Position numbers and translations under genes: made by a program
In this document: positions 1-64,000 of the stretch, piece by piece
Layout of the letters: the number at the start of each line of letters is the position of its first letter
Position numbering within the stretch: position 1 is the stretch's first letter
Source: Deltaproteobacteria bacterium
GTDB taxonomy: Bacteria; CG2-30-53-67
DNA: 64,000 nt
Assembly (NCBI GenBank): GCA_013151235.1
Contig: JAADIO010000022.1
Span: 4,256 to 68,255, forward strand
Direction of reading: 5' to 3'
The notes under the pieces: model-generated
What the model was told of the DNA's origin: nothing
The model's database searches: none
Seen by the model: only the letters and a program-made list of their open reading frames with translations

Positions 1-103
1 CATCTACCAGATCGTTGAAAAAGGTCTCGTCGAAATCAGCGACACGGAAGTAATCAAGTGCTGCAAAAACGCCCAGGAAAGCAACGAGGAGGTAAAAAAA
101 CGA

Positions 104-457
104 ATGAAACTTCAAGGCAAGGCGAAGATGCTTCGTGTCATCATCCGGGAGGACCATAAATGGGAGGGGGAACCCCTCTACGAAGCGATCGTGAAACGGT
201 TCATCATGATGGACATCGCCGGCGCCACCGTCTACAAGGCATTCGCAGGCTACGGCCCGCACAAACGCTACCACAAGATCCGGTTTCTCTCCCGCGGGAA
301 GGAGATGCCTGTTCTGATCACCATCATCGATACCGAGGAAACCATCCGGAAGGTCCTTCCCGTCCTGGATGACATGGTCTCCGAAGGAATTGTCGTCCTA
401 TCCGACGTGGACGTCATTAAATACACCCACGGTGCGGGCGATCCCGAAATGATTTGA
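104..457 (+). CDS. DUF190 / PII-like family small protein; reading frame stays open upstream to window edge
   Basis: 117-aa ORF with the EPLYEAIV...GATVY core typical of DUF190 (nitrogen-regulatory-PII-like fold). No in-frame stop between nt 2 and 104, so the gene may be 5'-partial or start at 104/128. Confidence 0.55.
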   Translation: MKLQGKAKMLRVIIREDHKWEGEPLYEAIVKRFIMMDIAGATVYKAFAGYGPHKRYHKIRFLSRGKEMPVLITIIDTEETIRKVLPVLDDMVSEGIVVLSDVDVIKYTHGAGDPEMI

Positions 458-494
458 AGACCGTCATCAACAAAGAAACTCCGGGGTAAAACTC

Positions 495-1646
495 ATGCAC
501 TCCTACCGGAAAGAACGGCCTGATCTCGCTCCCTATGCGGCAAGAAGTGAGCGGTCCCGGGGACGACGTTATCAGGAATCGTTCAAGGACAACCGGACCG
601 CCTTTCAGCGCGACCGGGACCGGATCATCCACTGCGCTGCCTTCCGTCGTCTTGAATACAAAACGCAGGTATTCGTCAACCATGAAGGGGACTACTACCG
701 AACCCGGCTGACCCATTCCCTTGAGGTGGCCCAGATCGCACGGGGCACGGCCCGCGCCCTCGGGCTGAATGAAGAACTGGCCGAGGCAATTGCCCTCTCG
801 CACGACCTTGGGCACACCCCCTTCGGCCATTCGGGCGAGCATGTCCTGAACGACTTGATGAAAGAGCACGGCGGGTTCGAACACAACCGGCAGAGCCTCC
901 GGATTGTGGAAGAGCTGGAGGAGCGATACCCGGACTTTTCCGGTCTGAACCTTACCTACGAGACGCGGGAAGGAATCATCAAGCACTCCACCTATCACGA
1001 CAACCCCTCCATTACGGAGATGCAGGATTATCATCCCGGCGTGGTCCCGACGCTTGAAGCCCAGATCATCAACCTCGCGGACGAGATCGCCTACAACAAT
1101 CACGATATCGATGACGGACTGACCTCGGGTATGCTGGACCGGAAGGAACTCCGGGACGCCGTCCCCCTCGTCGAACGTGTTTTCACAAAGATCGAGAGGC
1201 AATGGCCGCAAATCGACGAAACCCGAAAAAAATATCAGGCCATCAGCCATCTCATCGGATTTCTCATCAATGATCTGGTGGAGCATTCAACGGCCCTTCT
1301 GAAGGAACACGACATCCGCTCCCTGGAAGATATGCGGGAGAAGAACGTGATGATTATCTCCTTCAGCCCGGAAACCCACAGAGAGAACACGGAATTGAAA
1401 CGGTTCCTCTATCACAACCTCTATACGCACTATCGTGTCGAGCGGATGCGAATCAAAGGAAAAATGGTCCTCACCTCCCTGTTTGAGACTTACATGGAGA
1501 ATCCCACCCTTCTGCCGAAAAAATACTACCGCATGATGGAGAAGGCGGGAAAACAACGGATCATCGCCGATTACATCGCAGGAATGACCGACCGCTACGC
1601 CCTGGACGAATACAAGAAGCTCTTTGAACCTTTTGAACGGACGTAA
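495..1646 (+). CDS. dgt: dGTP triphosphohydrolase-like HD-domain phosphohydrolase
   Basis: 383 aa; HD motif region HSLEVAQIARG...LSHDLGHTPFGHSGE characteristic of Dgt-like dNTPases. Confidence 0.85.
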   Translation: MHSYRKERPDLAPYAARSERSRGRRYQESFKDNRTAFQRDRDRIIHCAAFRRLEYKTQVFVNHEGDYYRTRLTHSLEVAQIARGTARALGLNEELAEAIALSHDLGHTPFGHSGEHVLNDLMKEHGGFEHNRQSLRIVEELEERYPDFSGLNLTYETREGIIKHSTYHDNPSITEMQDYHPGVVPTLEAQIINLADEIAYNNHDIDDGLTSGMLDRKELRDAVPLVERVFTKIERQWPQIDETRKKYQAISHLIGFLINDLVEHSTALLKEHDIRSLEDMREKNVMIISFSPETHRENTELKRFLYHNLYTHYRVERMRIKGKMVLTSLFETYMENPTLLPKKYYRMMEKAGKQRIIADYIAGMTDRYALDEYKKLFEPFERT

Positions 1647-1750
1647 GTCCAGGGCTCGGGAATCAGGAATCGGGGAACCGTTATTCTTTCATCACCACGG
1701 TTTAGACAATCGCGATCATCTGCCGCGGATACACTTCAAAGAATCATGCC

Positions 1751-4700
1751 ATGTCAGTCGTAAAGATCATCACCGAATCTTCCCGGCCCGGAAAACGCCG
1801 GAGAATCCTCAATGGCATCCTGCCCTATGTACGGTCGAACCGATGTTCCGAACTCCTGATTCTCGTCCCGTCAAACCGGATGGTTGAAGAAATCCGGGAG
1901 GCCCTGCTGCAACAGGAATCGGTACCGGGGTTTCTCGGGCTCCGGCTCATGACCTTTCTGGACCTTGCCCGGGACATATTTCAAAACGGTTCTTTTCCCG
2001 GTCGGATCGGCAGTACTCCGGCCCGGCAGTGGCGGCTTCATTCCATCCTCTCCACCCTGCCCCCCCTGAAACCGTTCGGGGAGATCCGGGAAACACGGGG
2101 AATGCTTTCTCTGACCACGGATTTTATCCGTACGCTCAAGGAAGCGGGAATCCCCCCGGAAGAATTTGAAGCATCTCCGCCCGTCCGGGACAATCCGCAT
2201 CTACGGGCCTTGGGGGAAATCTACCGGAAATACGAAAAATACCGGACGGCACAAGGAATCCTGGACCGGGAGGACCTCCTCCGCCTGGCGGCGGAGGGGA
2301 TCCGGAAAGCGCCCTCCCGATCTTTCACATCTCTCCGTGAGATCATCGTAACCGGGTTTTATGACTTTACACCTCTTCAAGCAGGGTTTCTCTCCGCCCT
2401 CTCCACCCTTTCGGATTTGAAAGAACTTTCCATTTTTCTGGACGCCCCGCTCTCCTCCCCGGTCACCGTGAGGAGCCTGAAGCGGTTGCAACATTTTCTT
2501 CCCGGAGCGGAGATCCGTTCTTCCCAGAGAAAAGAGGAAACCCCGGCGAAGGCCCTGCACCACTTGCAGCAATGCCTTTCGACCCCGGCGGTAAAACCCG
2601 AACCGGTCCCCGGTGATGAGAGCATCGAGCTCCTGGAGGTACCCGGAAGGTATCGCGAAGTGGAGGAGATGGCCCGAAGGATCCGGGAACTTCACAAAAA
2701 ACATGGACTTTCCTTCCATGATATGGCGGTCGTCTTCCGGAACCTCAGCGACTACCGGGAAAAGGTCCGGGAGATCTTCCGCTCTTTCGGAATTCCCCAT
2801 CAACTGACTTCGGGCCTGCCCCTCAGGAACAATCCTCTGATCAGGACCGTAACGGCACTGCTGGAATGTCCCCGTTCCGGATACCGTCGCGACGCAGTCT
2901 TTCGTCTATTGGCTTCTTCCTATCTCCGTTTCGAACCTCTTGAACGGAGCACGATCACACCGGAACGGATCGACACCCTTGCGCGGGAGGCCATGATTCA
3001 GGGGGGGCGCGATGAATGGAAGATGCGCCTCAAGTCACGGCTGGATCTACTCACGACCCGAGAACAGTACCTGCAGGAAAGCTACGGAACCGACCGGGAC
3101 GAAAAAGGACACAAGGAGAGGATCGACCGGTGCCGTTCGAAAATCAAGGATTACAGGAAATGCATGGATGTGCTGGAGAGCTTCTTTGACCTCTTTGCCG
3201 ATCTTCCGTCGGAAGCCACGATCCCGGAATTCATCGAACAGCTGGAGCATCTCCGGAACACCTTTCACCTGAAAGAACAGATCTACGAAAGAGACGATCT
3301 CGATCTGGTTCACCGGGACCAGACCGCCTTCCGAGAGTGGCAGGAACTTCTCGAACAGCTCTCCCGGGAACAGATGGGGTTACAGAGGGTCTCTCTTGCC
3401 GACTTCGTCCGGCTCCTCTCTCTCACGCTGGCGGAAAAGAACTACTCCCCCGACCCTCCGCAAGAAGATGCCGTCCTGGTGACGGACGCACTCGGCATCC
3501 GGGGGCTTTCCAGACCGGCGGTTCTGATCGGAGGATTGGTGGAAGGAATCTTTCCGCGGAACCATTCCCCAAGTCCCCTTTTCAGCGAATCCGACCGGCA
3601 ACGGCTCAACAAGCATTTCGGCCCCAACCGATGGATCCCCCTGCGCTCCCAGCAGCGGGAGGAAGAGGACCTCTTTTTCCGTTTTGCCGTCGGCGCCGCC
3701 GAACATTTCCTGATCCTCTCCCGTCCGAGGACCGACGGGGAAGGACACCCCCTCCTCCCCTCCAGCTACCTCGACATCCTCGGTGCCCTTTTCTCCCAAA
3801 GGATCAAGGTCACTTGCCGCTACTTGAACGATCCTTTACCCTCGGAAGACCCTCTCACGAACGAAAAGCCGCTATACCGTCCCGGCGAACTGCTCGAGTA
3901 TACCTTCCGGGCCCTCTCCCGTCCCGTCACGGAGGAACCGGATTTTCCCTCCCTCCTGAAGCTCCTTCTCCGGGAGCGGTGGGAGACCTGTCGTTCCCTC
4001 TGCCACGGCCTTACAGTGCAACAGGCTCGCAAAGAAGTAAACGGAAGCTATCTGGGACATCTCGGCCCCGACGCAGCCCGCGGAATCCGGCAGGGAGAAG
4101 GAAATTACTCCGTCACGGCCCTGGAACGATACGCCGCCTGTCCCTTTCAATACTTCTGTGAACGGGAACTCAAACTTCGCCCCGTGGAGGAAGTGGAGGA
4201 AGAGGTGGGAGCCCTTGATCTGGGAAGTCTCTATCACCGGATCCTGGAACGTTTTTTCCGTGAGATGGAGGGGCCGGTCACGAAATCCGCCCTTGCCGCC
4301 GCCCGAAAGAGGCTGGACCGGATCGAGAAAGAAGAACTGGCCCGGGTGGAAAAAGGGGGAATCCCCGGCCACCGGAAAATCTGGGAGATTCGGCAGACAG
4401 AGATCCGGGATGTCCTGGACCGTTTTCTTCTGGATGAAATAGAGGCCTTTGAATCAACGGGAGAAATCCCCTCCCATTTCGAAGTAACTTTCGGGATGAA
4501 GGATGTCTCCCGGAGAGATCCCCTCTCCTCGCCGGATCCGCTGATCCTTCCTTCGGAATCGGGCGAAATCCGGATGGAGGGAAAGATCGACCGGATTGAT
4601 CTGAAGGACGGGGAACCGCCGCACTTTTCCATCCTCGACTACAAGACGGGCGGCAGTAAACCGCCGGGGCCATCGGGAATCGAAAAGGGGGAAACCCTCC

Positions 4701-4975
4701 AACTCCCGGTCTATGCCGCGTGGGCGCTGGGGGCCTTCGCCGACGGCCGGGAACTCGGTCATGCCTCCTTTGTCCTGCTCCGCAAAGGGAGCAGGAAATG
4801 CCTGATCAATCCGGCCGGGCAAGGCCGGCAGGAGTGGAAAGAAATCTCCGAACGGTATGTCCGAAACTATGTCGAAGAGATCCGGCATGGACGCTTCCCC
4901 CCGGGAGAGAAAAACTGTCCCCCTTACTGTCGATACGGAGAGATCTGCCGGAAAGGTGAAAAGGGTCGGCCATGA
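1751..4975 (+). CDS. AddB/RexB-like PD-(D/E)XK nuclease with helicase-like N-terminal region and C-terminal Fe-S cysteine cluster
   Basis: 1074 aa; C-terminal ILDYKTG nuclease motif and four Cys (CPFQYFC ... CPPYCRYGEIC) as in AddB iron-staple nucleases; degenerate Walker-A-like N-terminus. No AddA partner adjacent. Confidence 0.7.
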   Translation: MSVVKIITESSRPGKRRRILNGILPYVRSNRCSELLILVPSNRMVEEIREALLQQESVPGFLGLRLMTFLDLARDIFQNGSFPGRIGSTPARQWRLHSILSTLPPLKPFGEIRETRGMLSLTTDFIRTLKEAGIPPEEFEASPPVRDNPHLRALGEIYRKYEKYRTAQGILDREDLLRLAAEGIRKAPSRSFTSLREIIVTGFYDFTPLQAGFLSALSTLSDLKELSIFLDAPLSSPVTVRSLKRLQHFLPGAEIRSSQRKEETPAKALHHLQQCLSTPAVKPEPVPGDESIELLEVPGRYREVEEMARRIRELHKKHGLSFHDMAVVFRNLSDYREKVREIFRSFGIPHQLTSGLPLRNNPLIRTVTALLECPRSGYRRDAVFRLLASSYLRFEPLERSTITPERIDTLAREAMIQGGRDEWKMRLKSRLDLLTTREQYLQESYGTDRDEKGHKERIDRCRSKIKDYRKCMDVLESFFDLFADLPSEATIPEFIEQLEHLRNTFHLKEQIYERDDLDLVHRDQTAFREWQELLEQLSREQMGLQRVSLADFVRLLSLTLAEKNYSPDPPQEDAVLVTDALGIRGLSRPAVLIGGLVEGIFPRNHSPSPLFSESDRQRLNKHFGPNRWIPLRSQQREEEDLFFRFAVGAAEHFLILSRPRTDGEGHPLLPSSYLDILGALFSQRIKVTCRYLNDPLPSEDPLTNEKPLYRPGELLEYTFRALSRPVTEEPDFPSLLKLLLRERWETCRSLCHGLTVQQARKEVNGSYLGHLGPDAARGIRQGEGNYSVTALERYAACPFQYFCERELKLRPVEEVEEEVGALDLGSLYHRILERFFREMEGPVTKSALAAARKRLDRIEKEELARVEKGGIPGHRKIWEIRQTEIRDVLDRFLLDEIEAFESTGEIPSHFEVTFGMKDVSRRDPLSSPDPLILPSESGEIRMEGKIDRIDLKDGEPPHFSILDYKTGGSKPPGPSGIEKGETLQLPVYAAWALGAFADGRELGHASFVLLRKGSRKCLINPAGQGRQEWKEISERYVRNYVEEIRHGRFPPGEKNCPPYCRYGEICRKGEKGRP

Positions 4976-5397
4976 TCCAGTGGATGAAATTACACGAAGT
5001 CGTCCTGCTTTGGATGGGCTTTGTGTCGATCCTCACCTTCGCGGGAACCCTCTTTACGATCCCGCTGCTGCTTGTCCGGATTCCGGAAGACTATTTTACC
5101 CGCACCGCCGGACCGCACAACCGTCGGCAATATCGTCATCCGGCAATCAGGATCTTCGTACTCGTGATCAAGAATCTCCTGGGAATTCTCTTCATTGCGG
5201 GGGGAATCGCCATGCTCTTTCTCCCGGGCCAGGGGATCCTGACGATCCTCATCGGAATCATTCTGACGAATTTCCCTGGAAAACCGGCCCTGGAACGGTG
5301 GCTGATCCGTCACAGCGCCGTCTATCATCCCGTGAACCGGCTTCGTAGATGGGCACATCACCCACCCCTGCAGATCCCCCATCGGGATAAAAAATAG
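4972..5397 (+). CDS. small integral membrane protein (PGPGW-like)
   Basis: 141 aa, two hydrophobic helices, LPGQG motif; ATGA overlap with upstream gene stop. Confidence 0.45.
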   Translation: MIQWMKLHEVVLLWMGFVSILTFAGTLFTIPLLLVRIPEDYFTRTAGPHNRRQYRHPAIRIFVLVIKNLLGILFIAGGIAMLFLPGQGILTILIGIILTNFPGKPALERWLIRHSAVYHPVNRLRRWAHHPPLQIPHRDKK

Positions 5398-5550
5398 CCT
5401 CCCGCCGGAATGTTACGGCGAGATCAATCCTCTCTTTCTCCCTCCTTTCATGAATTCTTCTAAACTTCCTCCCTCTTTCTGCCGATATGAGAGATAACGA
5501 TCTTCACATTTTCAGCACATCACGGATCATCATTTCAGGAAGGTAAGACA

Positions 5551-6024
5551 ATGCCAATGGTTGCCGCGGGAAACGACCTGTGTAAAAGATTGCAGAAAAA
5601 CTTCAGGTTTTTCAGTACTCTCCGGGAGGAAGAGGTGGAAGATTTTATGGAGTTTTGTGATTACCGGAAAAAACCTGCGGGAACAATGATCTGGCGGGAG
5701 GGAGATGAAGACAACTCGGCGGCATTCATCGTATCCGGACGGTTGGGAATCAAGAAGAAGACCGAATTCGAGGGAAAGCACGTCATCGTCGGGACCTATG
5801 GACAGGGTTCCGTCGTGGGGGAACTCTGTCTGTTAACCGATAACGCCCGATCCGTCAGTGCGGAAATTATCGAACCGGCGGAGATCGTGATTCTCTCCAA
5901 CCGGAATTTTGAGAAACTCCTTTCCAAACACCCCATGCTGGGACTGAAGCTTCTCAAACACATTTTTCTCACCACCAGCGCCAGACTTCGGCGAACCTAC
6001 GATCGGATCGCTTCAATCTTCTGA
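5551..6024 (+). CDS. stand-alone cyclic-nucleotide-binding (cNMP) domain protein
   Basis: 157 aa; GSVVGELCLL...ARSVSAEIIEPAEIVIL matches the CAP-family cNMP-binding beta-roll; no DNA-binding HTH. Confidence 0.8.
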   Translation: MPMVAAGNDLCKRLQKNFRFFSTLREEEVEDFMEFCDYRKKPAGTMIWREGDEDNSAAFIVSGRLGIKKKTEFEGKHVIVGTYGQGSVVGELCLLTDNARSVSAEIIEPAEIVILSNRNFEKLLSKHPMLGLKLLKHIFLTTSARLRRTYDRIASIF

Positions 6025-6219
6025 AAGCCTTCCCTGACTCGGGCCGACTCGAGAACCGTCCGGTCATGCTCTGCGATCAGGACGGCACCGGCCGACTGAA
6101 CCCACAATAGAACCGACAAGAAAAACAGTAATCGGTGAGTGCAAGATCTATCTTCTTCCGCACCTGATAGATAAAACCGCGCCGGAAATAACCGTCGGGG
6201 GCGTCCGGTCTCAGCTTGA

Positions 6220-6882
6220 TCATCTTCTCTGCGCTGATATGGCCCCCGCTGTATCACCGGTCATCCGGGCGGTCTCTTCCTGCACGAGATAGGCCGCGAA
6301 AAAATCCGGATGTTTCTTGATCAACTTATTCACCAGTTCCCGGGCATTAGCATACTTCTTTGCCTTGAGGTAATAACCGGCAAGGGCCATCCTCGTCTTG
6401 ACAATCTCCGGCTTGAGCTGCAAGGCCTTTTTTAATGACTCCTCTCCCAAGAGCGGCTCGTTGTTGAACAGGTGCGCTAGGCCCACCCGCAGGTAGAGAT
6501 CAGGATCGTCAGACCGGTCCTTCAGTACGACACAATACTCGTCGATCGCCGCACCGGGGCCCTTCCGCTTCATATCAAGGTGCGCCTTCTTCAGCGAGGC
6601 ATCAATCCGGTGGGCAATGAGCAGAATCTCGCCGATCGCAATCTGGGCGTCAAGGCGGTCGGGATCGAGTTCCACCGTCTTCAGCAGGCTTCCGTAGGCC
6701 TGCCAGGGTTGCTGCAGTTTGAGATATGTCAGGGCCATCTGATAATAGCCCTCCGCGTATTTCGGGTCAATCTGGAGGACATTCTTGAACTCAATCAGGA
6801 CCTCCTTGTATTTCTCTTCGCTATAGTATTTTTTACTCCGATTGAGATAGTTCGTTTTTTTCTTTGATGGTTCCGCAGGCAA
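6220..6882 (-). CDS. TPR-repeat protein
   Basis: 220 aa with repeated A..Y..G/L tetratricopeptide-like 34-aa units (AEGYYQMALTYLKLQQ, LYLRVGLAHL, RMALAGYYLKAKKY). Confidence 0.7.
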   Translation of the reverse strand: MPAEPSKKKTNYLNRSKKYYSEEKYKEVLIEFKNVLQIDPKYAEGYYQMALTYLKLQQPWQAYGSLLKTVELDPDRLDAQIAIGEILLIAHRIDASLKKAHLDMKRKGPGAAIDEYCVVLKDRSDDPDLYLRVGLAHLFNNEPLLGEESLKKALQLKPEIVKTRMALAGYYLKAKKYANARELVNKLIKKHPDFFAAYLVQEETARMTGDTAGAISAQRR

Positions 6883-7051
6883 CGGACAGGATCAGTCAAA
6901 CGAAAATCAGGAGGAGGAACGGAGAAAAGGGCATCCTTCGACGTGACATGAGCACCTCTCTCTTACGGGATTGATGTTCTTCCGTCCCCCCTCTGGACGA
7001 ACCGGGAGCCGGAGAAGATAGATGAGAGGCAAACTCCATCCGAAGCAACAA

Positions 7052-7645
7052 CTAAGAGGACTTCCGTTCCAGCCGATTCATGGCCGCCATGAGGAAACCG
7101 AGCATGAAAAAAGCACCGGGGGGGAGGATCATCAAAAGCATCGGGAGATATCCCTTCCCGAAGAGGGCAACCCCTAAGAGCGATCCGTTCCCCAAAACTT
7201 CCCGGATACTTCCAAGCAGTGTAAGGGAGAGAGTAAAACCGGCCCCCATCCCGAGACCATCCAGGATGGAATAGAAAACACCATATTGAGAAGCGAAGGC
7301 CTCCGCCCGCCCCAGGATGATACAGTTCACAACAATCAGGGGAATAAAGAGCCCCAAAGATTTATGAAGATCGTGGGCAAAGGCATTCATCATGAGATCT
7401 ACAACCGTCACGAAGGAGGCAATCAGGATGATGAATGCAGGAATCCGGACGCCCCGCGGGATGACCTTCCTCAGAAGGGAGACGGCCGCGTTGGAACAGA
7501 CCAGGACCGCAAGGGTGGCCGCCCCCATACCGAATCCATTGACTGCGCTCGTCGTCACCGCCAACGTCGGGCACATCCCGAGGACCAGTCGAAAGGTCGG
7601 ATTCTCTTTCCAGAGACCCTTGGTAAATTCGTGTATCGCTTTCAT
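7052..7645 (-). CDS. rnfE: Rnf electron transport complex subunit E
   Basis: 197 aa; GLWKENPTFRLVLGMCPTLAVT...IVVNCIILGRAEAF aligns with RsxE/RnfE signature. Confidence 0.9.
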   Translation of the reverse strand: MKAIHEFTKGLWKENPTFRLVLGMCPTLAVTTSAVNGFGMGAATLAVLVCSNAAVSLLRKVIPRGVRIPAFIILIASFVTVVDLMMNAFAHDLHKSLGLFIPLIVVNCIILGRAEAFASQYGVFYSILDGLGMGAGFTLSLTLLGSIREVLGNGSLLGVALFGKGYLPMLLMILPPGAFFMLGFLMAAMNRLERKSS

Positions 7646-7649
7646 TAGA

Positions 7650-8249
7650 TCAATTCTCCCGGAATTCCCTCTTATAGAACTCCAGCCCTTTCTTCACGGC
7701 TTTGACCACCGCCCGGGGAGAGATGGTGGCACCGGTAATCTGATCAATCTCTCCGCCGTCCCGTTTGACCTTGAGGTTGTTCTTCAGGGATTTCCCGATC
7801 AGCCCCCCGGGTCCGCTTCCCCGGCCGGGCCAGGTCTTAACACTTGAGATTTTGGCCCCCAATCCGGGCGTCTCGGAAAGACTGATGATCTCGATCCCCG
7901 TGATCACCCCTTTCGGGTTCACCCCCATCATGATCTCGATGGGACCGCCGTAGCCGTCGGGTGCCACAACCAGGAAGGCCCGGCCCACAACGTTGCCGTC
8001 CTTCTTTCCGATATAAACCCTCCGTACAATATCGTTTCCCTTTCCGTCCTTGCCGATGATCTTATCGACAAATTCGGCATCGGCCTTGTTGTTGTACGGA
8101 GGTAAAACAGCCTTGATGGCCCGGCGGACCTCCTCCGCCTTGGCCTCGGCAATCGGTCCCTTCGTCACATCATAGACCTTTGCCAGAATCCCGGCGGACA
8201 GGATACAGAAGAGTCCCAGGACGATCACTAATTTCAGAGTATCACGCAT
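7650..8249 (-). CDS. rnfG: Rnf complex subunit G (FMN-binding)
   Basis: 199 aa, N-terminal TM, ISLSETPGLGAKI and ITGATISPRAV FMN-binding motifs. Confidence 0.85.
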   Translation of the reverse strand: MRDTLKLVIVLGLFCILSAGILAKVYDVTKGPIAEAKAEEVRRAIKAVLPPYNNKADAEFVDKIIGKDGKGNDIVRRVYIGKKDGNVVGRAFLVVAPDGYGGPIEIMMGVNPKGVITGIEIISLSETPGLGAKISSVKTWPGRGSGPGGLIGKSLKNNLKVKRDGGEIDQITGATISPRAVVKAVKKGLEFYKREFREN

Positions 8250-8326
8250 CGCACCATCCGATTCCCGATTTCAATTTCCCAATTCCTGTTTTCCGGTTCC
8301 CGATTTCGAATCGCTATTTACAAATT

Positions 8327-8508
8327 TGATGAAGTCGTAAAAAGTCCGTTCGACCCTTCGACACGCTCAGGGCGAACGGTGTAAGTCATTGATATTCCGT
8401 TCGTGTGGTTCGGCCGGCTTCCGAGCATGGTGAGCTTGCCGAACCACATGCTCGGAAGCCTGTCGAACCATGAACGGAATCCGAAAACGACTTTTTACGA
8501 CACCATCA
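8327..8508. mobile_element. MITE-like element copy A (182 bp, ~20-bp TIRs, 4-bp TSD AATT)
   Basis: TGATGAAGTCGTAAAAAGTC ... GACTTTTTACGACACCATCA; flanked by AATT at 8323-8326 and 8509-8512; internal long palindromes. Paralogous to 35533-35713. Confidence 0.7.
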
Positions 8509-8527
8509 AATTTCTGATTCCTAATTT

Positions 8528-9607
8528 CTAATTCCCGTTCCCCCGCGTTCCGAAGGTCCCCGGTTTCACCCATCGGTCGATCAGCGGGGTTGCGGCATTC
8601 ATCAGGAGAATCGCAAAGGAGACTCCTTCCGGATAGCCGCCCCAGAAACGGATCGTCATCGTGATCAGGCCGCACCCCACGCCGAAGACCAGCATCCCCC
8701 GGTGGGTCACCGGGCTGGTAACCAGGTCGGTGGCCATGAAGAAAGCGCCGAGGATCAGTCCGCCCGTGACCAGATGAAACTGCGGCGGAGCATAACGGTT
8801 CGGATCGATGCCGTGAAAGAGCGCCGCAATCACCAGAACCGTCCCTAAAAAGCTGAAAGGAATATGCCATGTGATCACCCGTTTCGCAATCAGGTAGAGC
8901 CCCCCGATGATCAGGGCCAGGGCCGAGATCTCACCTAAACTCCCGCCGACATGCCCCAGGAAGGGATCGATGAGGGAGAGATGAGCGATTCCGGAAAGGT
9001 CATGATGGAGAAGAATGGACTCCTTCATTCTTCCTAATGGCGTGGCCCCCGTTACGGTGTCGACCCCCCGCTGGAAAAAGGGCTGCGCCTTCGGCCAGGT
9101 CGTCATCTGGACGGGCCAGGAGATCAGGAGGACCACACGGGCGACAAGAGCCGGGTTGAACAGGTTGTACCCCAGCCCCCCGTAGAGCTGTTTTCCGATG
9201 ATAATGGCGACACCGCTTCCGACGACGCAGAGCCACCAGGGGGCGCCGGCCGGCAGATTCATGGCCAGCAAAATTCCCGTCAGGGCGGCACTCAGATCAC
9301 CAACCGTCACGGTACGATGCATGATCCGTTGCAGGAGTACCTCAAACCCGATCGCCGTAACGGTCGTAATCAGGAGGACCCGGAGGGCATCAAAACCGAA
9401 AAAATAGAGCCCGACGAGCAGGCCCGGTACCAGCGCCAGGATCACATTGTGCATCAACAGAGGGATCGACTCCCCGCTTGCAATATGGGGAGAAGAGGAA
9501 AGGACCAGCGGCTCCGCAGCGGCCTCTTCCTTTTTCTTGACCGGCGCCTTATTCCCTTTCTCATTCGGCGCCGGTTTCGACGTTGTCTCTTTTTTTTCTT
9601 CCGCCAT
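8528..9607 (-). CDS. rnfD: Rnf complex subunit D
   Basis: 359 aa polytopic membrane protein; Lys/Glu-rich N-terminal extension then the NqrB/RnfD core; conserved C-terminal TGATPLG motif. Confidence 0.9.
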   Translation of the reverse strand: MAEEKKETTSKPAPNEKGNKAPVKKKEEAAAEPLVLSSSPHIASGESIPLLMHNVILALVPGLLVGLYFFGFDALRVLLITTVTAIGFEVLLQRIMHRTVTVGDLSAALTGILLAMNLPAGAPWWLCVVGSGVAIIIGKQLYGGLGYNLFNPALVARVVLLISWPVQMTTWPKAQPFFQRGVDTVTGATPLGRMKESILLHHDLSGIAHLSLIDPFLGHVGGSLGEISALALIIGGLYLIAKRVITWHIPFSFLGTVLVIAALFHGIDPNRYAPPQFHLVTGGLILGAFFMATDLVTSPVTHRGMLVFGVGCGLITMTIRFWGGYPEGVSFAILLMNAATPLIDRWVKPGTFGTRGNGN

Positions 9608-9763
9608 AATCCCTGTGACCGATCCTTACGTACCCGGTTTGTTGTTGTCAGGCATTCTTACTCGCAATTTTACTCTTAATCCTAACCAGATGATCTTAAA
9701 AATGGATTAAGGTTACGATGAAGATTAAGAGCAATCCCCTGCTCCCCTGTCCCTAAGATTTTC

Positions 9764-9840
9764 CCCCGTGCTCCCCGTGGTCAATGCTTTTGATCTTGCC
9801 TTTGCCCCTCTGTGCCTCTGCCCCTTTGCCCCTCTGCCTG
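9764..9840. repeat. inter-cistronic repeat (family member R1) abutting rnfC stop codon
   Basis: CCCCGTGCTCCCCGTGGTCAATGCTTTTGATCTTGCC...TGTGCCTCTGCCCCTTTG about 85% identical to 24481-24560. Confidence 0.7.
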
Positions 9841-11163
9841 TTACTTCTTCTTCCGGGCCATCACCTCGGCCTTGCCGAACCGGATCAGGTGCACCAGCGG
9901 CCGGGCGGCCGGGCAAATAAAGGCACAGGAGCCGCACTCGATACAGTCGAGGATCCGGTTCCCTTCCAGTTCGTCCATGACGCCCGCCTCCACGTAGACA
10001 CCCAACAGACTCGGGTTGATCCGCATGGGACAGGCTTCCACACATTTTCCACACCGAATGCAGGGGCGGGAATCTTTCAGTTTCAGGTCTTCCTCCCGGA
10101 AGACCAGGATCCCCGAAGTACCCTTGATCACCGGGACTTCCAGTGAGTACTGGGTCATTCCCATCATGGGGCCGCCGGAGATGACCTTCCCTCTTTTGCC
10201 TTTAAACCCGCCGCAGTAGTCGATCAGCTCCGAGAAGGGGGTCCCGATCCGGACCCGGAGGTTCTTCGGATCCCGGATGCCCGGGCCGGTAACGGTCGTC
10301 ACCCGTTCAATGAGCGGCATCCCGTCATGAACAGCACAGTAGATGGCAGACGCAGTTCCCACGTTCTGGACCACCACCCCCACATCCATAGGCAGCCCAC
10401 CCGAAGGGACTTCCCGGTTCAGGATGGCCTTGATCAACTGCTTCTCCGCCCCCTGCGGATATTTCACCTTGAGGGGAACCACCTCAATCCCCGGAAGGGA
10501 TACAGCCTCCCGGGACATCACCTCGATGGCATCCGGCTTATTCCGTTCGATTCCGACAACCCCTCGCGAGACCCCCAGAACTTTCATGAGAATCGAAAGA
10601 CCGCCGAGGATCTTCTCCGGCGCCTCCAGCATGAGACGGTGATCGGCCGTCAGGAACGGTTCGCATTCCACGCCATTCACGATGACCGTATCAATCGATT
10701 TCTCGGCCGGCGGGGAGAGCTTCACATGGGTCGGGAAGGTCGCCCCGCCCATGCCGACGATCCCCGCGTCCCGGATCTTTGTCTTCAATTCCCCGGGAGA
10801 AAGAGAAAGAAAATCCTCACATCCCGAAAGGCCGTCGAATTTCCGGTCTTCCCCGTCGGAGTCGATCACAACGGAAGGAACATCCCGCCCGATTGCGTGC
10901 GGCATGGGTGCCACGGCGGTCACGATCCCGGAGATGGAGGCATGGACCGGCGCCGAGACAAACCCCTTTGCACCGCCGATCGGCTGCCCAGCGGAAACGG
11001 TTTCTTTTACCTTGACCAGAGCTTCACAGGGAGCTCCGATATGCTGCTGCAGGGGGATGACAACCCGCTTCGGCAGCGGAAGATTTTCGATCGTTTTCCG
11101 TTCCGTATAGTGTTTTTCTTCGGGAGGGTGAATCCCCCCTGCCGGAAAGGTAAGTGTCTTCAA
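9841..11163 (-). CDS. rnfC: Rnf complex subunit C (NADH-binding, 2x[4Fe-4S])
   Basis: 440 aa; two ferredoxin motifs CIRCGKCVEACP and CIECGSCAFICP. Confidence 0.9.
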   Translation of the reverse strand: MKTLTFPAGGIHPPEEKHYTERKTIENLPLPKRVVIPLQQHIGAPCEALVKVKETVSAGQPIGGAKGFVSAPVHASISGIVTAVAPMPHAIGRDVPSVVIDSDGEDRKFDGLSGCEDFLSLSPGELKTKIRDAGIVGMGGATFPTHVKLSPPAEKSIDTVIVNGVECEPFLTADHRLMLEAPEKILGGLSILMKVLGVSRGVVGIERNKPDAIEVMSREAVSLPGIEVVPLKVKYPQGAEKQLIKAILNREVPSGGLPMDVGVVVQNVGTASAIYCAVHDGMPLIERVTTVTGPGIRDPKNLRVRIGTPFSELIDYCGGFKGKRGKVISGGPMMGMTQYSLEVPVIKGTSGILVFREEDLKLKDSRPCIRCGKCVEACPMRINPSLLGVYVEAGVMDELEGNRILDCIECGSCAFICPAARPLVHLIRFGKAEVMARKKK

Positions 11164-11181
11164 ATTATCTACCTTGAAAAA

Positions 11182-11658
11182 TTATTTTTCTCCGGACTGC
11201 CGCCCCCGGACTTGAATAATCTCCTGCAGTTCATGCATGAAATCTTCGATATCCTTGAAGGAACGATAGACCGAGGCAAACCGGACGTAGGCAACATCAT
11301 CGGTCTGATGGAGAAGGGACATGATCTCCTCGCCGATCTCCCCGCTTGCAATCTCCTTTTCCATCCGCTCCTGGAACTTCCGCTCGATCTTGTCCACCAT
11401 CGACTCGATGGTGTCCATACTGACCCCCCGTTTCTGACAGGCCTTGACGATCCCGTCCCGGATCTTCTTCCGGTCGAAAGGTTCCCGGCGGTTGTCTTTC
11501 TTGATCACCATCGGAAGGATTTCTTCCACCCGCTCGTGGGTGGTGAAACGGCGTTCGCACTGCAGGCATTCCCGACGTCGACGGATGACATCTCCTTCGC
11601 GCCGCAGGCGCGAATCGACGACCTTGTTCTCTTTGTGACCGCAGAACGGACATTTCAC
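11182..11658 (-). CDS. nrdR: transcriptional repressor NrdR
   Basis: 158 aa; MKCPFCGH...[10 protein letters not shown] zinc ribbon plus ATP-cone. Confidence 0.9.
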
Positions 11659-11668
11659 GGGAGCCTCC

Positions 11669-12172
11669 TCAAGGGACTTCCCCCACTTCCGAATCGTGCC
11701 ATTGGATCAACTCCACACCGGCTTCCGCCAGCATCTCACGGGAGAGTAAATCCGGATAATCACCTTCGTAATAAATCCTGCGAATCCCTGCATTGATAAT
11801 CATCTTCGAGCAGATCATACAGGGAAGATTGGTACAGTACAGATCGGCGCCTTCGATACTGATCCCATGCTTGGCGGCCTGAATGATGGCGTTCTGTTCC
11901 GCATGGAGGGCCCGGCAGAGTTCGTGCCGCTCACCGGAGGGGACATTCATCTGTTCCCGGAGACAGCCGATTTCAAGGCAATGACGAGTCCCCGAAGGGG
12001 ATCCATTGTAACCGGTCGTCAGGATATTCTTATCCTTGACGATCACCGCACCGATATGACGGCGCAGGCAGGTGGAACGGCTCTTCACCATATGGGTGAT
12101 GTCCATGAAATATTCTTCCCAGGAGGGACGCTTCATATTCCTGAGGGCTCCGGTAAAGAGATGATCCTTCAT
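11669..12172 (-). CDS. dCMP/CMP deaminase (zinc-dependent)
   Basis: 167 aa; HAEQNAI...[14 protein letters not shown] cytidine/deoxycytidylate deaminase zinc-binding motifs. Confidence 0.8.
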
Positions 12173-13476
12173 TCCGCCAGCCGGTCGGTATAGACGGGGA
12201 AATTTTCGTTCAATTGCGCCACCTCCTGACGCACCGACCGGACAACCTCCTCCGAATCGATATTCTGCAAAACCCGATCAATAAAATCGACAATCCTGCG
12301 GGCCTCCTCCTCCTTCATTCCCCGGGTCGTAATAATCGGCGTCCCGATCCGGATACCGCTGGTGATGGTCGGCGGCGCCGTATCGAAGGGAATTACATTC
12401 TTGTTCAGCGTAATTCCGGCACGATCCAACGCCTTTTCGGCCCGGTCACCGGAAATCCCCGTCTCACTGAGATCAACCAGCATAAGATGGTTGTCGGTCC
12501 CCCCGGAGACAATTCTGTACCCCCGATCCTGCAGCTCCTCCGACATGGTCCGGGCATTCTTGATGACCTGCGCCTGGTACTCCCTGAAGGTCGGCAGCAT
12601 CGCCTCTTTCAGGGCCACGGCCTTTCCCGCGATGGTGTGCATGAGAGGCCCTCCCTGCATGCCGGGAAAAATCGTATGATCCAGAGCCCGACCGAATTTC
12701 TCCTTGCAGAAAATCATCCCCCCCCGGGGGCCGCGCAGGGTCTTATGCGTCGTCGTCGTTACGAAATCGGCAAGCGGCGTGGGGTTGGGATGGAGCCCCA
12801 CCGCGATGAGGCCTGCAATGTGGGCGATATCCACCATGAGATAAGCGCCGACCTCGTCGGCAATACTGCGAAAAGCATCAAAATCTATCGTCCGGGAATA
12901 GGCCGATGCGCCGGCAACAATCATCTGCGGACGAAGCGTCCGGGCCGTCTCCCGGACCTCGTCGTAATCGATCCGTCCGGTTTCACGGGAGACCCCGTAG
13001 GAATGGGACCCATAGAGTTTGCCTGAAATGTTCACGGAGGCTCCGTGGCTCAGATGCCCCCCGTGAGAGAGCGACATCCCCAGGATCTTATCCCCCGGTT
13101 CGAGTACGGTCAGATAAACCGCCAGGTTGGCCGAGGTCCCGGAGTGCGGCTGGACATTCACATGCTCGGCACCGAAGATCTTCTTCGCCCGGTCGATCGC
13201 CAACTGTTCCACACGGTCCACGTTCTCGCAGCCGCCGTAGTAGCGATGCCCCGGATACCCCTCAGCGTACTTGTTCGTCATCACCGACCCCTGCACATCG
13301 AGGACCGCTTGACTGACGTAGTTCTCCGACGCGATCAGAACAATCTGTTCATTTTCCCGGAGGGCCTCATCCCGCAGGGCATCCGCCACTTCCGGATCCA
13401 ATTCTCTTAACAATCCAAGACCTTCTCTTTCGTCACTTCGACTCAAAACCACAGATCTTTTCGACACGCCGGGCAT
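12169..13476 (-). CDS. glyA: serine hydroxymethyltransferase
   Basis: Strong SHMT similarity ([23 protein letters not shown]-lysine region [13 protein letters not shown]). The ORF-track start overlaps rpiB by 44 nt, so the true start is probably an internal GTG/TTG near 13410-13452. Confidence 0.9.
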
Positions 13477-13873
13477 GCCGCCCGCCTTCGAAATCCGTTT
13501 CCACCCAGACCCGGACCATCTCCTCGGCCAGACCGCTTCCGATCACCCGCTCGCCCATGGTCAGAATGTTGGCATTGTTATGCTCCCGGGAAAGCCGGGC
13601 GGTAAAAATATTGTGGCAGAGGGCTGCACGAACACCGGGAAACTTGTTGGCGGCAATCGACATCCCGATCCCGGTGCCGCAGATCAGGATCCCCCGGTCA
13701 AAGACCCCTTCCGATACCCCCTGTGCCACCTTTTCGGCATAATCGGGATAGTCCACGGATGCCGCATCACTACAGCCGAAATCGGTCACGTCATGACCGA
13801 GTCCCGTCAGGATCTTGCAAATCTGATTCTTCAGCAAATACCCGCCGTGATCCGCTCCCAGGGCGATTCTCAT
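13433..13873 (-). CDS. rpiB: ribose-5-phosphate isomerase B
   Basis: Start at [11 protein letters not shown] (ATG 13873, RBS AAGGA 8 nt upstream); RpiB/LacAB family. Confidence 0.85.
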
Positions 13874-13983
13874 CCCCATTTCCTTCCCGGACCGCATGCG
13901 GTCCTCCGTGGTTACAAAAACTTGTGCATCATACTGAATTCCGGTTTCCCGGTCAAGAAAAATCCCGGTTTTTGCTTGGGATA

Positions 13984-15651
13984 TCAGGGAAGGAGTTGCG
14001 GAGCGGAAGGCCGCTGCAAACGCTTCGGTACCCACCAATCCTCAAAATTGTACCAGATCCCCGCCTTTTCCTGCCGGATGCCGTGGAATTTCACATTGAC
14101 AATCGGCAGGGCATCCGGGACATAGAGAAAGCAGTAAGGCTGGTCTTCGGCAAGGATGGCGTGAATCTTCCGGTAGATTTCCTGTCGCTTCTTCCGGTCA
14201 AAGGTCTTCCGTCCGAGGACTAAAAGCCGGTCGACCTCCGGATTCCTGTAGGAGACGAAGTTATACTGGCTGGGTCCGGTCTGGGAGGAATGCCACATAA
14301 TATAATTGTCCGGATCGACCCCGATCGACCAGCCGAGGAGGATCGCTTCGAAGTTCCGTTTGTCGACAAACTGGTTGATGAAGGCCTGCCATTCAACAAC
14401 CTTGATCTTCACTGCGATTCCGACCTTCCTGAGATTCTGCTGGATGATCTCCGCCGCCTGCTTGCGTTCATCGTTCCCCTGGTTGGTAATGATCGTAAAT
14501 TGAAACGGTTGTCCGTCACGGTCGAGGATCCCATCACCGTCGGTATCGACCCATCCGGCATCGGCCAACATCCTCCGGGCCTTTTCAGGATCATAGGGAT
14601 ATCGCCGTGCTTTCGGATTGTAGGCCCAGTAGTGGGGAGGATAAGGACCCGTCGCAACGGAACCGAGGCCGAGCCGGACCCCTTTGATGATATCCTCCTT
14701 GTTGATGGCATAGGCGAGGGCCTGACGCACCTTCTTCTCGGAAAATTTCGGATCCCTCAGATTGTAGCCGAGATAGGTATAACCGTTTGCGGGATAACGG
14801 AACTTCCGGAAATTCTCCCGAAAGAAGGCGGTCTTCGTCTGGCGCTGATACTGCAGGGGGGTGAGTCCCATGGAATCCACCCCTTTCGCTTTCAGTTCAA
14901 GGAAGATCGTCGCCGGGTCGGGAATGATCCGGTAGATATATTCGTCGATATTCGGACGTCCCTTGAAGTAGTCATCATTGGCCGTGAGGACGATCTTCTG
15001 GCCGGTCAGCCATTCCTTGAACTTGTAGGGGCCGGTCCCCACGGGATGGCGGTTGAAGCGGTCGGTATTGATGTCTTTTCCAGCGAGGAGGTGTTTCGGA
15101 ATGATCCCGATGCTCCAACTCTCCAGGGCCGGTGCAAAGGGTTCCTTGTAGGTCACCCGAAAGGTCAGGGGATCGAGGACCTCGGCCTTGGCCACCCGTT
15201 CATAGTCGGCGCCATAAGGGGTCGCAACGTTGGGATCGATCAGTTTTTGATAGGTGAAGAGGACATCATCAGCCGTAAAGGGAACCCCGTCCTGCCAGCG
15301 GACATTGGGACGGAGATGAAAGGTGATGACCAGGCCGTCATCGGAAACGTCCCACGACTCGGCCAGGTCCCCCTCGAAGTGGAGATCCTTGTCGTACTTG
15401 ATCAGACCGTTAAAAACCTGCCCGTTGATATCACCGGAGGCACTGTCATTGGCAATGACCGGGTTGAGCCGTTTGGCATCGCCGATCGAGGCCACAATGA
15501 TCGTCCCACCCGTCACCGGATTCTCATCCTGTGCTGCGGAGGCACTCTTCTTTGGAACATCGTCCCGGGAGGAACAACCGGAGAATGCCAGAAGGAGAAG
15601 CAGACAACCGACCAACAGTTTTGAACGAACGATATCTGTCCGCCGAAGCAA
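13984..15651 (-). CDS. ABC transporter substrate-binding lipoprotein, family 5 (peptide/nickel type)
   Basis: 555 aa, lipoprotein signal LLAFSGCSS, SBP_bac_5-like throughout. Confidence 0.8.
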   Translation of the reverse strand: MLRRTDIVRSKLLVGCLLLLLAFSGCSSRDDVPKKSASAAQDENPVTGGTIIVASIGDAKRLNPVIANDSASGDINGQVFNGLIKYDKDLHFEGDLAESWDVSDDGLVITFHLRPNVRWQDGVPFTADDVLFTYQKLIDPNVATPYGADYERVAKAEVLDPLTFRVTYKEPFAPALESWSIGIIPKHLLAGKDINTDRFNRHPVGTGPYKFKEWLTGQKIVLTANDDYFKGRPNIDEYIYRIIPDPATIFLELKAKGVDSMGLTPLQYQRQTKTAFFRENFRKFRYPANGYTYLGYNLRDPKFSEKKVRQALAYAINKEDIIKGVRLGLGSVATGPYPPHYWAYNPKARRYPYDPEKARRMLADAGWVDTDGDGILDRDGQPFQFTIITNQGNDERKQAAEIIQQNLRKVGIAVKIKVVEWQAFINQFVDKRNFEAILLGWSIGVDPDNYIMWHSSQTGPSQYNFVSYRNPEVDRLLVLGRKTFDRKKRQEIYRKIHAILAEDQPYCFLYVPDALPIVNVKFHGIRQEKAGIWYNFEDWWVPKRLQRPSAPQLLP

Positions 15652-15722
15652 GGGATCACTCCTTTCCGACGCCGCAGGAAGACCTCCGGCAGTCTCCCCA
15701 CCGGAGAGTGCTGATGAGCGGA

Positions 15723-16133
15723 TTACTTCCCGGTCGGTACGGATTTTGCCGGGGCCGGAGGAGTCGAAGCAGGCGGTGCACTTGCAGGGTTCGACCCTTT
15801 CGATACCGGCGGCAGGGACTGGTTCAGTCCGCCGGGCAACACGGGGAGTTTGGGAACCCTCTGTTCCGTTCGGATGGGAACCTTATCGACAACGGAGGGA
15901 GCAACCTTTCCGCTCGAAAAGTAGGCCAGACTCAGGGAGGTCACCATGAAGATGGCCGCCGCCCAGGCAGTCAGTTTCCCTAAAAAATCGGTGGGACCGG
16001 CGCTTCCGAAAACCGTCTGACTCGCCCCTCCGAAGGCGGCGCCCATCTCCGCCCCCTTGCCTCCCTGGAGCAGAACGATGATGATCAGAATGATACAGAC
16101 GATGACATGTACAACTACGAGCAATGGGACCAT
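15723..16133 (-). CDS. secG: preprotein translocase subunit SecG
   Basis: MVPLLVVVHVIVCIILIIIVLLQGGKG typical SecG start; ATG 16133 preceded by GAAAGGAG; the ORF-track TTG start at 16151 is less likely. Confidence 0.8.
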   Translation of the reverse strand: MVPLLVVVHVIVCIILIIIVLLQGGKGAEMGAAFGGASQTVFGSAGPTDFLGKLTAWAAAIFMVTSLSLAYFSSGKVAPSVVDKVPIRTEQRVPKLPVLPGGLNQSLPPVSKGSNPASAPPASTPPAPAKSVPTGK

Positions 16134-16311
16134 GAATTTGACTCCTTTCAATCATCTATTGATCGTAGATTATTATCACAAATCGGGGGGAAGATACAAG
16201 ATAGAAAACGGGAAAATAGAAATCAGGCCCCGGAATCGGAAAACAAAAACCGGAACTGCCGCCGACAAAGAGAGGGGAACTGAACCGTCACCGGGAACCT
16301 TCCGGCAGGAT

Positions 16312-16770
16312 CTACCGATTGGCCGTCACCGCCAGAACCAGGAACCCGTGCCGGTAAGGCGGACCGCCGAGGATCACCGTCCCGTGATCCTCAATCCGCA
16401 AACGGGTCGTCAGAATCGAGGATTCGCCTTGATTGATTCTGACACGGAGCAGGATTTTCCCCTTCGAGAAACGCTCAGGCGTTACTTCCATCACCCGCCC
16501 GCCGGGCACCTGCAGCCGACCGGTTTCCCCCCGCTCCACGGCAAGCCCTTGACTGTCCAGGAGTTGGAAGGAGATATAATTCAAGGCCAGCAAATCCTTT
16601 TTCAAGGCAAGGAGACGGGGGTCGAATCCCTCATCCGAATTGGAGGCAAGAATGACCTGTACGTCAATATGAAAAACCCCGGCATCGGCCGGAACCACCG
16701 CAGCCCCCCACATCAGGATCAGAGCGACCCCGAAGAAGATCCCCCCGTACCGTTTCATGTTCCACCCCAT
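16312..16770 (-). CDS. hypothetical secreted protein
   Basis: 152 aa with signal peptide; no recognisable domain. Confidence 0.4.
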   Translation of the reverse strand: MGWNMKRYGGIFFGVALILMWGAAVVPADAGVFHIDVQVILASNSDEGFDPRLLALKKDLLALNYISFQLLDSQGLAVERGETGRLQVPGGRVMEVTPERFSKGKILLRVRINQGESSILTTRLRIEDHGTVILGGPPYRHGFLVLAVTANR

Positions 16771-16856
16771 TTCCCAGGCGCCTCCTCAGAAAATGTATCA
16801 ATTGCTTGGAAGAATAACGGCCCCGCCTCTCCCGGCAGGGAATGGATCACATTGTG

Positions 16857-17381
16857 TCATACATCCCGATTTCCTGTGACCCAGATGACCGTCATATCGG
16901 ATCCGTGGGTCTTGAAAAGGAGGATCGTCCGGTCCCCGCTTTCGACATCCTCGACAATACAGTCATTTACCGAGCTTGTTTTTATCACAGTCGGCGCCGG
17001 TTTGTAAACGACAAAGAAAACCGCCGATACGAGCAGGACCGTCACCGTCAGGGTGAGAGTCACGGGCCGGAACCGGAGGATGGGAGTCCAAAACCTCGTT
17101 CTCTCCGGCCCCCTTGTGTCGCCCCCTTTCACGAACGGGATCTGCCGCATGATTCGTTCATGGAGGGAAGAAAGCGCCCCGTCCTCCACGGCCACCGCAG
17201 CGGAAAAGCCCTCCCGCAGCAGGTTCCGGACCGCCCGGATCCGGTCGACTTCCGCCCGGCAGACCGGGCAGGACTCCAGATGTTCCGCAATCCGTCCCGC
17301 TTTGCGCTTCGGGAGTTCCCCGTCCAGCCAGGCACCGAGAAGGTAATGGATCCCTTGACACTTATCCTTCACCGATCTCAC
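16857..17381 (-). CDS. zinc-finger anti-sigma factor (ZAS-type), membrane-spanning
   Basis: 174 aa; HLESCPVCRAEV HxxxCxxC motif, central TM helix; 4-nt overlap context with the upstream ECF sigma gene. Confidence 0.6.
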   Translation of the reverse strand: MRSVKDKCQGIHYLLGAWLDGELPKRKAGRIAEHLESCPVCRAEVDRIRAVRNLLREGFSAAVAVEDGALSSLHERIMRQIPFVKGGDTRGPERTRFWTPILRFRPVTLTLTVTVLLVSAVFFVVYKPAPTVIKTSSVNDCIVEDVESGDRTILLFKTHGSDMTVIWVTGNRDV

Positions 17382-17973
17382 CTTCTTTCAGATAGGGCCG
17401 CAGGATCTCCTGAAGCCTCTGCCGTGCATAATGGAGGCGCGACATGACCGTCCCCTTGCGGATCCCGAGCGAGGCTGCGATCTCCTCATAGGCAAGCCCC
17501 TCGATCTCCCGCAGAAGGATCACCGCCCGCTGTTGTTCCGGCAGCGACTGAACGGCATCGGTGATCACCCGCCCCAGCTCCTTCTTCTCCAGTTCCCGCC
17601 CCGGGTTGAAATACGAGGAGGGAGGAGTACGGATACTCTCTTCGTCGGAGGGGAGATAGGTATCGTCATATTCCACGTGCCGTTTCCGCCCTTCCTTCCG
17701 ATAGTGGTCGATGACCCGATTGTAGGCGATACGGTACAACCAGGTATAAAAATCGCTCCCGCCCCGGAACCCCGGAAGGGAGCGATAGGCCTTTAAAAAG
17801 GTCTCCTGCGTCATATCGAGGGCATCTTCCCGGTTCCCCAACATCCCGTAGGTCAGGCCGTAGATCCTTTTGCGGTATCGTTCGACCAGCCGGGAGAAGG
17901 CCTCTTTGTCTCCCTTCCGGGACCGGCGTACCCACTCCAGCTCTTCCGGCACCGGGGCTCTCTTTCTTCTCAT
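17362..17973 (-). CDS. RNA polymerase ECF-type sigma-70 factor
   Basis: 203 aa; sigma-70 region 2 (TQETFLKAYR...YTWLYRIAYNRVIDHYR) and region 4 HTH. Confidence 0.9.
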   Translation of the reverse strand: MRRKRAPVPEELEWVRRSRKGDKEAFSRLVERYRKRIYGLTYGMLGNREDALDMTQETFLKAYRSLPGFRGGSDFYTWLYRIAYNRVIDHYRKEGRKRHVEYDDTYLPSDEESIRTPPSSYFNPGRELEKKELGRVITDAVQSLPEQQRAVILLREIEGLAYEEIAASLGIRKGTVMSRLHYARQRLQEILRPYLKEGEIGEG

Positions 17974-18043
17974 TAGACGATCCGATCCCTGAAATATTCT
18001 ATTTCATGTCAGGGAGATGGAGTTTTGAGTTGCGTCGAAAGGA

Positions 18044-18808
18044 TCAGGAAGGAGTGCCGGCAAGGACGATACCGACAAAGGATTCCACCGCCAGGCTGGC
18101 CCCACCCACCAGTGCTCCGTCAATATCAGTACATCCCAGCAGTTCCCGTGCATTGGAAGGTTTGACGCTTCCCCCGTAAAGAATCCGGATCCGTGCCGCC
18201 ACCTCCGTATCGTAGAGTTCGGAAAGAAGATTCCGGACACGGGAATGGACCTCGTTCGCCTGCTCCGGCGTCGCCGTTTTCCCGGTTCCGATGGCCCAGA
18301 TCGGTTCGTAAGCGATAACGATTCGGGAGATCTCCTGGTCGGAAATCCCCGCCAGACCTTGCCGGAGTTGATCCCCGACGACTTCCATGGTTTTCCCTTC
18401 CTCCCGTTCGGACAGGGATTCCCCGGCACAGAGGATCGGCATCAGGCCTGCGTCCAGGGCCGACCGCACCTTCCGGTTCACCGTCTCACTGGACTCGCCG
18501 AAGATCCCGCGCCGCTCCGAATGTCCCAGGATTACGTAACGGCATCCCGCGCTCCGGACCATCACCGGGGAGACCTCTCCGGTGAAGGCCCCTTCCTTTT
18601 CATAATGGAGATTCTGGGCCGCAAGAGCAATCCGGCTCCCCTTCAGTACCTGATGAACCGCCGTAAGGGCCGTGAAAGGGGGGGCCACAGCAACTTCAAC
18701 CGCCTCGGCATCACCGACCTTCTCTTTCAGTCCCTCCACAAGCGCAACGGCCTCGGGAACGGTTTTGTGCATCTTCCAGTTCCCGGCAATCATGATTTTG
18801 CGCATCAT
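18044..18808 (-). CDS. tpiA: triosephosphate isomerase
   Basis: MIAGNWKMHKT, AYEPIWAIGTGKTA motifs. Confidence 0.95.
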   Translation of the reverse strand: MMRKIMIAGNWKMHKTVPEAVALVEGLKEKVGDAEAVEVAVAPPFTALTAVHQVLKGSRIALAAQNLHYEKEGAFTGEVSPVMVRSAGCRYVILGHSERRGIFGESSETVNRKVRSALDAGLMPILCAGESLSEREEGKTMEVVGDQLRQGLAGISDQEISRIVIAYEPIWAIGTGKTATPEQANEVHSRVRNLLSELYDTEVAARIRILYGGSVKPSNARELLGCTDIDGALVGGASLAVESFVGIVLAGTPS

Positions 18809-18854
18809 TTTCCCTCCTCACGGATTGTCGGATTCGTATGGAAAAGGCTTTGCA

Positions 18855-20048
18855 TCAGCCGTCTATATCGGAAAGACCTTCAATCCCCGGCAGGTTCTTC
18901 CCCTCCAGGAGTCTCAGGGAAGCCCCGCCCCCCGTGGAAATAAAGGTCATATTATCCGCCTCTCCGGCACGGTTGACCGCATCGGCCGTATCACCGCCGC
19001 CGATAATCGTCGTGGCAAAACAGTCCGCCACAGAGCGTGCAATATAGGTCGTTCCACGGCTGAAGGGATCGAGTTCATACATCCCCATGGGGCCGTTCCA
19101 GACGACCGTTTTCACCCCCTGCAGGGCGAGGGAAAAATAACGGCAGGTGGCCGGTCCGATATCAAGGCCGTACCAGTCGGAAGGGATCTCCTGGAAGGTC
19201 ACCGTTTTGGTATTCGCTTTGGCATCAATCCGGTCGGCCACGACCACATCGATCGGGAGATAGAACATGACCTTCTTTTCCCGGGCCCTTCGCTGCACCT
19301 CCCGGGAGAGATCGATCATCTCCTCTTCGACAATCGATCTGCCCACCTCGTAACCGGCCGCTTTGAGGAAGGTAAACATCATCCCACCACCGACAAAGAT
19401 TTTATCCACCCGGTCAATCAGGTTCCGGATCACCCCGATCTTCCCGGAAACCTTGGACCCCCCGAGAATTGCCGCAAAGGGCCGGACCGGATCGGAAATC
19501 ACTTTCTCGAAATAGTCGATCTCCCGCTTCATGAGAAAACCGGCCACCGATACGGGGACAAAACGGGTGATCCCATAGGTCGAGGCATGCGCCCGATGCG
19601 CCGTACCGAAGGCATTGTTCACATAGATGTCAACCCCCTCCGCCAGCGCTCCGGCAAAGGCTTCGTCGTTCGCCTCCTCCCCGGGATAAAAACGGAGATT
19701 TTCCAGGAGGAGGACATCGCCGGGCTCCAGGGCATCAATCATCGAACGGGTCTTCTCCCCCACGCAATCGGGGGCGAATGCAACCTCCTTGTTCAGGAGC
19801 CTCCCCAGTCGCCGGGAAACGGGAGCCAGGGAAAACTCCTTCCGCACCTTTCCTTTGGGACGTCCCAGGTGGGAGGCCAGAACGACCTTCGCTCCATGGT
19901 CGATACAGTAGTTGATGGAGGAGAGGGTCGACCGGATGCGGCGATCATCGGAAATATTCCCGTCCTCATCCATGGGAACATTAAAATCAACCCGGATAAA
20001 AACCCGTTTTCCCTTCATCTGCACATCTTCAATCGTCTTCTTGTCCAC
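18855..20048 (-). CDS. pgk: phosphoglycerate kinase
   Basis: 397 aa; RVDFNVPMD, SHLGRPKG PGK signatures. Confidence 0.95.
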   Translation of the reverse strand: MDKKTIEDVQMKGKRVFIRVDFNVPMDEDGNISDDRRIRSTLSSINYCIDHGAKVVLASHLGRPKGKVRKEFSLAPVSRRLGRLLNKEVAFAPDCVGEKTRSMIDALEPGDVLLLENLRFYPGEEANDEAFAGALAEGVDIYVNNAFGTAHRAHASTYGITRFVPVSVAGFLMKREIDYFEKVISDPVRPFAAILGGSKVSGKIGVIRNLIDRVDKIFVGGGMMFTFLKAAGYEVGRSIVEEEMIDLSREVQRRAREKKVMFYLPIDVVVADRIDAKANTKTVTFQEIPSDWYGLDIGPATCRYFSLALQGVKTVVWNGPMGMYELDPFSRGTTYIARSVADCFATTIIGGGDTADAVNRAGEADNMTFISTGGGASLRLLEGKNLPGIEGLSDIDG

Positions 20049-20137
20049 TCTTCACTCCTCGAAAGAACCACCTGGATTCATGCAGTAATTCACATATCGT
20101 AATCGACCGAACAGTGGTTGTCAAGATACAAAGCCCT

Positions 20138-20971
20138 TCAAAACCGGCTCGCCGCAACGGACTGAGCCCGGCCGGCACGTATCGGATTTCGCTGCTCCAT
20201 CGTTTCCAGGGCATCCCGGATCAGCTTGCAGTTCGGATACTCCCGAAGGTATTTTCTGCCCAGCCGGATCCCTTCGGCATCCGTCCCTTCCCGTTCCGCC
20301 AACATGACCAGGGCGATCTTGGCGGCCGGCACGGCATAGTGTCCCTGTTCAAGCGCCTGCCGGATCTCCGCCAGCCCCTCCTCGCGCCGGTCCCCGACAA
20401 AGGGGAGAAACCATAGATAGCGGGTCTTGACACTCCGATAATATTTATAGAGCCCCGTGGCGAAGGCAATATCGTGGATTCCCGGATCGAGTGCGGCAAC
20501 CTTGTGGATCTGTGAAAGGGCGCGCATCCCGTGCAGGAAGGCTGAAAAGTATCGTCGGTGATTCAACTCATAAAGCCCCCGCACCCCGAGGGACCCTCCC
20601 AGCAGAAAATGATCCCAGGCATTTAAGTTCCCCCGCCGTTCCAGTTCCTTCATCCGAGCTTGATTCTTCGGAAATTCGGCGGCAAACTCCTCTTCCAGCC
20701 GGGCCTTCGGGGCCCCCTTCTCCAGGGATTGCACCATGAGACTGAGCAGCCGTCCCATGCTCGGAAGGAGGGAGCCGGGATCGTTCTTTTCCATCCGGTC
20801 AAAGAGTGCATCCGCCTCCCGGTAGCGCCGGTCCATGACCATCGACTCCGCCGTCAGGATGGTCCGATCCTGTTCCGGGGAGAGATAAGGAGCGGGGAAA
20901 GTCCCGCCGAAAGAGACGGAAGGGAATACGAGAAGCAGGAGGATAAGTACCCCGACCGACCGGCCGGACAC
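20138..20971 (-). CDS. hypothetical secreted protein (GTG start)
   Basis: Signal-peptide-like VSGRSVGVLILLLLVFPSVSF begins at GTG 20971 with GGAG 5 nt upstream. The ORF-track extension to 21112 runs through an AT-rich promoter region. Confidence 0.5.
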   Translation of the reverse strand: MSGRSVGVLILLLLVFPSVSFGGTFPAPYLSPEQDRTILTAESMVMDRRYREADALFDRMEKNDPGSLLPSMGRLLSLMVQSLEKGAPKARLEEEFAAEFPKNQARMKELERRGNLNAWDHFLLGGSLGVRGLYELNHRRYFSAFLHGMRALSQIHKVAALDPGIHDIAFATGLYKYYRSVKTRYLWFLPFVGDRREEGLAEIRQALEQGHYAVPAAKIALVMLAEREGTDAEGIRLGRKYLREYPNCKLIRDALETMEQRNPIRAGRAQSVAASRF

Positions 20972-21000
20972 TCTTCTCCAAGCCGCACATTTTCCGGCCG

Positions 21001-21021
21001 ACTTATCCACATATTGTATAT
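21001..21021. repeat. 21-bp perfect direct repeat, copy 1 (ACTTATCCACATATTGTATAT)
   Basis: Identical 21-mer recurs at 21101-21121, exactly 100 bp away, in the AT-rich region upstream of the 20971 GTG start. Confidence 0.8.
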
Positions 21022-21100
21022 AAAATGTGGAAAAACACCATATATAGGAGAACCTCTTGAGGAAAAGTCGAACGATATTCAGGGGTTGGAGAAAGAAAAA

Positions 21101-21121
21101 ACTTATCCACATATTGTATAT
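21101..21121. repeat. 21-bp perfect direct repeat, copy 2
   Basis: See copy 1. Confidence 0.8.
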
Positions 21122-21149
21122 GATTTGTTGAGAACCCTACATATAGTGT

Positions 21150-21644
21150 TTAAAAACGTTCATGACGATCCAGATATACCACTCCCCCATGGATATCTCC
21201 ATCATCAATTTCAAGAAACCCAACGGAAAGGGACCGGCCGTCGCGCATATTCCCTGCCGTACCGGGATTAAAAAAGAGGATCCCGCCGATCCGCTCATTG
21301 CAGGGATGGTGGGTATGGCCGAAGACAACCACATCGGGCCGGACCTGCTGCAAACGCTCTTTCAACAACCGGGGGGGGTGCTTCGGGTTCCCGACCCGGT
21401 GGGTCACCAAAACCCTTTTCCCCTCCAGAGGCACCATACGAAAGCGGGGCAGAGGGTCCGGGGTAAAGGGGGGATCCATATTCCCTCGTACGGCTATGAC
21501 TGGCGCGACCTTTTGCAACCGCATCAGCAGTTGCGGCGACTCGATGTCGCCGGCATGAAGGATCAGATCAACCCCGTCGAAGAGTGCCGGAATCGAGTCG
21601 GGGAGATTGTTGTGAGTATCCGATAAAACACCGATCCTCATCAT
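21150..21644 (-). CDS. metallophosphoesterase (YfcE-like)
   Basis: 164 aa; GDIES, GNMD, GHTH calcineurin-like phosphoesterase motifs. Confidence 0.8.
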   Translation of the reverse strand: MMRIGVLSDTHNNLPDSIPALFDGVDLILHAGDIESPQLLMRLQKVAPVIAVRGNMDPPFTPDPLPRFRMVPLEGKRVLVTHRVGNPKHPPRLLKERLQQVRPDVVVFGHTHHPCNERIGGILFFNPGTAGNMRDGRSLSVGFLEIDDGDIHGGVVYLDRHERF

Positions 21645-21747
21645 GGCGGGCCCCTCTTTTTGAAAAAAACCTCAGTGTCCAAATACAACAGCCCCCACAC
21701 CGATACCGAAATGAACGTCCGGTTTCACTACCAGCGTTCAGAGGTGA

Positions 21748-22164
21748 TCATACTCCCGGAGGAGTACCGGATTGCCGGAAGAGCCGCCCATGGGCCTCGG
21801 CCACAACGGTACCGTCCGGATCTTCGGCATGGGCCTCGGCCAGGAGAATCCGGCGGTCCTCCCGAAGGATCCGGCCGACGATTTCGACCTCTTCTTCCGT
21901 GGACAGGGGTGCCGGAAACCGGACGGTGATCTCTCCCGTAACTGCGGGGAGCCCCAGTTCCCAGGCCAGTTTGACCATCGCCTCATCCAGGAGCAGGGCA
22001 AGCACACCGCCATGAATGATCCCCGCATATCCTTGATAGGCAGCGGAAAGACGATAGCGTGCCTTAATCGTCTTCGCCTTCCGATTTACCTCAAAAGACA
22101 CCTGCAACCCCTGAGGATTCTCCCGGCCGCAGACAAAACATTTCCCGTCGGAAAGCAGTTTCAT
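21748..22164 (-). CDS. hotdog-fold thioesterase (PaaI/YbgC-like)
   Basis: 138 aa; GIIHGGVLALLLDEAM thioesterase-superfamily motif. Confidence 0.7.
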   Translation of the reverse strand: MKLLSDGKCFVCGRENPQGLQVSFEVNRKAKTIKARYRLSAAYQGYAGIIHGGVLALLLDEAMVKLAWELGLPAVTGEITVRFPAPLSTEEEVEIVGRILREDRRILLAEAHAEDPDGTVVAEAHGRLFRQSGTPPGV

Positions 22165-22278
22165 GAAGTTCTCATTCCTTTGCCGAAATCCGACAAAACA
22201 GATCTCACCTTGACATCACCTCGTGAACGTACTATAAATCGGTCTGTTTATTTCTGCAACCCATAAGGAATTCTCCGC

Positions 22279-23580
22279 ATGCAAAATAATGAAACGTCCT
22301 TTTCTTCCCTCGATCTCCCGGAGCAGGTCCTCCAGGGAGTCGAGGCGGCCGGGTTTACCCATTGCACCCCGATTCAGGCCAAGGTTTTTCCCCTGGCGCT
22401 GGAAGGGAGGGATGTGGCCGCGAAGGCCCAGACGGGGACGGGCAAGACCGCTGCCTTCCTCATCACGATCCTGACCCGGCTCCTTCGGAGCAAGAATCAA
22501 AAACGGGCCGGTTCCTCGCCGCGGGCCTTCATCGTCGCCCCCACTCGGGAACTGGCCGTCCAGATTTATGAAGAAGCCAAACTGCTCGGGCAGGGGACCA
22601 GTTTTTCCATGCTGGCCGTTTACGGCGGCGTCGACTACCAGAAGCAGCGGGACCGGCTCAAACTCGGTGTCGACATTCTGGTGGGGACACCGGGCCGACT
22701 CATCGACTATTACAAACAACGGGTCTTCGACCTGAAGGGGGTGGAGATCGTTGTCGTTGACGAAGCCGACCGGATGTTTGACATGGGCTTCATCAAGGAT
22801 CTCCGTTACATGATGCGTCGTCTCCCCCACTACACCAAACGGCAGTCAATGCTCTTTTCCGCCACCCTCTCCTACCGGGTGATGGAACTCGGCTACGAAC
22901 ACATGAACCTTCCCGTCCAACTCTCCGTTTCGGAAGAGAAAATCACCGCCGATAAGGTGGACCAGGTCCTCTATCATACGGGGATGGAGGAAAAGCCCCC
23001 TCTCCTGCTGGGACTCCTGAAACGGGAAGGGGGGAAAAGGGTCCTCCTCTTTGTCAACACCAAAGTCGTGGCCGACCGGGTCACCCGGCTCCTGAACGCC
23101 AACGGGTACAAGACCCGGGCCATCACGGGGGACATCCCCCAGACCAAGCGGCAGAAAATCCTTGAATCATTCAAGGCGGGAACCCTGCCGATTCTCGTCG
23201 CCACCGATGTGGCGTCGAGGGGACTTCATATCGAGGGAGTCACCCACGTTATTAACTATGACCTACCCCAGGACGCAGAGGACTATGTTCACCGGATCGG
23301 AAGAACGGCCCGTGCCGGCGCTTCGGGCAAGGCGATCAGCCTCGCCTGCGAACGGTATGTCTATTCATTGGAAGAGATTGAGGCCCTGATCGGGGGAAAA
23401 ATCCCCACGCGAATGCCGGACGAAGAACTCCTGGTCAAGGAGTATCAGGCCGCCCCGCCCCGGAAACATCGCAGACCCTCCCCCACAAAAAGAGGAGCGA
23501 AATCTTCATATTCCAAAGGACGGTCCCGACAGAAAAGAGGACAACCGTCGAGGAGGCCGCACCAAGGCAGAAGCTCCTGA
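22279..23580 (+). CDS. DEAD-box ATP-dependent RNA helicase
   Basis: Q-motif region, AQTGTGKTAAF (motif I), DEAD (VVDEADRM), SAT, HRIGRTARAG (motif VI); basic C-terminal tail. Confidence 0.9.
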   Translation: MQNNETSFSSLDLPEQVLQGVEAAGFTHCTPIQAKVFPLALEGRDVAAKAQTGTGKTAAFLITILTRLLRSKNQKRAGSSPRAFIVAPTRELAVQIYEEAKLLGQGTSFSMLAVYGGVDYQKQRDRLKLGVDILVGTPGRLIDYYKQRVFDLKGVEIVVVDEADRMFDMGFIKDLRYMMRRLPHYTKRQSMLFSATLSYRVMELGYEHMNLPVQLSVSEEKITADKVDQVLYHTGMEEKPPLLLGLLKREGGKRVLLFVNTKVVADRVTRLLNANGYKTRAITGDIPQTKRQKILESFKAGTLPILVATDVASRGLHIEGVTHVINYDLPQDAEDYVHRIGRTARAGASGKAISLACERYVYSLEEIEALIGGKIPTRMPDEELLVKEYQAAPPRKHRRPSPTKRGAKSSYSKGRSRQKRGQPSRRPHQGRSS

Positions 23581-23746
23581 TCTCCCCAGGAACGTCAACC
23601 ACTCTCTTTTCATAACAACATAACGAGTATTATCTTCCGCATATATACGTCGTTACATCCTTCGGAAAAATTTCCTTCTTCTGTTGATCATTTGATACAA
23701 TATTATGAGAGGAACGTTTCGATCCATTTCAGAAGGGAGTAAAAGA

Positions 23747-23950
23747 ATGAAAGGTTTTTTTTTGGTAATGATGACAATCAGTCTTCTGATCGTCTGCCTG
23801 TTAGTGGTGAAAGACCTTTCCAGACAGGAGACGCAGGATGGAGGGAAAACACGAATCACTGCGATCGACCGTGCCGAAGAAGCGGCAAGCACAGTAAATC
23901 AAAGGACGGATGAAATAAACAAAAAACTGCAACAGGCCCTGGAAGAATAG
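23747..23950 (+). CDS. small single-TM hypothetical protein
   Basis: 67 aa from MKGFFLVMMTISLLIV; GGGAG RBS upstream; AT-rich promoter at 23680-23715. Confidence 0.35.
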   Translation: MKGFFLVMMTISLLIVCLLVVKDLSRQETQDGGKTRITAIDRAEEAASTVNQRTDEINKKLQQALEE

Positions 23951-23971
23951 CCGGAAAGCCAAGAGCCTGCC

Positions 23972-24391
23972 TTACCGGTTTGCAGTCATGCGGGAGACCT
24001 TCTCCCGGGTCAGCGCCCGTTTCAACCGAAGCTCGGCTCTTTGAAAACGGCTTTCGTCTTCCTCCCGCATTTCCCGGAGGCTCTTTTCCGCCCGCTCTTG
24101 CGAGGCATGGGCTCGAGCGACATCAATCTCGTCGGAACGCTCCGCCGTCTCGGCTAAGACAATAACATGGTCCTCATGGACTTCGATGAACCCTCCGCTC
24201 ACAGCGTAATAGATCTCGCTTCCCTCCCGCCGGGTCGAAATGATCCCGATCTGCAGGGTACTGAGAAAGGGGACATGACCGGGAAGGACCCCGAACTCTC
24301 CCACGGAACCGGGAAGGGTCACTTCATCCACTTCCTCCGAGAAGGCAAGCCGTTCCGGAGTCACGATTTCAAAGAGAAGTTTGCCTGCCAT
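23972..24391 (-). CDS. atpC: F1 ATP synthase epsilon subunit
   Basis: Start at MAGKLLFEIVTPER (ATG 24391); the ORF-track N-terminal extension is not credible. Confidence 0.85.
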   Translation of the reverse strand: MAGKLLFEIVTPERLAFSEEVDEVTLPGSVGEFGVLPGHVPFLSTLQIGIISTRREGSEIYYAVSGGFIEVHEDHVIVLAETAERSDEIDVARAHASQERAEKSLREMREEDESRFQRAELRLKRALTREKVSRMTANR

Positions 24392-24480
24392 AGTATAATC
24401 CTGTTCCCCTTTTATTCTGCCGTCGAGGTAGGAGCACTTTCCATCATCTTCGTATGATGTTGCTCTGTGTCTCAGGCTTT

Positions 24481-24560
24481 CCCCGTGCTTCCCCGTGGTT
24501 AATTGCTTTTGATTTTGCGTTGTGCCTCTGCCCCTTTGTGCCTTTGTATCTCTGTGCCTG
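24481..24560. repeat. inter-cistronic repeat (family member R2) abutting atpD stop codon
   Basis: CCCCGTGCTTCCCCGTGGTTAATTGCTTTTGATTTTGCG...GTGCCTCTGCCCCTTTGTGCC; paralog of 9764-9840. Confidence 0.7.
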
Positions 24561-24566
24561 ATCCGC

Positions 24567-26875
<2,309 letters not shown>

Positions 26876-26895
26876 GCGTTATCCTGTCTAAAAGT

Positions 26896-28407
<1,512 letters not shown>

Positions 28408-28947
28408 CTACCCCTTTACAAGTTGTTCCTTTAACTTGATCATCGAAGACTTGATACTTCCGTCATAGACTACGCTTCCGATCCGGGTCACGGCCCCGCC
28501 GATCAATGCCGGGTCTTCTTTCACTTTCAGATAGATACGTTTCCCGGAAAGGGCCTCCAGTTTCGCCTGCAGGTTTTTCTTATCCTCTTCCTTCAAGGGC
28601 AAGGCCGTCGTAACTTCCGCCTTGGCCCGGTTGTGAATCTCATCGGCAAAACGGACATATTCCCGGTAGATCTCCCTGATTATGGGAAATCGGTCTTTCC
28701 CGATCAGAAGGCGCAAAAACCGCTTGAGAAGACCGCTGACCCGGATCTCGTCAACCACCATGTCAAGAAGCTTTCCTTTGTCTTCATTATTAAAGACCGG
28801 ATTGAAAAAGAAGTTCTTCAACTTTCGATTTTCGACAACCGTCTTGACGATTGTACCGAATTCTTTTTCCACCTGATCGGCTATCCCTTCCTGCGTGGCA
28901 AGATCGATCAGTGCCTTGGCATACCTTCTGGAAACGACGCTGCTCAC
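28408..28947 (-). CDS. atpH: F1 ATP synthase delta subunit (OSCP)
   Basis: 179 aa; position between atpF and atpA; delta-like helical N-domain. Confidence 0.8.
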   Translation of the reverse strand: MSSVVSRRYAKALIDLATQEGIADQVEKEFGTIVKTVVENRKLKNFFFNPVFNNEDKGKLLDMVVDEIRVSGLLKRFLRLLIGKDRFPIIREIYREYVRFADEIHNRAKAEVTTALPLKEEDKKNLQAKLEALSGKRIYLKVKEDPALIGGAVTRIGSVVYDGSIKSSMIKLKEQLVKG

Positions 28948-28956
28948 AAAGGTCTC

Positions 28957-29559
28957 CTATTTCAGCCCGGCGATATATTCATCCATGAACCGCCGATGGT
29001 CCCCGGGGGTCAGTTCCTGAACCAGTTTCTCTTCGGAGAGCTTCAGGGCCAGTTCGACGGCTTCCCGTTTTAAGGTCTCGCGGGCCTTCTTCATCTCCTG
29101 TTCAATCGACTCCTTCGCTTTCTCCTCCATCCGTTTTGCCTTCTCATGGGCCTCGGCGATCAAACGCTCCTTCAGCTTTTCCGCATTCTCTATCGCCTTC
29201 TTCCGGATATCGGCAAACTCTTCGTCCCGGTTGGCAAGGCGATCGGAAAGCTCCCGATACTTCGCTTCAGCCTCTTCCTTGCTCTTCTTCGCCTCTTCCA
29301 GGCTTTTCAGGATCGCCTCCCGCCGACCGGCAAAGAAGTCCCGCATCGGCTGGGCAAGAAACTTGTAAAGCAGAATTGCGAGGACGGCAAAATTGACCAC
29401 CCGCCAGAACATTTCCATAGAGAGAATAGGAACTACCTTTTCCGCCCCCCCTTCGCCGGCAGCCCATAGAACGGACGCGGTCCCGACCATCATCAGACCT
29501 GCGATCAGGATTTTTGCTGCAACACGCATCTTCGGCATCTTCATCCAACGGCAAATCAT
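28957..29559 (-). CDS. atpF: Fo ATP synthase subunit b
   Basis: 200 aa; N-terminal TM then a long charged coiled coil. Confidence 0.8.
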   Translation of the reverse strand: MICRWMKMPKMRVAAKILIAGLMMVGTASVLWAAGEGGAEKVVPILSMEMFWRVVNFAVLAILLYKFLAQPMRDFFAGRREAILKSLEEAKKSKEEAEAKYRELSDRLANRDEEFADIRKKAIENAEKLKERLIAEAHEKAKRMEEKAKESIEQEMKKARETLKREAVELALKLSEEKLVQELTPGDHRRFMDEYIAGLK

Positions 29560-29987
29560 GAGAGGGTCCTTCCCAATATCTTCGAAGAAATTTCCAGAGA
29601 GAGAGTCTTCACGGATTTTTCCAATTCAATTTTTGCAGCATCAACGCTCTTCTCCAGTTCCCCCATCCCCCGATCAATGATCTTTCCCACCTCCTTCTGC
29701 GCGGCGGAAAGGATTTCCTTCTCCCCGGCAAGAGCGGCGTCATATGCCTCGTTGAAGGCAACCTTGGCATCCCGCTTCGCCTCCTGAAGGGCACGGGCAT
29801 ATTCTTCGTTCAGCTTTTCCATATTTCGTACGGCACCGGCTGCATCACCGGCCGCACCCTCAATGATACCCTTCCGGTCGTCCAGGACCTTCAGTATGGG
29901 TCGATAAAGAAGAGAATTCAGGATCGCCATCAGGATCAGGATCAGGATAACGGCAGGAACAATCACATGAAGATTCAGTTCAATCAC
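29556..29987 (-). CDS. Fo ATP synthase subunit b'
   Basis: 143 aa; a second b-type subunit (TM plus coiled coil), overlapping atpF by 4 nt. Confidence 0.75.
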   Translation of the reverse strand: MIELNLHVIVPAVILILILMAILNSLLYRPILKVLDDRKGIIEGAAGDAAGAVRNMEKLNEEYARALQEAKRDAKVAFNEAYDAALAGEKEILSAAQKEVGKIIDRGMGELEKSVDAAKIELEKSVKTLSLEISSKILGRTLS

Positions 29988-30179
29988 GTTCGATTCCTTT
30001 GTTCAGGATGATCTTCTGGGTTTGCATGATCGCCCGGTAACGCTGGTAAGGGGCCAAACTGAAAAAAGCTTTGGGACATTAGCATATTCTAAAATGGATT
30101 GTCAAGGGCATTTAACGAAAAAAACAATACCGCTGATTTGGCAAGCTAAACAACACGGAAACAATAAATTTCATCTTTC

Positions 30180-30452
30180 GTTTTTCGCAACCTTTACCTT
30201 TCTGAAGTTACTAACTCAGACGACAGATGCGTTTTTTGCTGAACCGTTCTTCTTGACAGGGAAGGAAATCGGTAGCTTGACGGAATCGCGCCCTTTTCGG
30301 AGGGTACGGAATTAATCATCCTCAAGAAAAAAGCCCTCGATACGATCGTCCGGAAATACCCCGAAATCGGCATCAAAATTATCCGGAAAATCAGCCGCGT
30401 GGTCTCGATCCGGGCACGAACCTCCGGAGACCGTCTTACAAAAATATTTTAA
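30180..30452 (+). pseudogene. frameshifted remnant of a cNMP-binding-domain gene (paralog of 5551-6024)
   Basis: Frame-3 translation 30276-30452 TELIILKKKALDTIVRKYPEIGIKIIRKISRVVSIRARTS aligns with AEIVILSNRNFEKLLSKHPMLGLKLLKHIFLTTSARLRRT of the intact gene. The upstream part (GKEIGSLTESRPF) lies in frame 1, so a frameshift sits near 30300; there is no start and no N-terminal half. Confidence 0.55.
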
Positions 30453-30623
30453 GTTTCAAGATGTTCGGAAAAAGCAAAAAAAAGTTGACAGCGCAATCCG
30501 AATTTGATAAAAAACCATTCATATATTAGAATTTGTGAAAATTTGTTTGTCCTCATCCGTTACTTATAATCAAACCGGTTCGTTACGTCAAAGATATTCG
30601 AGCAGGCAGTAAGGAGAAAAGAT

Positions 30624-31013
30624 ATGTACGATTCGGGTAAGGTTCTCTTGGGAATTATTATCTTTCTGGTCATGGTAACTTTTCCGCTTTACTACAACAT
30701 CGGAAGAGCCGATATCAAACCGGAGCCCGACCTGAACACCCTCGCCATACGGAAAATGGCGGTCAAACAGTGCATCGAAAAAACCCCGTACATGCGATCC
30801 AACCATATGAAGCTTCTGAAAGGTTGGATGGATGGCTTTCTCAAGGACGGAACCATGGAGTACAAGGCCGGTAACGGCAAAACATACGAAACCTCTTTCG
30901 ACACCTGCATGGAATGTCATGCAAGCCGGAAAAAGTTCTGTGACACCTGCCACAGCTATGCCGGGGTACAGCCATACTGCTGGAAATGCCATTCCCTGGA
31001 TGACGAGGGGTGA
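30624..31013 (+). CDS. small membrane-anchored tri-heme c-type cytochrome
   Basis: 129 aa; N-terminal TM helix; three CXXCH motifs (CMECH, CDTCH, CWKCH) packed within ~30 residues at the C-terminus. Confidence 0.75.
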   Translation: MYDSGKVLLGIIIFLVMVTFPLYYNIGRADIKPEPDLNTLAIRKMAVKQCIEKTPYMRSNHMKLLKGWMDGFLKDGTMEYKAGNGKTYETSFDTCMECHASRKKFCDTCHSYAGVQPYCWKCHSLDDEG

Positions 31014-31140
31014 ACCGGGTTATCCTTTCACTCTTTCGGCAGTTCCGGCTGACGACTTCACATCAATTCTTCGAATCCGTTCGGGGGTGTCGTAGTGAAT
31101 CGGCATTCACGTAATAACGATCGTCGCCCCGGATCGAAAC

Positions 31141-31169
31141 CCGGTTGACAATCCTTTCCTGATTCAATA
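31141..31169 (+). promoter_or_regulatory. sigma-70-type promoter upstream of purD (TTGACA-17-TAGAAT)
   Basis: TTGACAatcctttcctgattcaaTAGAAT, ~120 nt upstream of purD ATG. Confidence 0.5.
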
Positions 31170-31287
31170 GAATCAATTCCGTCTCGTAAACCGTTATGAA
31201 AATCCGTGTAGACGGCAGACCGGCTGGTTGGATGGAAAAGATTCTCCCGCACTTCAATACAAAGACAAGAATCCGAAAGATAAATAT

Positions 31288-32565
31288 ATGAAAATTCTGG
31301 TGACCGGTTCAGGCGGCAGGGAACATGCTCTGGTCTGGAAAATCGCTCAGAGCCCGAAGGTTGAGAAGATCTACTGTGCGCCGGGGAACGGCGGGATCGA
31401 GGCTCTGGCGGAATGCGTTCCGATCGGGGCGGAAGAGATTGATCAACTCCTCGCTTTCGCCCGGAAAAAGGAAATCGATCTGACCGTAACCGGCCCGGAA
31501 GCACCGCTCACTCACGGGATCGTCAATCGCTTTGAGGAGGCCGGGCTTCCCATCTTCGGCCCCCGGAAAGAGGCGGCGATCCTGGAAGGAAGCAAAAAGT
31601 TCACGAAGGACTTCCTGAAACGTCATCACATCCCGACGGCGGCCTACGCATGTTTTCAGGATGCACAAGCCGCCATCGACTACATTCATCAACAGGGCAT
31701 CCCGATCGTGGTCAAGGCAGACGGCCTGGCCGCAGGCAAGGGGGTCTTCGTCGCGCAGAACGAAGAGGAGGCAATCGCCGCCGTCCGGACGGTGATGGAA
31801 GACAAAAAATTCGGCGATGCCGGAGAAACCCTCGTGGTGGAGGAGTGTCTCGTCGGGGAGGAGGCCTCTTTCATGGTCTTCTCCGACGGGAAGACGGTCG
31901 TCCCCATGGTCTCTTCCCAGGACCACAAACAGATCTTTGACGGAGATACCGGACCGAACACGGGTGGTATGGGCGCCTATTCCCCGGCACCGGTGATCCA
32001 GGGCCGGACCTCGGAGATCATGGAAAACATCATGATCCCCACGATCCGGGGAATGGAAGAAGAAGGTCGTCCCTTCCGGGGTGTCCTTTACGCGGGCCTG
32101 ATGATGACCGATACCGGCCCCCAGGTCCTGGAATTTAACGTTCGCTTCGGAGATCCCGAGGCACAACCGATCCTCTTTCGCCTGAAGACGGACCTGATCG
32201 AGATCATGGAAGCAATCGGGAAAAAACGGCTCCATGAATGCCGGATCGAGTGGAGCAACGATTCCACCGCATGTGTTGTCCTGGCCTCGGACGGCTATCC
32301 CGGCACCTACGAAAAGGGAAAGGTGATTACCGGCCTGTCCGATCTTCCGGACTCCTCCGACCTTTTTGTCTTCCATGCCGGGACCGAAAGAGCGGGAGAA
32401 CGGATTCTGACCGCAGGCGGCCGGGTTCTCAGCGTAACAGCCTCGGGGCAGGACCTCCCTGCGGCGCTGGGCCGTGCCTACGACACCGTCCACCGAATTG
32501 ATTTTCCAGGGAAATATTTCCGTACCGACATCGGCCGGAAAGGACTGGACCGGCAAACCGATTGA
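31288..32565 (+). CDS. purD: phosphoribosylamine--glycine ligase
   Basis: Start [15 protein letters not shown]; ATP-grasp; 426 aa. Confidence 0.9.
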
Positions 32566-32575
32566 AAGGAAACTA

Positions 32576-33076
32576 ATGACCCAGCCACTGGTCGCCATTG
32601 TCATGGGGAGTGATTCGGACCTCCCGGTTGTGAAAGAAACCATCTCCATCCTGAAGGCCTTTGAGGTTCCCTGCGAGGTGCGGGTCATTTCCGCCCACCG
32701 CACACCGGATCTTGCCACCGATTTTGCCGGGAAGGCCGCCGGTCGGGGAATTCAGGTCATTATCGCAGCAGCCGGCGGTGCGGCCCATCTTGCCGGAGTC
32801 CTGGCGGCAGGCACTCTGCTTCCCGTGATCGGCGTCCCTATCCCCTCCTCTTCCCTGCAAGGGCTGGATGCCCTGCTTTCCACGGTCCAGATGCCGGGCG
32901 GAGTCCCGGTGGCTACCATGGGAATCGGGAACGGCGGGGCAAAGAACGCCGGTCTGCTGGCCATTCGTATTCTTGCCCTGGAAAACGGAGATCTACGCGA
33001 AGCATTGAAGGAATACCGGGCGACACAGCATAAAAAGGTGGAAGAAGCCGACCAACGTGTAAGGGACCTGGGATGA
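32576..33076 (+). CDS. purE: N5-carboxyaminoimidazole ribonucleotide mutase
   Basis: Start [18 protein letters not shown]; PurE signature. Confidence 0.9.
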
Positions 33077-34692
33077 AGGGCGGACTGCTGCTCTCTTTTC
33101 TTTTCCTGCTCCTCTTTCCGGTTACCGCCTCCGGCGCAGATGCGGTGGTTTCAGGAGAGGAGGCGCTCCTTTCCCCGGATCGTATCCAACAACTCCTGAA
33201 ACAGAATGAAGTTCCCCTCTCCCTGCAGGCCTGTCTGCAACTTGCCCTGAAGAACAACCTGGAAATCGCCATTGAACGCATTAACCCGGCCATGAGCCGG
33301 CAACGGGTCGAGCAGGCAAAATCAGACTTTGATCCGGTTGTTTCTCTGACTTTATCGAAGGACCGATCCGTCCGGCAGGTCGGCTCCGCCCTGGCCCTTC
33401 CTTCTCAAAATGAACGGGAAGATCTCAAAATGGATGCCGGGATTTCCGGGAAGTGGGTCACCGGAACGGAAACGGAACTGCATTTTACCAGTAACCGCAA
33501 CATAACCAACTCCATCTTTGCCGGCCTTAACCCCTCCTACTCCTCGGAATTGATCCTCTCCCTGACGCAGCCGCTGCTGAAGGACTTCGGGATCTCCGCC
33601 AACACAACCGCTCTCCGGATCGCCTCGAACAATGAGACGATCTCCCAATACCGGTTCGCCGATCAGGTCATGCGGATTCTTTACAATGTGGAATCGGCCT
33701 ATTGGGAACTGGTCTATGCAAAAGATGCCCTGCAGGTCGCTGAGAAATCGTTGAAACGATCGGAAGATTTCCTGAAATTAACGGAAGGGAAGGTGAACGT
33801 CGGGCTGCTCCCCAAGGTGGAGGTCCTGTATGCCGAAGCGGAACAAGCCGCCCGGAAGGAGGGAGTCATCTCCGCCCGGGACAGACTGCAGGATGACGAG
33901 GATCTGCTCCGCAGACTTCTGAACCTTTCAGACATGGAAAACTACTGGGAAATTCATCTGGTGCCCACCGATTCGCCCCGGATCGAACCGGTCAAATCCA
34001 ATCTGACGAGAGAACTGCAGGAGGGTCTGAAACACCGTCCGGACCTGAATCAGGCCCGGATGGACCTGGAGAACCGGAAGATCCGGTTTCGCTATACCCG
34101 GAATCAACTCCTCCCCAGAGTTGACCTGATCGGCTCCCTCGGTCTCAGCGGGCTGGCCGGCAAAGCACTGCCGCAGCAGGATTTTCAGGACCCGACAAAG
34201 ACCGTCCTCAGCCCCTTCAACGGCAACTACAACGATTCTCTGAAAGAATTGGAAAGCGGCGGCAACTACTCTTACTCCCTCGGGATTCAGGTCACCTACC
34301 CCCTGGGAAACCGGGAGGCCAAAAGCAAAATGGTCCTGGCCCGGTTGAAAAAACGGCAGGCCCTTTTCGGCCTCAGGGATCTGGAAAACCGGGTGATACA
34401 GGAGATACGGGAGGCCTACCGGCAGATCCGGACAAACCGGAAAAGGATCGCCGCAACGGAAGCGGCACGGAAGCTCGCCGGGGAACGGCTCAAAAGCGAA
34501 ACCCGCCGCTTCAAATTAGGGATGGCCACCAGTCATGATGTTCTGGAAGATCAGGAGAAATTCGCCCTCGCCCAACGCAATGAACTCCAGGCTCGAATCG
34601 ATTACCGAACCTCCCGTGTCAACCTCGAACGGGTCAAGGGAACGCTGCTTGCGTACAAGGGGATCATCCTGGAGCCGGGCGGCTCACGATGA
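33073..34692 (+). CDS. TolC-family outer membrane efflux protein
   Basis: 539 aa, signal peptide, two OEP repeats; ATGA overlap with purE. Confidence 0.8.
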
Positions 34693-35445
34693 CAGACGTC
34701 TTCCTTCCCGGTTGAAGAGTGCGTTTCGCAGAAGGCCGATACGGTGGAGACGAAACAGGATCCCGGTCTTCAGGACGCCCAGACCATAGGTGACGCTCCG
34801 GGAGAAATTGATCGATGAGGCCTCTTCAAAATATTTTGTGGGACAGGTAATCTCGGCAATCGAATAGCCGAAATAGATGATCTGGGCCAGCATCTGATTA
34901 TCGAAAACAAAATCGTCGGAATTCTCCGCCAGGGGAAGGGTCTCCAAAACCTCACGGGAGAAGGCCCGGTAGCCGGTATGATATTCCGAGAGCTTGTGGG
35001 AGACCAGGAGATTCTCTACCGCCGTCAGGAAACGGTTGCTCATGTATTTGTAGAGCGGCATCCCCCCCCGGAGCGCACCAACGCCCAGGATGCGTGATCC
35101 CAGGACGACATCATAAAGCCCCTCGGCAATCAGGGAAGACATGGCCGTGATCAGCTTGGGGGTATACTGGTAATCGGGATGAAGCATTACCACGATATCC
35201 GCACCCAACTTCAGCGCCTCGGTGTAGCAGGTCTTCTGGTTTCCCCCGTAACCGAGGTTCGCGTGATGCTGAAAGGTCCGGATCCCCAGACGCTTCGCCA
35301 CCTCCAGGGTCCGGTCCGAACTCTTGTCGTCCACCAGGAGGACTTCATCCACAATATCGTGGGGGATCTCATCATAGGTCGCCTCCAATGTCTTTTCAGC
35401 GTTATAGGCCGGCAGGACCACGACAATTTTTTTATGATTCAGCAA
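34684..35445 (-). CDS. GT2 glycosyltransferase (polyprenyl-phosphate sugar synthase-like)
   Basis: VVLPAYNAE...[10 protein letters not shown]...DxD-type GT-A fold motifs. Confidence 0.85.
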
Positions 35446-35532
35446 GGTCGCCTCCTTTCAGTGATTGATACACAAAAACTAAGTGGTCGCGTTCATGGCT
35501 GTACTTCATGGTTGTGTTCCTTGATTCAAGAT

Positions 35533-35713
35533 TGATGGTGTCGTAAAAAGTCACGAAGCCCTTCGACCCTTCGGCCGGCTCAGGACAGGCCCGCTCAGGG
35601 CGAACGGTGTAAGTTATTGATATTCCGTTCGTGTGGTTCGGCCGACTCACCATGCTCGGTAGCCTGTCGAACCATGAACGGAATCCGGAAAATGACTTTT
35701 TACGACTTCATCA
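35533..35713. mobile_element. MITE-like element copy B (181 bp, ~20-bp TIRs, 4-bp TSD AGAT)
   Basis: TGATGGTGTCGTAAAAAGTC ... GACTTTTTACGACTTCATCA flanked by AGAT (35529-35532 and 35714-35717); shares the core CAGGGCGAACGGTGTAAGT.ATTGATATTCCGTTCGTGTGGTTCGGCCG with copy A. Confidence 0.7.
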
Positions 35714-35745
35714 AGATTATTCATGGCCGAGATTTTCCCGGCACC

Positions 35746-37071
35746 TTATTCCACGATCGCTCCTACGAGATCATAGGTATGGGCGTCGGTGATCCGGACA
35801 TCATAGAACTCTCCCACCTCGGCATTCCCCTCGTTGATCAGTACCTGCCCGTCGATCTCCGGCGCCTGTCCATAGTATCGGCCGGCAAGGAGCAGATCGG
35901 TCTCGGAAGAATGTCCTTCCACGAGGACTTCGAGAGTCCGGCCGATCCGTTCCTCATTCCGTTCTCCGGAGATCCCCGCCTGTATCTCCATCAGGATTCC
36001 CCGGCGCTCTTTTCGCACTTCCGGCGGGACCGGGTCGGGGAGCAATGCCGCGGAAGTTCCTTCTTCCCGGGAATATTCAAAGACCCCTACATGATGGAAG
36101 CGAACCTCCCGGACAAAATCGCAGAGAGTATGAAAATCCCCTTCTCCCTCGCCGGGAAATCCGACGATCAGGCTGGTTCGCAGAACCACGTCGGGAAGGA
36201 TCTCCCGCACCTTCCCGATCCGACGGTACAAATCCTCCGCCGTTACCTTCCGGTGCATCTTCTTGAGGATCGGGTCGCTGATGTGCTGAACCGGCAGATC
36301 GAGATAGGGCAGAACCTTCTTCTCCGAGGCAACGAACCCGATCAGTTCATCCGAGAGATGGTCGGGGTGGAGATACATGAGACGGATCCACCGCACTCCC
36401 TCGATGCCGGAAAGTTCCTGCAGCAGGACCGGCAAAGCATTCGGTTCACCCCGGTCGGACCCGAACCGGGTGATGTCCTGACCGATCACGATCAGTTCCC
36501 GCACCCCCTGATCGACCAACCCCTTCGCCTCTTCGATCAATTCCGAGCGATCCCGGCTCCGGTGGGGTCCCCGGATCAAGGGAATCGTGCAGTAACTGCA
36601 CCGATGGCTGCACCCCTCGGAGATCTTCAGGTAGGCGGTATAAAAAGGGGTCAGGAGGGTCCGTGCAACGGGAGCATGATCCGGCTCCTCCGTCATACCG
36701 CTTCCCTCTTCGTGTAGAATCCGGTCGATCCCGGCCACAATCCGACTTTCCTCGGAAAGAGTCAGAAAGGCATCGACCTCGGGGATCTCCTTTTCCAGTT
36801 CCGCCCGGTACCGCTCCGCCAGGCAGCCGGTCACAATCACCCCCTCAAGATCCCCCGCCTCTTTCCGGCGGCAGTATTCAAGGATCGTGTCGATCGACTC
36901 CTCCCGGGCGGATTCAATAAAACCGCAGGTGTTGATCAGGATCAGATCCGCTTCACGCTCATCTCCCGTCAGTCTATAGCCGGCTTTGCGCAGACGGCCC
37001 GCCATCTCCTCACTGTCAACCAGATTTTTCGGGCAGCCCAGAGAGATCAGGCCGATTTTTTTTACACTCAT
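35746..37071 (-). CDS. rimO: ribosomal protein S12 methylthiotransferase (radical SAM, MiaB-family)
   Basis: KIGLISLGCPKNLVDSE N-terminus, radical-SAM CxxxCxxC (CSHRCSYC), C-terminal TRAM domain. Confidence 0.85.
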   Translation of the reverse strand: MSVKKIGLISLGCPKNLVDSEEMAGRLRKAGYRLTGDEREADLILINTCGFIESAREESIDTILEYCRRKEAGDLEGVIVTGCLAERYRAELEKEIPEVDAFLTLSEESRIVAGIDRILHEEGSGMTEEPDHAPVARTLLTPFYTAYLKISEGCSHRCSYCTIPLIRGPHRSRDRSELIEEAKGLVDQGVRELIVIGQDITRFGSDRGEPNALPVLLQELSGIEGVRWIRLMYLHPDHLSDELIGFVASEKKVLPYLDLPVQHISDPILKKMHRKVTAEDLYRRIGKVREILPDVVLRTSLIVGFPGEGEGDFHTLCDFVREVRFHHVGVFEYSREEGTSAALLPDPVPPEVRKERRGILMEIQAGISGERNEERIGRTLEVLVEGHSSETDLLLAGRYYGQAPEIDGQVLINEGNAEVGEFYDVRITDAHTYDLVGAIVE

Positions 37072-37772
37072 GGCTGCTCGATCACCATCACACCATCGGG
37101 GACCTTGAACCGGAAAAAGGAATCAGCCAGCCCCTGGTTGATCTTCACGTTCCGAAAGTAGAGTTCCGTGACATTGCCGTAGAGGTCGTATTGATCAATC
37201 CGGCCGACATGAAAATCCTTCTTGTCGACGAAGAGGAGGATCCGGGCCAGTCCCACGGCCTTCGAATCCCTGGGCGTCAGTTGCAGGATATCCCGGGTCG
37301 ACCGGTCAAAAGCGGGGTCTTTGTTGAATGAGATGGAATAATCCTTTTCGGCGGACTTCAACCCTTCAAAAAAAACCAGGGGAGAACGGACGCCCCCCTT
37401 CCCCGAGAGTTTCACCTTCCGGGCCTGGCGGATCTCCGGAGAATACTGGATCACCTCGTCACCGTCGATAAAATACTGATCCTTCGAGGGGCTGGAATAA
37501 TCCCAACGCATCTTCCTTTTGCGCTTGAGGTAGACACGTCCCTCGGAACGCTGATCTTCCGGATAAGAAAGGATCCGCGCCACCTGAACAAAGTCGGCCT
37601 GAAAATCCTTGAGCGACCGGTAATGGGCTTCGACCCCGGCAATTACGGAAGAGAGTAACTTTCCTGCATTCCCCTCGGCAGCAACAACCCTGGGGAGGAC
37701 AACGGTCCACAACAGGATGAAGAGGAAAACCCGACAGCCTGTCTTTGAGAATCCCTTCAAAACCCGTTTCAT
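37068..37772 (-). CDS. lolA: outer-membrane lipoprotein carrier LolA-like
   Basis: 234 aa, signal peptide, LolA family; adjacent to ftsK as in many genomes. Confidence 0.7.
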   Translation of the reverse strand: MKRVLKGFSKTGCRVFLFILLWTVVLPRVVAAEGNAGKLLSSVIAGVEAHYRSLKDFQADFVQVARILSYPEDQRSEGRVYLKRKRKMRWDYSSPSKDQYFIDGDEVIQYSPEIRQARKVKLSGKGGVRSPLVFFEGLKSAEKDYSISFNKDPAFDRSTRDILQLTPRDSKAVGLARILLFVDKKDFHVGRIDQYDLYGNVTELYFRNVKINQGLADSFFRFKVPDGVMVIEQP

Positions 37773-37820
37773 TAACGAACTCCTTTTCCCCGGCTATAAA
37801 CGAATGATCTCATCTTCCAT

Positions 37821-40064
37821 TCAATTAAAATCCTTGCCGACAAGAACATCCCGGGGCCGGGCCCCGTCGGCGGGACCGACCACTCCTTCCCGTTCCATCC
37901 GCTCGATCATCCGGGCCGCCCGGTTGTAGCCGACGCGGAGCCTCCGCTGAAGCATGGAGATCGAGGCCTGCCGGCTTTCGATCACCAGGTTGACGGCCGA
38001 ATCGTAAAATTCATCATAAGGCTCTTCCTCCTCCTTCTCACCCCCGGAACGAAGTTCCGCGTTGAGGACCTCCTCGTCATATTCCGGTTTCCCCTGCCGT
38101 TTCACGAACTCCACCACCCGGCTGATATCGTCATCGGAGAGAAATGAACCGTGCAGCCGGATCAACTGCGATGAGGCCGGCGGGAGAAAGAGCATGTCCC
38201 CCTTGCCGAGGAGATGTTCTGAACCGACGGTGTCGAGAATGGTCCGGGCATCATACTTCGAGGAAACCTGGAAAGAGATCCGGGCGGGAAAGTTGGCCTT
38301 GATCACCCCGGTAATGACATCCGTTGAAGGACGCTGTGTCGCCATGATCAGGTGAATTCCCGCCGCCCGGGCCATCTGGGAAAGACGGGTAATCGCCTCC
38401 TCCACATCCCGGCCGGCGACCATCATCAGGTCGGCCAGTTCATCAATCACGATCACCAGGTAGGGCAGACGCATCGGTTTTTCCCCGGCATCCTCTGCTT
38501 CGTCCGTGTTGAGGGAGAGGGTCGACTTCTTCTTGGACCACTCTTTGATCTCCTTGTCGATGGCCCGATTAAAACCGATAATATTCCGTACCCCCTTCTC
38601 CGACAGGAGCTGATAGCGCCGTTCCATCTCTTTCACCGCCCAGAAGAGTGCCCCCGCCGCCTTCCGGGAATCGGTTACCACCGGAGCGATGAGGTGGGGG
38701 ATCCCATCGTAGATTGAAAGCTCGAGCATCTTGGGATCGACCATAATCAGCCGGACCTCCTCCGGCTTGGCATTAAAAAGAATGCTCAGGATCATCGAGT
38801 TAACGGCCACCGACTTGCCCGAGCCGGTCGCCCCGGCCACTAAAAGGTGGGGCATCCGGGCCAGGTCGTAGTGAAAGGGGTCCCCGAAAATGTTTTTGCC
38901 CATGGCGAGATTGAGGAGGCTCTTCGTTTTCCGATAAGACTCGCTGGTGAGGATATCTTTCATGTAGACATCCTCCCGATTGTTGTTGGGGATCTCAATT
39001 CCGACGGCGGGCTTTCCCGGCAGGGGCGCCACGATCCGGACCCGTATGGCCCGCATGGCCATGGCAAGGTCGTCGGCCAGATTCACGATCTTGCTCACCT
39101 TGATCCCCGGCGCAGGCTGATATTCGTACATGGTGACCACCGGCCCGGGATGGACCTCCGTCACCTGTCCATGGACCCCGAAATCGGCCAGCTTCTTTTC
39201 GAGAATCTCGGAATTCATCAGCAGCTCGTCCCGGCTCGCCTTCTTCTCCGGCTCGGGAGGATCGGCAAGGAGGGTGACCGGAGGAAGTCGATAAACCCCG
39301 TCGGTGGCATGAAAGTCAAGCTCCTCCTGGAAGGCCTCTACCCCCTTCTTGGGTTCCTTTTTTTTCGCGACCTTCGGTTTCGGCCGGTGGTTTTTGATCT
39401 CGATCTTTTTCTTCAAGACCTGGGTTTTCTGTTCCTTCTCTTTTTTGTAGAGATATTGGGTCTTCCCCTTTTCATAGAGGATCTTGAGGGTCTCTCCCCC
39501 CTTCACGGCCAGGGTCAAAAGAGAGAGGCCGGTGGTAATCATCAGTGAAATCAAAAAGAGCGTCATTAGGATCAGATAGGTCCCGGTCTTGGCGAAAAGA
39601 TGCAGCATCCCCTTCGACAGAATCGTACCGATCCACCCCCCTGCTCTGTAGAGGGTCTGCGAAAAAAAAGAGATCGAGGAGAAATGAAGACCGAGGAGGG
39701 TGGCAAGGGAAAGAACCAGGATTACGCCGCCTGTAAGGTGGAGAAGAATCTTCTGCCGCGTCCATTCCATGCTTCGGATGAGAGAAGCGGCAAAGAGGAG
39801 CATAAAAAGGGGAATCAGAAAAGCCGCCCCGCCGATAAGATTAAAAAAGAGGTCGGAGAGGTAGGAACCGACCAAACCGCCGTAATTTTGGATCTCGCCA
39901 TTTCCGGGAGTACTGAAGGAAGGATCAAAATTGTGATAGGTCAGAAGGCTGATGAGGAGAAAGACCGATGCCACCGTGCAGACGATCCCCAACCCCTCCC
40001 GAACCTTCGGGTGGTTCCGCCAGTCCTTCAGGGGTCTTCCCTCTTTTTTTGAGCCATTCTTCAC
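37821..40064 (-). CDS. ftsK: DNA translocase FtsK
   Basis: N-terminal 4-5 TM helices, linker, AAA+ motor (GATGSGKS), C-terminal gamma winged helix. Confidence 0.9.
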   Translation of the reverse strand: MKNGSKKEGRPLKDWRNHPKVREGLGIVCTVASVFLLISLLTYHNFDPSFSTPGNGEIQNYGGLVGSYLSDLFFNLIGGAAFLIPLFMLLFAASLIRSMEWTRQKILLHLTGGVILVLSLATLLGLHFSSISFFSQTLYRAGGWIGTILSKGMLHLFAKTGTYLILMTLFLISLMITTGLSLLTLAVKGGETLKILYEKGKTQYLYKKEKEQKTQVLKKKIEIKNHRPKPKVAKKKEPKKGVEAFQEELDFHATDGVYRLPPVTLLADPPEPEKKASRDELLMNSEILEKKLADFGVHGQVTEVHPGPVVTMYEYQPAPGIKVSKIVNLADDLAMAMRAIRVRIVAPLPGKPAVGIEIPNNNREDVYMKDILTSESYRKTKSLLNLAMGKNIFGDPFHYDLARMPHLLVAGATGSGKSVAVNSMILSILFNAKPEEVRLIMVDPKMLELSIYDGIPHLIAPVVTDSRKAAGALFWAVKEMERRYQLLSEKGVRNIIGFNRAIDKEIKEWSKKKSTLSLNTDEAEDAGEKPMRLPYLVIVIDELADLMMVAGRDVEEAITRLSQMARAAGIHLIMATQRPSTDVITGVIKANFPARISFQVSSKYDARTILDTVGSEHLLGKGDMLFLPPASSQLIRLHGSFLSDDDISRVVEFVKRQGKPEYDEEVLNAELRSGGEKEEEEPYDEFYDSAVNLVIESRQASISMLQRRLRVGYNRAARMIERMEREGVVGPADGARPRDVLVGKDFN

Positions 40065-40076
40065 CAGGCGTCTTCC

Positions 40077-40862
40077 TCAGACAATCCAGAAAAAGGTGAT
40101 CGCCGCAACCCCCCAGCAATAGAGGGCAAACCCCGTCAGTCCCCTGCGTACAAGAAGCGCCATCAGGATCCGTATCGCCAGCCATCCGCTGACGGCGGCC
40201 GTCATGAACCCGACGAAAAAGGCCGCTCCGGAGCCGCCTACCGTATGTCCGAGAATATCTTTTCCTTCCAGTACCACGGCACCCAGAATCGCCGGAATCG
40301 ACAGGAGGAAGGAAAACCGCGCGGCCGCACGAGCCTCGATCCTTCGATAGAGTCCGGTGGCGATGGTGGAGCCTGACCGGGAGATCCCCGGGATCACCGA
40401 GATCCCCTGCACCACTCCGATCAGGATGGCGTCCTTCACTCCGATCCCGGAAAGGGGTCGATCCGCCCTTTTCACCCGGTCGGCGGTAAAAAGGAGGAGC
40501 CCCGTCACGGCCAGCGTCCAGACCACCGTCTCAGGGGATGAGAAGAGACGCTCAAAAACATCCTTGAAAAGAACGCCGATCACCCCCGTCGGGACCGTCC
40601 CCAGCAGAATCAGCAGCCCCACCCTTCGCCATTTGGAGTCCCCTTTCCCCAAAGAGGCGGACAGAATCTTCCGGAGGTCCGCCCCGAAATAGATAAAAAC
40701 CGCAAGAAGGGTCCCCAAGTGCAGAACCACATCAAAGGCAAGATTCGGATCTGTAAAATGGAGCAGGTGCTGCACGATCACCAGGTGCCCGGAACTGCTC
40801 ACCGGAAGAAACTCCGTCAGTCCTTGCACCAGTCCGAGAATAGCCGCATTGAGGAGCGTCAT
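40077..40862 (-). CDS. uppP: undecaprenyl-diphosphate phosphatase
   Basis: GLTEFLPVSSSGHL, SRSGSTI BacA motifs. Confidence 0.9.
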   Translation of the reverse strand: MTLLNAAILGLVQGLTEFLPVSSSGHLVIVQHLLHFTDPNLAFDVVLHLGTLLAVFIYFGADLRKILSASLGKGDSKWRRVGLLILLGTVPTGVIGVLFKDVFERLFSSPETVVWTLAVTGLLLFTADRVKRADRPLSGIGVKDAILIGVVQGISVIPGISRSGSTIATGLYRRIEARAAARFSFLLSIPAILGAVVLEGKDILGHTVGGSGAAFFVGFMTAAVSGWLAIRILMALLVRRGLTGFALYCWGVAAITFFWIV

Positions 40863-40896
40863 GTCAATCTCCTGATTATCAAAAGGGCCTGAACCC

Positions 40897-42156
40897 TCAT
40901 TGCTGCAAAATTGGAGGAATCGACTCGCCGGCCATCAATTCCTCCACCGTCTCCCGCTTCCGGACGATATGGTATTGCCCCCCTGAAACGAGGACCTCCG
41001 GCACGCGGGGCCGCGTATTGTAGTTCGAGGACATGACGAAACCGTATCCCCCGACGGACATGACAGCCATGAGGTCGCCCTGCTCATAGGGCTGAATCTC
41101 CCGATCCTGTGCGAGGAAATCCCCGGACTCGCAGATCGGGCCGACCACATCGGCGGTAATGTTTTCCGTAATCTTTCGTTCCACCGCCTGGAGCCGGTGA
41201 TAGGCCTGATACAGGCTCGGCCGGGCCAGATCGTTCATCCCGGCATCGACGATGATGAACTTCCGGCCGAGATTCTCCTTGGTATAACGAACCCGGGTCA
41301 CCAGAATCCCGGCATTGCCGACAATCACCCGGCCCGGCTCAAAGATCATCGTACAGTCCAGCTCCTGCGTATGCCGGATCAACGCCCGGCCGTACTCCGT
41401 GGGATGGGGCGGCTCCTCTTCGTCGTAACTGATCCCGAGCCCCCCGCCCAGATCGAAGTAGCGGATCGCGATCCCCTCGGCCTTCAGCGCCCCGATCAAC
41501 CCCTTTACCCTCTCCACGGCGGCGAGAAAAGGGGCCATCTCCGTCAGTTGGGAACCGATATGACAATCAACGCCGATCGGCTCCACATGGTCAAGCTCCA
41601 CCGCCAGCCGATAGGCCGAACCCGCCTCTTCGATGGGAATACCGAACTTGTTCCGTTTCAATCCCGTCGAGATGTAGGGGTGGGTTTTCGGATCGACATC
41701 GGGATTCACCCGGAAAGCAACGGGCGCCGTCTTGCCCATCGATCCGGCAACCCGGTCAATCTCACGCAACTCCGGAAGGGATTCGACATTGAAGAGGAGG
41801 ATCCCCGCCTCAAGGGCCGCCCGGATCTCCTCCGTCCCCTTACCGACACCGGAAAAAACAACCTTGCCCGGATCTCCTCCGGCCCGGAGAACCCGGATCA
41901 ATTCCCCGCCGGAGACAATATCGAAACCGCTCCCTAACCGGGCAAAAAGAGCAAGGACCGCCAGGTTGGAATTCGCCTTCACGGAATAACAGATCCGATG
42001 CGGCGTCCCCTTGAGTGCCTTTTCAAAGGCCAGATAGTGCCGCTCCAGGGTGGCCGTACTGTATAGATAGAACGGGGTGCCGACCGCCTCTGCGATCTCG
42101 CGGACCGGGACATCCTCACAATAGAACTGATCCCCCCGATACTTGAAATGATGCAT
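40897..42156 (-). CDS. lysA: diaminopimelate decarboxylase
   Basis: PLP-dependent fold III decarboxylase, YSVKAN motif. Confidence 0.9.
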   Translation of the reverse strand: MHHFKYRGDQFYCEDVPVREIAEAVGTPFYLYSTATLERHYLAFEKALKGTPHRICYSVKANSNLAVLALFARLGSGFDIVSGGELIRVLRAGGDPGKVVFSGVGKGTEEIRAALEAGILLFNVESLPELREIDRVAGSMGKTAPVAFRVNPDVDPKTHPYISTGLKRNKFGIPIEEAGSAYRLAVELDHVEPIGVDCHIGSQLTEMAPFLAAVERVKGLIGALKAEGIAIRYFDLGGGLGISYDEEEPPHPTEYGRALIRHTQELDCTMIFEPGRVIVGNAGILVTRVRYTKENLGRKFIIVDAGMNDLARPSLYQAYHRLQAVERKITENITADVVGPICESGDFLAQDREIQPYEQGDLMAVMSVGGYGFVMSSNYNTRPRVPEVLVSGGQYHIVRKRETVEELMAGESIPPILQQ

Positions 42157-42208
42157 GAAATCCCTTTTGAATTTGATTCAACACCGGCTTTTTTCGAAGC
42201 CGGTTTCT

Positions 42209-43228
42209 TTATTGTGCAACCACAGTCACCTTGCGCGAAGGCGCGCTTTCATTCGGTTCCGGGGCATGGTCAAAGGCCGTGACCGAATATTCATAACGTA
42301 CCCCGGCGCTTACCGAAGAATCGGTGAAGGCCGTCCCCGGGGTTTTCACTTCTCCGATAAAGCGGGCATTCTTCTCTTTTTTCGTCCGCCGATAAACCCG
42401 GTAACCGGCCAGGTCCGTTTCTTTGTTTTCCTCCCAGAAGAGCCTGACCCGCCCCGGACCCGCGATCGCCTCTATCCCTATAGGGGACGCCGGGGCCTTC
42501 CGGTCCAGGGGAATGACCGAAACCTCGGGCGAAGACACACTTTCGATCCAGGGTGGCCCCCCGGCGGCAATGCTCCGTACGGCATAATGATAGGTCGTTC
42601 CGTTCCGCAGTCCCCCCTCTTCAAAGTGGGGCTTCCCGAGGGGAACGGCATTCACCGGATGAAGCGGAAAGGCGGCCTTCCCGCTTCGCCGGTAAACAAG
42701 GTAGCGTACACTCTCACCCGGCGGCGATTTCCATTGCAGGGTCGCCGTCCGATCCCCCGGCACCGCCGTCAGAGAAGACGGTGGCGGAGGAGACGGCTCC
42801 CAGAGAACAACCTCTTCCTCCGATTCCGCCCCGGCAAACCCCTTGCGGCTTACCGGAACCACGAGATAGCTGTAGAGCTTTCCCATCCACACTGGATCGA
42901 TATCAAGTTTCAGTTGCAGGCGACCATCCACGATCTCCGAAGACACCGGATCGACAAAAGCCAGGTCGTGAAAACGGCGGCAGTTGCATCCCCGCTGCCG
43001 GTCCGCCAGAAGATCCTCGTAGAAGAGCCGGTATCCACTGATCTCTTCCCGATGCTTCCCGTCCGGCGCCGGCCAGGTAAAAAGGACCGTCTTGCCCCGG
43101 ATGATGACCTCAAACCCGCCCACCGCCTTTGGGAGTTCAAGATCGGGAGAGACAAGAGGGGTCTTTACACCACAGGCCGTCCAGAGCAGTCCGAGGAGAA
43201 GAAAAACCCCGACCCGACATCCTGCCAT
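42209..43228 (-). CDS. lipoprotein with fibronectin type III-like domains
   Basis: Start at MAGCRVGVFLLLGLLWTACG (ATG 43228); FN3-like LTAVPGDRTATLQWKSPPGESVRYLVYRR. Confidence 0.5.
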   Translation of the reverse strand: MAGCRVGVFLLLGLLWTACGVKTPLVSPDLELPKAVGGFEVIIRGKTVLFTWPAPDGKHREEISGYRLFYEDLLADRQRGCNCRRFHDLAFVDPVSSEIVDGRLQLKLDIDPVWMGKLYSYLVVPVSRKGFAGAESEEEVVLWEPSPPPPSSLTAVPGDRTATLQWKSPPGESVRYLVYRRSGKAAFPLHPVNAVPLGKPHFEEGGLRNGTTYHYAVRSIAAGGPPWIESVSSPEVSVIPLDRKAPASPIGIEAIAGPGRVRLFWEENKETDLAGYRVYRRTKKEKNARFIGEVKTPGTAFTDSSVSAGVRYEYSVTAFDHAPEPNESAPSRKVTVVAQ

Positions 43229-43229
43229 C

Positions 43230-44633
43230 CTAACCACTCCGGCCGCGGCGGGGAGAAGGGGAAACCTTACGCCGGATCGCCGCAATCCGTTTTTTGACCC
43301 GGGCCGGTGCCGTTCCACCGGGAATGTCCCGGGAGGCAACGGACGCCTTCGGCGTAAGCACACCATAGATGTCCTTTTCAATGGAGGGGTGAAAGCTCTG
43401 CATCTCCTGCAGGGAGAGGGATTCAAGCCCCCGACCCGCGTCCATACAGAACCGGACGATTTTCCCCGTCACTTCATGAGCCGTGCGAAAGGGAAGTCCC
43501 TTCCGGACCAGGTAATCCGCCAGATCGGTGGCCGTGGAAAACCCCTTCGTTGCACACGACTCCATCCTCTCCCGCCGGATGGTCAGACTCTTGATCATCC
43601 CGGCGAATACCGTGAGCGACCCAACGACGGTATCGACGGTATCAAAGAGGGGCTCCTTGTCCTCCTGGAGATCCCGGTTATACGTGAGGGGCAGCCCCTT
43701 CAGGTTCGTCAGCATCGCCATGAGGTGGCCGTAAACCCGGCCCGTCTTTCCCCGGACCAGTTCCGGCACATCGGGATTCTTTTTCTGAGGCATGATACTG
43801 CTCCCCGTGGCGTAGTCGTCCCCCATCTCGACGAAAGAGAAGGGCTCACTCGACCAGAGGATCAGCTCTTCGCTGAAACGGGAAAGATGCATCATGATCA
43901 GGGAGGCCGCTGTGAAGAATTCGACCAGGTAATCCCGGTCGCTCACGGCATCCATACTGTTCTCCGTAACCCCCTCGAAACCGAGCTGATCGGCCACAAA
44001 CTCCCGGTCGATCGGGAAAGGGGTCCCGGCAAGGGCCCCGGATCCAAGGGGGAGGCGGTTGACCCGCTTCGCGCATTCGGTCAGGCGCTCCCGATCCCGG
44101 AGGAACATCTCACAGTAGGCCAGAAGATGATGGGCGAACAACACCGGCTGGGCGATCTGAAGATGAGTAAAACCCGGCATGATCACCCCCTCCCCGGCCT
44201 TCGCCTTCTCTATGAGAATGAGGATCAGACCCCGGATGAGATCATCAATCCCCCCGATGGCATCCCGGAGAAAGAGGCGGGTATCGAGGGCCACCTGGTC
44301 GTTCCGGCTCCGGGCCGTGTGGAGCCTGCCGCCCACGTCACCGATCTTCTCAATGAGCCGCCCTTCGATATTCATGTGGATATCTTCCAGCTCAGGACGG
44401 AAGGGAAAGGTCCCCCCCTCAATCTCCCGGGCGATGGAACGAAGCCCCTGCAGGATCTTCTTTGCATCCGCGGAGGGGATAATCTTCTGCCGGGCCAGCA
44501 TCCGGCAGTGGGCCATGCTCCCTTCAATATCGTAGGGGGCCAGCCGTTTGTCGTAATGGACCGACGCGGTAAAGGCCTCCACGCCCTTATCCATTGCTTT
44601 CGTAAAGCGCCCGCCCCAAGGTTTCTTCTTCAA
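43230..44633 (-). CDS. argH: argininosuccinate lyase
   Basis: [17 protein letters not shown] fumarase/ASL signatures. Confidence 0.95.
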
Positions 44634-44923
44634 AGATCACTCCTTTACGGATCATCAAAGGGGGTCTATCTATTTGAAAGTATTGACAAACAGATCTATC
44701 ACATCTTGGCCGGACATCTTATCAACCGGCCGATTCGATGTCAAGGAGGGAATCATACCCATCCGTCAACCGTCATGGTTTCTTCAAAGGGCTCTGAAGG
44801 AAGATGTAACAGGCGGGCAGATCCACCTGAATGGATGTCTAACCGGAAAATCGACAGTCGGCGTGGATTCGCGGCGGTCAAAGTTTTCGCCGCAGACAAG
44901 GCAACCCGGCGAGAGGAAACCGA

Positions 44924-45628
44924 TCACTCCGCAACGGGATTGTTCGATGCCGCTCCCCGGGCGATAATACGGAACGTGACAACCGGCACCTGAGGAAGGT
45001 CCGTACGGATCAGGGCAAGGCCGGAAAAATCCGGTTGTTCGGCCTTGCCGACGAACGCCACCGACACCTTGATCTCACCACCGGCAGGCACGGCAGGATC
45101 GTCGACAGAGATCCTGAGGCGGGTATCGAAGGGTTTTACGACCTCAAGATGGATCGGCTTCGCCGAGTGATTCGACAGAGTCACCGACCGGGAGACCACC
45201 TTCCCCGGAGGAACCAGGCCGAAGTTACAAATCAGGGGATTCACGGTAACGGGTTCCAGGACATTCCCTTTGATCCGGAGCAGGAATCGCCCGTCCGGCG
45301 CGTTGGTCAGGAGGGAAATCCCCTTCGACTGGGGACCCCTTTTGTGCCGGGAGTTAAAAACCACGAGAAGTTCGCCGCTCTTCCCCGGGGCGATCTCACG
45401 CGGGTAGTCACGGGCAACGGTGCAACCGCAGGTGGTTTCCACCTTGTAAATCTCCAGCGTCTCGTCCCCCCGATTTTCCAGTTCAAAGCGGTGTACCACC
45501 TGGGTCCCCTGGAGAATCGTTCCAAAGTCAAAGACCGGCGAAGAGACCGCCACTCGCGGCCCCACGGCCGCTGAAACCGCAGCACAGAGCATCATCATAA
45601 GAACAACGGCCAGGATCTTTCGTATCAT
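44924..45628 (-). CDS. DUF1573-family secreted protein
   Basis: Start MIRKILAVVLMMMLCAAVSA (ATG 45628); ETTCGCTVA motif typical of DUF1573 Ig-like domains. Confidence 0.6.
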   Translation of the reverse strand: MIRKILAVVLMMMLCAAVSAAVGPRVAVSSPVFDFGTILQGTQVVHRFELENRGDETLEIYKVETTCGCTVARDYPREIAPGKSGELLVVFNSRHKRGPQSKGISLLTNAPDGRFLLRIKGNVLEPVTVNPLICNFGLVPPGKVVSRSVTLSNHSAKPIHLEVVKPFDTRLRISVDDPAVPAGGEIKVSVAFVGKAEQPDFSGLALIRTDLPQVPVVTFRIIARGAASNNPVAE

Positions 45629-45732
45629 GGCGCCGCCCTCTCTTCCAGGAGGGATTTGCACCGCGTGTGGCTCATGCTTTTGGGCTTGACTTTTGACTTT
45701 GTTTCTCTCCGTGGTTAATGCTGTGGTTGCCG

Positions 45733-46560
45733 TTACTCCGCGTCCTTTGCACACCGAAAGCCGACGTCGTTGTGGTGATAACCTTCGATGGCAATCGCCT
45801 GCCGTCGGGTAATCCGCAACAGCGCGGCATTTGAACTCCATGCCCCCCCCCGGATCACGTGGATCCCCTTGCCGTACAGTCTGTTCGACATCTCATTGCC
45901 GGGGTACGGGGTATAGACACCCGCTGTCCATTCGGAGACGTTCCCGGCCATGTTGCGAACCCCGTAGGGCGAACTATCGGTCGCATAGAAGTCCCCGGGA
46001 ACGGTGCGGGTGTAGATGGGGTTGTGGAAGAGGGTCGCGGAGTAGCATGCCCAATAGCGGCCCCCGTGGTAGGGCGGCTCATTACCCCACGGATAGCGGC
46101 GCCCGTCGGTGCCCCGTGCGGCCTTTTCCCATTCCGCCTCCGTGGGGAGACGCTTTCCCGCCCACTTCGCATAGGCATCCGCATCCTTCCAGGTCACCTC
46201 GACCACCGGCAGTTCGTCCTTGCCCATCACCGGGTTCTTCAGTTCCACCGGCAGGGTCCGTCCGGTCGCCTCGGCAAATTTGCGGTACTCGCCCACGGTC
46301 ACCTCATGAGTATCAATATAGTAGGCGGGCAGATCCACGAGATGAGCGGGCGCCTCATCGTCGTACGAGTCGTCCGCTCCCATCCGGAAGGAGCCGGCGG
46401 GGATATAGGTCATTCCCGGGATCACCGCCGGCGGCTTTGCAGACTGCTGCTCGGCATGCTGCGCCACCTCTTTCGCCGCATGCTGCTCCGGCTTCCCGCT
46501 ACAGCCGGAACCGAAGGAGATCAAAACAAGAAGGAGAAAAACCATTCTGTAAGGGGACAT
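45733..46560 (-). CDS. FGE-sulfatase (SUMF1/formylglycine-generating-enzyme-like) domain lipoprotein
   Basis: GSFRMG...RGGAWSSNAALLRITRRQAIAIEGYHHNDVGFRCAKD; ATG 46560 with GGAG RBS. Alternative GTG at 46602 overlaps the upstream stop as GTGA. Confidence 0.8.
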   Translation of the reverse strand: MSPYRMVFLLLVLISFGSGCSGKPEQHAAKEVAQHAEQQSAKPPAVIPGMTYIPAGSFRMGADDSYDDEAPAHLVDLPAYYIDTHEVTVGEYRKFAEATGRTLPVELKNPVMGKDELPVVEVTWKDADAYAKWAGKRLPTEAEWEKAARGTDGRRYPWGNEPPYHGGRYWACYSATLFHNPIYTRTVPGDFYATDSSPYGVRNMAGNVSEWTAGVYTPYPGNEMSNRLYGKGIHVIRGGAWSSNAALLRITRRQAIAIEGYHHNDVGFRCAKDAE

Positions 46561-46598
46561 AATAAAATCTCCAATTCTTATGGATATCGACCGGCAGA

Positions 46599-48812
46599 TC
46601 ACCGATCGGCATGAGCCCAGGCAACGGCACGGTCGTAGTCCTTACCGATCGGCGTGCCGCGATAGTTGATGTTACGAGCGAGCAACGGAACGCCGGCAGG
46701 CGTGGTGCGATGGCACGCGCTGCACTCCACGGGTCCGGTGGAACCATCCGGGTTGTACTGGACCGCCTGCTGCGGCGACACCTCGTCATTGCCCAGGGGA
46801 TTGACCGGGAAAAGGCCGTGGGCCGCCTGATGGCACCCCTGGCAGGTGATCCCGGCATGGGCACTCGAAAAACGCATCAGACTGTATTTCTGTGGTTGAT
46901 CGACGGGGAAAAAACCACCCCCCATCGATTCCACAAAGGGCGGAGCGTGACAGTCGGCGCAATGCGGCAGACCCGCTGAAAACCAGTAATCCTTGCTGCC
47001 GGAGACATCACCATAAGAGACAGGAACGGCACCGTCCACTGCCGTTGCCGACACCGTGCCGTCTTTCTTCCGGTACCCGAGCGGTGCCCCTTTGCCCCGC
47101 TCCCAGGTAGCTTCGTTCCTGTCCCGCCCCTTCACTACCTTCGGGTCCAGGTAGCGGTCGATAAGCTGCTGCACGTCACCGCCGGTGAGTACCGCAGCAA
47201 TTTCCGGGATCGTTTTATTCCGCAATCCCGCTCCCGCGCCCGTCGCCGTATCGGTCAGCCGGTCCGCCCGGTAAAGGGCAATGGAAAGTCGGTTGTGACA
47301 GTGCGTGCAATAGAGCCCCCGGTCCTTGCCCTCCTCATCCCAGACGGTATCAAGGTACCATTTCCCGATCGCGTTCAGGTGACTCTTTGTGTGCAGTTCG
47401 GCCGCCCGGTACGGGTTTGAGTGGACGTCGCGGCCGGTGTAACTGCCTGCGGCATCCCGGTTGTCCCCCTTCGCGTACCGGTTGGCGCCATCCCGGGTAA
47501 CGGGGAAACGATCGAACCGACCCGCATCCGAGTGGGCCGGGTGGCACATCTGACAGTTCCCGGGCCGCCCCCCGGCGTCCGGAGCGGGCATCACCTCGGC
47601 ATGTTTTCTGTGTATCGCCTCGGTCAGCGACAACCGCGCCCGCACCTTCGAGTCGGCAATATTGGTCATGGGGCTGTCGTTCATCCGGAGACGACCGATG
47701 ACGTTATCCGCGTGGCACGAGGGACAGAAAACCGTCTGGCGACCCAGGCGGTTGAGGCTCGAGTTGTTGCTGTAGTTCCAGGTAAAATGGGTCTGCTCGT
47801 CCTTGTCGTGAAGTTCGAGGATGGAAATGGCCGCCGCCTGGGTGGTGGAGAAATGCTCGGTAGAATCACTGTAGGTCTTCAGCCAATAGCTGTATTCCGC
47901 TCGGTACTTCTTCGCCCGGTCGCCGTTCGCACGCTTCGTGCCATGGCACCGATCACAGGAGGGAGCATCGACGGGGATTACCCCCATGGCGGTCATGACA
48001 CTGCCGTCACGATCCATCACGAAACGGCCGGCTTTGTCCCGCAAGGTGATGATCACCCGCTGATAGGGCTGGTACTCCACCTCCTTGCCCGAACGGAGGC
48101 TTTTGTTTCCGCGCGAGTAGTCGAGGTAGGGAGTAAGCGGTAACCCTACGGCATCCCACAGATCAGGCGGAGCGAGGGGGATCGGGATATCGGTCGTGTC
48201 GTTTTCTCCGTCAACGAAAAAGCGTACGCCGCTCTCGCCGGTATAGTGAAGACTACGATCACGCTTCAGAATCGGCGGCCAATCAGTAATGCGCCGGCCG
48301 GTGATCCCATGGTCGTCATCGGGAGGGTGGGTATTCCAGACGTAAATGCGATCCTTCGCCGTCGCCCCGGCCGGTCGGACGCCATCGGGCCGACCGTAGG
48401 TATAATAGGGACGGATGAACTCGACCGGTGGCTGGTCGAAGGGATCGAGCCGCTCCCCGTTCCGGTCAACATCATACTTGACCCCCCAGTAGGAAAGCTT
48501 GTTGCCGGAGGAATAGGAATTTCCCTGAAAACCGAACTCGGGCTGCACACCGTCCGTCGGGGTCATCAGTTTCGGCGGCGTCCCGTCCGATCCTTCCGTA
48601 CGGATTACCTGTACCTGCACGCTGTTAAAGGGAGGCAGGGCGGCCGTATATTTGAAATCGAAGCTGGTGATGTGCATCCCCAATTCCGAATGGATCAGGA
48701 TTACATAACGGTGCTGGGGCTCATGGAACTCTTCCAGGGCAGGTGCCCTAACCGGAAACAACGCAACCATGCCCAGGAACAGCAGGACAATCCTCGTGCA
48801 ATAAGCGCTCAC
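46599..48812 (-). CDS. 7-heme c-type cytochrome with N-terminal non-heme domain (paralog of the 1662-aa cytochrome)
   Basis: GTG start overlapping the PPIase stop (GTGA); signal peptide; CXXCH motifs CDRCH, CPSCH, CQMCH, CTHCH, CADCH, CQGCH, CSACH. Confidence 0.85.
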   Translation of the reverse strand: MSAYCTRIVLLFLGMVALFPVRAPALEEFHEPQHRYVILIHSELGMHITSFDFKYTAALPPFNSVQVQVIRTEGSDGTPPKLMTPTDGVQPEFGFQGNSYSSGNKLSYWGVKYDVDRNGERLDPFDQPPVEFIRPYYTYGRPDGVRPAGATAKDRIYVWNTHPPDDDHGITGRRITDWPPILKRDRSLHYTGESGVRFFVDGENDTTDIPIPLAPPDLWDAVGLPLTPYLDYSRGNKSLRSGKEVEYQPYQRVIITLRDKAGRFVMDRDGSVMTAMGVIPVDAPSCDRCHGTKRANGDRAKKYRAEYSYWLKTYSDSTEHFSTTQAAAISILELHDKDEQTHFTWNYSNNSSLNRLGRQTVFCPSCHADNVIGRLRMNDSPMTNIADSKVRARLSLTEAIHRKHAEVMPAPDAGGRPGNCQMCHPAHSDAGRFDRFPVTRDGANRYAKGDNRDAAGSYTGRDVHSNPYRAAELHTKSHLNAIGKWYLDTVWDEEGKDRGLYCTHCHNRLSIALYRADRLTDTATGAGAGLRNKTIPEIAAVLTGGDVQQLIDRYLDPKVVKGRDRNEATWERGKGAPLGYRKKDGTVSATAVDGAVPVSYGDVSGSKDYWFSAGLPHCADCHAPPFVESMGGGFFPVDQPQKYSLMRFSSAHAGITCQGCHQAAHGLFPVNPLGNDEVSPQQAVQYNPDGSTGPVECSACHRTTPAGVPLLARNINYRGTPIGKDYDRAVAWAHADR

Positions 48813-50248
48813 TTTTGACCTCCGGAGGATGCCGGCGGCAACGCCTTACCCCGTTTTGCCGTCGGCAGGGTCACCCGGCCGAACCAGTCCGGATCGATAA
48901 CGACCTTGTGCTTTTTGCGCAGCTCCGCCAGATAGGGTCCCATATTCTTCTTGAAGAAGAATTCATTGTAGTGTTCGCGCTTGTCGCTGTTATTGATCCG
49001 TTTCAGGGAAAGCTGCTCCGGTGCGACTCGCTCCAGGGTGCGAATGAGATGCCACCCGAGCGGCGATTTCACCGGCCGACTGACCTCTTTTACCTTCAAG
49101 GCAAAGGCCGCCTTTTCCAACTCGGGAAGGATCTTCCCCCTCCCTTTTGTGATCCATCCCAAGACCCCCGAAGTCCGCCCGGCGGACGGATCGATGGAGC
49201 GCTCCTGGGCGAGCTTGTAGAAAGGATCGTAGTCCTCGGTAGTCTCCTTGAGGATCTGCTTGCGCAACGCTTTCGCCTCGGCCCTGGTCTTCACCACGAT
49301 CTGCTGCAGACGCCGCCGTTCGGGAATGGTAAAGTCCTTCGGATGTTCCTTGTAGTATTCGGCAAAAGCCTTATCCGTGGGGATATACTTTTTACGCAAT
49401 TTCGTCACGAGCTGCGCTGCGGTGAGGTCGCGCACAAAGTCGTCGTGGCGGTGCCGGTAGGTGGGGTCCCGATCGAGGCCGAGGCCGCGTGCCTTGCGTG
49501 CCTTGAGAATCTCAACTCCCATGGCAAGAAGTTCGGCACGCCGTTCCCCCGTACTTTTCTTGTTCTTAAGGCGAGGCCGTGCCCATCGCCAGGTCACCGG
49601 CTCGCCTGCAACCGTGGCGATTACCTGCCCCGGCTGTCGCTTATCGTCATCGTTCAGTGCAATATCGGCATCCTTCACCTCCACCCGGAGCGTCTTTCCC
49701 AAACTCTCCGCAAGTTCCTTACGTACCTCGTCGAAACGGCGGGCGGCAAGCTTGTTACGCATAACCCGGCGCATCTCGGCATCAAGTTTGTTGGCACCAT
49801 GTTTGGTGTTCTTCTCCTTCTTCCACGCAGCCTCCACCTCTGCATCGGTAATCTTGCTGCGTCGGTTGTAGAAGTCACGGGTATAGAGGTCGGCGAGGGT
49901 TTGAATCTCCCACGCCTTCAGGCGGGTACGGAATTTTTCGCTCTGATCCAGCCCTTCCGACTTTGCCTCAAGATAGAGAAGACGCTGGTTGATGAGATTC
50001 GTAAGAAAAGCCTGTTTCACCCGCCGTCCCTGACCGGAGGAGTTAAGTTGATCCGCGTACGCCTGCAGCGGGGTGGAGTCAATCGCCTGGATCACCTCCC
50101 AGTCGTGGATGGCAAGGCCGTCCACGGTGGCGACGACGCCGGATTCCCCTGCGGGTTTCCCCTTCGCCGCATCGGCTGCAAGGGTCGTGCCGGCAAGGAG
50201 TACCAGAAAGGAGAAAAGAAGAGAAACGACGACCGAAAGCTTCTTCAT
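48809..50248 (-). CDS. parvulin-type peptidyl-prolyl cis-trans isomerase (SurA/PpiD-like periplasmic chaperone)
   Basis: 479 aa, signal peptide, SurA-N-like region and parvulin domain (GVLGWITKG...GWHLI); strong GGAGG RBS. Confidence 0.75.
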   Translation of the reverse strand: MKKLSVVVSLLFSFLVLLAGTTLAADAAKGKPAGESGVVATVDGLAIHDWEVIQAIDSTPLQAYADQLNSSGQGRRVKQAFLTNLINQRLLYLEAKSEGLDQSEKFRTRLKAWEIQTLADLYTRDFYNRRSKITDAEVEAAWKKEKNTKHGANKLDAEMRRVMRNKLAARRFDEVRKELAESLGKTLRVEVKDADIALNDDDKRQPGQVIATVAGEPVTWRWARPRLKNKKSTGERRAELLAMGVEILKARKARGLGLDRDPTYRHRHDDFVRDLTAAQLVTKLRKKYIPTDKAFAEYYKEHPKDFTIPERRRLQQIVVKTRAEAKALRKQILKETTEDYDPFYKLAQERSIDPSAGRTSGVLGWITKGRGKILPELEKAAFALKVKEVSRPVKSPLGWHLIRTLERVAPEQLSLKRINNSDKREHYNEFFFKKNMGPYLAELRKKHKVVIDPDWFGRVTLPTAKRGKALPPASSGGQK

Positions 50249-50580
50249 AAATAACCTCCAACATCCGCTTTAATGAGTGTTTCGCAAAGTACCCGAAAAA
50301 CCGTATACTGTCAAGGGGTTAAGACCCGCATTTTTCGAACCTGCAAATCCCCCCTACCCCCCCTTTCCGGCGCCTCCCCCTTTTTAAAGGGGGACTGAGG
50401 GGGATTCCGCGCTTGTCTTTGATTTTCCTTGCGCCCTTGGCGTCCTTTGCGAGAAGGCGCTTTCCGCTTTTAGCCTTTGACCGGGGCGGTTTGTAAACCG
50501 CCCCCTACATCGATTTGTTTTTCTTTGCGGCCTCTGCGTCTCTGCGGTGAGATCACCTCTTGATGGTTTCATAATAGACC

Positions 50581-50612
50581 AAAGGGGGTGGACCGTAAGG
50601 CCCACCCCCTTT
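50581..50612 (-). terminator. GC-rich hairpin downstream of the giant cytochrome gene (candidate terminator)
   Basis: AAAGGGGGTGG-loop-CCACCCCCTTT, perfect 11-bp stem; moderate U content follows on the minus strand. Confidence 0.45.
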
Positions 50613-50650
50613 GTGCTGTGGCGGATTGGGACCCGCCGGGTTCATAATGT

Positions 50651-53600
50651 TTACGGGTTCGACAAGGCACCCACATGGCAATAACCGCACGAGTTTGTCA
50701 TCCCCGCAGGCGTGGTATCTCCCGCAGGATCGGGGTCACCGTTTGCAGCCAGATCGGTCCTCATGGCATCTACGAACTCCGTGGTCACCACGTCGAAGGT
50801 ATGGGAGTGGATATCCCCCTCACGGTACTGGTTCGAACCATCCGTGAGGGAGTTCTCCCACCGCGCCGTTTTGGCCGTCTTCGGCATATGGCAGTTGGTG
50901 CATCGCCCCATACCGCTACCCACCGGATCATAGGTCATGTAACTCATAGTACTGTTCACCCACTTCCCTATGTGACGCATCACCTCGGAGGCGATCGTGG
51001 CCTCATCGGTCGGGGTCGTGGTCCCGGCGGCAAGATCATCCGCCATCGACTGGGTAACAAACTGGAAGTTCGCAGGATCGGCGCCTTCCAGGCTTTCGTC
51101 CGGAGTCGTTTCACCCGCACCCGGTGCTCTGAGGGAACTGTTGTGACAACCCAGGCAGAGAGCGTTGTTATCACCGTTGGCAGTGAGCTGATGCTCTTCG
51201 ACCACACCGGCGGCACTGGGACCGCCATGAGCGTCATGACAGTCGATACAGGTCACCATCTCCATGTCGTTCTTGTACATCGTCGTACGCACCACGTCGT
51301 AGTACTGCTGGTGGTGGCCCTTCGAATGGTTGAAGGAACCGGTCACCTGCGTTACATTCCCCGCCGCAGTAGAAGTCACGAAGGGGTTGGCCGACTCATA
51401 ACCGATATCCTGCCAGCTATGGTGATCGGTGGTATAGTCGATCGCCTCCCAGTATCCGCCGACGGTCCCGAAGTCGGGAGCCAGGCCGGTGCCGTCTGCG
51501 GTGCCGTAGTACTCGGCGGGACTCATCCCCGGCTTGAAGACCGTAATCGCCGGATCGACAGTGAGATCTCCCACGGAAGCGAAGCCCGCATGAGCGCCGC
51601 TTGAATCAAGGACGCTGTGACCGTGACCGCGCTGGTGACAGGTGCCGCAAACCATCGTCAGACGTCCCGGAGTCAGAAGATCCGGCTGGACGATATTGTA
51701 GCCCTCGCCGCCGTTTGCCACATGTTCGGAACCCGGACCGTGACAGCGCTCGCAGCCGATGTTGCCGGCGTAGACGTTGGACGCGACCTGGTCAATGTAC
51801 TGGGTGATGAAATTGCCGTTGCTATCCTTGGTAATGCCGACACCGCCGTGGCAGCCGGCGCAGTCAACACCAAAGGACTCGGTGGGTGCACCCGTAGGCG
51901 TCGTACCAAGGCCTGCGGGTGTAAAAACGTCGGCACCCATGGTGGTCGGTGTGGACCACTTACCGGAGAACTCACCGTTCTCCCCGAAGGCAGCGGGGTC
52001 GGATCCGGACTCGTTCCACTGGAACGGAGCCGGATAATAATAGGAGGAACCGCCGGCCTGCACGTGCGCCGTTCCCGGCTCTCCATTGGCGCCGACAAGA
52101 AGCATGTAGCGCTGCTTGGCAACTCCCTCACCGCCATAGGTGAAAGCAACGTTGTACGTAGCCGAAAGGTTCCCGCTGCATGTGGCGTTATCCGCCATCT
52201 GCATTGTGGGCGTACCCCCCGAGTAACCCAGCTTGGCGTAATGGGTGTTGCCCTGGGCGGAGAAGCTAATGCAGTCGCCATTGGCGAATGCCGCCAAGCC
52301 ACCATCAGCGTTGGCTGCCCAACTCGTCATATCCTGCAGACTGTTGGCCATCGTATAGCCGGGGTTGGACGGATCCGGAACGCGGAATCCGAGGAAGTGA
52401 AGGGTGTGCTTCAGCGAACCCTTCGCATGGCACCCAAGACAGGTAGACGAACCGACGTAGGTCGCCGAGGTGGACGGTGTCATCGAAATCGTGATGTCAC
52501 CGAAGGCCGGCATGTTGACTACGTGGCCGTTGACCACCTTGAGAGTTTCACGCCGAGCCCACGGCAGGTGTGCCGTATCGCTCCCCGCAGGGATGACGCA
52601 GGCATAGTAATCACCGTCGGCCAGCGGCACACCATTAAAATTGTAGCTGCCATCAGCTGCGGTGGTCGCAAAACCGCCGTTGGAATTGGACCCGCCGATC
52701 ACTGCGTTGGCGACATCCTCAATCGGCTGAATGGAACTGCTCGCCTCCACATCGGCAGCAGAAACAAAGACCACGGAGGCATTGGCAACCTTCGCCGTGG
52801 AGGTATCAACGACCGTACCGTGAAGTGCAAGACCGGTCATATTATTGTGATTGGCGCAATCGTCGTTGGCCGGGGCTTCCGGAATCATCGTGCGCCCGTA
52901 GCCGAGCGGCAGGCCCAACCCGTTGTCGGTTGCGTTTCGTTCGACCGTCGGCAGGGTACTCCTCGCGTCCCGCACGGTATGCATGTAGATCACCGCCAGG
53001 TCATAGTTGGTGCCGATCGTTACGCCGTTCACCTTCTTCTTCGCCGCGACTGTCGGTACACCGCCGTTGTTGGTCACGTGACATGCGCCACAGGTAACGG
53101 GACCGTGCGAACCGTTGGCATTATACTGGAGCGCAGCGTTGCGGGTCGTCGGATCGTTCAGCGGCGACACCGGGTAGAGCCCGTGGGTCGACTCGTGACA
53201 CGACTGACAGGCGATCCTCTCGTGACCCTTGGAGTGGCGCATGAGGGCGTACTTGCCGGGCTCGGCCCAGGGCGGATTCATCCCCTGGGACTCGACAAAT
53301 GGATACGCGTGACAGTCGGCGCAGTGCGGCTCACCCGCAGAGGCCCAGAAGTCACTCCCGTCGGTCACCACACCGTAGGGGACACCGGGGACAACTTCGC
53401 CGCCCATCCCCTTGTACTGGTAGTGGTCATTGGTATCATCAATCACCGTCTCACCGCCGAGTTCGGAGGCAATATCCACTGCTTCCTGCTCGGTCAGCGG
53501 CGTATCGACACCGCCGAACATCAGGCCTTCGGCCGCAGCGTTCTGCGTGGCAACCAGGAGGTCTTCAGCCGATTCGCCGGCAATCGCAGGTCCCAGTCCA

Positions 53601-55639
53601 CCGATACCGCCGGCACCGTGGCAGAGATCGCATTCCTTGTCCTCGTAGACGTTGGTGCCGCCTGTCGGAGTGACGGTCCGCAGTTTCGGGTCCATGTACT
53701 TGGAGGTCAGGTCCGACACGGAGACACCCAGTGCGGCGGCAATCGACGGAATCCCCGAATCACGCAGGGTTGAGGTCGCGGGACGCGCCGTCGAACCCGG
53801 AATGGTGGGATCGCCGATCCCGGTGTCCGTTTTCCACAGTTCGGAGGCGAGCCGGTTGTGACAGTTCGTGCAGTAGATTCCCTTGCCGGTGCCCGCATCG
53901 ACGTTATCCAGGTACCATTGGCCGATGGCGTTCAGGTGGCTGGGCGTATCGTCCGGCTCGTTGTTACGGTCCATGTTGCCATGAACGTCCCGATTGGTGA
54001 AACAGCCCACGGAGTCACGGATGTCCGTCTGGGCGACGGAGGTCAGCGTCCCCTGGTAGCTGAGCGGGAAGTTGGTCATGTCGCCGTTCTGGGTATGGGC
54101 CGGATGGCAGGCCTGGCAGTTGCCGGCGCGGCCGTTGTTATCCGGCAGCGTACGCTCAACAGCGCCGGAATGACGCATATGGATGGCATAGGTCAGCGCC
54201 TGGTTGCCGACATTGTCCCGGCTGGCAGGGTAACGCTCCGCCTCGGAGGCTGCCGGCACGGACGGAGACTGGTTGTCGCAGAAGCGGTCACCGGCCTGGA
54301 AACGGCCTACGATGTTATCTGCGTGACATGACTGACACATCACTGATTGCCGACCGAGACGGTTGTTCCCGACACCACTCGGGTCGTAGTTGCCAAGGAA
54401 GTTGGTGCCGAAATCGGAATCGTGGATACCGAGCATCCCCACCGCCGCCGACTTCAGCCGGGCATAATATCCCGTGGCCCCCTGGGCGAGCCAGTAATTA
54501 TACTCCTGCAAGGCGTGACCACCCGGATCACCCGCGGGAATGGTTCCGCTGGCGGGATCATAGCCATGACACTTTTCACATGCCGGGGAGTCGATTGGGG
54601 CGGTGCCGAAAAACTGCACCGGTGTTCCATCGTGCTGCAGCATCTGGTTGCCGGTGGAAGCGTTGTACATGTAGACCCACTGCTCCTGAAAGGGCCTGAA
54701 ATCGCTCTCGGCGATGTCGGTAATGTTTTTGCCCACCACCAGGGAGTCGTTGAACGGGGTCAGCGCAATGCCGACAACATCCCAAACATCGGCGGTCGTC
54801 AGAACCACGGGCACATCGGAGAGACGCATGCCATCGAGGCCGAGACCGGCGCCCGCGGCATCAATGATCTTGGTATAGGTATAAACGACCGTCCCCTCAT
54901 TGCCCACATAGGTGAGGCCTGGACGGCCGAGACCTAAGCCGTTAAGTGCATCGGCCGACTTGTCCGCAAGCTTGTTGGCCATCGCCCCGAAGGTGGGGCC
55001 GTGGTCCTGGGGAATATTGAGGGAGGCACCACCGACAGAGATACGATCGGTCGCCAGGGCACCCGCCGCCTTGCCGCCTTCGAGGAAGGGGAGAACGGGC
55101 GGATCACCCGGACCGGCACCGCCGGAAACGCCGATGCCGGAGCCGGCATCCTTCCCGGTAAAGGGATTGTAAGTATAGAGAGAGTCGAACTCAACATTCG
55201 ACAACATGTCCTCAGGGTCGGTGGTGGTCCCGTTGACGTTCGAGTCGGGACTACCGTCGGCCCATTTCTCGGTGCCGTTCCCGGCATCATAGGGGACTGT
55301 CCAGTAGGCCAGCTTTGCTCCCTCCGAGAAGGAATTGTCCTTGAACTCATAGCCGAGCTTAATGTTGTCGGCGGGTGTGAGTTGCTTCGGGTGTGCACCG
55401 GTTTTCACCGCCTGCGCCTGGATCGAGTTGAAGGGCGGCAGGACGCAGCAATAGGAAAAATCAAAACCGGTACAGTGCATCCCCAACTCATAGTTGGTAA
55501 AAATGAGATAGTTCTTCTTGGGTGAGTTGAGATGGCGGCCCCGGCTGCGCCTGCCGCGGGCAACGGCATTCGTCGCCAGCGAGGCGACAAAAAGTACGCC
55601 CAGGACCAGCATCAGAATCTGAATGGCTGTCTTACGCAT
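50651..55639 (-). CDS. giant (~1662 aa) ~16-heme c-type cytochrome with N-terminal non-heme domain and an internal Cna-B/carboxypeptidase-regulatory-like domain
   Basis: Start at MRKTAIQILMLVLGVLFVASLATNAVA (ATG 55639, AAAGGAG RBS); 16 CXXCH motifs counted by eye; TAADGSYNFNGVPLADGDYYACVIP prealbumin-like domain. The ORF-track start at 55828 would overlap the upstream gene. Confidence 0.85.
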   Translation of the reverse strand: MRKTAIQILMLVLGVLFVASLATNAVARGRRSRGRHLNSPKKNYLIFTNYELGMHCTGFDFSYCCVLPPFNSIQAQAVKTGAHPKQLTPADNIKLGYEFKDNSFSEGAKLAYWTVPYDAGNGTEKWADGSPDSNVNGTTTDPEDMLSNVEFDSLYTYNPFTGKDAGSGIGVSGGAGPGDPPVLPFLEGGKAAGALATDRISVGGASLNIPQDHGPTFGAMANKLADKSADALNGLGLGRPGLTYVGNEGTVVYTYTKIIDAAGAGLGLDGMRLSDVPVVLTTADVWDVVGIALTPFNDSLVVGKNITDIAESDFRPFQEQWVYMYNASTGNQMLQHDGTPVQFFGTAPIDSPACEKCHGYDPASGTIPAGDPGGHALQEYNYWLAQGATGYYARLKSAAVGMLGIHDSDFGTNFLGNYDPSGVGNNRLGRQSVMCQSCHADNIVGRFQAGDRFCDNQSPSVPAASEAERYPASRDNVGNQALTYAIHMRHSGAVERTLPDNNGRAGNCQACHPAHTQNGDMTNFPLSYQGTLTSVAQTDIRDSVGCFTNRDVHGNMDRNNEPDDTPSHLNAIGQWYLDNVDAGTGKGIYCTNCHNRLASELWKTDTGIGDPTIPGSTARPATSTLRDSGIPSIAAALGVSVSDLTSKYMDPKLRTVTPTGGTNVYEDKECDLCHGAGGIGGLGPAIAGESAEDLLVATQNAAAEGLMFGGVDTPLTEQEAVDIASELGGETVIDDTNDHYQYKGMGGEVVPGVPYGVVTDGSDFWASAGEPHCADCHAYPFVESQGMNPPWAEPGKYALMRHSKGHERIACQSCHESTHGLYPVSPLNDPTTRNAALQYNANGSHGPVTCGACHVTNNGGVPTVAAKKKVNGVTIGTNYDLAVIYMHTVRDARSTLPTVERNATDNGLGLPLGYGRTMIPEAPANDDCANHNNMTGLALHGTVVDTSTAKVANASVVFVSAADVEASSSIQPIEDVANAVIGGSNSNGGFATTAADGSYNFNGVPLADGDYYACVIPAGSDTAHLPWARRETLKVVNGHVVNMPAFGDITISMTPSTSATYVGSSTCLGCHAKGSLKHTLHFLGFRVPDPSNPGYTMANSLQDMTSWAANADGGLAAFANGDCISFSAQGNTHYAKLGYSGGTPTMQMADNATCSGNLSATYNVAFTYGGEGVAKQRYMLLVGANGEPGTAHVQAGGSSYYYPAPFQWNESGSDPAAFGENGEFSGKWSTPTTMGADVFTPAGLGTTPTGAPTESFGVDCAGCHGGVGITKDSNGNFITQYIDQVASNVYAGNIGCERCHGPGSEHVANGGEGYNIVQPDLLTPGRLTMVCGTCHQRGHGHSVLDSSGAHAGFASVGDLTVDPAITVFKPGMSPAEYYGTADGTGLAPDFGTVGGYWEAIDYTTDHHSWQDIGYESANPFVTSTAAGNVTQVTGSFNHSKGHHQQYYDVVRTTMYKNDMEMVTCIDCHDAHGGPSAAGVVEEHQLTANGDNNALCLGCHNSSLRAPGAGETTPDESLEGADPANFQFVTQSMADDLAAGTTTPTDEATIASEVMRHIGKWVNSTMSYMTYDPVGSGMGRCTNCHMPKTAKTARWENSLTDGSNQYREGDIHSHTFDVVTTEFVDAMRTDLAANGDPDPAGDTTPAGMTNSCGYCHVGALSNP

Positions 55640-55655
55640 GGAAGCTCCTTTCATT

Positions 55656-56588
55656 TTACACATGGTGCCCTCCTTTCCCACCTGCACGACGACGAAGCCC
55701 CAACAGGCCGAAAAGCCCGGTCGCCAGGAAGACGAGGGACGAAGGCTCGGGAACCATTGCCGTGGTGGTAAGGGCGTTAAGATTGTCGCTCGACAACAGA
55801 CCCAGGTCCGCGGCCGTGATGGCGACATTCGAGGTGTTGTTCAGAAAAAGGTCCGCGGCCGATCCGTAGCCGGAGGCGGAAGCCAGCGAAAACAGAACAT
55901 CTCCCGTAACAGCATCAATGGCCAGCGCGTCTAAGTCCTGTCCCTGCTCAATACCAAGCGACGCGGCAGTCCGGAAGATGTTACCAAGACTGTTGAGATA
56001 GATGTTCCCATCACCGGCAAGGGAGAAGTAGACATCCCCGTCCTGACCCGGAACATAAGGTGCGGCACCGAGATCCACGGCATCGAGATCATCATTGTTC
56101 TGTCCGTAAGCGCTATCGTTCAGACCGTAGTCCTCACCATAAGTATCCGCAAAGTTGACCCCCGCAAGCTGGCCCGGGTTGGCGTCGAAAAGCGTCCCCA
56201 TCTGCCGACTGGTCGAGGCCTTCCATGCCACGTCCGTGCCCGAAGCGCCCTGGCTGTTCGCATCCACCGAGAAATAGACGTCGTAGATGCTTGCGGGATC
56301 AGCACTGTCAAACCCGAAGGAGAGGGCGTCGATCTCGTCGGCCGCGGACAATCCGAGATCGGCCGGCGTCAACGCCACGGTGTTGGTGCCGTCGAGCGGC
56401 GTATCGAAGAGATGGGCGCCGTCCGGACTGGTGCTGTATACGTCATTAGGCATATTCGTTCCGGGAGCAACGCCGATCCCGTCATTGAGCACCGAGAAGG
56501 TGTCGGCCCGGCCGATCGCCGGAAGAGCGAAGATACAAATCATTGAGACAACCGCCAGAAGGCGGAGCCTTAACCCATAACATTTCAT
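55656..56588 (-). CDS. PEP-CTERM sorting-signal protein 1 (Asp-rich secreted protein)
   Basis: C-terminus VPEPSSLVFLATGLFGLLGLRRR (PEP motif, TM, basic tail); signal peptide from ATG 56588; 16-bp gap to the cytochrome start. Confidence 0.75.
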   Translation of the reverse strand: MKCYGLRLRLLAVVSMICIFALPAIGRADTFSVLNDGIGVAPGTNMPNDVYSTSPDGAHLFDTPLDGTNTVALTPADLGLSAADEIDALSFGFDSADPASIYDVYFSVDANSQGASGTDVAWKASTSRQMGTLFDANPGQLAGVNFADTYGEDYGLNDSAYGQNNDDLDAVDLGAAPYVPGQDGDVYFSLAGDGNIYLNSLGNIFRTAASLGIEQGQDLDALAIDAVTGDVLFSLASASGYGSAADLFLNNTSNVAITAADLGLLSSDNLNALTTTAMVPEPSSLVFLATGLFGLLGLRRRAGGKGGHHV

Positions 56589-56875
56589 AATGTTTCCCCC
56601 TTGTATGATGTCATTCCCCTGCAATAATCCCGCCGGGAGCGAATGCCTCCGGCTTCCCCCTTTCCGGCAGGCAGCAGATTTGTGAACCTGCCGGAAACAT
56701 AACGTAAAATTGAACCATTGTAAAAGTACGATTTATGTTGGAACCATTTTGTCGGTCATTCTTCACCCCCCTCATATTTAGATGATCACGATATTTGACT
56801 TCAACTTCCGCAGCAAATCTTATGAATCACCCCCTTTCCCGATATAAGATCATTTTGCCCATTTGCCGTAAGCCG

Positions 56876-57697
56876 TCACACCCCGCGACGACGAAAGAAG
56901 ACCGCAAGTCCTGCCAGACCGCTTCCCAACAGCACCAGCGAGCCGGGCTCGGGAACCGTCGCAAGCTGGAGTTCAAGAACCATCTGGTAAGAGAGAGTAT
57001 CGAACCCACTTCCCGGCATCCGATTGCCCGTGGCGACAAGACGCAGGCTCTGACCGTCAAAGGGACGGCCGTCCACCTTGTAGGCGAAGTTGTAACTGCC
57101 ATTGGTCGGAGAGGTCCACGGGGCGGTCCAGAGACGTAAGGGCATACTGTTATCCAGACCGGTGTTCTGCGGGATGAAGACGGCGTTATTCATCACCACG
57201 TGCATCTCGCCGTCACCGGTCACCGTGCCGCCCGGCTCGAAGAAACTATTCCACGGAATGGTATACTGGTTGGCGTCGCCGGTCTCAGTGGAGTGGTCGC
57301 GGAAGTCGACCGTCCCAAGCAGTGTTCCCGGGACCGTATCCGGCAGGAAGGTGTCCGCAGGAATCGTCACCGTCGTACCCCCTCCGCTGATTACAATATC
57401 CATCGTGCCGCCCGGAATCGCCCATTCCAGGGAATGCTGGAAGTTAAAGCTACTCCCCGTGTCTCCACCGTTATATGGATCACTTGCGATTCCATCCACA
57501 CTCCCCGGAACGATGTTGAAGTGGTAGGTACCGTCGGTCCAGGCGACCGGCGTGGCATGGGCAGGGACAACCGCCAAGATGAAGAATAGCCCGAAGACAA
57601 CGGCGACCGCCGCTGTTTTTAAGTGTTGAATGATGATGGTGTGCCGCCACACCGGAACCTCCGCCGACAGGCGGAGTTTCCCCTTGCAAAGATTCAT
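56876..57697 (-). CDS. PEP-CTERM sorting-signal protein 2
   Basis: C-terminus VPEPGSLVLLGSGLAGLAVFFRRRGV; alternative GTG start near 57655 behind GGAGG. Confidence 0.75.
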   Translation of the reverse strand: MNLCKGKLRLSAEVPVWRHTIIIQHLKTAAVAVVFGLFFILAVVPAHATPVAWTDGTYHFNIVPGSVDGIASDPYNGGDTGSSFNFQHSLEWAIPGGTMDIVISGGGTTVTIPADTFLPDTVPGTLLGTVDFRDHSTETGDANQYTIPWNSFFEPGGTVTGDGEMHVVMNNAVFIPQNTGLDNSMPLRLWTAPWTSPTNGSYNFAYKVDGRPFDGQSLRLVATGNRMPGSGFDTLSYQMVLELQLATVPEPGSLVLLGSGLAGLAVFFRRRGV

Positions 57698-57994
57698 AAA
57701 CTTCCCCCCTATGATGTCATTCCCCTATAAAACGGTCTTGAACAATCGCGCCCGAGGCATCCGCCCCCGGCCCCCCTTTTTCTGCGGACAGGAATTTGCA
57801 ACCCTTTCAGATGACAATCATCAACGGCTCCCAATTCCCGTCATTAGATCGACTGGGTACCTCCTTTCTTCAATACGAACTAAAACGTCTCCATTTTCAT
57901 GTTCCTCAGGCTGCAGCACGAATCACTCCCCCCCGGTTTGATACTGCACGCCACGATCGGCCGGAACTTTATGCGGCCATATACAGCAGCATAT

Positions 57995-58010
57995 TGCAGG
58001 TTACATGCCA
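57995..58010 (-). promoter_or_regulatory. sigma-54 (-24/-12) promoter for PEP-CTERM gene 2
   Basis: Minus-strand TGGCATGTAACCTGCA versus consensus TGGCACG-N4-TTGCW. Confidence 0.6.
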
Positions 58011-58112
58011 ATTCTACCCAATGAGCGGCCAGAACAAATAAAAAGATAACATGATGAAAAGAAGGGACTTATTTCGGAGCAAGACAGCCCGTCAACCGGT
58101 TATGCAGGTATT

Positions 58113-58166
58113 CGATAGCGTGAATATATGAAATAATTTTCCTTTTTTGTGAAAAGATTTTCCCAC
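58113..58166. promoter_or_regulatory. conserved upstream element A with inverted repeat GTGAAAAGATTTTCCCAC (candidate enhancer/UAS)
   Basis: ~85% identical to 59500-59553; centred ~150 bp upstream of the sigma-54 -24 element. Confidence 0.55.
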
Positions 58167-58208
58167 TATTTGTGCGGATGCACGATTGTGCGGGCTCCAC
58201 AACGGATG

Positions 58209-58247
58209 CAGACAAAACAAAGGGGGCCGGCCCGAAGGCCCGCCCCC
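58209..58247 (-). terminator. Rho-independent terminator after PEP-CTERM gene 3
   Basis: Minus strand GGGGGCGGGCC-TTCG-GGCCGGCCCCC followed by TTTGTTTTGTCT. Confidence 0.75.
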
Positions 58248-58286
58248 TGATTCTCTCAGATCCTCAATACGCAAGCGACCGGAGCA

Positions 58287-59165
58287 TTATGCACCGGCGG
58301 CCTTTACGGAACGATGATGACGCCGGTGGAGACCGGCGAGAACCGGCAGGAAGGATGCGATCAGGAAAAAAGAGGAGGGCTCGGGTACGGCAGCGGCGCT
58401 GACCCGGATATTGTCCACGATCAGGCCGGTGTCGAAGCTCCCGTCCCCCTCATCTCCGACAAAAAATTCCAGGGTGTAGTCGCCGGCGCCCAGGATAGAA
58501 CTGGTGACCGTCTGGAACCCGCCGAGATAGGTCCCGTCGTAAAAGCTGCTCGCCGGAAGTGTGGGATCGCTGGTCGTCCAGGAAATGCCGCTGAAGTCAC
58601 CGGCGTATAGCGGTGCAAAGGAACCATCGTTGTAGCCGTCGTCCAAGGAGCACTGAACCAGGGAGATCGGAGCGCCCGCGGCAGGCAGGAGGCGGATCTC
58701 GGCGATATCGGCAAGGCCGGCGGTACTCCATCCATCGAACTCACTGGTAGCAATAGTCCAGTCGAGAGCCAGAGTGGAGGGGGCCGTAAGCGTAAAAGAC
58801 TGGCTCAAAGTGGCGATGTCGAACTCGTCGGCGCCGCTTCCGTCCCGGTCAAACCCCGAATCCACACCCGGCGGCATCCCGTTCACAAAGCTGTCGGGAC
58901 TGGTCGATAGGAGCGCAAACCAACTGCCGTCGGTTGCCAAATAGCCGGTCTGACCACTAATATTTTTATCCGGGCTATGGTAGTCGGGGTTGATCCGCTG
59001 GACGTTGCCGGAAGCGGTCCAGCCGGACAGGTCGGTTTCAAAAGAAAGGTTGGTGAGCCCCGTAGCGAAGGCCGCCGCCGGGACGAACAGACAGAAAACT
59101 GCGATCACCGCCATCCAGCGGAGTACGACATTCCGAATCTTTAGTTTTATACTGTATAACTTCAT
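58287..59165 (-). CDS. PEP-CTERM sorting-signal protein 3
   Basis: C-terminus VPEPSSFFLIASFLPVLAGLHRRHHR; N-terminal signal peptide. Confidence 0.75.
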   Translation of the reverse strand: MKLYSIKLKIRNVVLRWMAVIAVFCLFVPAAAFATGLTNLSFETDLSGWTASGNVQRINPDYHSPDKNISGQTGYLATDGSWFALLSTSPDSFVNGMPPGVDSGFDRDGSGADEFDIATLSQSFTLTAPSTLALDWTIATSEFDGWSTAGLADIAEIRLLPAAGAPISLVQCSLDDGYNDGSFAPLYAGDFSGISWTTSDPTLPASSFYDGTYLGGFQTVTSSILGAGDYTLEFFVGDEGDGSFDTGLIVDNIRVSAAAVPEPSSFFLIASFLPVLAGLHRRHHRSVKAAGA

Positions 59166-59377
59166 GAGTTTTCCCTTTTCTCTAATGAGTTACCCCCTTT
59201 TACATGATTTCCCCCCGAGAAGCCGCGTTCCTTTTTCCGGAGGCGCCGGTCCCCAACCGACCCCTTTTGCCGACAGGAATTCGTTTTTTATAACGACGTT
59301 TACCACCTCCTTTCCGGTGGAGCATCAAACCCCTTGTTTGCGTTCTCCGCAGAGGCCGCTTATCCGTATTTAATGAA

Positions 59378-59393
59378 AGCAGGTTCCGTGCCA
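59378..59393 (-). promoter_or_regulatory. sigma-54 (-24/-12) promoter for PEP-CTERM gene 3
   Basis: Minus-strand TGGCACGGAACCTGCT. Confidence 0.6.
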
Positions 59394-59499
59394 ATCCAAA
59401 CCGGAGCAAGGCAGGTTGGGGGAAAAACCGGGTAACCCACTGATAACATAAATAATTATTTTATACCACAAGAGACCGACAACGGCTCATTCCGCTATT

Positions 59500-59553
59500 C
59501 GACAAATCGAATATATGAAATGTTTTTCCTCTTTTGTGAAAAATTTTTCCACT
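59500..59553. promoter_or_regulatory. conserved upstream element B with inverted repeat GTGAAAAATTTTTCCAC
   Basis: Paralog of 58113-58166; centred ~150 bp upstream of the 59393 sigma-54 promoter; its 3' end overlaps a plus-strand -35 hexamer. Confidence 0.55.
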
Positions 59554-59582
59554 TTGACAACATTAAACGATCCCGTTATACT
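59554..59582 (+). promoter_or_regulatory. sigma-70 promoter TTGACA-17-TATACT for the membrane-protein/aguBA operon (possibly leaderless)
   Basis: Perfect -35 hexamer, 17-nt spacer, TATACT -10 ending 7 nt before the ATG at 59590; no SD. Confidence 0.6.
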
Positions 59583-59589
59583 GTGCCTC

Positions 59590-60030
59590 ATGAATGTTAG
59601 TTTAATGGAACGGTACAAACCGGCGGCCGACCGAAGAACACTCCTCCTGATCTCCGGGTTCATCTGGTCAGGCGTAGGGATCATGCTGGTCTCCTTTGCG
59701 CTCGTGTGGCTTTCGGCCCGCGGGGGAACGGCCGCCTACCTTCTCGGCGGATCGGGGCTCGTCCTCTCCTGGTTCATCCACCATTTCGGATTGACGAGGA
59801 TCGTCAACCGGAACCTCGGGCGGATCCTTCCCGTCCGGGATAAAAGATGCCTCTTCTCCTTCCAGCCCTGGAAGAGCTACATCATCATCCTCATCATGAT
59901 TGCCATGGGGGTTACGCTGCGCCATTCCAGCTTTCCGAAACCATACCTTGCCGTGATCTACATGGCTATGGGGGCCGCCCTGATTCTCTCCAGCACACGC
60001 TACTGGAAACACTTCTTCCGGAAATCATGA
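59590..60030 (+). CDS. small polytopic membrane protein of unknown function
   Basis: ~146 aa, 4 predicted TM helices; ATGA overlap with aguB. Confidence 0.5.
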   Translation: MNVSLMERYKPAADRRTLLLISGFIWSGVGIMLVSFALVWLSARGGTAAYLLGGSGLVLSWFIHHFGLTRIVNRNLGRILPVRDKRCLFSFQPWKSYIIILIMIAMGVTLRHSSFPKPYLAVIYMAMGAALILSSTRYWKHFFRKS

Positions 60031-60914
60031 AAAGATCGCAGGCCGGAACAGGGGGGGAAAAGAGACCGGTCACCATCGGGATGATCCAGATGAAGATCGC
60101 CGGTAATCCCGGCACCAATCTCGAACGGGCAAAAGAGCAGGTCCGCGAGGCGGCGGACCGGGGCGCCCGGGTCATCTGTCTTCCGGAACTCTTCCGCATG
60201 CCCTACTTCCCGCGGGAACAGAACCGTTCCGTCGCGCACCTGGCCGAGGCGATTCCCGGCCCCTCGACGGAGGTCTTCTCCTCCCTCGCCCGGGAACTGG
60301 AAACGGTCATCATCGTCCCTCTCTTCGAGAAGGACGGCGGCCGCTACTACAACGCCGCCTGCGTTCTCGATGCCGACGGAAGCCTGTTGCCCACCTACCG
60401 GAAGGTGCATCTTCCGCAGGATCCCTGTTTCTACGAACAGGATTATTTCACGGCGGGCAACGCAGGTTTTCCCCTCTACCGGACCCGGTACGCGGACTTT
60501 TCCGTCCTCATCTGTTACGACCAGTGGTTCCCCGAAGCGGCCCGAATCTGCACCCTGAAGGGGGCCGATATCCTCTTCTATCCCACGGCCATCGGCCGGA
60601 TCCGGGGAGAAACGCCTCCGGAGGGGGACTGGCACGATGCCTGGGAGACGGTCCAGCGGGGCCATGCCATCGCCAACGGGATCCATGTGGCCGCCGTCAA
60701 CCGCGTCGGGACTGAAGGGGAACTCGATTTCCGGGGCGGTTCCTTCGCCTGCGACGCCTTCGGGAAGGTGCTCGATCGTGCGCCGGAGCAGGAGGAGGCA
60801 GTCCTGGTTTCGCACCTTAACCTTTCTCTGAATGAAACGGTCCGGGAAGGGTGGGGCTTCCTCCGGAATCGGAGACCCGCCCTCTACGGAGAGCTGACTC
60901 ACGAAGATGACTGA
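60027..60914 (+). CDS. aguB: N-carbamoylputrescine amidase (nitrilase superfamily)
   Basis: CN-hydrolase Glu-Lys-Cys catalytic triad context (ICLPELF, VLICYDQWFPE); 295 aa. Confidence 0.85.
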   Translation: MKRSQAGTGGEKRPVTIGMIQMKIAGNPGTNLERAKEQVREAADRGARVICLPELFRMPYFPREQNRSVAHLAEAIPGPSTEVFSSLARELETVIIVPLFEKDGGRYYNAACVLDADGSLLPTYRKVHLPQDPCFYEQDYFTAGNAGFPLYRTRYADFSVLICYDQWFPEAARICTLKGADILFYPTAIGRIRGETPPEGDWHDAWETVQRGHAIANGIHVAAVNRVGTEGELDFRGGSFACDAFGKVLDRAPEQEEAVLVSHLNLSLNETVREGWGFLRNRRPALYGELTHEDD

Positions 60915-61986
60915 GATCACCCCGAAGACCCCCGGCTCCCTCGGGTACCGGATGCCCGCAGAATGGGAGGCCCATGCCGCCCTCTGGCTTGCCTGGCCCC
61001 ATGATGCCGATACCTTTGCCGGTTGTCTCCGGGAGGTTGAAGAGACCTACCTGCAGATCATCGAAGCCCTCGCCGGGGAAGAGGAGATCCGCCTTCTCGT
61101 ACGGGACCGCGCCCTGAGGGAAGAGGTGGAGCGCCGCCTGCGTGGGAGGGGCATCCCACCCGGACAGGTCCGGCTGATCGAAGCCGGCTACGGCGACGTA
61201 TGGATCCGGGACTACGGCCCCACCTTCGTCCGCAATGACAGGGGGGAGACGGCCATGGTCGACTGGTCCTTCAACAGCTGGGGCGGGAAATACCCGGAAC
61301 TCCTGGAAGACACGAAGATCCCCGCCCGAATCGGGGAACTCTTCCCCATGCCCCGTTTCGTCCCCGGGATGGTCCTCGAAGGGGGTTCCATCGAGGTCAA
61401 CGGGGAAGGGCTGCTCCTTACCACGGAACAATGCCTCCTCCATCCGAACCGGAACCCCGGTTTATCCAGGGAGGAGATCGAACACAGACTGAAATCTTTT
61501 CTCGGCGTGGAGGGTATCATCTGGCTCAAGGGGGGGATCGCAGGGGACGACACGGACGGCCACGTGGATGACGTCGCCCGCTTCGTTGCCCCCGGCACGG
61601 TCGTCGCCGTCGTCGAGACCGACGAAGGGGATGAGAACCACGGGATCCTGCAGGAGAACCTGCGCCGCCTGAAGGCGGCAACATCACCCATGGGAAACCC
61701 CCTCCGGATTATCCCCCTCCCCACCCCCGGCCGGGTGGAGCAAGGAGGAGACCGGCTCCCGGCGAGTTACGCAAATTTTTACATCGGGAACCGGACGGTT
61801 CTGGTCCCGACCTTCGGCCATCCCTGCGACGCTCAGGCACTGAAAATCATCGGCAGCGTTTTCCCCGGCCGGCAGGCACGGGAAATCGACTGCCGGAACC
61901 TCGTCCGTGGCTACGGTGCCATCCACTGCATCAGCCTCCAGGAACCCGCCCGAAGAGTGCAGGAAAACCCCTCCTCTTTTTCTTGA
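60907..61986 (+). CDS. aguA: agmatine deiminase
   Basis: MPAEWEAHAALWLAWPH, C-terminal GAIHCISLQEP catalytic Cys motif. Confidence 0.9.
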   Translation: MTEITPKTPGSLGYRMPAEWEAHAALWLAWPHDADTFAGCLREVEETYLQIIEALAGEEEIRLLVRDRALREEVERRLRGRGIPPGQVRLIEAGYGDVWIRDYGPTFVRNDRGETAMVDWSFNSWGGKYPELLEDTKIPARIGELFPMPRFVPGMVLEGGSIEVNGEGLLLTTEQCLLHPNRNPGLSREEIEHRLKSFLGVEGIIWLKGGIAGDDTDGHVDDVARFVAPGTVVAVVETDEGDENHGILQENLRRLKAATSPMGNPLRIIPLPTPGRVEQGGDRLPASYANFYIGNRTVLVPTFGHPCDAQALKIIGSVFPGRQAREIDCRNLVRGYGAIHCISLQEPARRVQENPSSFS

Positions 61987-62048
61987 CAGCAATTATCAAT
62001 CTGTGTTTTGATGAAAACCAACCTCAAACAGACGGAAAGGAATTCATT

Positions 62049-62729
62049 ATGAATGAGCAAACCCCTGAAAACCCGTGTAATCTCCCCCCCACAGGCGATG
62101 AACTGGAATATCGAAGGATGTTGAACAATTATGAACAATACCTGAGTTTTTATCCGGACTCAGCGGAAACCTATTACAACCTCGGCTTGATACATGCCCA
62201 GTATCAGGAATTTGATCGTGCCGTTTCCGCCTACGAAAAAGCAATTGAACTGAAACCGGAGCTGGTGCAACCCTACCTGAACCTGGCCGGAATCTGTCTG
62301 CAGTTAAACAAAGAAAAGGAAAGTATCGCCCTCATGGAAAAGGCCATTGAGATCAATCCCGATTTTCCCGTAAGTTACAGTAATCTCGGCTACGTCTATA
62401 TTCAGCAGGGACGGATTGAGGAGGGGATCGCCGAATGTGAGAAGGCGCTCAAGATCGACACAAATTTTCTTGACGCCTATGTCAAGCTGGCGATGGCCTA
62501 TTTGAAACAGGAGGATTATGACCGGTTGATTGAGGTCTGCATGAAGGCCCTTGCGATTCAGCCGGAAATCGGGCTGATGCAGAACTACCTCGGCACGGCC
62601 TATTACCACAAGAAAGATTATCGAAAAGCCGTGGAACATTGCGGGCTCGCCCTGGCCCAGGGGTTTGAAGTAGATCCCGCACTGTTAAAGGAACTGGAGC
62701 CCCACGTTCCAAGACGGGAGGCGGAATGA
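62049..62729 (+). CDS. TPR-repeat protein
   Basis: Start MNEQTPE; at least five 34-aa TPR units (AETYYNLGLIHAQYQEFDRAVSAYEKAIEL...). Confidence 0.7.
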   Translation: MNEQTPENPCNLPPTGDELEYRRMLNNYEQYLSFYPDSAETYYNLGLIHAQYQEFDRAVSAYEKAIELKPELVQPYLNLAGICLQLNKEKESIALMEKAIEINPDFPVSYSNLGYVYIQQGRIEEGIAECEKALKIDTNFLDAYVKLAMAYLKQEDYDRLIEVCMKALAIQPEIGLMQNYLGTAYYHKKDYRKAVEHCGLALAQGFEVDPALLKELEPHVPRREAE

Positions 62730-63079
62730 ACCGTCCGTCCCATCAACCCCCGGAGGCCTTCTGTCTTTTTTGCAGGAAAAAAATCGCAAAACCGGCAAAG
62801 AATACCCTTCGTCCTTTGAGCGATTTTCCCTCCGGACAGTGCGATTGCGGAGCGGTCTATGTCTCCGACCTCACGGGGAAAAACGGCGGCGAAGCAATGA
62901 TCGATGCGTTGGCGACGGCCTGTGATAACGACGAGGCCCGCGCTTTTTCCCTGGAAGAGGGGAAAGACTATGCGATGAAGGTTGTCGGCTACGATGCCCG
63001 GACCCATTCCGTCACGAAACGGGGACATTATAAGGACGGGAAGGCAAGGCTCTATTTCATCAAGCTGGCGGCCGTGTAA
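62726..63079 (+). CDS. small Cys-containing hypothetical protein
   Basis: 117 aa; CLFC...CDCG possible zinc ribbon; translationally coupled (ATGA) to the TPR gene. Confidence 0.4.
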   Translation: MNRPSHQPPEAFCLFCRKKIAKPAKNTLRPLSDFPSGQCDCGAVYVSDLTGKNGGEAMIDALATACDNDEARAFSLEEGKDYAMKVVGYDARTHSVTKRGHYKDGKARLYFIKLAAV

Positions 63080-63140
63080 AAGTACAATTCATTCCGGCAA
63101 GCATCACCGATGGAGACATCCGGGGATCGGTCGACTTTCG

Positions 63141-63791
63141 TTATCGGCTTTTGACCTTATCTTCAAGCCACCGGCACCAGTCCTCCATACCTTGCCCGTT
63201 CCTCGCGGACAGGTCAAATATTTTAAGGTCCGGGTTCAATTTTTTTGCATCGGACCGGATCTTTTCCATATCCACATCCAGGTACGGGGCAAGGTCGATT
63301 TTATTCAGGATCAGGACTTCGGATTTCTGAAACATCAGGGGATACTTGAGCGGTTTGTCGTCCCCTTCAGTGATGCTCAGCAGCATGATCTTGGCGCTTT
63401 CTCCCACATCGAACTCGGCAGGACAGACCAGGTTCCCCACATTTTCAATAACCAGGAGGTCGAGTTCGTCCAGGGGCATCTCCTGAAGCATGTCGCTGAT
63501 CATATTGGCATCCAGGTGGCAGGCCCCGCCGGTATTGATCTGGACAACGGGAACATCAAGTCCGGAGATCACTTCGGCATCATGGGTGCCCTGAATGTCT
63601 CCTTCGATCACACCGATCCGGACCCTGCCGTCCAGGGCACGAATGGTTTTCTCCAGAAGGGTGGTCTTGCCGGCGCCCGGTGCGGACATGAGATTGACGG
63701 CCTCTACCTTGTGGTTTGCAAGGAGTGCTCTGTTGCCGGCTGCAATCCTGTCGTTCGCTTCCAGAATTTTCTTGACCATCTTGACCTTCAT
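63141..63791 (-). CDS. hypB: hydrogenase nickel-incorporation GTPase HypB
   Basis: SAPGAGKTTLL P-loop, CHxnC metal site, NKIDL. Confidence 0.9.
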   Translation of the reverse strand: MKVKMVKKILEANDRIAAGNRALLANHKVEAVNLMSAPGAGKTTLLEKTIRALDGRVRIGVIEGDIQGTHDAEVISGLDVPVVQINTGGACHLDANMISDMLQEMPLDELDLLVIENVGNLVCPAEFDVGESAKIMLLSITEGDDKPLKYPLMFQKSEVLILNKIDLAPYLDVDMEKIRSDAKKLNPDLKIFDLSARNGQGMEDWCRWLEDKVKSR

Positions 63792-64000
63792 CCATCCACC
63801 TCCAACTCAAAAATTTCCAGTTCATGCCCGGTCGTAATCTCAAACGCCGCGCCACCGCACCGGGGACAGTTCAGGACAATCGTCTCCTGAGAGATAAAAT
63901 CCGAATTGCATTCCCGGCAGCGGCCGCCCACGGGGATTTCATGGATTTCGAGGGTTGCATTTACCGAAAGTGTCTCGTCCTTCGCACAGTTGAAGGCAAA
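63788..64000 (-). CDS. hypA: hydrogenase maturation nickel metallochaperone HypA (3'-portion; 5' end outside window)
   Basis: C-terminal zinc finger CRECNSDF...CPRCGG and ELEIFELEVDG tail; ATGGATGA-type overlap with hypB. Confidence 0.8.
   Translation of the reverse strand, partial: FAFNCAKDETLSVNATLEIHEIPVGGRCRECNSDFISQETIVLNCPRCGGAAFEITTGHELEIFELEVDG

Follow-up and report, generated by a model that had tools for sequence, protein, structure and literature searches.

Two short non-coding elements, here called A and B, very probably belong to one family of MITEs, the copies of which insert with a 4-bp target-site duplication, specifically in individual lineages, and would be mobilised by a transposase supplied in trans. 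The window, i.e. the whole 64-kb stretch of DNA that was analyzed, holds two copies of the family, and each of them occupies the spacer between two genes of a minus-strand operon. A and B combine the traits by which MITEs are recognised: they are small, have no coding capacity, carry terminal inverted repeats (TIRs), are flanked by a duplication of fixed length and variable sequence, occur as dispersed copies and have empty orthologous sites. The source bacterium is uncultured and of sulfate-reducer type, and its genome is a MAG. The genes around the two elements, as assigned with Pfam, and the parts of the elements are as follows.

9841-11163, minus strand: rnfC (Pfam)
8528-9607, minus strand: rnfD (Pfam NQR2_RnfD_RnfE, E 8e-121), stop codon 19 nt from A
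7650-8249, minus strand: rnfG (Pfam FMN_bind; a 100% identical database protein is named RnfG), start 77 nt beyond A
7052-7645, minus strand: rnfE (Pfam)
37068-37772, minus strand: lolA-like gene (Pfam)
35746-37071, minus strand: rimO (Pfam UPF0004, Radical_SAM and TRAM_2; a 100% identical database protein is named RimO), stop 32 nt from B
34684-35445, minus strand: GT2, family-2 glycosyltransferase (Pfam Glycos_transf_2), start 87 nt beyond B
8327-8508, 182 bp, no strand assigned: element A, probable MITE in the rnfD-rnfG spacer, with a nested hairpin fold and no credible coding capacity
8323-8326, no strand assigned: left target-site duplication of A, AATT, read directly
8509-8512, no strand assigned: right target-site duplication of A, AATT, read directly
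8327-8346, plus strand: left TIR of A, TGATGAAGTCGTAAAAAGTC, which fits the family consensus TGATG-nnn-TCGTAAAAAGTC
8489-8508, minus strand: right TIR of A, GACTTTTTACGACACCATCA, reverse complement TGATGGTGTCGTAAAAAGTC
8352-8379, no strand assigned: interior palindromic module of A, with the string ...TTCGACACGCTCAGGGCGAACGG ending at 8379; resembles palindromes of proteobacterial megaplasmids
35533-35713, 181 bp, no strand assigned: element B, probable MITE in the rimO-GT2 spacer
35529-35532, no strand assigned: left target-site duplication of B, AGAT (ATCT on the sense strand), present as a single ATCT in the orthologous locus L135
35714-35717, no strand assigned: right target-site duplication of B, AGAT, read directly
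35533-35552, plus strand: left TIR of B, TGATGGTGTCGTAAAAAGTC, the variant seen at the right end of A
35694-35713, minus strand: right TIR of B, GACTTTTTACGACTTCATCA, reverse complement TGATGAAGTCGTAAAAAGTC, i.e. the left-end variant of A

Direct reading of the DNA bore out what the earlier note had said of the two copies. A lies between rnfD and rnfG, measures 182 bp, has TIRs of ~20 bp and is flanked by AATT, and the range originally given for it, 8323-8512, is the element plus both AATT duplications. B is found at 35533-35713 with the same termini and a different duplication, AGAT. The placement in spacers of minus-strand operons upstream of the next start codon, then put at ~80-90 bp, agrees with the Pfam context and with the distances of 77 nt for A and 87 nt for B.

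The TIRs of A and B are 20 nt long, TGATGnnGTCGTAAAAAGTC, and within each copy the two termini pair at 18 of 20 positions; in A the mismatches are positions 6-7. Within the 64-kb window, exact matches to their 13-mer core, GTCGTAAAAAGTC, number four, one at each end of A and B, while ~1 match would be expected by chance even with two mismatches permitted. One further terminus-like match in the window, at 21505-21526, is weak, lies within coding sequence and was discarded as chance. DnaA-box-like 9-mers near ~21000 in the window showed no clustering above chance. Because AATT is itself palindromic, the duplication around A cannot, for A alone, be told from a longer inverted repeat; the flanks of the family as a whole settle this ambiguity and identify it as a target duplication.

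Over 158 aligned nt, A and B share 94.9% identity, consistent with a fairly recent common descent. Four of their eight mismatches fall at terminus positions 6-7, and the two indels that separate them are palindromic blocks of ~23-24 nt each. The interior of A and B recurs, among the matches listed from a search of other genomes for the terminus, only in the contig JAJRUP010000144.1 (L030; 91% over 134 nt), which among these matches gives a subfamily of three copies. A has an extra nested hairpin, CCGAGCATGGTGAGC...CATGCTCGG, of which B retains one arm only, and the whole block is missing from L030. To judge from these alignments, the interior seems to evolve as palindromes in it grow and shrink. 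The earlier note had described A and B as lying in the same orientation, and this holds for the interiors only. At positions 6-7 the terminus comes in two variants, AA and GT, which occupy opposite ends in A and B, and since the interiors are co-oriented, the interior is inverted relative to the tips between A and B. Such an inversion would be the expected outcome if the inverted 13-nt cores recombined or if a template switch took place between them. We thus picture an interior that would be free to vary, its palindromes expanding or contracting and the segment between the repeats inverting; together these processes account for the two indels and for the swapped terminus variants.

The elements had also been described as non-coding and highly self-complementary. 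Open reading frames touch them only where they overlap rnfD or rimO out of frame or in antisense, and none is credible as a gene. Both fold far better than shuffled versions of themselves, with predicted energies of -96.9 kcal/mol for A (z -10.3) and -81.7 kcal/mol for B (z -6.7).

Orthologous loci for B in relatives were reached through RimO homologs. Synteny of ftsK-lolA-rimO-GT2-OEP is kept in four relatives (L134-L137), all of which are without B, and GT2 directly follows rimO in all relatives examined. In L135, an 80% relative, the 148-bp rimO-GT2 spacer contains the exact unoccupied site with a single ATCT: it reads ...GAATAATCT followed directly by CGAATCAAAGAACACAACC..., where the window has ...GAATAATCT, the 181-bp element, ATCT and then TGAATCAAGGAACACAACC.... 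Over a longer stretch, L135 reads ...CACGAATAATCT followed by CGAATCAAAGAACACAACCTTGAAGTACAGCCACG, and the sense strand of the window ...CATGAATAATCT, the 181-bp element, ATCT and TGAATCAAGGAACACAACCATGAAGTACAGCCATG. On this alignment B is a clean insertion, with ATCT duplicated. The spacer is 73 bp in L134 (82% relative), and in L136 and L137 (77% relatives) the rimO and GT2 genes overlap.

The loci for A were reached through RnfG homologs with 80-87% RnfG identity, and the terminus was not found in the rnfD-rnfG spacers of the five relatives L122, L124, L126, L128 and L129. The spacer is 30 bp in L126 (80% relative), and in L122, L124 and L129 it is filled by other, unrelated palindromic repeats. 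In L128 (87% relative) it consists solely of a 7-nt tandem array, which aligns without gaps to the window flanks minus A and one AATT, in a register that is uncertain and could slip because site A lies in this 7-nt tandem array. An empty allele of site A was also sought among metagenome contigs with a junction 22-mer, which gave 0 exact matches. Judged from the orthologous spacers, from which both are missing, A and B are shown to be lineage-specific insertions. The test proposed earlier, that empty sites be looked for in relatives, hence came out in favor of mobility, with an exact empty site for B and rnfD-rnfG spacers that are free of A.

The terminus was then followed across genomes by an exact scan for TGATGNNGTCGTAAAAAGTC with one genome per bacterial or archaeal species. 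Among the matches listed, at least 120 stretches in at least 88 assemblies carry it, on up to six contigs per assembly, so that other copies, which the earlier note had proposed to count, do exist. The carriers among the matches listed are almost all Desulfobacterota, from Desulfobacterales, Desulfobulbales, Desulfatiglandaceae, Desulfoarculaceae and Smithella/Syntrophaceae. A few bins among these matches are labelled otherwise (Zetaproteobacteria, Aminicenantes, Myxococcota and one Promethearchaeota), which may reflect binning error or transfer between lineages. Several termini are located at contig ends.

This distribution, together with the empty site, effectively refutes the view that A and B are not mobile at all and represent either a native, conserved cis-regulatory structure or a palindrome that arose by chance or through assembly. 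The strong fold and the location in intercistronic spacers would suit such a structure, but the element is missing from the orthologous spacers of every relative examined, the same termini recur in unrelated contexts in at least 88 independent assemblies, exact 13-mer cores are more numerous in the window (four) than chance predicts and there is no Rfam match. We regard this explanation as extremely improbable.

Elements were called by pairing inverted termini at 60-600 bp. This gave 74 paired elements among the matches listed, with lengths of 83-293 bp; the medians are 153.5 bp for length, 44% for GC and -6.3 for the folding z. Flanks could be read for 72 of them, and among these matches 46 of the 72 had a perfect 4-bp flanking duplication and a further 11 matched at three of four positions; an offset control, in which the next-outer flanking tetramers were compared, gave 2/72. 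The duplicated tetramers comprise 30 distinct sequences among the matches listed. This substantiates the earlier reading of the elements as MITE-like products of independent insertions. The flanks of the same 72 elements, again among the matches listed, are clearly biased, on the left toward A at -5 (65/72), A at -4 (54/72) and T at -1 (53/72), and on the right toward A at +1 (52/72), T at +4 (48/72) and T at +5 (64/72). The preferred target is thus AT-rich and roughly palindromic, A|ANNT|T, and the duplications of both A (AATT) and B (AGAT) fit it.

The family consensus terminus is TGATG-nnn-TCGTAAAAAGTC, with tips TG...CA. In the pooled termini among the matches listed, conservation is at least 88% over positions 1-5 and 9-20 and falls to ~35-45% from position 21, figures that are partly imposed by the collection (the exact-match scan followed by a filter of at most three mismatches); the sharp conservation edge at the terminus boundary is real. 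Interiors are unrelated between genomes, and the 20-bp terminus alone is common to the family among the matches listed. A 21-mer from the A/B interior gave two matches among metagenome contigs, both chance and without termini. As for placement among the matches listed, 57 of 58 evaluable copies are intergenic; the neighboring open reading frames of these intergenic copies are co-directional in 42 cases, divergent in 10 and convergent in 5, and the copies occur in both orientations relative to flanking genes and transcription (17 vs. 8).

A terminus kept across many species might also be one that is recognised by a vertically inherited host enzyme, and the elements could then be REP/REPIN-type palindromes spread by a single-copy RAYT enzyme (HUH/tyrosine-type) and not MITEs mobilised by a transposase. 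In line with this, no IS-borne transposase was found in the carrier loci, and the interior module is similar to intergenic palindromes present in many copies on Sphingobium, Comamonas and Novosphingobium replicons. REP/REPIN elements as usually defined, however, make no target-site duplication and have no 20-bp terminal inverted repeats around a variable interior. Among the matches listed here, most elements have the 4-bp duplication, at a frequency far above that of the offset control, the exact empty site has the form of a clean insertion with duplication, and no conserved gene was found flanked by the repeats. We therefore find a REP/REPIN origin very unlikely and retain the interpretation of A and B as MITEs.

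For MITEs of this type, a DDE-type transposase provided in trans would bind and cleave at the termini and would cut the target with a 4-bp stagger, so that repair of the gaps creates the duplication. We looked for such an enzyme in several ways. The ~0.9 Mb of carrier loci yielded no autonomous element or transposase with these termini. Pairs of termini separated by 0.6-4 kb, taken with at most three mismatches and then with at most five plus a matching 4-bp flank, enclose ordinary genes only; these long-range pairs, with e.g. YkgJ-like and apolipoprotein N-acyltransferase-like open reading frames between them, were rejected as partner IS. Open reading frames within 2.5 kb of 92 unpaired termini contained no recurrent family, the sole cluster being two response regulators. 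The terminus had no match in the plasmid collection, where only the interior module matched, and the literature searched contained no partner IS with matching termini. The missing transposase is weak evidence, because insertion sequences are often missing from MAG assemblies.

Members of the IS3, IS21 and IS481 families have TG...CA termini, make a short target duplication of 3-5 bp and prefer AT-rich targets, as described for these families. The target preference here is likewise AT-rich. Tips of this type (TGATG...CATCA) and a 4-bp duplication are present here, and they would point to a retroviral-integrase-type enzyme like those of IS3, IS21 or IS481. Neither an IS with matching termini nor a transposase gene was recovered for these candidate parents, and tips and duplication are not diagnostic since other families have them too, which makes the parentage no more than a lead. 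The near-invariance of the terminus across orders of Desulfobacterota, the turnover of the interior and the absence of a visible IS partner make a host-encoded transposase conceivable. A conserved enzyme of this kind, possibly single-copy or domesticated, could maintain the family much as in REP-RAYT systems and yet with a real target duplication, and the host could use the hairpins in operon spacers as punctuation for RNA processing or stability; we consider this combined scenario quite unlikely.

The elements had further been proposed to be exapted as an RNA-level processing, stability or internal-promoter module, for which we obtained no support. The two strands fold equally well (A -93.7 vs. 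-93.7 kcal/mol, B -78.3 vs. -80.0 kcal/mol), with few G-U pairs on either, and the palindrome is therefore a property at the level of the DNA. Neither a sigma-70 promoter nor an intrinsic terminator consensus was found within or at the edges of A and B. Rfam gave 0 matches over the whole window at the gathering threshold, and with the E-value cutoff relaxed to 1 nothing but hairpin noise below threshold came up. Both orientations occur in the family, and orthologous operons exist without the element. Most likely, A and B would be tolerated passengers that are read through in the rnf and rimO-GT2 transcription units. If co-transcribed, their long double-stranded stems would be plausible substrates for RNase III, by analogy with Correia elements, where RNase III cleaves at MITE termini and effects on operon expression are described (PMC10969869). 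Processing of this kind is a possible consequence of insertion, and selection for it is not indicated by the present data.

A MITE by origin could still have been co-opted at these two sites as an RNA-level module: RNase III could process the transcript there, the element could stabilise the mRNA, or it could act as an attenuator and adjust the balance between the cistrons before and after it. Both copies lie within co-directional gene pairs at a similar short distance from the next start, with co-oriented interiors; 42 of 57 family copies among the matches listed are between co-directional open reading frames; the terminal and internal stems predicted for the sense-strand RNA reach ~15-20 or more consecutive pairs; and the Correia elements provide a precedent. 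An excess of co-directional neighbors is, however, expected for any intergenic insertion in compact bacterial genomes, the relatives' orthologous operons work without the element, and the equal folding of the strands with few G-U pairs, the orientations of family members (17 vs. 8 among the matches listed) and the lack of promoter or terminator consensus and of an Rfam match also speak against co-option. We hold it to be unlikely, and regard A and B as MITE insertions that the operons most probably tolerate.

Taken together, the results describe elements that are frequent in Desulfobacterota MAGs, where they can end contigs and, in operons like rnf, inflate intergenic spacers. With terminus, duplication length and target motif defined, the elements can be masked and can serve as markers of insertion polymorphism. 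The presence of one 20-bp terminus in at least 88 species, around unrelated interiors, turns the search for the mobilising enzyme into a well-posed one, and a hairpin of ~-95 kcal/mol between rnfD and rnfG offers a natural test case for a possible effect of such insertions on the stoichiometry of an operon that encodes a membrane complex. Current understanding is not overturned by this, as MITEs inside operons are already documented (Chunjie, Correia).

Among known systems, the Correia elements of Neisseria (CREE/NEMIS) resemble A and B in being hairpin MITEs of ~100-155 bp with TIRs that are often co-transcribed with their neighbors. Correia elements have 26-bp termini, a TA duplication, IHF sites and promoter hexamers. 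They differ from A and B, which have a 4-bp duplication and no promoter consensus, in their unrelated termini, in the TA duplication and in the promoters. ERIC, RUP and Correia elements are functional analogues, the termini and duplications of which differ from those of the A/B family. REP, BIME and REPIN sequences are likewise intergenic, palindromic and multi-copy, and A and B contain an interior module that looks like the REP-like palindromes of other Proteobacteria; REPs, in contrast, have neither framing 20-bp terminal repeats nor a target duplication, both of which A and B have.

In the openly accessible literature searched, the terminus and interior module sequences appear in no paper and MITEs in Desulfobacter-type genomes are not described; the Desulfobacterium autotrophicum genome paper reports many repeats without characterising them. 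The closest description is that of the Chunjie MITE from Geobacter uraniireducens Rf4 (Chen et al. 2008), which, as described, is A+T-rich and 178-235 bp long, with TIRs of ~21 bp, 9-bp direct repeats and a hairpin of ~-98 to -130 kcal/mol (PMC3184786, PMC10969869). Its copies vary in size and are mostly intergenic, its founding copy sits inside the pst operon without breaking the operon, and it is reported from one genome (PMC3184786, PMC10969869). Chunjie is like the A/B family in its formerly 'delta-proteobacterial' host, size, TIR length, stable hairpin, intergenic bias and intra-operon copy, and differs in its 9-bp repeats, A+T-richness and restriction to one genome, compared here with a 4-bp duplication, 44% median GC and a terminus carried by at least 88 species-level assemblies. 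With direct repeats of 9 bp, Chunjie as described is therefore a different family. The kind of element is well known; in practice, the family that A and B represent is new and widespread, and Chunjie, compared by description, is its nearest described analogue.

The terminus variants AA and GT (positions 6-7) swap left and right ends between element A, the 182-bp MITE in the rnfD-rnfG spacer, and element B, the 181-bp MITE in the rimO-GT2 spacer, and these swapped positions account for four of the eight mismatches between the two copies.

8332-8333 and 8502-8503, swapped terminus positions of element A
35538-35539 and 35707-35708, swapped terminus positions of element B
8352-8379, interior module CCGTTCG...TTCGACACGCTCAGGGCGAACGG of element A
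35559-35606, interior module CCGTTCG...TTCGACACGCTCAGGGCGAACGG of element B

Since the interiors share one orientation despite the exchanged variants, the sequence comparison suggests that the interior was inverted with respect to the tips, between A and B, through recombination between inverted cores. Among the Desulfobacterota loci in the matches listed, the interior module is confined to the subfamily formed by A, B and L030, the only other family locus with an interior of this type. The module resembles palindromic intergenic repeats of Sphingobium, Comamonas and Novosphingobium megaplasmids, where such palindromes occupy 5-13 places per record (coordinates given with the module: L132 200-285 and L133 150-280), and the resemblance may reflect either homology or convergence.

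The termini themselves are spread more widely. In the matches listed, exact family termini were also present in bins labelled Zetaproteobacteria/Mariprofundus, Aminicenantes, Myxococcota and Promethearchaeota, and on one IMG/VR 'viral' contig (loci under these labels: L038, L061, L086, L101, L039, L115, L096 and L001); binning contamination or horizontal spread could explain their occurrence outside Desulfobacterota. A minimal family version, at 206-252 of L092, is only 47 bp long, with just a 7-nt loop between its two termini. Head-to-tail tandem pairs separated by only 4-7 nt were found at L064 4128-4457 and L072 6305-6614, which suggests insertion beside, or into the flank of, an existing copy. 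Separately, three relatives' loci that are syntenic with the ftsK-lolA-rimO-GT2-OEP region and are without element B (L135, L136 and L137, each at 1164-1187) carry a perfect 24-nt hairpin, TGATGACTTCTTGC(G/A)AAGTCATCA, directly past ftsK. Its tips are TGATG...CATCA, as in the family, and it would be either a terminator-like palindrome formed by chance or a minimal family relic.

Two other repeats were observed elsewhere in the window.

21001-21034 and 21101-21134, 34-nt palindromic motif ACTTATCCACATATTGTATATAAAATGTGGAAAA, twice in one intergenic region, 100 bp apart
58069-58163 and 59456-59550, 95-nt direct repeat, 74% identity, spacing 1.39 kb

Each palindrome copy contains a perfect DnaA-box 9-mer (TTATCCACA). 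No larger DnaA-box cluster was found in the window, which holds 12 matches at one mismatch or fewer vs. 8.4 expected, and for the pair a tandem operator is a likelier reading than a replication origin. The direct repeat has an AT-rich end (…GAATATATGAAAT…TTTTGTGAAAA…) and is possibly a pair of duplicated regions lying upstream of paralogous genes.

Where RnfG identity is 82-87%, the relatives have different, unrelated palindromic repeats in the rnfD-rnfG spacer (L124 1165-1357, L122 1950-2500 and L129 40-540), one of which has the ends GTGGGTCTGTTCGTAAA.../...CTTTACGAATAGGGCCAC. Small repeats thus seem to have landed in this spacer repeatedly within the lineage. The rnf intercistronic spacers of the window are made up of short tandem arrays.

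8258-8305 and 8509-8535, 7-nt period array flanking element A left and right, reading GGGAAUU/AGAAAUU on the sense strand, GGA-rich
9799-9838, 8-nt period array in the rnfC-rnfD spacer, sense strand roughly CAGAGGGG/CAAAGGGG
24521-24546 and 47085-47109, further coordinates given with the short tandem arrays

The 7-mer array is kept in L128 (470-590), the rnf locus of the relative with 87% RnfG identity, and in L122 and L129, too, the spacers are taken up by purine-rich arrays. By analogy, the repeated GGA motifs of the rnf spacer arrays are reminiscent of CsrA-binding sites.

Follow-up and report, generated by a model that had tools for sequence, protein, structure and literature searches.

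The window analysed here, a stretch of 64,000 nucleotides from a Deltaproteobacteria bacterium, contains two closely similar repeats in the spacers of minus-strand operons. Copy 1 lies between the genes for RnfC (9841-11163) and RnfD (8528-9607), and copy 2 between those for AtpD (24567-25997) and AtpC (23972-24391). A preliminary description placed weaker copies in two further gaps, one between an FGE-sulfatase gene (45733-46602) and a DUF1573 gene (44924-45628), the other between the genes for a multihaem cytochrome (50651-55828) and a PPIase (48809-50248). All eight genes are on the minus strand, and Pfam agrees with the identities that they had been given. The next spacer along from copy 1 contains a textbook MITE with 25-nt inverted repeats (8313-8513).

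The two strong copies had been put at ~85% identity, and this is borne out. In a local alignment made in the mRNA sense, which is that of the minus strand, 69 of 80 aligned positions are identical (86%) with 3 gaps, and the score of 69 lies far above those of 500 dinucleotide shuffles (21.0 ± 3.8, maximum 35). Towards the 3′ end of the mRNA the similarity runs ~25 nt past the ends first assigned to the element, to ~9738 and ~24455, and with this included the copies extend over 9738-9840 and 24455-24563, respectively. Copy 1 abuts the rnfC stop codon (TAA, minus strand, 9841..9843), and the stop codon of atpD (TAA, minus strand, 24567..24569) is 6 nt upstream of copy 2 as originally delimited, so the spacing of 0-6 nt reported for the two copies stands. 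The distance to the next start codon had been given as 90-130 nt; it is 89 nt for copy 2, at the edge of this range, and 156 nt for copy 1, well beyond it. On the mRNA both copies are purine-rich, as described, with 70-76% purine and 7% T, and the two whole spacers (rnfC/rnfD and atpD/atpC) have 64-68% purine. Copy 1 has 42% G and 17% C, and copy 2 has 43% A.

Each strong copy is built of two parts, an 8-nt purine tandem array followed by a conserved arm, both read on the minus strand. In copy 1 the array (9797..9840) comes directly after the rnfC stop and comprises ~5 units of the kind GGCAGAGG/GGCAAAGG/CACAGAGG; Tandem Repeats Finder reports it at 9799-9838 with a period of 8 and 5.0 copies. 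The arm (9763..9796) begins with an A-rich head, AGATCAAAAGCATTG, and continues as ACCACGGGGAGCACGGGGG, which is two 9-nt CACGGGGNN units. Trailing purine units, AAAATCTTAGGGACAGGGGAGCAGGGGA (minus strand, 9736..9762), can be aligned in part to copy 2. The order on the minus strand is then rnfC TAA, CAGGCAGAGGGGCAAAGGGGCAGAGGCACAGAGGGGCAAAGGCAAG, ATCAAAAGCATTG, ACCACGGGGAGCACGGGGG and AAAATCTTAGGGACAGGGGAGCAGGGGA. That of copy 2 is atpD TAA, GCGGAT, CAGGCACAGAGATACAAAGGCACAAAGGGGCAGAGGCACAACGCAA, AATCAAAAGCAATTA, ACCACGGGGAAGCACGGGG and AAAGCCTGAGACACAGAGCAACATCAT. Here the array (24515..24563) is made of the octamers GGCACAGA/GATACAAA/GGCACAAA/GGGGCAGA/GGCACAAC, again ~5 units at a period of 8 (24520-24559), and there is an additional period-10 doublet at 24479-24497. 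The arm (24481..24514) consists of AATCAAAAGCAATTA then ACCACGGGGAAGCACGGGG, with the stretch AAAATCAAAAGCAATTAACCACG identical in the relatives L145 and L146. Downstream of it, AAAGCCTGAGACACAGAGCAACATCAT opens the remainder of a ~135-nt insertion (minus strand, 24423..24480) that is conserved at the filled sites of relatives and missing from the 45-nt empty site described below.

The consensus of the arm is AAAGCA-TTnA-CCACGGGGAnCACGGGG. Both window copies have the full succession of elements by which we recognize the family, namely AAAGCA, T-N-A, ACCACGGGG and then at least one CACGGGG unit at 9-nt spacing. A profile made from 16 arms of diverse phyla finds them with nhmmer at E = 9.6e-9 (copy 1) and 4.3e-9 (copy 2), and a profile of the lineage finds them at 1.1e-12 and 2.2e-12.

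Allowing up to three mismatches, the core 17-mer GCATTAACCACGGGGAG matches the window at three places (9771, 24489 and 45705), where 0.17 are expected by chance, and all three are on the minus strand just behind stop codons. Because one of these matches, with a single mismatch, falls within 45655-45732, the degenerate relative proposed there is a genuine member. It occupies 45661..45732 on the minus strand, directly after the FGE-sulfatase stop codon (45733-45735), and has two tandem heads, GCATTAACCACGGAGAG (45705-45721), which is the one that matches, and AAAAGCATGAGCCACACGCGG (~45661-45682). The other proposed relative, at 50430-50470, is only weakly similar, its resemblance to the strong copies being confined to octamer-like units and GAAAATCAAAG. 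A clearer module adjoins it in the same cytochrome/PPIase gap (minus strand, 50518..50554); this is a related purine module of another flavour, CACCGCAGAGACGCAGAGGCCGCAAAG, and a module of this kind precedes the arm in L008, L013 and L141. In all, there are three or four copies within the 64-kb window.

How general is the arm? A 20-base pattern from the window, AAAGCA N2-4 ACCACGGGGA N0-1 GCAC, was searched in 185,579 species representatives and found at 14 loci, which include Terriglobales, Gemmatimonadaceae, Thiobacillus, Armatimonadota, Planctomycetota, Gammaproteobacteria and others. At 10 of the 14 loci GCACGGG continues past the pattern. The 18-mer ACCACGGGGARCACGGGG has at least 120 matches in metagenomes. 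We rejected the arm as a phage or plasmid feature, given a single match of this 18-mer among 2.9 million viral contigs and no arm match by BLAST in the PLSDB plasmids, a result to which the low-complexity filter may contribute. Scanning by composition, for windows poor in T and rich in purine, admitted far too much to be of use in finding members.

Across these phyla the arm is mostly one half of an inverted repeat. A reverse-complement partner is present 2-1200 nt downstream in 110 of 175 arm occurrences and upstream in a further 12; the remaining 53 have no partner, some of them being cut by contig ends. The outer ends of the paired elements are AAAGCA..T-N-A/ACC and GGT/T-N-A..TGCTTT, and no clear target-site duplication was found in their flanks. 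Two-armed members form very stable hairpins, with folding energies of -46 to -57 kcal/mol (z = -5 to -8). The distances between arms fall into classes of 2-36, 55-100, ~220-260, 376-574 and ~1150-1200 nt. The short forms that lack a gene are plain MITE-like hairpins of ~70-150 nt, and nested two-armed elements are found in L009 and L106. In Thiobacillus-like contigs two-armed elements exactly fill the intercistronic gaps of pil and mur operons. A stop codon precedes the left arm by a few bases, and the right arm is followed, again within a few bases, by a ribosome-binding site and start codon.

Proximity to a stop codon extends to the arms at large. A same-strand frame of at least 100 codons ends no more than 30 nt upstream in 59 of 156 arms, compared with 97 of 1340 random positions, the control not being limited to intergenic DNA and 17 of the 59 cases deriving from a TAA or TGA inside the arm head. 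The excess of arms behind stop codons is real, but it does not prove targeting. One-armed copies in tandem contexts in the wide metagenome set were scored as 3 sense and 3 antisense; gene orientation was judged here by open-frame length alone, a longest-ORF heuristic that is unreliable in GC-rich contigs and contradicts our manual reading of L103.

The long forms carry a gene. A GxxExxY protein (TIGR04256) is encoded at all 8 loci where the arms are 376-574 nt apart, the copy in L007 being frameshifted (E = 2e-22), and GxxExxY coding sequence is also present in L123 and L137. Several of the cassette copies are pseudogenes. Pfam assigns the cassette proteins to PF13366 (PDDEXK_3). In most cassettes the ORF starts inside the arm and in frame, with ATG AAC CAC GGG GAG CAC GGG giving MNHGEHG; the first codons of the cassette gene are the arm itself, encoding MNHGEHGEHG. 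When homologues were sought by the conserved domain alone, independently of the arm, an (N/D)HGEHG-type N-terminus was found in 50 of 117 with the motif, a set drawn from Blastocatellia, Sulfuricella, Sulfuriferula, Gemmataceae, Sumerlaeota and others. The ORF is co-oriented with the upstream host gene in every case that could be resolved by a crude ORF heuristic. A survey in 2012 listed PF13366 without an assigned function and as having been transferred repeatedly between bacterial divisions (Steczkiewicz et al., PMC3424549), and the spread of the arm across phyla fits such transfers. No match to a GxxExxY protein was found when the PDB was searched by protein sequence.

The 64-kb window contains no GxxExxY coding sequence by tblastn. 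In the frame of the arm the ATG of the window copies is replaced by ATT or TTG, and a stop codon is reached within 10-20 codons. A continuation of homology past the arm into the GxxExxY coding region, as a 5′ stub, was sought and found unconvincing; only L145 and L146 read ...HGENL like some full genes.

In the window the arm stands alone. The best score for a partner of the window copies is 17-18, compared with at least 30 for paired arms (n = 110), and the copies of relatives in the lineage are likewise all without a partner (best score ≤18). There is no fold common to the two copies, for which z = +0.6 (copy 1) and -2.5 (copy 2), the latter value being due to a 6-bp helix that copy 1 lacks. 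Neither strand of either spacer has a terminator-like site, and the sole promoter-like match is on the antisense strand of the copy 1 spacer. Rfam 15 gives no match at the gathering score in the window, and at E ≤10 only one 13-bit chance match in the two spacers.

The relatives were found through AtpC and RnfD, a choice that biases the operons seen, and the sequence sampled comprises 64 kb of the source genome and ~150 kb of relatives. One-armed copies lie at atpD/atpC in L145, L146 and L147, and at both rnfC/rnfD (two modules) and rnfD/rnfG in L141. Others are in a gap of L019, upstream of a miaB-like gene (L006), at an addB/addA-like junction (L143) and at nuoC/nuoD (L015). With orthologous sites counted once there are nine independent sites in the lineage, and the sense strand is the purine-rich one in all nine, for which the chance under random orientation is 2^-9. 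The uniform sense orientation behind stop codons noted earlier thus extends well beyond the window. The distance from the stop codon is mostly 0-25 nt, with two sites at ~45 and ~97 nt, while in L006 the upstream gene is not visible. Tandem arrangements on the same strand behind stop codons, in which a CGCAGAG/GGCAAAG-type module is followed by the AAAGCA-CACGGGG arm, are also found in an Armatimonadota MAG (L008, L013) and in L103.

The junctions occupied in the window are empty in some relatives. The atpD/atpC spacer is an empty 45 nt in L015, L016, L017 and L018 (AtpC 83-85% identical to that of the window). In the window and in L145 and L146 (AtpC 86%) it is filled and measures 159-175 nt, and on the short contig L147 (AtpC 88%) the 3′ part of the insert can be seen. 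Identity to the window at third codon positions is 0.71-0.73 for the filled relatives and 0.64-0.66 for the empty one. This distribution fits a single insertion, which would have occurred on one branch after the split. When filled and empty sites are compared there is a hint of a duplicated TTGGATTTC-like stretch, in flanks that have diverged too far to show a clear duplication. The rnfC/rnfD spacer of the window measures 233 nt, compared with 6 nt in L143 and L144, whose RnfD is 72% identical, and 606 nt in L141, whose RnfD is 92% identical. The arm of L141, TCAAAAGCATTGACCACGGGGAACACGGGG, has as neighbours further purine modules, a hairpin of the GTAG type and a second, different hairpin repeat. 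The arm is common to this spacer and that of the window, and the remaining content is reshuffled.

The filled sites themselves differ. At atpD/atpC the number of 9-nt units is two in the window, three in L145 and four in L146. The core, comprising the head, the units and ~27 nt downstream, is ~93% identical between the window and L145, compared with 71-73% for third codon positions of the flanking genes and ~72% for the 3′ part of the spacer. The octamer block of the window is without counterpart at the filled sites of L145 and L146, and resembles the block of the window rnfC/rnfD copy. That the block is shared by the two window copies yet missing from the orthologues suggests exchange between copies within the genome.

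The reading that we favour, with a probability of about 60%, is that the window repeats are non-coding, one-armed remnants of small inverted-repeat GxxExxY cassettes, i.e. their decayed 5′ halves, persisting as tolerated debris in operon spacers. A full cassette of ~470-660 bp comprises a purine arm (with the AAAGCA head, the start codon and the 9-nt CACGGGGNN units), the GxxExxY gene and the reverse-complement arm, and shorter versions have lost the gene and kept the hairpin. Cassettes lie a few bases behind a host stop codon with their ORF co-oriented with the host gene. Read-through could then provide for transcription of the ORF, and termination-reinitiation perhaps for its translation, with the ribosome-binding site of the next gene intact. 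Since the element is an inverted repeat, the purine arm always precedes the pyrimidine arm on the mRNA, and a one-armed purine copy next to the upstream stop codon is thus what would remain after distal loss. In the lineage of the window, the ORF and the distal pyrimidine-rich arm would have been lost, and the proximal purine arm that stays would have been combined with other purine tandem modules, such as the 8-nt GGCA[AG]AGG array.

The product of such decay would be an unstructured, T-poor stretch, carried without a hairpin, terminator or RNase III site, or a C-rich Rho-loading site. Unit numbers would change by slippage, and the exchange of sequence between copies would keep their cores similar. 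For the host the copies would be mostly tolerated spacer. A two-armed stem of 25-30 bp, or a lone C-rich arm, may well be more harmful within an operon than an unstructured purine tract, and this filter, together with the co-orientation of the ORF and the host gene, could give the strict sense orientation. We infer the order of cassette and then decay from other phyla, since there is no two-armed or gene-carrying copy in the ~150 kb sampled from the lineage of the window. No target-site duplication or transposase could be defined for the element. Two further observations weigh against the remnant view. The high identity of the core relative to third codon positions could mean purifying selection for function; such excess conservation can also come from homogenisation among copies. 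In addition, both window copies share the octamer block as well as the arm, and their independent decay requires parallel loss or later conversion.

A bolder form of this reading, which we offer tentatively, gives the cassette a larger role. The source would be a selfish element crossing phyla, with a ~125-residue PD-(D/E)XK-like GxxExxY gene whose first codons and 3′ flank make up the 25-30-bp inverted repeat, lodging behind operon stop codons perhaps through recognition of the arm or hairpin tips by the encoded nuclease. Hairpin MITEs and one-armed tracts would both derive from it, and in this lineage selection would have kept the tracts, with their well-conserved core, as single-stranded spacer elements acting on the operon mRNA.

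Could the one-armed element be a functional, cis-acting part of the mRNA? It might act as a single-stranded A/G-rich platform behind the stop codon, binding a protein or retaining ribosomes and so tuning the stability or translation of the neighbouring cistrons; Hfq-type proteins (through ARN repeats), S1, a CsrA-like factor or the GxxExxY protein itself might be the binder. We keep a host function in consideration on account of the core, which has diverged less than synonymous sites have when the window is compared with L145. The uniform sense orientation, the position of most copies within 25 nt of a stop codon, the location in operons of energy metabolism (atp, rnf and nuo) and the conservation of the arm across phyla are all in its favour. 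Yet the same junctions are empty in close relatives, with spacers of just 45 and 6 nt, and the unit number and neighbouring modules vary freely. Moreover the exchange of copies can account for the conservation, the octamer-block patch being direct evidence for exchange, and the types of operon are biased by the choice of loci through atp and rnf genes. The earlier proposal of an mRNA processing or stability element finds little support for similar reasons, as there is no common fold, Rfam match or terminator-like site, and the operons of near relatives do without the element. The suggestion of a GGA platform for CsrA is not supported, because the octamers contain GGC and no GGA is presented in a hairpin loop. 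We likewise rejected a CsrA/RsmA site in the copies, where GGA is seen in just a few unpaired GGGGA runs, no hairpin is conserved and the next start codon is 89-156 nt away. A riboswitch-like reading also lacks support. On balance we think a cis-acting role rather unlikely.

It is more doubtful that in this lineage the one-armed purine module moves on its own account and is no product of decay. On this view a non-palindromic, strand-specific element would be copied as a single strand, in the manner of IS200/IS605 or REP-RAYT transposition, or else by way of an RNA intermediate, and would be inserted in one orientation with respect to replication or transcription. The copies in the lineage are indeed all one-armed and co-oriented, the window copies agree in their composite structure and boundaries, and different heads form tandem same-strand arrays in L019, L141, L008, L013 and L103. 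In other phyla, however, the arm is mostly paired and forms the ends of gene-carrying cassettes, and tandem left arms could arise from nested elements such as those of L009 and L106 by one deletion of their right halves. Furthermore, no candidate transposase or reverse transcriptase lies near any copy, and the atpD/atpC insert includes ~60 nt of sequence that is not arm.

We consider it very improbable that the arm acts as a roadblock or signal behind the stop codon through a G-quadruplex, of RNA or DNA, made by its G-tracts. The GGGG-N5 units do repeat, L146 has four consecutive tracts (GGGGG-ACAC-GGGG-AACAC-GGGG-AACAC-GGGG), and copy 1 contains 7 runs of at least four G within ~105 nt. But copy 2 has two adjacent tracts and one 36 nt away, L145 has three, and in two-armed members the G-tracts pair with the C-rich arm. 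With tract numbers of 2-4 among orthologues, and 2-3 units in most arms elsewhere, a four-tract motif is not conserved. A search for the motif itself (four runs of at least three G with loops ≤7 nt) failed, as copy 2 has two adjacent runs and copy 1 would need a 9-nt loop. Finally, a chance resemblance of low-complexity spacers, both of them purine-rich, can be set aside, with an alignment score ~13 standard deviations above the dinucleotide shuffles, a 17-mer found far more often than expected, and the same arm at orthologous and non-orthologous sites of relatives.

If the window repeats are remnants of GxxExxY cassettes, the long spacers of the rnf and atp operons would be explained as insertion debris and not as regulators, which bears on annotation and on how operons are read in a poorly known lineage. 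A very common and functionally blank family (GxxExxY, TIGR04256/PF13366) becomes tied to a defined DNA architecture, in which the arms, lying behind the stop codons of host genes, are both inverted repeats and the first codons of the gene, and which has derivatives in many phyla, some of them hairpins and others one-armed. This would provide a concrete handle on the role of the GxxExxY protein, whether in binding or cleavage of the arm or in mobility, and a reason for the near-identical CACGGGG hairpins of unrelated environmental genomes. The freely searchable literature, as distinct from that under subscription, holds no description of the arm or octamer sequences, or of repeats around GxxExxY genes, and the cassette family is apparently both widespread and undescribed.

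Several known kinds of site were compared and discarded. An integron attC does not agree with arms that flank the ORF on both sides, or with elements that occur singly inside housekeeping operons, and the outer ends (TTAACC/GGTTAA, TGAACC etc.) match the GTTRRRY core site only occasionally. The motifs of an IHF site, KOPS and Chi have no consistent fit to the sequence.

The comparison with REP sequences and REPINs is closer. These are short, high-copy intergenic repeats between or after operon genes, as here, and the mobile form of the REPIN is an inverted doublet that folds as a hairpin, singlets being regarded as remnants (PMC3116915, PMC3337134). The relation of doublet to singlet parallels that of two-armed to one-armed copies. 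The REP unit is itself short and palindromic, its head is conserved and of the GTAG type, and it is moved by a RAYT transposase that is present in a single copy (Bertels & Rainey 2011, PMC3116915; PMC3337134). The arm differs in being non-palindromic, with tandem 9-nt units and a head of AAAGCA..TTAACC, and in doubling as the first codons of GxxExxY; it lacks a palindrome with a GTAG 5′ tetranucleotide, although separate GTAG hairpins do occur elsewhere in these spacers. REPINs are also mostly lineage-specific and vertically inherited, whereas the arm is nearly identical across phyla.

Of the origins first proposed for the repeats, a decayed MITE family is the closest to our reading. The core is the arm of an inverted-repeat element that has MITE-like short forms, and orthologous sites are either filled or empty; the window copies themselves lack the partner arm. 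As with MITEs, there is a family with terminal inverted repeats, non-coding short forms of 70-150 bp, many copies, polymorphism for presence or absence at orthologous sites, and a longer relative that carries a gene. The terminal inverted repeats are intact in the short two-armed relatives elsewhere, while one of the two has been lost from the window copies. The element differs from a MITE in that neither a target-site duplication nor a parent transposase has been identified, and the gene carried is that of a small PD-(D/E)XK-like protein and not a known transposase. In relation to the GxxExxY family itself, the window arm corresponds to the 5′ end of the genes of a large subfamily (the first ~12 codons, MNHGEHGEHGEL), although the window copies, with ATG changed to ATT or TTG, encode no such protein.

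A further parallel is provided by the intervening sequence (IVS) of the 23S rRNA of Coxiella burnetii. This is ~430-444 nt long and has one small ORF of unknown function and an inverted-repeat stem of ~28 bp; it is considered selfish, lies within a host transcript, and its ORF decays (PMC4990558). The IVS sits in rRNA helices, is excised by RNase III and carries an S23p, four-helix-bundle ORF, whereas here the host is an operon mRNA and the ORF is that of GxxExxY, and the window copies cannot form an equivalent stem. In size and architecture, however, the IVS is a good match to the GxxExxY cassettes, with their arms of 25-30 bp and total length of ~470 bp.

Besides the purine arms, the region carries a second kind of repeat, a textbook MITE of ~200 bp. 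It is bounded by terminal inverted repeats of 25 nt (AAATTTGATGAAGTCGTAAAAAGTC ... GACTTTTTACGAC..CATCAAATTT) and contains an internal hairpin. One copy (window 8313-8513) lies in the rnfD-rnfG spacer, within the same operon as the purine-arm repeat between rnfC and rnfD, and there is one further occurrence 27 kb away (window 35532-35727). The element is also present in two lineage relatives, at L018 5264-5527 and L006 1-140, and the same termini fill the atpF-atpH gap of a relative.

L018 and L145 both derive from a single MAG, GCA_024277725.1 (JAJRUP01), in which there are two atp operon ends, one with an empty atpD-atpC spacer of 45 nt and the other with a filled spacer of 159 nt. The bin probably combines two related populations; alternatively, the genome has two atp operons.

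GxxExxY cassettes, in whose inverted repeat the purine arm forms one half, are found at the same junction, pilB-pilC (gspE-gspF-like), in two different Thiobacillus-like genomes (L007 980-1391 and L037 12695-13128). The cassette is frameshifted in L007 and seemingly intact in L037; cassettes can thus remain at one position through speciation and decay in place.

Two direct repeats occur elsewhere in the window. The first, of 34 nt (ACTTATCCACATATTGTATATAAAATGTGGAAAA), has its copies 100 nt apart (21001-21134) and includes two perfect DnaA-box 9-mers, TTATCCACA, at 21003 and 21103; a third box, on the opposite strand and with one mismatch, is found at 21026. Possible roles are a promoter under DnaA control or a cluster resembling a replication origin. 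The second, of 95 nt (58069-58163 and 59456-59550), is 74% identical between its copies, both of which are intergenic and lie 1.4 kb apart. It is accompanied by a 21-nt tandem (TGAAAAATTTTTCCACTTTTG) at 59516-59555, and may represent a shared regulatory region.

On the minus strand at window 9672-9735, between the rnfC-rnfD repeat copy and the start of rnfD, lies an AU-rich hairpin whose stem spans ~14 bp (UGCUCUUAAUCUU...GGAUUAAGAGUA). It lies outside the purine-arm repeat family, and no counterpart was found at the atpD-atpC copy. Another dispersed hairpin repeat (GGAATCCCCCTCAGTCCCCCTTTAAAAAGGGGG ... GGGGGGTAGGGGGGATTTGC) is found in the cytochrome-PPIase gap (window ~50330-50425) and in the rnfC-rnfD spacer of the relative L141 (4878-4990).

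In L141 the A-rich head of the arm has grown to four tandem AAAGCA hexamers (6458-6490), creating an unbroken (A-R-N)n tract in one frame. Repeats of this type are bound by the distal face of Hfq in other bacteria, and the match could be coincidental. Lastly, GC-rich hairpins headed by GTAG (GTAGGGGGCGGTTTACAAACCGCCCC and GTAGCGTCCCGGTTTACCCGGGACG) share spacers with the purine arms, at window ~50490-50515 and in the relatives L141 (4840-4866 and 6696-6722), L019 (~432-458) and L006 (~392-418); these look like classical REP elements.

Follow-up and report, generated by a model that had tools for sequence, protein, structure and literature searches.

NrdR is the repressor that normally controls the DNA-precursor (ribonucleotide reductase, RNR) genes, and DnaA is the replication initiator, which recognizes the DnaA box, TT(A/T)TNCACA, degenerate at positions 3 and 5. 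In E. coli, the nrdAB promoter combines DnaA 9-mers with a pair of NrdR boxes. An NrdR site consists of two partially palindromic 16-bp boxes separated by a linker of 15-16 bp, or of 14 bp in T. maritima nrdJ; the key positions of a box are C4, A6, A8, T9, T11, and G13, and the linkers are constrained in length only, their sequence not being conserved (PMC13584703). Linkers of 26-27 bp are tolerated in NrdR operators. Repression is exerted by dATP/ATP-loaded NrdR tetramers that block the promoter, and the residues that contact DNA have been defined as D15 and R17 (PMC9110341). Two NrdR pairs 113 bp apart are found at Listeria monocytogenes nrdAB (PMC13584703), where the distal pair has been proposed to make repression tighter. 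The literature regards NrdR as RNR-specific and uses its operators to define regulons and antimicrobial targets; the only validated non-RNR target that we found in the literature is P. aeruginosa topA, which has a single box. Several high-affinity intergenic DnaA boxes off the origin, some of which regulate neighboring genes, are known from the B. subtilis DBCs and from E. coli datA and DARS. In the DARS core, boxes I and II are in opposite orientations with a 5-bp gap, and box III lies beside II in the same orientation.

The element described here, from a group of uncultured Nitrospirota, has something in common with each of these systems. Like E. coli nrdAB, it appears to bring both sensors to one promoter, with an NrdR linker of 15 bp and the DnaA box TTATCCACA. 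In E. coli (MG1655), however, the two DnaA boxes are direct repeats that lie separately, 50-70 bp upstream of the NrdR pair, whereas here they are embedded, one kind overlapping NrdR box 2 and one lying in the linker, and convergent; in addition, the unit is duplicated and the target is not an RNR gene. As at Listeria nrdAB, there are two complete NrdR pairs ~100 bp apart (99-100 bp, against 113 bp in Listeria), but the Listeria pairs serve an RNR operon, DnaA boxes have not been reported for them, and it is the present element whose inter-pair distance is invariant across 15 species. At P. aeruginosa topA, too, NrdR acts outside the RNR genes; there it activates, while the element here has four boxes in two pairs and a repressor-type overlap with the predicted promoter. 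In comparison with the DBCs, datA, and DARS, there are only three strong DnaA boxes, and these are interleaved with another regulator's operator. The parts, and the presence of NrdR and DnaA together on one promoter, are therefore already known; what is new is the non-RNR target, the way both motifs overlap in a single site, and the duplication with its almost indel-free, clade-wide conservation.

The intergenic region at positions 20972-21149 of the window, the whole 64-kb stretch of DNA analyzed here, is 178 bp long and lies between two minus-strand genes. At 37% GC it is AT-rich, as a previous sequence-only reading of this DNA had remarked; the same reading put the genome at 60% GC, which is above the ~56% of the window. 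An exact search of the window confirmed that the 21-mer ACTTATCCACATATTGTATAT (+ strand) occurs at the two positions reported before (Table 1), with a start-to-start distance of exactly 100 bp. There is no third copy in the window, and a search of the 64 kb at up to three mismatches gave 0 further matches, with 0 expected in shuffles. The likeness between the copies outruns 21 bp: a stretch of 34 nt matches at 85%, and a 14-nt block at offset 99 matches as well, so it is a module of ~47 bp that has been duplicated. Both copies and their 100-bp spacing are kept in 15 species-level loci in which the neighboring secreted TPR-like protein is only 50-86% identical to that of the window; the repeat is thus far beyond chance and under selection.

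These loci were collected in two steps. The 18-bp core TATACAATATGTGGATAA was scanned against one genome per GTDB species, which gave 28 matches in species representatives. Six were in Nitrospirota metagenome-assembled genomes, one match each, and all six share the neighborhood of the window as judged by tblastn (DEAD helicase, thioesterase, phosphoesterase, element, TPR-like gene, pgk, tpiA, ECF sigma); the remaining matches were in unrelated AT-rich taxa and mostly within genes. Further loci found through homologues of the protein brought the set to 15 distinct species-level loci. Over these, ~155 bp can be aligned without gaps when the alignment is anchored on one box, the sole exception being a 2-bp insertion in the distal linker of one locus (L001). 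The element stays with the TPR-like gene in L016, from which the phosphoesterase gene is missing, and in L036, where pgk is not downstream. The distance between the two NrdR pairs described below is invariant across the 15 species, and the 18-mer is identical in most of them at NrdR box C. We rejected a dispersed repeat or IS end, the possibility that the sequence-only reading had itself raised against its proposal: the 18-mer is found once per related genome, always at the orthologous locus. The regulon that was to emerge from genome searches with the repeat is likewise not definable, because the exact core motif is restricted to this one locus in each genome sampled.

Table 1. Predicted sites and genes of the composite element, with positions in the 64-kb window
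Feature	Sequence	Position	Strand	Remarks
Repeat copy 1	ACTTATCCACATATTGTATAT	21001-21021	+	core is NrdR box C
Repeat copy 2	ACTTATCCACATATTGTATAT	21101-21121	+	core is NrdR box A
NrdR box D (distal box 1)	ACACTATATGTAGGGT	21134..21149	-	6/6 key positions; PWM 20.7, best in 64 kb
NrdR box A (distal box 2)	ATACAATATGTGGATA	21104..21119	-	6/6 key positions in 15/15 loci; PWM 10.3, joint 3rd
NrdR box E (proximal box 1)	CTCCTATATATGGTGT	21035..21050	-	6/6 key positions in 15/15 loci; PWM 16.4, 2nd
NrdR box C (proximal box 2)	ATACAATATGTGGATA	21004..21019	-	6/6 key positions in 13/15 loci; PWM 10.3
A', degenerate DnaA-like 9-mer	TTCTCAACA	21126..21134	-	in 14-bp distal linker; weak or uncertain
DnaA box A	TTATCCACA	21103..21111	+	overlaps NrdR box A positions 9-16 plus one base; fits TTNTNCACA in 15/15 loci
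DnaA box B	TTTTCCACA	21026..21034	-	first 9 bp of 15-bp proximal linker
DnaA box C	TTATCCACA	21003..21011	+	fits TTNTNCACA in 13/15 loci
Candidate -35	TGGTGT	21040..21035	-	last six bases of box E; TTGTGT in several relatives
Candidate -10	TACAAT	21018..21013	-	positions 2-7 of box C
Conserved block between the pairs	CAAC	21085..21088	-	invariant
nrdR		11182..11658	-	Pfam Zn_ribbon_NrdR 5e-20, ATP-cone 6e-24
Regulated gene (predicted), secreted TPR-like protein		20138..20971	-	277 aa; GTG start; GGAG 20979..20976; signal peptide
Upstream gene, Metallophos_2 phosphoesterase		21150-21644	-	

On the gene strand the layout is NrdR box D, 14 bp, box A, 53 bp, box E, 15 bp, and box C, with the two pairs 99-100 bp apart; box D abuts the stop codon that ends the upstream phosphoesterase gene. 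All six NrdR key positions are satisfied in 56 of 60 sites (four boxes in each of 15 loci), and these six are exactly the columns that stay conserved in every one of the four site classes. The proximal linker (E-C) is 15 bp in all loci, while the distal linker (D-A), 14 bp or, in L001, 16 bp, is at the edge of the known range, in which 15-16 bp is usual. Between C4 and G13 the mean A+T content is 0.71-0.88 (75-88% in the window's own boxes), against a criterion of at least 63%. No pair of this kind other than D-A and E-C exists in the 64-kb window. Shuffling of the whole window gave 0 NrdR pairs; in shuffles of the intergenic region at its local composition, the probability of at least one pair was 5e-5, and two pairs never appeared.

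We also scored the 64 kb with a PWM that was built solely from ten E. coli and S. coelicolor boxes with experimentally shown binding and so is independent of the six-position rule. Its four best sites are D, E, A, and C, and the two pairs reach 31.0 and 26.6, whereas the next-best pair apart from them reaches 17.6. Of the 16 positions of E. coli nrdAB box 1 CCCCTATATATAGTGT, 14 are shared by box D and 14 by box E; boxes A and C score slightly lower than the weakest training box (training range 11.4-19.4). The pair that scored 17.6 (20408-20453) is inside the coding region of the TPR-like gene, and we dismissed it because its boxes match just 5/6 and 4/6 key positions and it falls on the codons for YKYYRSVKTRY. 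The window also contains an nrdR gene, in a glyA-dCMP deaminase-nrdR cluster 9.5 kb from the element; its product retains the DNA-contacting residues D15 and R17 and is presumed to be the trans-acting repressor. NrdR binding would account for boxes D and E, for the left halves of boxes A and C together with their T9, T11, and G13, and for the fact that the boxes are paired and the pair duplicated. We conclude that the NrdR layer of the predicted operator is very probably real. The anatomy of the box pairs supports the earlier proposal that tandem operators lie in the promoter region upstream of the gene for the secreted protein. The 21-mer, however, is not the free-standing site of a dimeric regulator that it had been taken for, but box 2 of a two-box NrdR operator, with the partner boxes D and E 14-15 bp upstream.

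The rest of the conserved sequence points to DnaA. The 21-mer contains the consensus DnaA box TTATCCACA, and the right half of NrdR boxes A and C, with one further base, reads TGTGGATAA. Positions 10, 12, 14, 16, and 17, invariant in A and C and free to vary in D and E, are outside the reach of the NrdR explanation and spell the DnaA box. DnaA boxes A and C are the only perfect DnaA boxes in the 64 kb and, together with the single-mismatch box B, all lie within 110 bp. Over the 15 loci, 43 of 45 sites fit TTNTNCACA, and the three boxes stand at 0, +77, and +100 in every locus. Box A varies at position 3 only. Box B fits TTNTNCACA in 15/15 loci: positions 1, 2, 4, 6, 7, 8, and 9 never change, whereas every base occurs at positions 3 and 5, and in L002 and L031 the box is a perfect TTATCCACA. 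NrdR does not explain box B, because NrdR linkers are not conserved in sequence (PMC13584703) and box B is wholly within the linker. Boxes B and C converge across a 14-bp gap, with the third box 68 bp away, and this convergent geometry (TTNTNCACA-N14-TGTGNANAA) occurs once per locus. Three or more such DnaA boxes never arose in 20,000 local shuffles. In the distal linker, the 9-mer A' retains T1, T2, A7, C8, and A9, usually has A in place of C6, and is a perfect TTATCCACA only in L032. On these comparisons we consider the DnaA layer likely to be real.

The palindrome CCACAT-N12-ATGTGG that had been noted around copy 1 is present in the sequence; it consists of the convergent DnaA-type boxes C and B. 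Changes in box B are not compensated in box C, so it is neither a hairpin nor a single symmetric site. A structured RNA element was rejected, since the arms do not covary and an Rfam search of 18-24 kb gave no match at E<=1. The strongly conserved blocks of the alignment are covered by known motifs, with one exception: the CAAC block (Table 1), which stands out by column entropy and consensus from the otherwise variable stretch between the pairs.

A candidate promoter, TGGTGT-16-TACAAT, is found inside the proximal pair and is the only candidate for the TPR-like gene. A consensus promoter scan returned nothing at the element; the candidate is weaker than the scan threshold, and for this reason its assignment is one that we infer. 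The sequence-only reading had already picked out the TACAAT on the minus strand, which is the most plausible -10 element of the secreted-protein gene, but its distance to the GTG at 20971 is 42 nt, not ~30. With this candidate, transcription would start at about 21006, giving a leader of 35 nt in which GGAG precedes the GTG. DnaA box C would then span the start site, as judged from the position of the candidate -10, and box B would lie in the promoter spacer if the candidate promoter is correct. A promoter of its own, TTGACA-N17-TACGAT, is present upstream of pgk and conserved in relatives, which indicates that TACNAT-type -10 elements are used in this organism. Since pgk and tpiA are probably served by that promoter, the operator would chiefly govern the TPR-like gene. 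The distal module has no credible -35, and its -10 is variable (CACAAG or GCAAGA in some loci), which makes an auxiliary operator more likely than a second promoter for the distal pair; of the duplicated promoters that had been suggested, only the proximal one is likely. By-eye readings for sigma-54 or ECF-type promoters around the CAAC block, for a + strand promoter, and for DnaA-trios beside the boxes produced none that was fitting or conserved.

Taken as a whole, the sequence evidence inclines us to read the element as an RNR-type composite operator of NrdR and DnaA that has been recruited to a non-RNR gene. The reading draws on motif identity, geometry, deep conservation, statistical excess, and an nrdR gene whose DNA-reading residues are intact. 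It counts against this reading that the downstream gene is neither an RNR gene nor nrdR, while NrdR has been described as RNR-specific (PMC9110341). Further points against it are the scores of boxes A and C, the weak -35 of the candidate promoter, the 14-bp length of the distal linker, and the stop-free reading frame described below. In the scheme that we propose for binding, the sign of regulation, the position of the promoter, and the interplay of NrdR and DnaA, the two tandem NrdR pairs would form the operator, with a DnaA box over the outer half of A and of C (each a box 2) and another in the proximal linker; the proximal pair would cover the promoter, probably sigma-70, of the secreted TPR-like gene. 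As dATP rises, dATP/ATP-loaded NrdR tetramers would occupy each pair, bend the DNA, and exclude RNA polymerase, and the distal pair, at its fixed distance of 99-100 bp, may tighten repression as proposed for Listeria nrdAB. DnaA on boxes B and C, which flank the -10 and the start site, could impose a second, initiator-dependent repression, and it probably rivals NrdR for the shared bases. Expression of the gene would thereby be coupled to replication and to dNTP status, as in ribonucleotide reductase genes.

If the composite reading is true, a conserved, duplicated NrdR operator before a non-RNR gene would be a clear expansion of the NrdR regulon, and the overlap of NrdR and DnaA sites would be a new integration of two replication-linked inputs that are separate in E. 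coli nrdAB. We put forward a more specific proposal tentatively, judging its chances as slightly short of even: that in this clade the NrdR regulon extends past RNR to an envelope protein by way of a hybrid NrdR/DnaA site, in which a 17-bp stretch serves both as NrdR box 2 and as a consensus DnaA box and a further DnaA box occupies the linker. A dNTP sensor and the replication initiator would then compete or cooperate on the same DNA, in a compact two-input switch for replication status that has been kept almost indel-free across the clade. Because NrdR from E. coli or S. coelicolor accepts heterologous boxes and DnaA boxes are near-universal, the uncultured host is no obstacle to testing in vitro.

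The alternative that holds up best, although we think it unlikely, is that the NrdR pairs are real and the DnaA matches incidental. GTGGATAA would then be a lineage flavor of box 2, and the conserved linker TTNTNCACA would serve promoter-spacer geometry or some other factor. Validated NrdR boxes may indeed end in ...GTGG, as at S. coelicolor nrdRJ, and NrdR by itself already fixes T9, T11, and G13 in box 2. Reading GTGGATAA as such a flavor would weaken the DnaA overlay at boxes A and C but not at box B, which lies in the linker and yet has 7 of 9 positions invariant in 15/15 loci, the two free ones being just those at which the DnaA box is degenerate. Even in box A, among the bases that NrdR leaves free, variation is confined to DnaA position 3, and boxes D and E are under no like constraint at positions 10, 12, and 14-17.

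The converse, that DnaA alone is at work, at a regulated promoter or at a titrating or remodeling box cluster like the B. subtilis DBCs, E. coli datA, or DARS, and that the likeness to NrdR operators is coincidental, is improbable. DnaA clusters outside oriC are well known, and the three boxes here are of high quality and exactly conserved geometry; boxes D and E, however, contain no DnaA box and are nonetheless the two best NrdR-PWM matches in the 64 kb, at the canonical 14-15 bp from A and C. Nor does DnaA explain the conserved blocks ~30 bp upstream of each repeat or the conserved ACAATA flank 5' of TGTGGATAA, which, as ACAATAT, fits NrdR positions 3-9. A DARS- or datA-like locus was rejected on geometry, as the opposite boxes of DARS are 5 bp apart with a third box alongside, and boxes B and C here are separated by 14 bp with the third box 68 bp off.

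Slightly less probable still are duplicated promoters, or tandem operators of a lineage-specific dimeric regulator that reads the 21-mer or the palindrome. The perfect 21-bp identity within this genome and the inverted repeat at copy 1 would suit such a regulator, but copies in other species differ outside the NrdR and DnaA positions and the arms of the palindrome do not covary; the distal -10 is not conserved either.

A reading frame runs through the element. From the ATG in box A it is stop-free in 13/15 loci (null ~0.35 per locus; naive p ~0.003) and in frame with the TPR-like gene in 13/14, which the composite-operator model does not account for. If that ATG were the true start, the protein would have 324 aa and the conservation would be that of an N-terminal peptide, and many database entries do begin with MWI.... 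We nevertheless consider a coding element very improbable. Entropy at codon positions 1/2/3 is 1.07/1.30/1.26, which is not coding-like, and the five codons in the 18-mer show no synonymous change in most species, the loci that differ (L031, L032, L040, and L041) doing so by amino acid. The 18-mer is kept even where the neighboring proteins are merely 50-60% identical, while the peptide is of low complexity and varies nonconservatively. The signal peptide would become internal, and the NCBI annotation has the GTG as start. Even if the element were translated, the DNA-level motifs would still be there.

That consensus DnaA boxes cluster in AT-rich intergenic DNA might recall a replication origin (oriC) or a fragment of one, but we give this next to no credence, as the region is only ~130 bp, GC skew stays negative to either side of 21 kb without turning, there is no switch of gene orientation, the window contains no dnaA signature, and no extended AT-rich unwinding element or trio repeat lies beside the boxes.

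The gene that the composite operator would govern is unusual as an NrdR target. NrdR operators are expected upstream of an RNR operon or nrdR; here the TPR-like gene is followed by pgk, tpiA, and an ECF sigma gene, and no RNR domain was found in the ~30 larger ORFs of the window scanned against Pfam or among the Pfam-annotated called genes of the related loci. The secreted protein itself gave only subthreshold Pfam matches, to FlgM and TPR_14. It is restricted to the clade, with 26 homologues among 5.8 billion proteins. Its AlphaFold model is all-helical (pLDDT 77.5), and a fold search of the PDB with this model returned generic TPR matches only, with no informative neighbor. From its predicted operator, this lineage-specific secreted TPR-like protein is probably tied to replication or the cell cycle. 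Several gene callers place the start of the protein within the operator (MWI...), and one copy carries the label FlgM at NCBI; these starts and this label are probably wrong. A 24-codon ORF on the + strand of the intergenic region (21058-21132), with AGGAG, is probably a chance occurrence.

A minus-strand reading frame (20972-21112) that opens at an ATG in box A of the NrdR-type operator runs through the element without stops in 13 of the 15 loci compared and is in frame with the gene for the secreted TPR-like protein in 13 of 14. Many database entries of this protein therefore start within the operator, with the residues MWI. The sequence of the frame does not behave like coding sequence. An antisense ORF of 24 codons, with a TTG start preceded by AGGAG, crosses the distal part of the element (21058-21132, plus strand); it is probably there by chance.

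The stretch between the two box pairs is otherwise variable and contains an invariant CAAC block, which is similar to the -35 element of ECF-type promoters; alignment of the related loci revealed no conserved -10 element after it. A good match to a sigma-70-type promoter is found downstream of the TPR-like gene, and the same TTGACA-N17-TACGAT arrangement is kept in the related loci L001 (position 10989), L002 (1403), L008 (1656), L037 (4028), and L038 (4005). Given its place in the gap before pgk and its conservation in relatives, pgk-tpiA is probably served by this promoter of its own.

Features of the window, with strand and context
Feature	Position	Strand	Remarks
Multihaem cytochrome, very large	46599-48812	minus	737 aa
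Multihaem cytochrome, very large	50651-55828	minus	1725 aa
Invariant CAAC block	21085-21088	minus	mostly as CCAACCCCT or TGCAAC; between the two box pairs
Sigma-70-type promoter, TTGACA-N17-TACGAT	20096-20124	minus	89-bp gap from TPR-like gene to pgk
glyA (SHMT)-dCMP/cytidine deaminase-nrdR cluster	11182-13476	minus	

Within the TPR-like coding region itself, a further NrdR-like pair with a 14-bp linker lies at 20408-20453. Its score with the NrdR-box matrix is weak (17.6), and its boxes keep five and four of the six key positions. The pair coincides with the codons for YKYYRSVKTRY, the most conserved peptide of the protein, and for this reason is probably a by-product of coding.

A protein identical to the product of this gene (P0001, 20138-20971) carries the NCBI name "flagellar biosynthesis anti-sigma factor FlgM," and the source MAG is labelled Deltaproteobacteria by NCBI. 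Since P0001 scores 20.6 against Pfam FlgM, below the cut-off of 25, and has a TPR-like fold, and since the relatives are labelled Nitrospirota, both the protein name and the MAG label are probably wrong.

The neighbours of nrdR are genes of nucleotide and one-carbon metabolism, not an RNR gene, and a scan of the window for box pairs found none upstream of the glyA-deaminase-nrdR cluster. A further dNTP/DNA-metabolism gene in the neighbourhood encodes an HD and HD_assoc protein, a dGTPase-like dNTP triphosphohydrolase (495-1646, plus strand), and adjoins the gene for an AddB-type PD-(D/E)XK nuclease/helicase (1751-4975, plus strand).

Both multihaem cytochromes have Cytochrome_C7 and MtrC/MtrF-like domains, and their neighbours encode a PPIase and a DUF1573 protein; the region is a candidate locus for extracellular electron transfer. 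The upstream end of the ATP synthase cluster (∼28000-31000) shows a drop in GC to 0.49, together with a strongly negative GC skew (-0.19).

Two unrelated matches to the 18-mer core of the 21-bp repeat lie inside dense DnaA-box arrays, one at ∼480-520 in L025 and the other at ∼4300-4450 in L029, from a Bacillaceae MAG. The L029 array comprises at least five DnaA boxes beside an apparent rlmH-like gene start, an arrangement reminiscent of the yydA DnaA-box cluster of B. subtilis.

Follow-up and report, generated by a model that had tools for sequence, protein, structure and literature searches.

The eight-gene locus described here is, on balance, probably a lineage-specific elaboration of a widespread two-gene module, in which an acidic PEP-CTERM protein (PEP1) would tether the 16-haem chain of a very large cytochrome in the outer layer or matrix. 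The locus lies in a 64-kb stretch of DNA (64,000 nucleotides, here called the window) that sits in a small clade of Nitrospirota MAGs. The evidence includes the in-frame fusion of PEP1 to the cytochrome in three sister lineages (L001/L002, L088 and P0259), together with conservation of the surrounding genes and the descent of both cytochromes of the locus from a single large family.

An initial annotation of the window had described eight co-oriented minus-strand genes, and ORF calls recovered all eight between positions 44924 and 59165 (Table 1). Likely starts are ATG codons at 56588 for PEP1, 55639 for the big cytochrome, 46560 for the FGE-like gene and 45628 for the DUF1573 gene, those of the big cytochrome and the FGE-like gene being backed by their orthologues. 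With these revised starts the 16-nt spacer noted between PEP1 and the big cytochrome holds, as does the 4-nt GTGA stop/start overlap between the PPIase and the small cytochrome, which is also kept in L001; a second GTGA overlap had been read where the small cytochrome meets the FGE-like gene, but with the start at 46560 a gap of 38 nt is the likelier arrangement. The remaining gaps are wide (PEP3 to PEP2, 589 nt; PEP2 to PEP1, 287 nt; big cytochrome to PPIase, 402 nt; FGE-like to DUF1573, 104 nt). A 96-nt stretch that includes the hairpin beyond the big cytochrome has an MFE of -44 kcal/mol (z = -5.6), and this hairpin could be either a terminator or an mRNA-stabilizing element. Two strong hairpins and the long gaps favour at least four transcripts over a single operon spanning the module. 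A candidate sigma-54 promoter, TGGCAC-N5-CTGC, occurs at 59379-59393 on the minus strand but is no more than a lead, the count for the pattern (49, vs 42 +/- 7 expected) not being above chance. No Rfam match occurs anywhere in the window.

Table 1. Genes and hairpins of the locus, in minus-strand order (window coordinates)
Feature	Position	Strand	Remarks
PEP3	58287..59165	-	Acidic secreted protein with VPEPSS-TM-RRHHR tail; probably a separate transcript
Hairpin and T tract	58224..58241	-	Terminator-like, 3' of PEP3
PEP2	56876..57697	-	PEP-CTERM protein; PF07589 28.3 bits
PEP1	55656..56588	-	Acidic PEP-CTERM protein; PF07589 25.0 bits; genetic partner of the big cytochrome
Big cytochrome, N-terminal 913 aa	52900..55639	-	Heptahaem-family member; 8 CXXCH in this part
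Big cytochrome, C-terminal 749 aa	50651..52899	-	Transthyretin-like (CarboxypepD_reg) domain, then eight-haem module
G+C-rich hairpin, 15 bp	50580..50613	-	Just 3' of the big cytochrome stop codon
Parvulin PPIase	48809..50248	-	Secreted; SurA_N-like N-terminal domain
Small heptahaem cytochrome, 737 aa	46599..48812	-	Divergent paralogue of the big cytochrome
FGE-sulfatase-fold lipoprotein	45733..46560	-	PF03781 193 bits; non-catalytic; clade-specific core member
DUF1573 / Ig-like secreted protein	44924..45628	-	PF07610 103.4 bits; probably a mere neighbour

The two cytochromes had been described as carrying about 16 and seven haems, and the CXXCH counts (16 in the 1662-aa big cytochrome and 7 in the small one) agree. 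Several CXXCH motifs and readable N-terminal signal peptides place both among multihaem c-type cytochromes; Pfam Cytochrome_C7 is matched at 49.9 bits by the big and 37 bits by the small protein, and no CX3CH, CX4CH or CXXCK motif is found in either. Both are paralogues within one unnamed heptahaem family of about 780 aa, in which alignments (E-values from 1e-150 down to 0) place them by an N-terminal beta-sandwich with the signature ELGMH...PP(Y/F)NS, by seven CXXCH motifs whose register is conserved and by a parvulin gene next door. The N-terminal part of the big cytochrome retains the motif ELGMHCTGFDFSYCC as well as four conserved non-haem cysteines that the small cytochrome has lost. A structure model of the small cytochrome reached a pLDDT of 80.7 and a pTM of 0.85. 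The C-terminal half of the big cytochrome, with its eight haems, derives from a second family that is usually free-standing; its free-standing homologues (57% identity over 95% coverage) include some with SLH or collagen repeats, and free-standing members show a lipobox consensus. The model of this half has a pLDDT of 84, with Foldseek matches confined to the transthyretin-like domain. The eight-haem module is likewise fused in L088 and P0259 and had no match in 87 other loci searched. One free-standing homologue sits between two ACIII-like clusters.

Beyond the clade the heptahaem family is widely spread, with 380 protein-search matches and at least 467 species genomes; carriers include the sulfur-oxidizing symbionts Thiodiazotropha and Endoriftia, Sedimenticola, Gallionellaceae, Sideroxydans, Nitrospinota, Methylomirabilis and methanotrophs. 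No relative was found in the PDB by sequence, including a profile search, or by fold; no Pfam or NCBIfam model exists at family level, and the N-terminal domain has no Pfam match. A parvulin PPIase adjoins the family cytochrome in 75 of 84 loci, among them those of Nitrospinota, Gammaproteobacteria, Gallionellaceae, Methylomirabilis and methanotrophs, which makes it a dedicated partner of the family. The window PPIase matches Rotamase_2 at 73 bits and SurA_N weakly, and is very basic (pI 10). Its identification as the EpsD protein of exosortase/EPS loci was rejected, TIGR02925 scoring 58.7 bits against a cut-off of 108.9 and orthologues accompanying the cytochrome where PEP-CTERM neighbours are absent. 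Also recurrent beside the family are genes for TlpA-like thioredoxins, for cytochromes of the small c-type and NapC/NirT kinds and for sigma-54 regulators, as well as Ccm genes; together they point to a redox protein needing special maturation. The duplicated-cytochrome layout of the window recurs in L021, L034, L040, L047, L049 and L073.

These neighbourhoods also bear on a different and somewhat unlikely explanation, namely that the family is a periplasmic redox enzyme or electron hub that exchanges electrons with the quinone pool through NapC/NirT or small c-type cytochromes and acts on a soluble sulfur, nitrogen or metal substrate, the PEP-CTERM genes being co-regulated biofilm proteins or sharing an export or processing route. 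In about 13 loci the family has NapC/NirT tetrahaem genes as immediate neighbours; one Gallionellaceae locus is bordered by Sat, AprBA and an enzyme resembling SoeABC, and DsrE, TusA and rhodanese genes lie near loci in Sedimenticola and L001. Ordinary signal peptides occur in over half of the family, with a lipobox in 51 of 118 main-family members, and the four non-haem cysteines, being almost invariant, might make up a catalytic or ligand site. The homologue of the C-terminal module lying between ACIII-like clusters would also suit such a role. Weighing against it, 147 randomly sampled neighbouring ORFs revealed no enrichment of sulfur genes, and neither an atypical haem-binding motif nor an open-site signature was found, a CH dipeptide outside CXXCH being absent from 86 of 87 family members. 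SLH domains in some relatives of the C-terminal module also speak against a periplasmic hub, and the three in-frame fusions to PEP-CTERM passengers are hard to ascribe to co-regulation alone. Elsewhere the core family is often a plain periplasmic protein or lipoprotein, and its NapC/NirT neighbours fit a periplasmic as well as a surface role, both of which tell against the tether reading.

Each of the three PEP-CTERM proteins combines a signal peptide with a VPEP motif, a transmembrane helix and a cluster of basic residues. Their earlier designation as PEP-CTERM proteins stands firmly for PEP1 and PEP2, which pass the PF07589 cut-off of 20.7 bits and also TIGR02595; PEP3 falls short at 15.7 bits, although its VPEPSS-hydrophobic-RRHHR tail is visible and the tail of the orthologue in L001 (E = 5e-108) is canonical. 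The three share the sorting tail alone, their passenger domains being mutually unrelated; that of PEP1 (pI 4.05) contains four LGL..D[LI][DN]A[LV] repeats. In agreement with the earlier statement that the window lacks an exosortase, none was found among the cluster genes and the flanks scanned, the window covering 64 kb of a 112.6-kb contig. PEP2 has orthologues in L001, L003 and L007, the L001 copy sitting between the big cytochrome and the PPIase. Comparison did not support the assignment of PEP2 and PEP3 to the module, since the nearest lineage alone retains them and has them in another order.

The two cytochromes, the PPIase and the FGE-like lipoprotein make up a conserved unit. Five sister lineages (88, 80, 77, 71 and 66% identity) have the big cytochrome followed by the PPIase, the small cytochrome and the FGE-like gene, the conservation that the initial annotation had proposed to check. 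The PEP-CTERM and FGE-like links are confined to this clade and are not part of the wider cytochrome-PPIase module. The fusions back the physical link that had been suggested between the giant cytochrome and a PEP-CTERM protein: separate genes in the window, PEP1 and the cytochrome are joined in L001/L002 by a 21-nt deletion that takes out the stop codon and leaves the SD and ATG, and are encoded as single proteins of 2019 aa in L088 and 1905 aa in P0259 (66% identical to each other), each with 16 CXXCH. All fusions come from one narrow clade and may stem from few events. That PEP-CTERM and DUF1573 genes simply lie by chance beside an unrelated cytochrome operon, with the fusions as read-through accidents or assembly errors, is very unlikely: the lack of a conserved DUF1573 gene, the limited and reordered retention of PEP2 and PEP3, the separation of units by long gaps and hairpins and the unrelated passenger domains all favour it, but in each of the four lineages with visible upstream sequence PEP1 immediately precedes the big cytochrome, the fusion is found in two separate L001/L002 assemblies and in two more lineages (66-72% identity between the two and with the window), the 64 kb hold no PEP-CTERM tails besides these three, and for PEP1 the fusions already largely refute it.

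The FGE-like protein is a further member of the clade-specific core, with orthologues in L001, L005, L006, L007, L088 and L089. Its description as an FGE-domain lipoprotein is supported by the fold, the lipobox and conservation in the clade; the catalytic copper-binding cysteine pair, which in human FGE lies near the C-terminus, is absent. The four proteins read (window, L001, L088 and L089) all have a lipobox and all lack the pair, the C-terminal region reading RGGAWSSNAALLR, cysteine-free, in the window and the three orthologues. A catalytic FGE was therefore rejected despite the 193-bit match. FGE-fold lipoproteins that do not perform FGE chemistry (PorK/GldK, PvdO, NirV-like) are similar in having the FGE-sulfatase fold, a lipoprotein signal and no cysteine pair. 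NCBIfam scores were far below the cut-offs for PorK/GldK (107.7 vs 350), EgtB (111.5 vs 360), SenA (106.7 vs 420) and PvdO (47.7 vs 500), and unlike PorK/GldK and PvdO the window locus has no T9SS or pyoverdine genes nearby. The DUF1573 protein passes PF07610 (cut-off 26.1 bits), yet a homologue is absent from every related locus and no relative has a syntenic copy, so that its inclusion in the system was abandoned.

From the observed gene content, homology, synteny, fusions and hairpins a model of the locus can be assembled, for which we infer the locations, processing, complex formation and electron-transfer role, including its direction. On this model the widespread module pairs a SurA-like parvulin chaperone with a secreted c-type cytochrome of the heptahaem family, about 780 aa long, whose seven canonical haems come after a beta-sandwich at the N-terminus. 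In this clade the module is duplicated, giving the big paralogue, PPIase and small paralogue, and has gained the FGE-fold lipoprotein; the big paralogue has acquired the transthyretin-like and eight-haem module (in the window as well as in two sister lineages) and PEP1 upstream (in each of the four lineages with visible upstream sequence). PEP1 and the 16-haem cytochrome would be made jointly, by translational coupling over the 16-nt spacer in the window and as one polypeptide in the sisters, and exported each by its own signal sequence. Exosortase would cleave PEP1 at VPEP and hand it to the outer layer, and signal peptidase would free the cytochrome, yielding a 1:1 pair in which the acidic passenger domain would hold the long chain of haems in place within the matrix or outer layer. 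The PPIase would fold both large cytochromes, and the small paralogue, lacking the four cysteines, and the FGE-like lipoprotein may form an accessory or anchoring pair.

The function of such an assembly is presumed to be extracytoplasmic electron transfer, possibly along a matrix-tethered wire. Of the matrix-associated redox system originally envisaged, the association of PEP1 with the cytochrome is backed by the fusions, and the extracellular or matrix site and electron transfer are proposed. A bolder version, in which PEP1 and the big cytochrome constitute an exosortase-dependent bacterial display of a 16-haem wire, the passenger carrying or docking the giant cytochrome into the exopolysaccharide or outer layer for extracellular electron exchange that dispenses with a porin-cytochrome conduit, is speculative and rather unlikely. 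No exosortase, porin, type II secretion or quinol-oxidizing partner was seen in the window, which leaves the crossing of the outer membrane by a 1662-aa cytochrome unexplained.

The locus is of interest on several counts. The heptahaem family, with its own chaperone and its many species, has no name, family-level model or structure, and its role in lithotrophic electron flow is directly testable in several cultured carriers, among them Methylomarinovum caldicuralii. Our literature search turned up no earlier genetic link in bacteria between exosortase sorting and multihaem cytochromes than these PEP1-cytochrome fusions; they offer a concrete hypothesis for placing a very large cytochrome in the biofilm matrix and suggest a new way to mount an electron wire outside the cell. 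If the display system is real, it was built on a cytochrome-PPIase module of hitherto unstudied function that hundreds of chemolithoautotroph species possess; if not, the locus is still a clean case of modular cytochrome growth, with two families and a sorted passenger in varied combinations among sister lineages. The literature held nothing specific on the heptahaem family or on PEP-CTERM proteins with multihaem cytochromes; full-text searches for PEP-CTERM and cytochromes returned only Geobacter transcriptomics, regulation, genomics and cobalt resistance, an ANME review and unrelated biofilm papers.

The locus had been judged not to be a named system, and none of those compared matches it. 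Known PEP-CTERM/exosortase systems go with exopolysaccharide loci that encode EpsH/XrtA and PrsK/PrsR, and to our knowledge the functions of exosortase cargo are mostly unknown. PEP1 and PEP2 resemble such cargo in their model matches, whereas the window has no EpsH/XrtA or PrsK/PrsR and the partner here is a cytochrome. MccA/SirA clusters are alike in combining a large multihaem cytochrome with dedicated maturation genes, and MccB of Wolinella is a PPIase. SirH of these clusters is a TlpA-like thioredoxin (PMC6976685). They differ in that MccA and SirA rely on an atypical haem site of the CX12-15CH type and on a special haem lyase; a MccA/SirA-like sulfite reductase, suggested by the PPIase, thioredoxin and nearby sulfur genes, was rejected for the heptahaem family, which has no such site, no PDB match in sequence or fold and no sulfur-gene enrichment among the sampled neighbours. 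Profile searching against the PDB likewise brought up no MccA.

MtrCAB/OmcA systems likewise have large lipoprotein or secreted multihaem cytochromes, and the big cytochrome gives a marginal match to Pfam MtrC/MtrF domain II/IV (31.2 bits vs a 30-bit cut-off). An Mtr-type conduit was rejected, as the eight genes and scanned flanks contain no porin or MtrB-like barrel and no MtrA/DmsE-type periplasmic decahaem (DmsE, 32 bits vs a cut-off of 192); NCBIfam OmcA and MtrC scores were far under their cut-offs, and solved Mtr structures gave no fold match. The Uet cluster of Tenderiales and some Gallionella encodes the cytochrome UetA, the peptidyl-prolyl isomerase UetB and the porin UetC, through to the undecahaem UetJ, and is proposed to serve extracellular electron uptake (10.1101/2022.05.06.490989; 10.1101/2023.01.26.525709). 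Here too a multihaem cytochrome gene is followed directly by a dedicated PPIase in chemolithoautotrophs, but this adjacency is the only feature in common with uetABCDEFGHIJ: by Pfam, the cluster and scanned flanks have no porin, NHL, cupredoxin or c7-type trihaem genes, and the window cytochromes belong to a much larger and probably different family with an N-terminal beta-sandwich. Multihaem cytochromes of ANME-2a/2d, which carry PGF-/PEF-CTERM archaeosortase signals (PMC5244752), are similar in the genetic joining of a sortase-family C-terminal signal to a multihaem cytochrome that is presumed to act extracellularly. There the cytochrome itself ends in the signal, whereas in the window, where the signal is of the bacterial exosortase type, the PEP-CTERM signal ends a separate passenger that precedes a cytochrome retaining its own signal peptide.

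The initial annotation described eight co-oriented minus-strand genes between 44924 and 59165, and all eight ORFs were recovered there; in order they encode three PEP-CTERM proteins (PEP3, PEP2, PEP1), a 1662-aa big cytochrome, a parvulin peptidyl-prolyl isomerase (PPIase), a 737-aa small cytochrome, an FGE-like lipoprotein and a DUF1573 protein. The big cytochrome contains 16 CXXCH motifs and the small one seven, with no CX3CH, CX4CH or CXXCK in either. Comparison with Pfam upheld the proposed parvulin PPIase (N-terminus weakly SurA_N-like), FGE-sulfatase domain (193 bits) and DUF1573 domain (103 bits), and the PEP-CTERM tails of PEP1 (25.0 bits) and PEP2 (28.3 bits; cut-off 20.7), but not that of PEP3, which scores 15.7 with the motif visible. 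These are the only PEP-CTERM tails in the 64-kb window, in which no exosortase, as had been noted, no route across the outer membrane and no redox partner in the inner membrane is visible. With starts revised (table), the 16-nt spacer between PEP1 and the big cytochrome is real, as is a 4-nt overlap between PPIase and small cytochrome; the second GTGA overlap that had been proposed, between small cytochrome and FGE-like gene, is probably a gap of 38 nt instead. The remaining spacers are 589 nt (PEP3-PEP2), 287 (PEP2-PEP1), 402 (big cytochrome-PPIase) and 104 (FGE-like-DUF1573). The 96-nt stretch with the hairpin behind the big cytochrome folds at -44 kcal/mol (z = -5.6; none of 200 shuffles folds as well), and a hairpin with a T tract lies on the 3' side of PEP3. 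The spacers and hairpins therefore suggest at least four transcript units: PEP3; PEP2; PEP1 together with the big cytochrome; and the run from PPIase through small cytochrome to FGE-like gene, with or without DUF1573. Rfam has no match anywhere in the window. At 59379-59393 (-), roughly 214 nt 5' of the start of PEP3, TGGCACGGAACCTGC differs by one mismatch from the sigma-54 -24/-12 consensus; such patterns are not above chance in number in the window.

Features of the window cluster and of the homologous fused ORF L088
Feature	Position	Strand	Basis or remark
PEP1, likely start	56588	-	Shine-Dalgarno spacing and orthologues
Big cytochrome, likely start (1662 aa)	55639	-	Shine-Dalgarno spacing and orthologues
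Big cytochrome residues 914-1662	50651-52900	-	second family, normally free-standing
15-bp G+C-rich hairpin, 3' of big cytochrome stop codon	50580-50613	-	folding
FGE-like lipoprotein, likely start	46560	-	Shine-Dalgarno spacing and orthologues
DUF1573 protein, likely start	45628	-	Shine-Dalgarno spacing and orthologues
L088, PEP1 part	aa 2-317		VPEP-TM-RRR retained
L088, second signal-peptide-like segment			after PEP1 part
L088, heptahaem-family part	aa 326-1254
L088, C-terminal eight-haem module	aa 1252-2017

The small cytochrome and the N-terminal 913 residues of the big one are paralogues belonging to a single well-conserved family of about 780 aa, found in 467 species genomes among those scanned. 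Carriers include Nitrospinota, Nitrospirota, Methylomirabilis, Sedimenticola, Thiodiazotropha, Endoriftia, Sulfuricaulis, Gallionellaceae, Sideroxydans and Methylococcales, among others, with Methylomarinovum caldicuralii and Sedimenticola thiotaurini as cultured examples, and the annotation is "hypothetical" nearly everywhere, the rare names being generic (e.g., "cytochrome c3 family protein"). Members begin with a non-haem domain of about 250 aa, a predicted beta-sandwich with the motif INYELGMHCTGFDFxYCCVLPPYNS, and align with seven CXXCH in fixed register. Ten further histidines are invariant, enough for bis-His ligation of all family haems, and no CH dipeptide occurs outside CXXCH in 86 of 87 members, so that an atypical haem site is absent. 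Four extra cysteines (Cys48, Cys56, Cys57 and Cys457 in window small-cytochrome numbering) are present in 92-95% of members; a lipobox is found in 51 of 118 (~43%) and an ordinary signal peptide in the others. No NCBIfam model matches the family, no Pfam entry matches its N-terminal domain and no chain was matched in a PDB profile search; as haem-free cytochrome models are hard to match by fold, a missing match is no proof of a new fold.

The neighbourhood survey took the best 80 of 467 loci. A parvulin PPIase adjoins the cytochrome in 75 of 84 loci, the exceptions being mostly truncated contigs, and this cytochrome-PPIase module occurs in two layouts: in layout A, the cytochrome precedes the PPIase, after which 31 loci have a TlpA-like thioredoxin, and in layout B, found in the window and seven other loci (L001, L021, L034, L040, L047, L049, L073), a paralogue of 1000-1250 aa precedes PPIase and cytochrome. 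Recurrent neighbours are NapC/NirT tetrahaem cytochromes (~13 loci), dihaem c-type cytochromes, Ccm genes, histidine kinases and sigma-54 activators, the last in several other phyla; in a Nitrospinota genome the unit consists only of a sigma-54 regulator, cytochrome and PPIase amid housekeeping genes. One locus lies beside Sat, AprBA and a SoeABC-like enzyme, another beside DsrE, TusA and rhodanese, and L001 beside DsrE and rhodanese; a link to sulfur oxidation is treated as anecdotal, because sulfur families are not among the 25 most frequent when 147 ORFs are drawn at random from the 3.5 kb around the module at 62 loci. In Sedimenticola-like genomes (L018, L028, L031, L039, L051, L052, L063, L072, L076, L083) a secreted ankyrin-repeat protein of some 330 aa is repeatedly encoded a few kb or less from the module, often next to a NapC/NirT cytochrome.

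Every layout-B locus pairs one copy having the canonical N-terminal cysteine motif with one lacking it. In the window clade, a small group of Nitrospirota MAGs, the small cytochrome has all four family cysteines replaced (Ile, Thr, Ala, Ser), and the big paralogue keeps the three of the N-terminal motif, the fourth being readable in the sequence; in the other layout-B loci (L021, L034, L040, L047, L049, L073) it is the small copy that matches the motif and the big one that fails to. Such an arrangement would be consistent with a heterodimer made up of an "active" and a "degenerate" subunit.

The C-terminal half of the big cytochrome has free-standing relatives of about 700-790 aa (best match 57% identity over 95% coverage), whose consensus starts with a lipobox; some carry SLH domains or collagen repeats. 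It contains a transthyretin-like (CarboxypepD_reg) domain and a paired-CXXCH motif and has weak MtrC/DmsE similarity, and with a confident model (pLDDT 84, pTM 0.88) the transthyretin-like domain was the sole Foldseek match. Fusion of this module to a heptahaem part is found in the window, L088 and P0259, a fusion protein from a sister lineage, and is absent from L001 and L089. In L086 (1-20000) a free-standing homologue is flanked by two ACIII-like gene clusters (cytochrome c7-like protein, molybdopterin subunit, NrfD, ActD, cytochrome c), which hints at a partnership of this second family with quinol oxidoreductases of the ACIII type. Outside the cluster, the window has one c-type cytochrome only, a 129-aa ORF at 30624-31013 (+) that has a membrane helix at its N-terminus and three CXXCH (CMECH, CDTCH, CWKCH) and stands alone in a G+C dip (0.50) between ATP-synthase b-subunit genes and purD; it resembles a membrane-anchored trihaem cytochrome of DsrJ- or NrfH-like size.

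In relatives, the order big cytochrome, PPIase, small cytochrome, FGE-like gene is kept in five sister lineages, the visible stretch in the two nearest, on short contigs, being PPIase to FGE-like gene only; their small cytochromes are 88, 80, 77, 71 and 66% identical to that of the window. All four FGE-like termini read (window, L001, L088, L089) carry a lipobox, and all four proteins lack cysteine in the region that we take to hold the copper-binding pair of catalytic FGEs. With that pair absent and no NCBIfam equivalog passed, a role as formylglycine-generating enzyme was rejected, and we conclude that this is a structural or accessory lipoprotein of FGE fold. DUF1573 did not hold up as a member: it has no homologue in any related locus, and its position is likely a chance adjacency. 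What follows the FGE-like gene differs between lineages: in L001 it is PrmA, in L089 a sigma-54 activator. Housekeeping genes flank the cluster, namely ArgH, LysA and an fn3 protein to one side and, to the other, N-carbamoylputrescine amidase, agmatine deiminase and a TPR protein. A protein with an fn3 domain is encoded a few kb away from the cluster in the window (42209-43426 (-), on the far side of ArgH) as well as in L089 (8963-9284 (-)), the relative at 66% identity; this may be coincidence. The window MAG is labelled "Deltaproteobacteria bacterium" at NCBI (GXP58_*; NOY52783.1, NOY52786.1); the closest relatives of the cluster genes, at 66-88% identity, all come from genomes assigned to Nitrospirota or Nitrospirae, and the NCBI label may be outdated or wrong.

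Close homologues of PEP1 are only a handful among 5.8 billion clustered sequences and 1.84 billion representatives. L001 and L002, which derive from two different samples, have lost the PEP1 stop codon to a 21-nt deletion (compared with the window) that fuses PEP1 in frame to the big cytochrome, with GAAAGGAG, the Shine-Dalgarno sequence, and ATG intact. L088 is a single ORF of 2019 aa with 16 CXXCH in total, and P0259 (1905 aa, 16 CXXCH) shares this three-part architecture; at 66% identity to L088 and 72% to the window big cytochrome, it represents a further lineage. PEP1 thus lies directly upstream of the big cytochrome in all four lineages with a visible upstream side, fused in three, which supports the proposed link between a PEP-CTERM protein and the giant cytochrome. 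As Rosetta-stone-type evidence, this argues for a functional partnership of the two, probably a stoichiometric one. PEP2 and PEP3 fared less well as linked members, orthologues occurring in the L001 lineage only, where there is a fourth PEP-CTERM gene and PEP2 sits between big cytochrome and PPIase; the passenger domains of PEP1, PEP2 and PEP3 are mutually unrelated. Outside the window clade, no PEP-CTERM tail was found near the heptahaem family in the loci examined.

Membrane topology would be workable for the fused form. The PEP-CTERM helix would cross from outside to inside, a short basic loop would lie in the cytoplasm, and the second hydrophobic segment would return to the outside, ending in an AxA-like signal peptidase site; one cut by exosortase and another by signal peptidase would then set free two mature proteins. 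Homology, haem counts, synteny, fusions, hairpins and the absence of catalytic FGE residues are observed directly. We judge it somewhat better than even that the cluster encodes an extracytoplasmic electron-transfer assembly, with the PPIase as dedicated foldase and PEP1 as physical partner of the 16-haem cytochrome. The main alternative, a periplasmic redox hub or enzyme tied to the quinone pool, is possible but distinctly less probable; the NapC/NirT neighbours, plain signal peptides and conserved cysteines speak for it. Placement of the assembly in the outer layer or matrix, with electrons passing to or from extracellular partners, is a tentative and rather doubtful extension. Chance adjacency of PEP1, PPIase and FGE-like gene with the cytochromes is unlikely; for PEP2 and PEP3 it is a possibility.

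Apparently new are the heptahaem family itself, widespread and unstudied; a bacterial cytochrome coupled or fused to a PEP-CTERM passenger; the building of a 16-haem protein from modules of two cytochrome families; and a conserved partner lipoprotein of FGE fold. Full-text literature searches, in which subscription journals are incompletely covered, turned up none of the four. Multihaem cytochrome clusters with dedicated maturation factors are already known (Uet, Mcc/Sir, Mtr), as are sortase-type signals on cytochromes of ANME archaea (PMC5244752). The closest precedent is UetA-UetB of the Tenderiales Uet cluster, in which a cytochrome is followed by a dedicated PPIase (10.1101/2022.05.06.490989; 10.1101/2023.01.26.525709), and SirH of the Shewanella sir cluster provides the precedent for a dedicated TlpA-like thioredoxin (PMC6976685).
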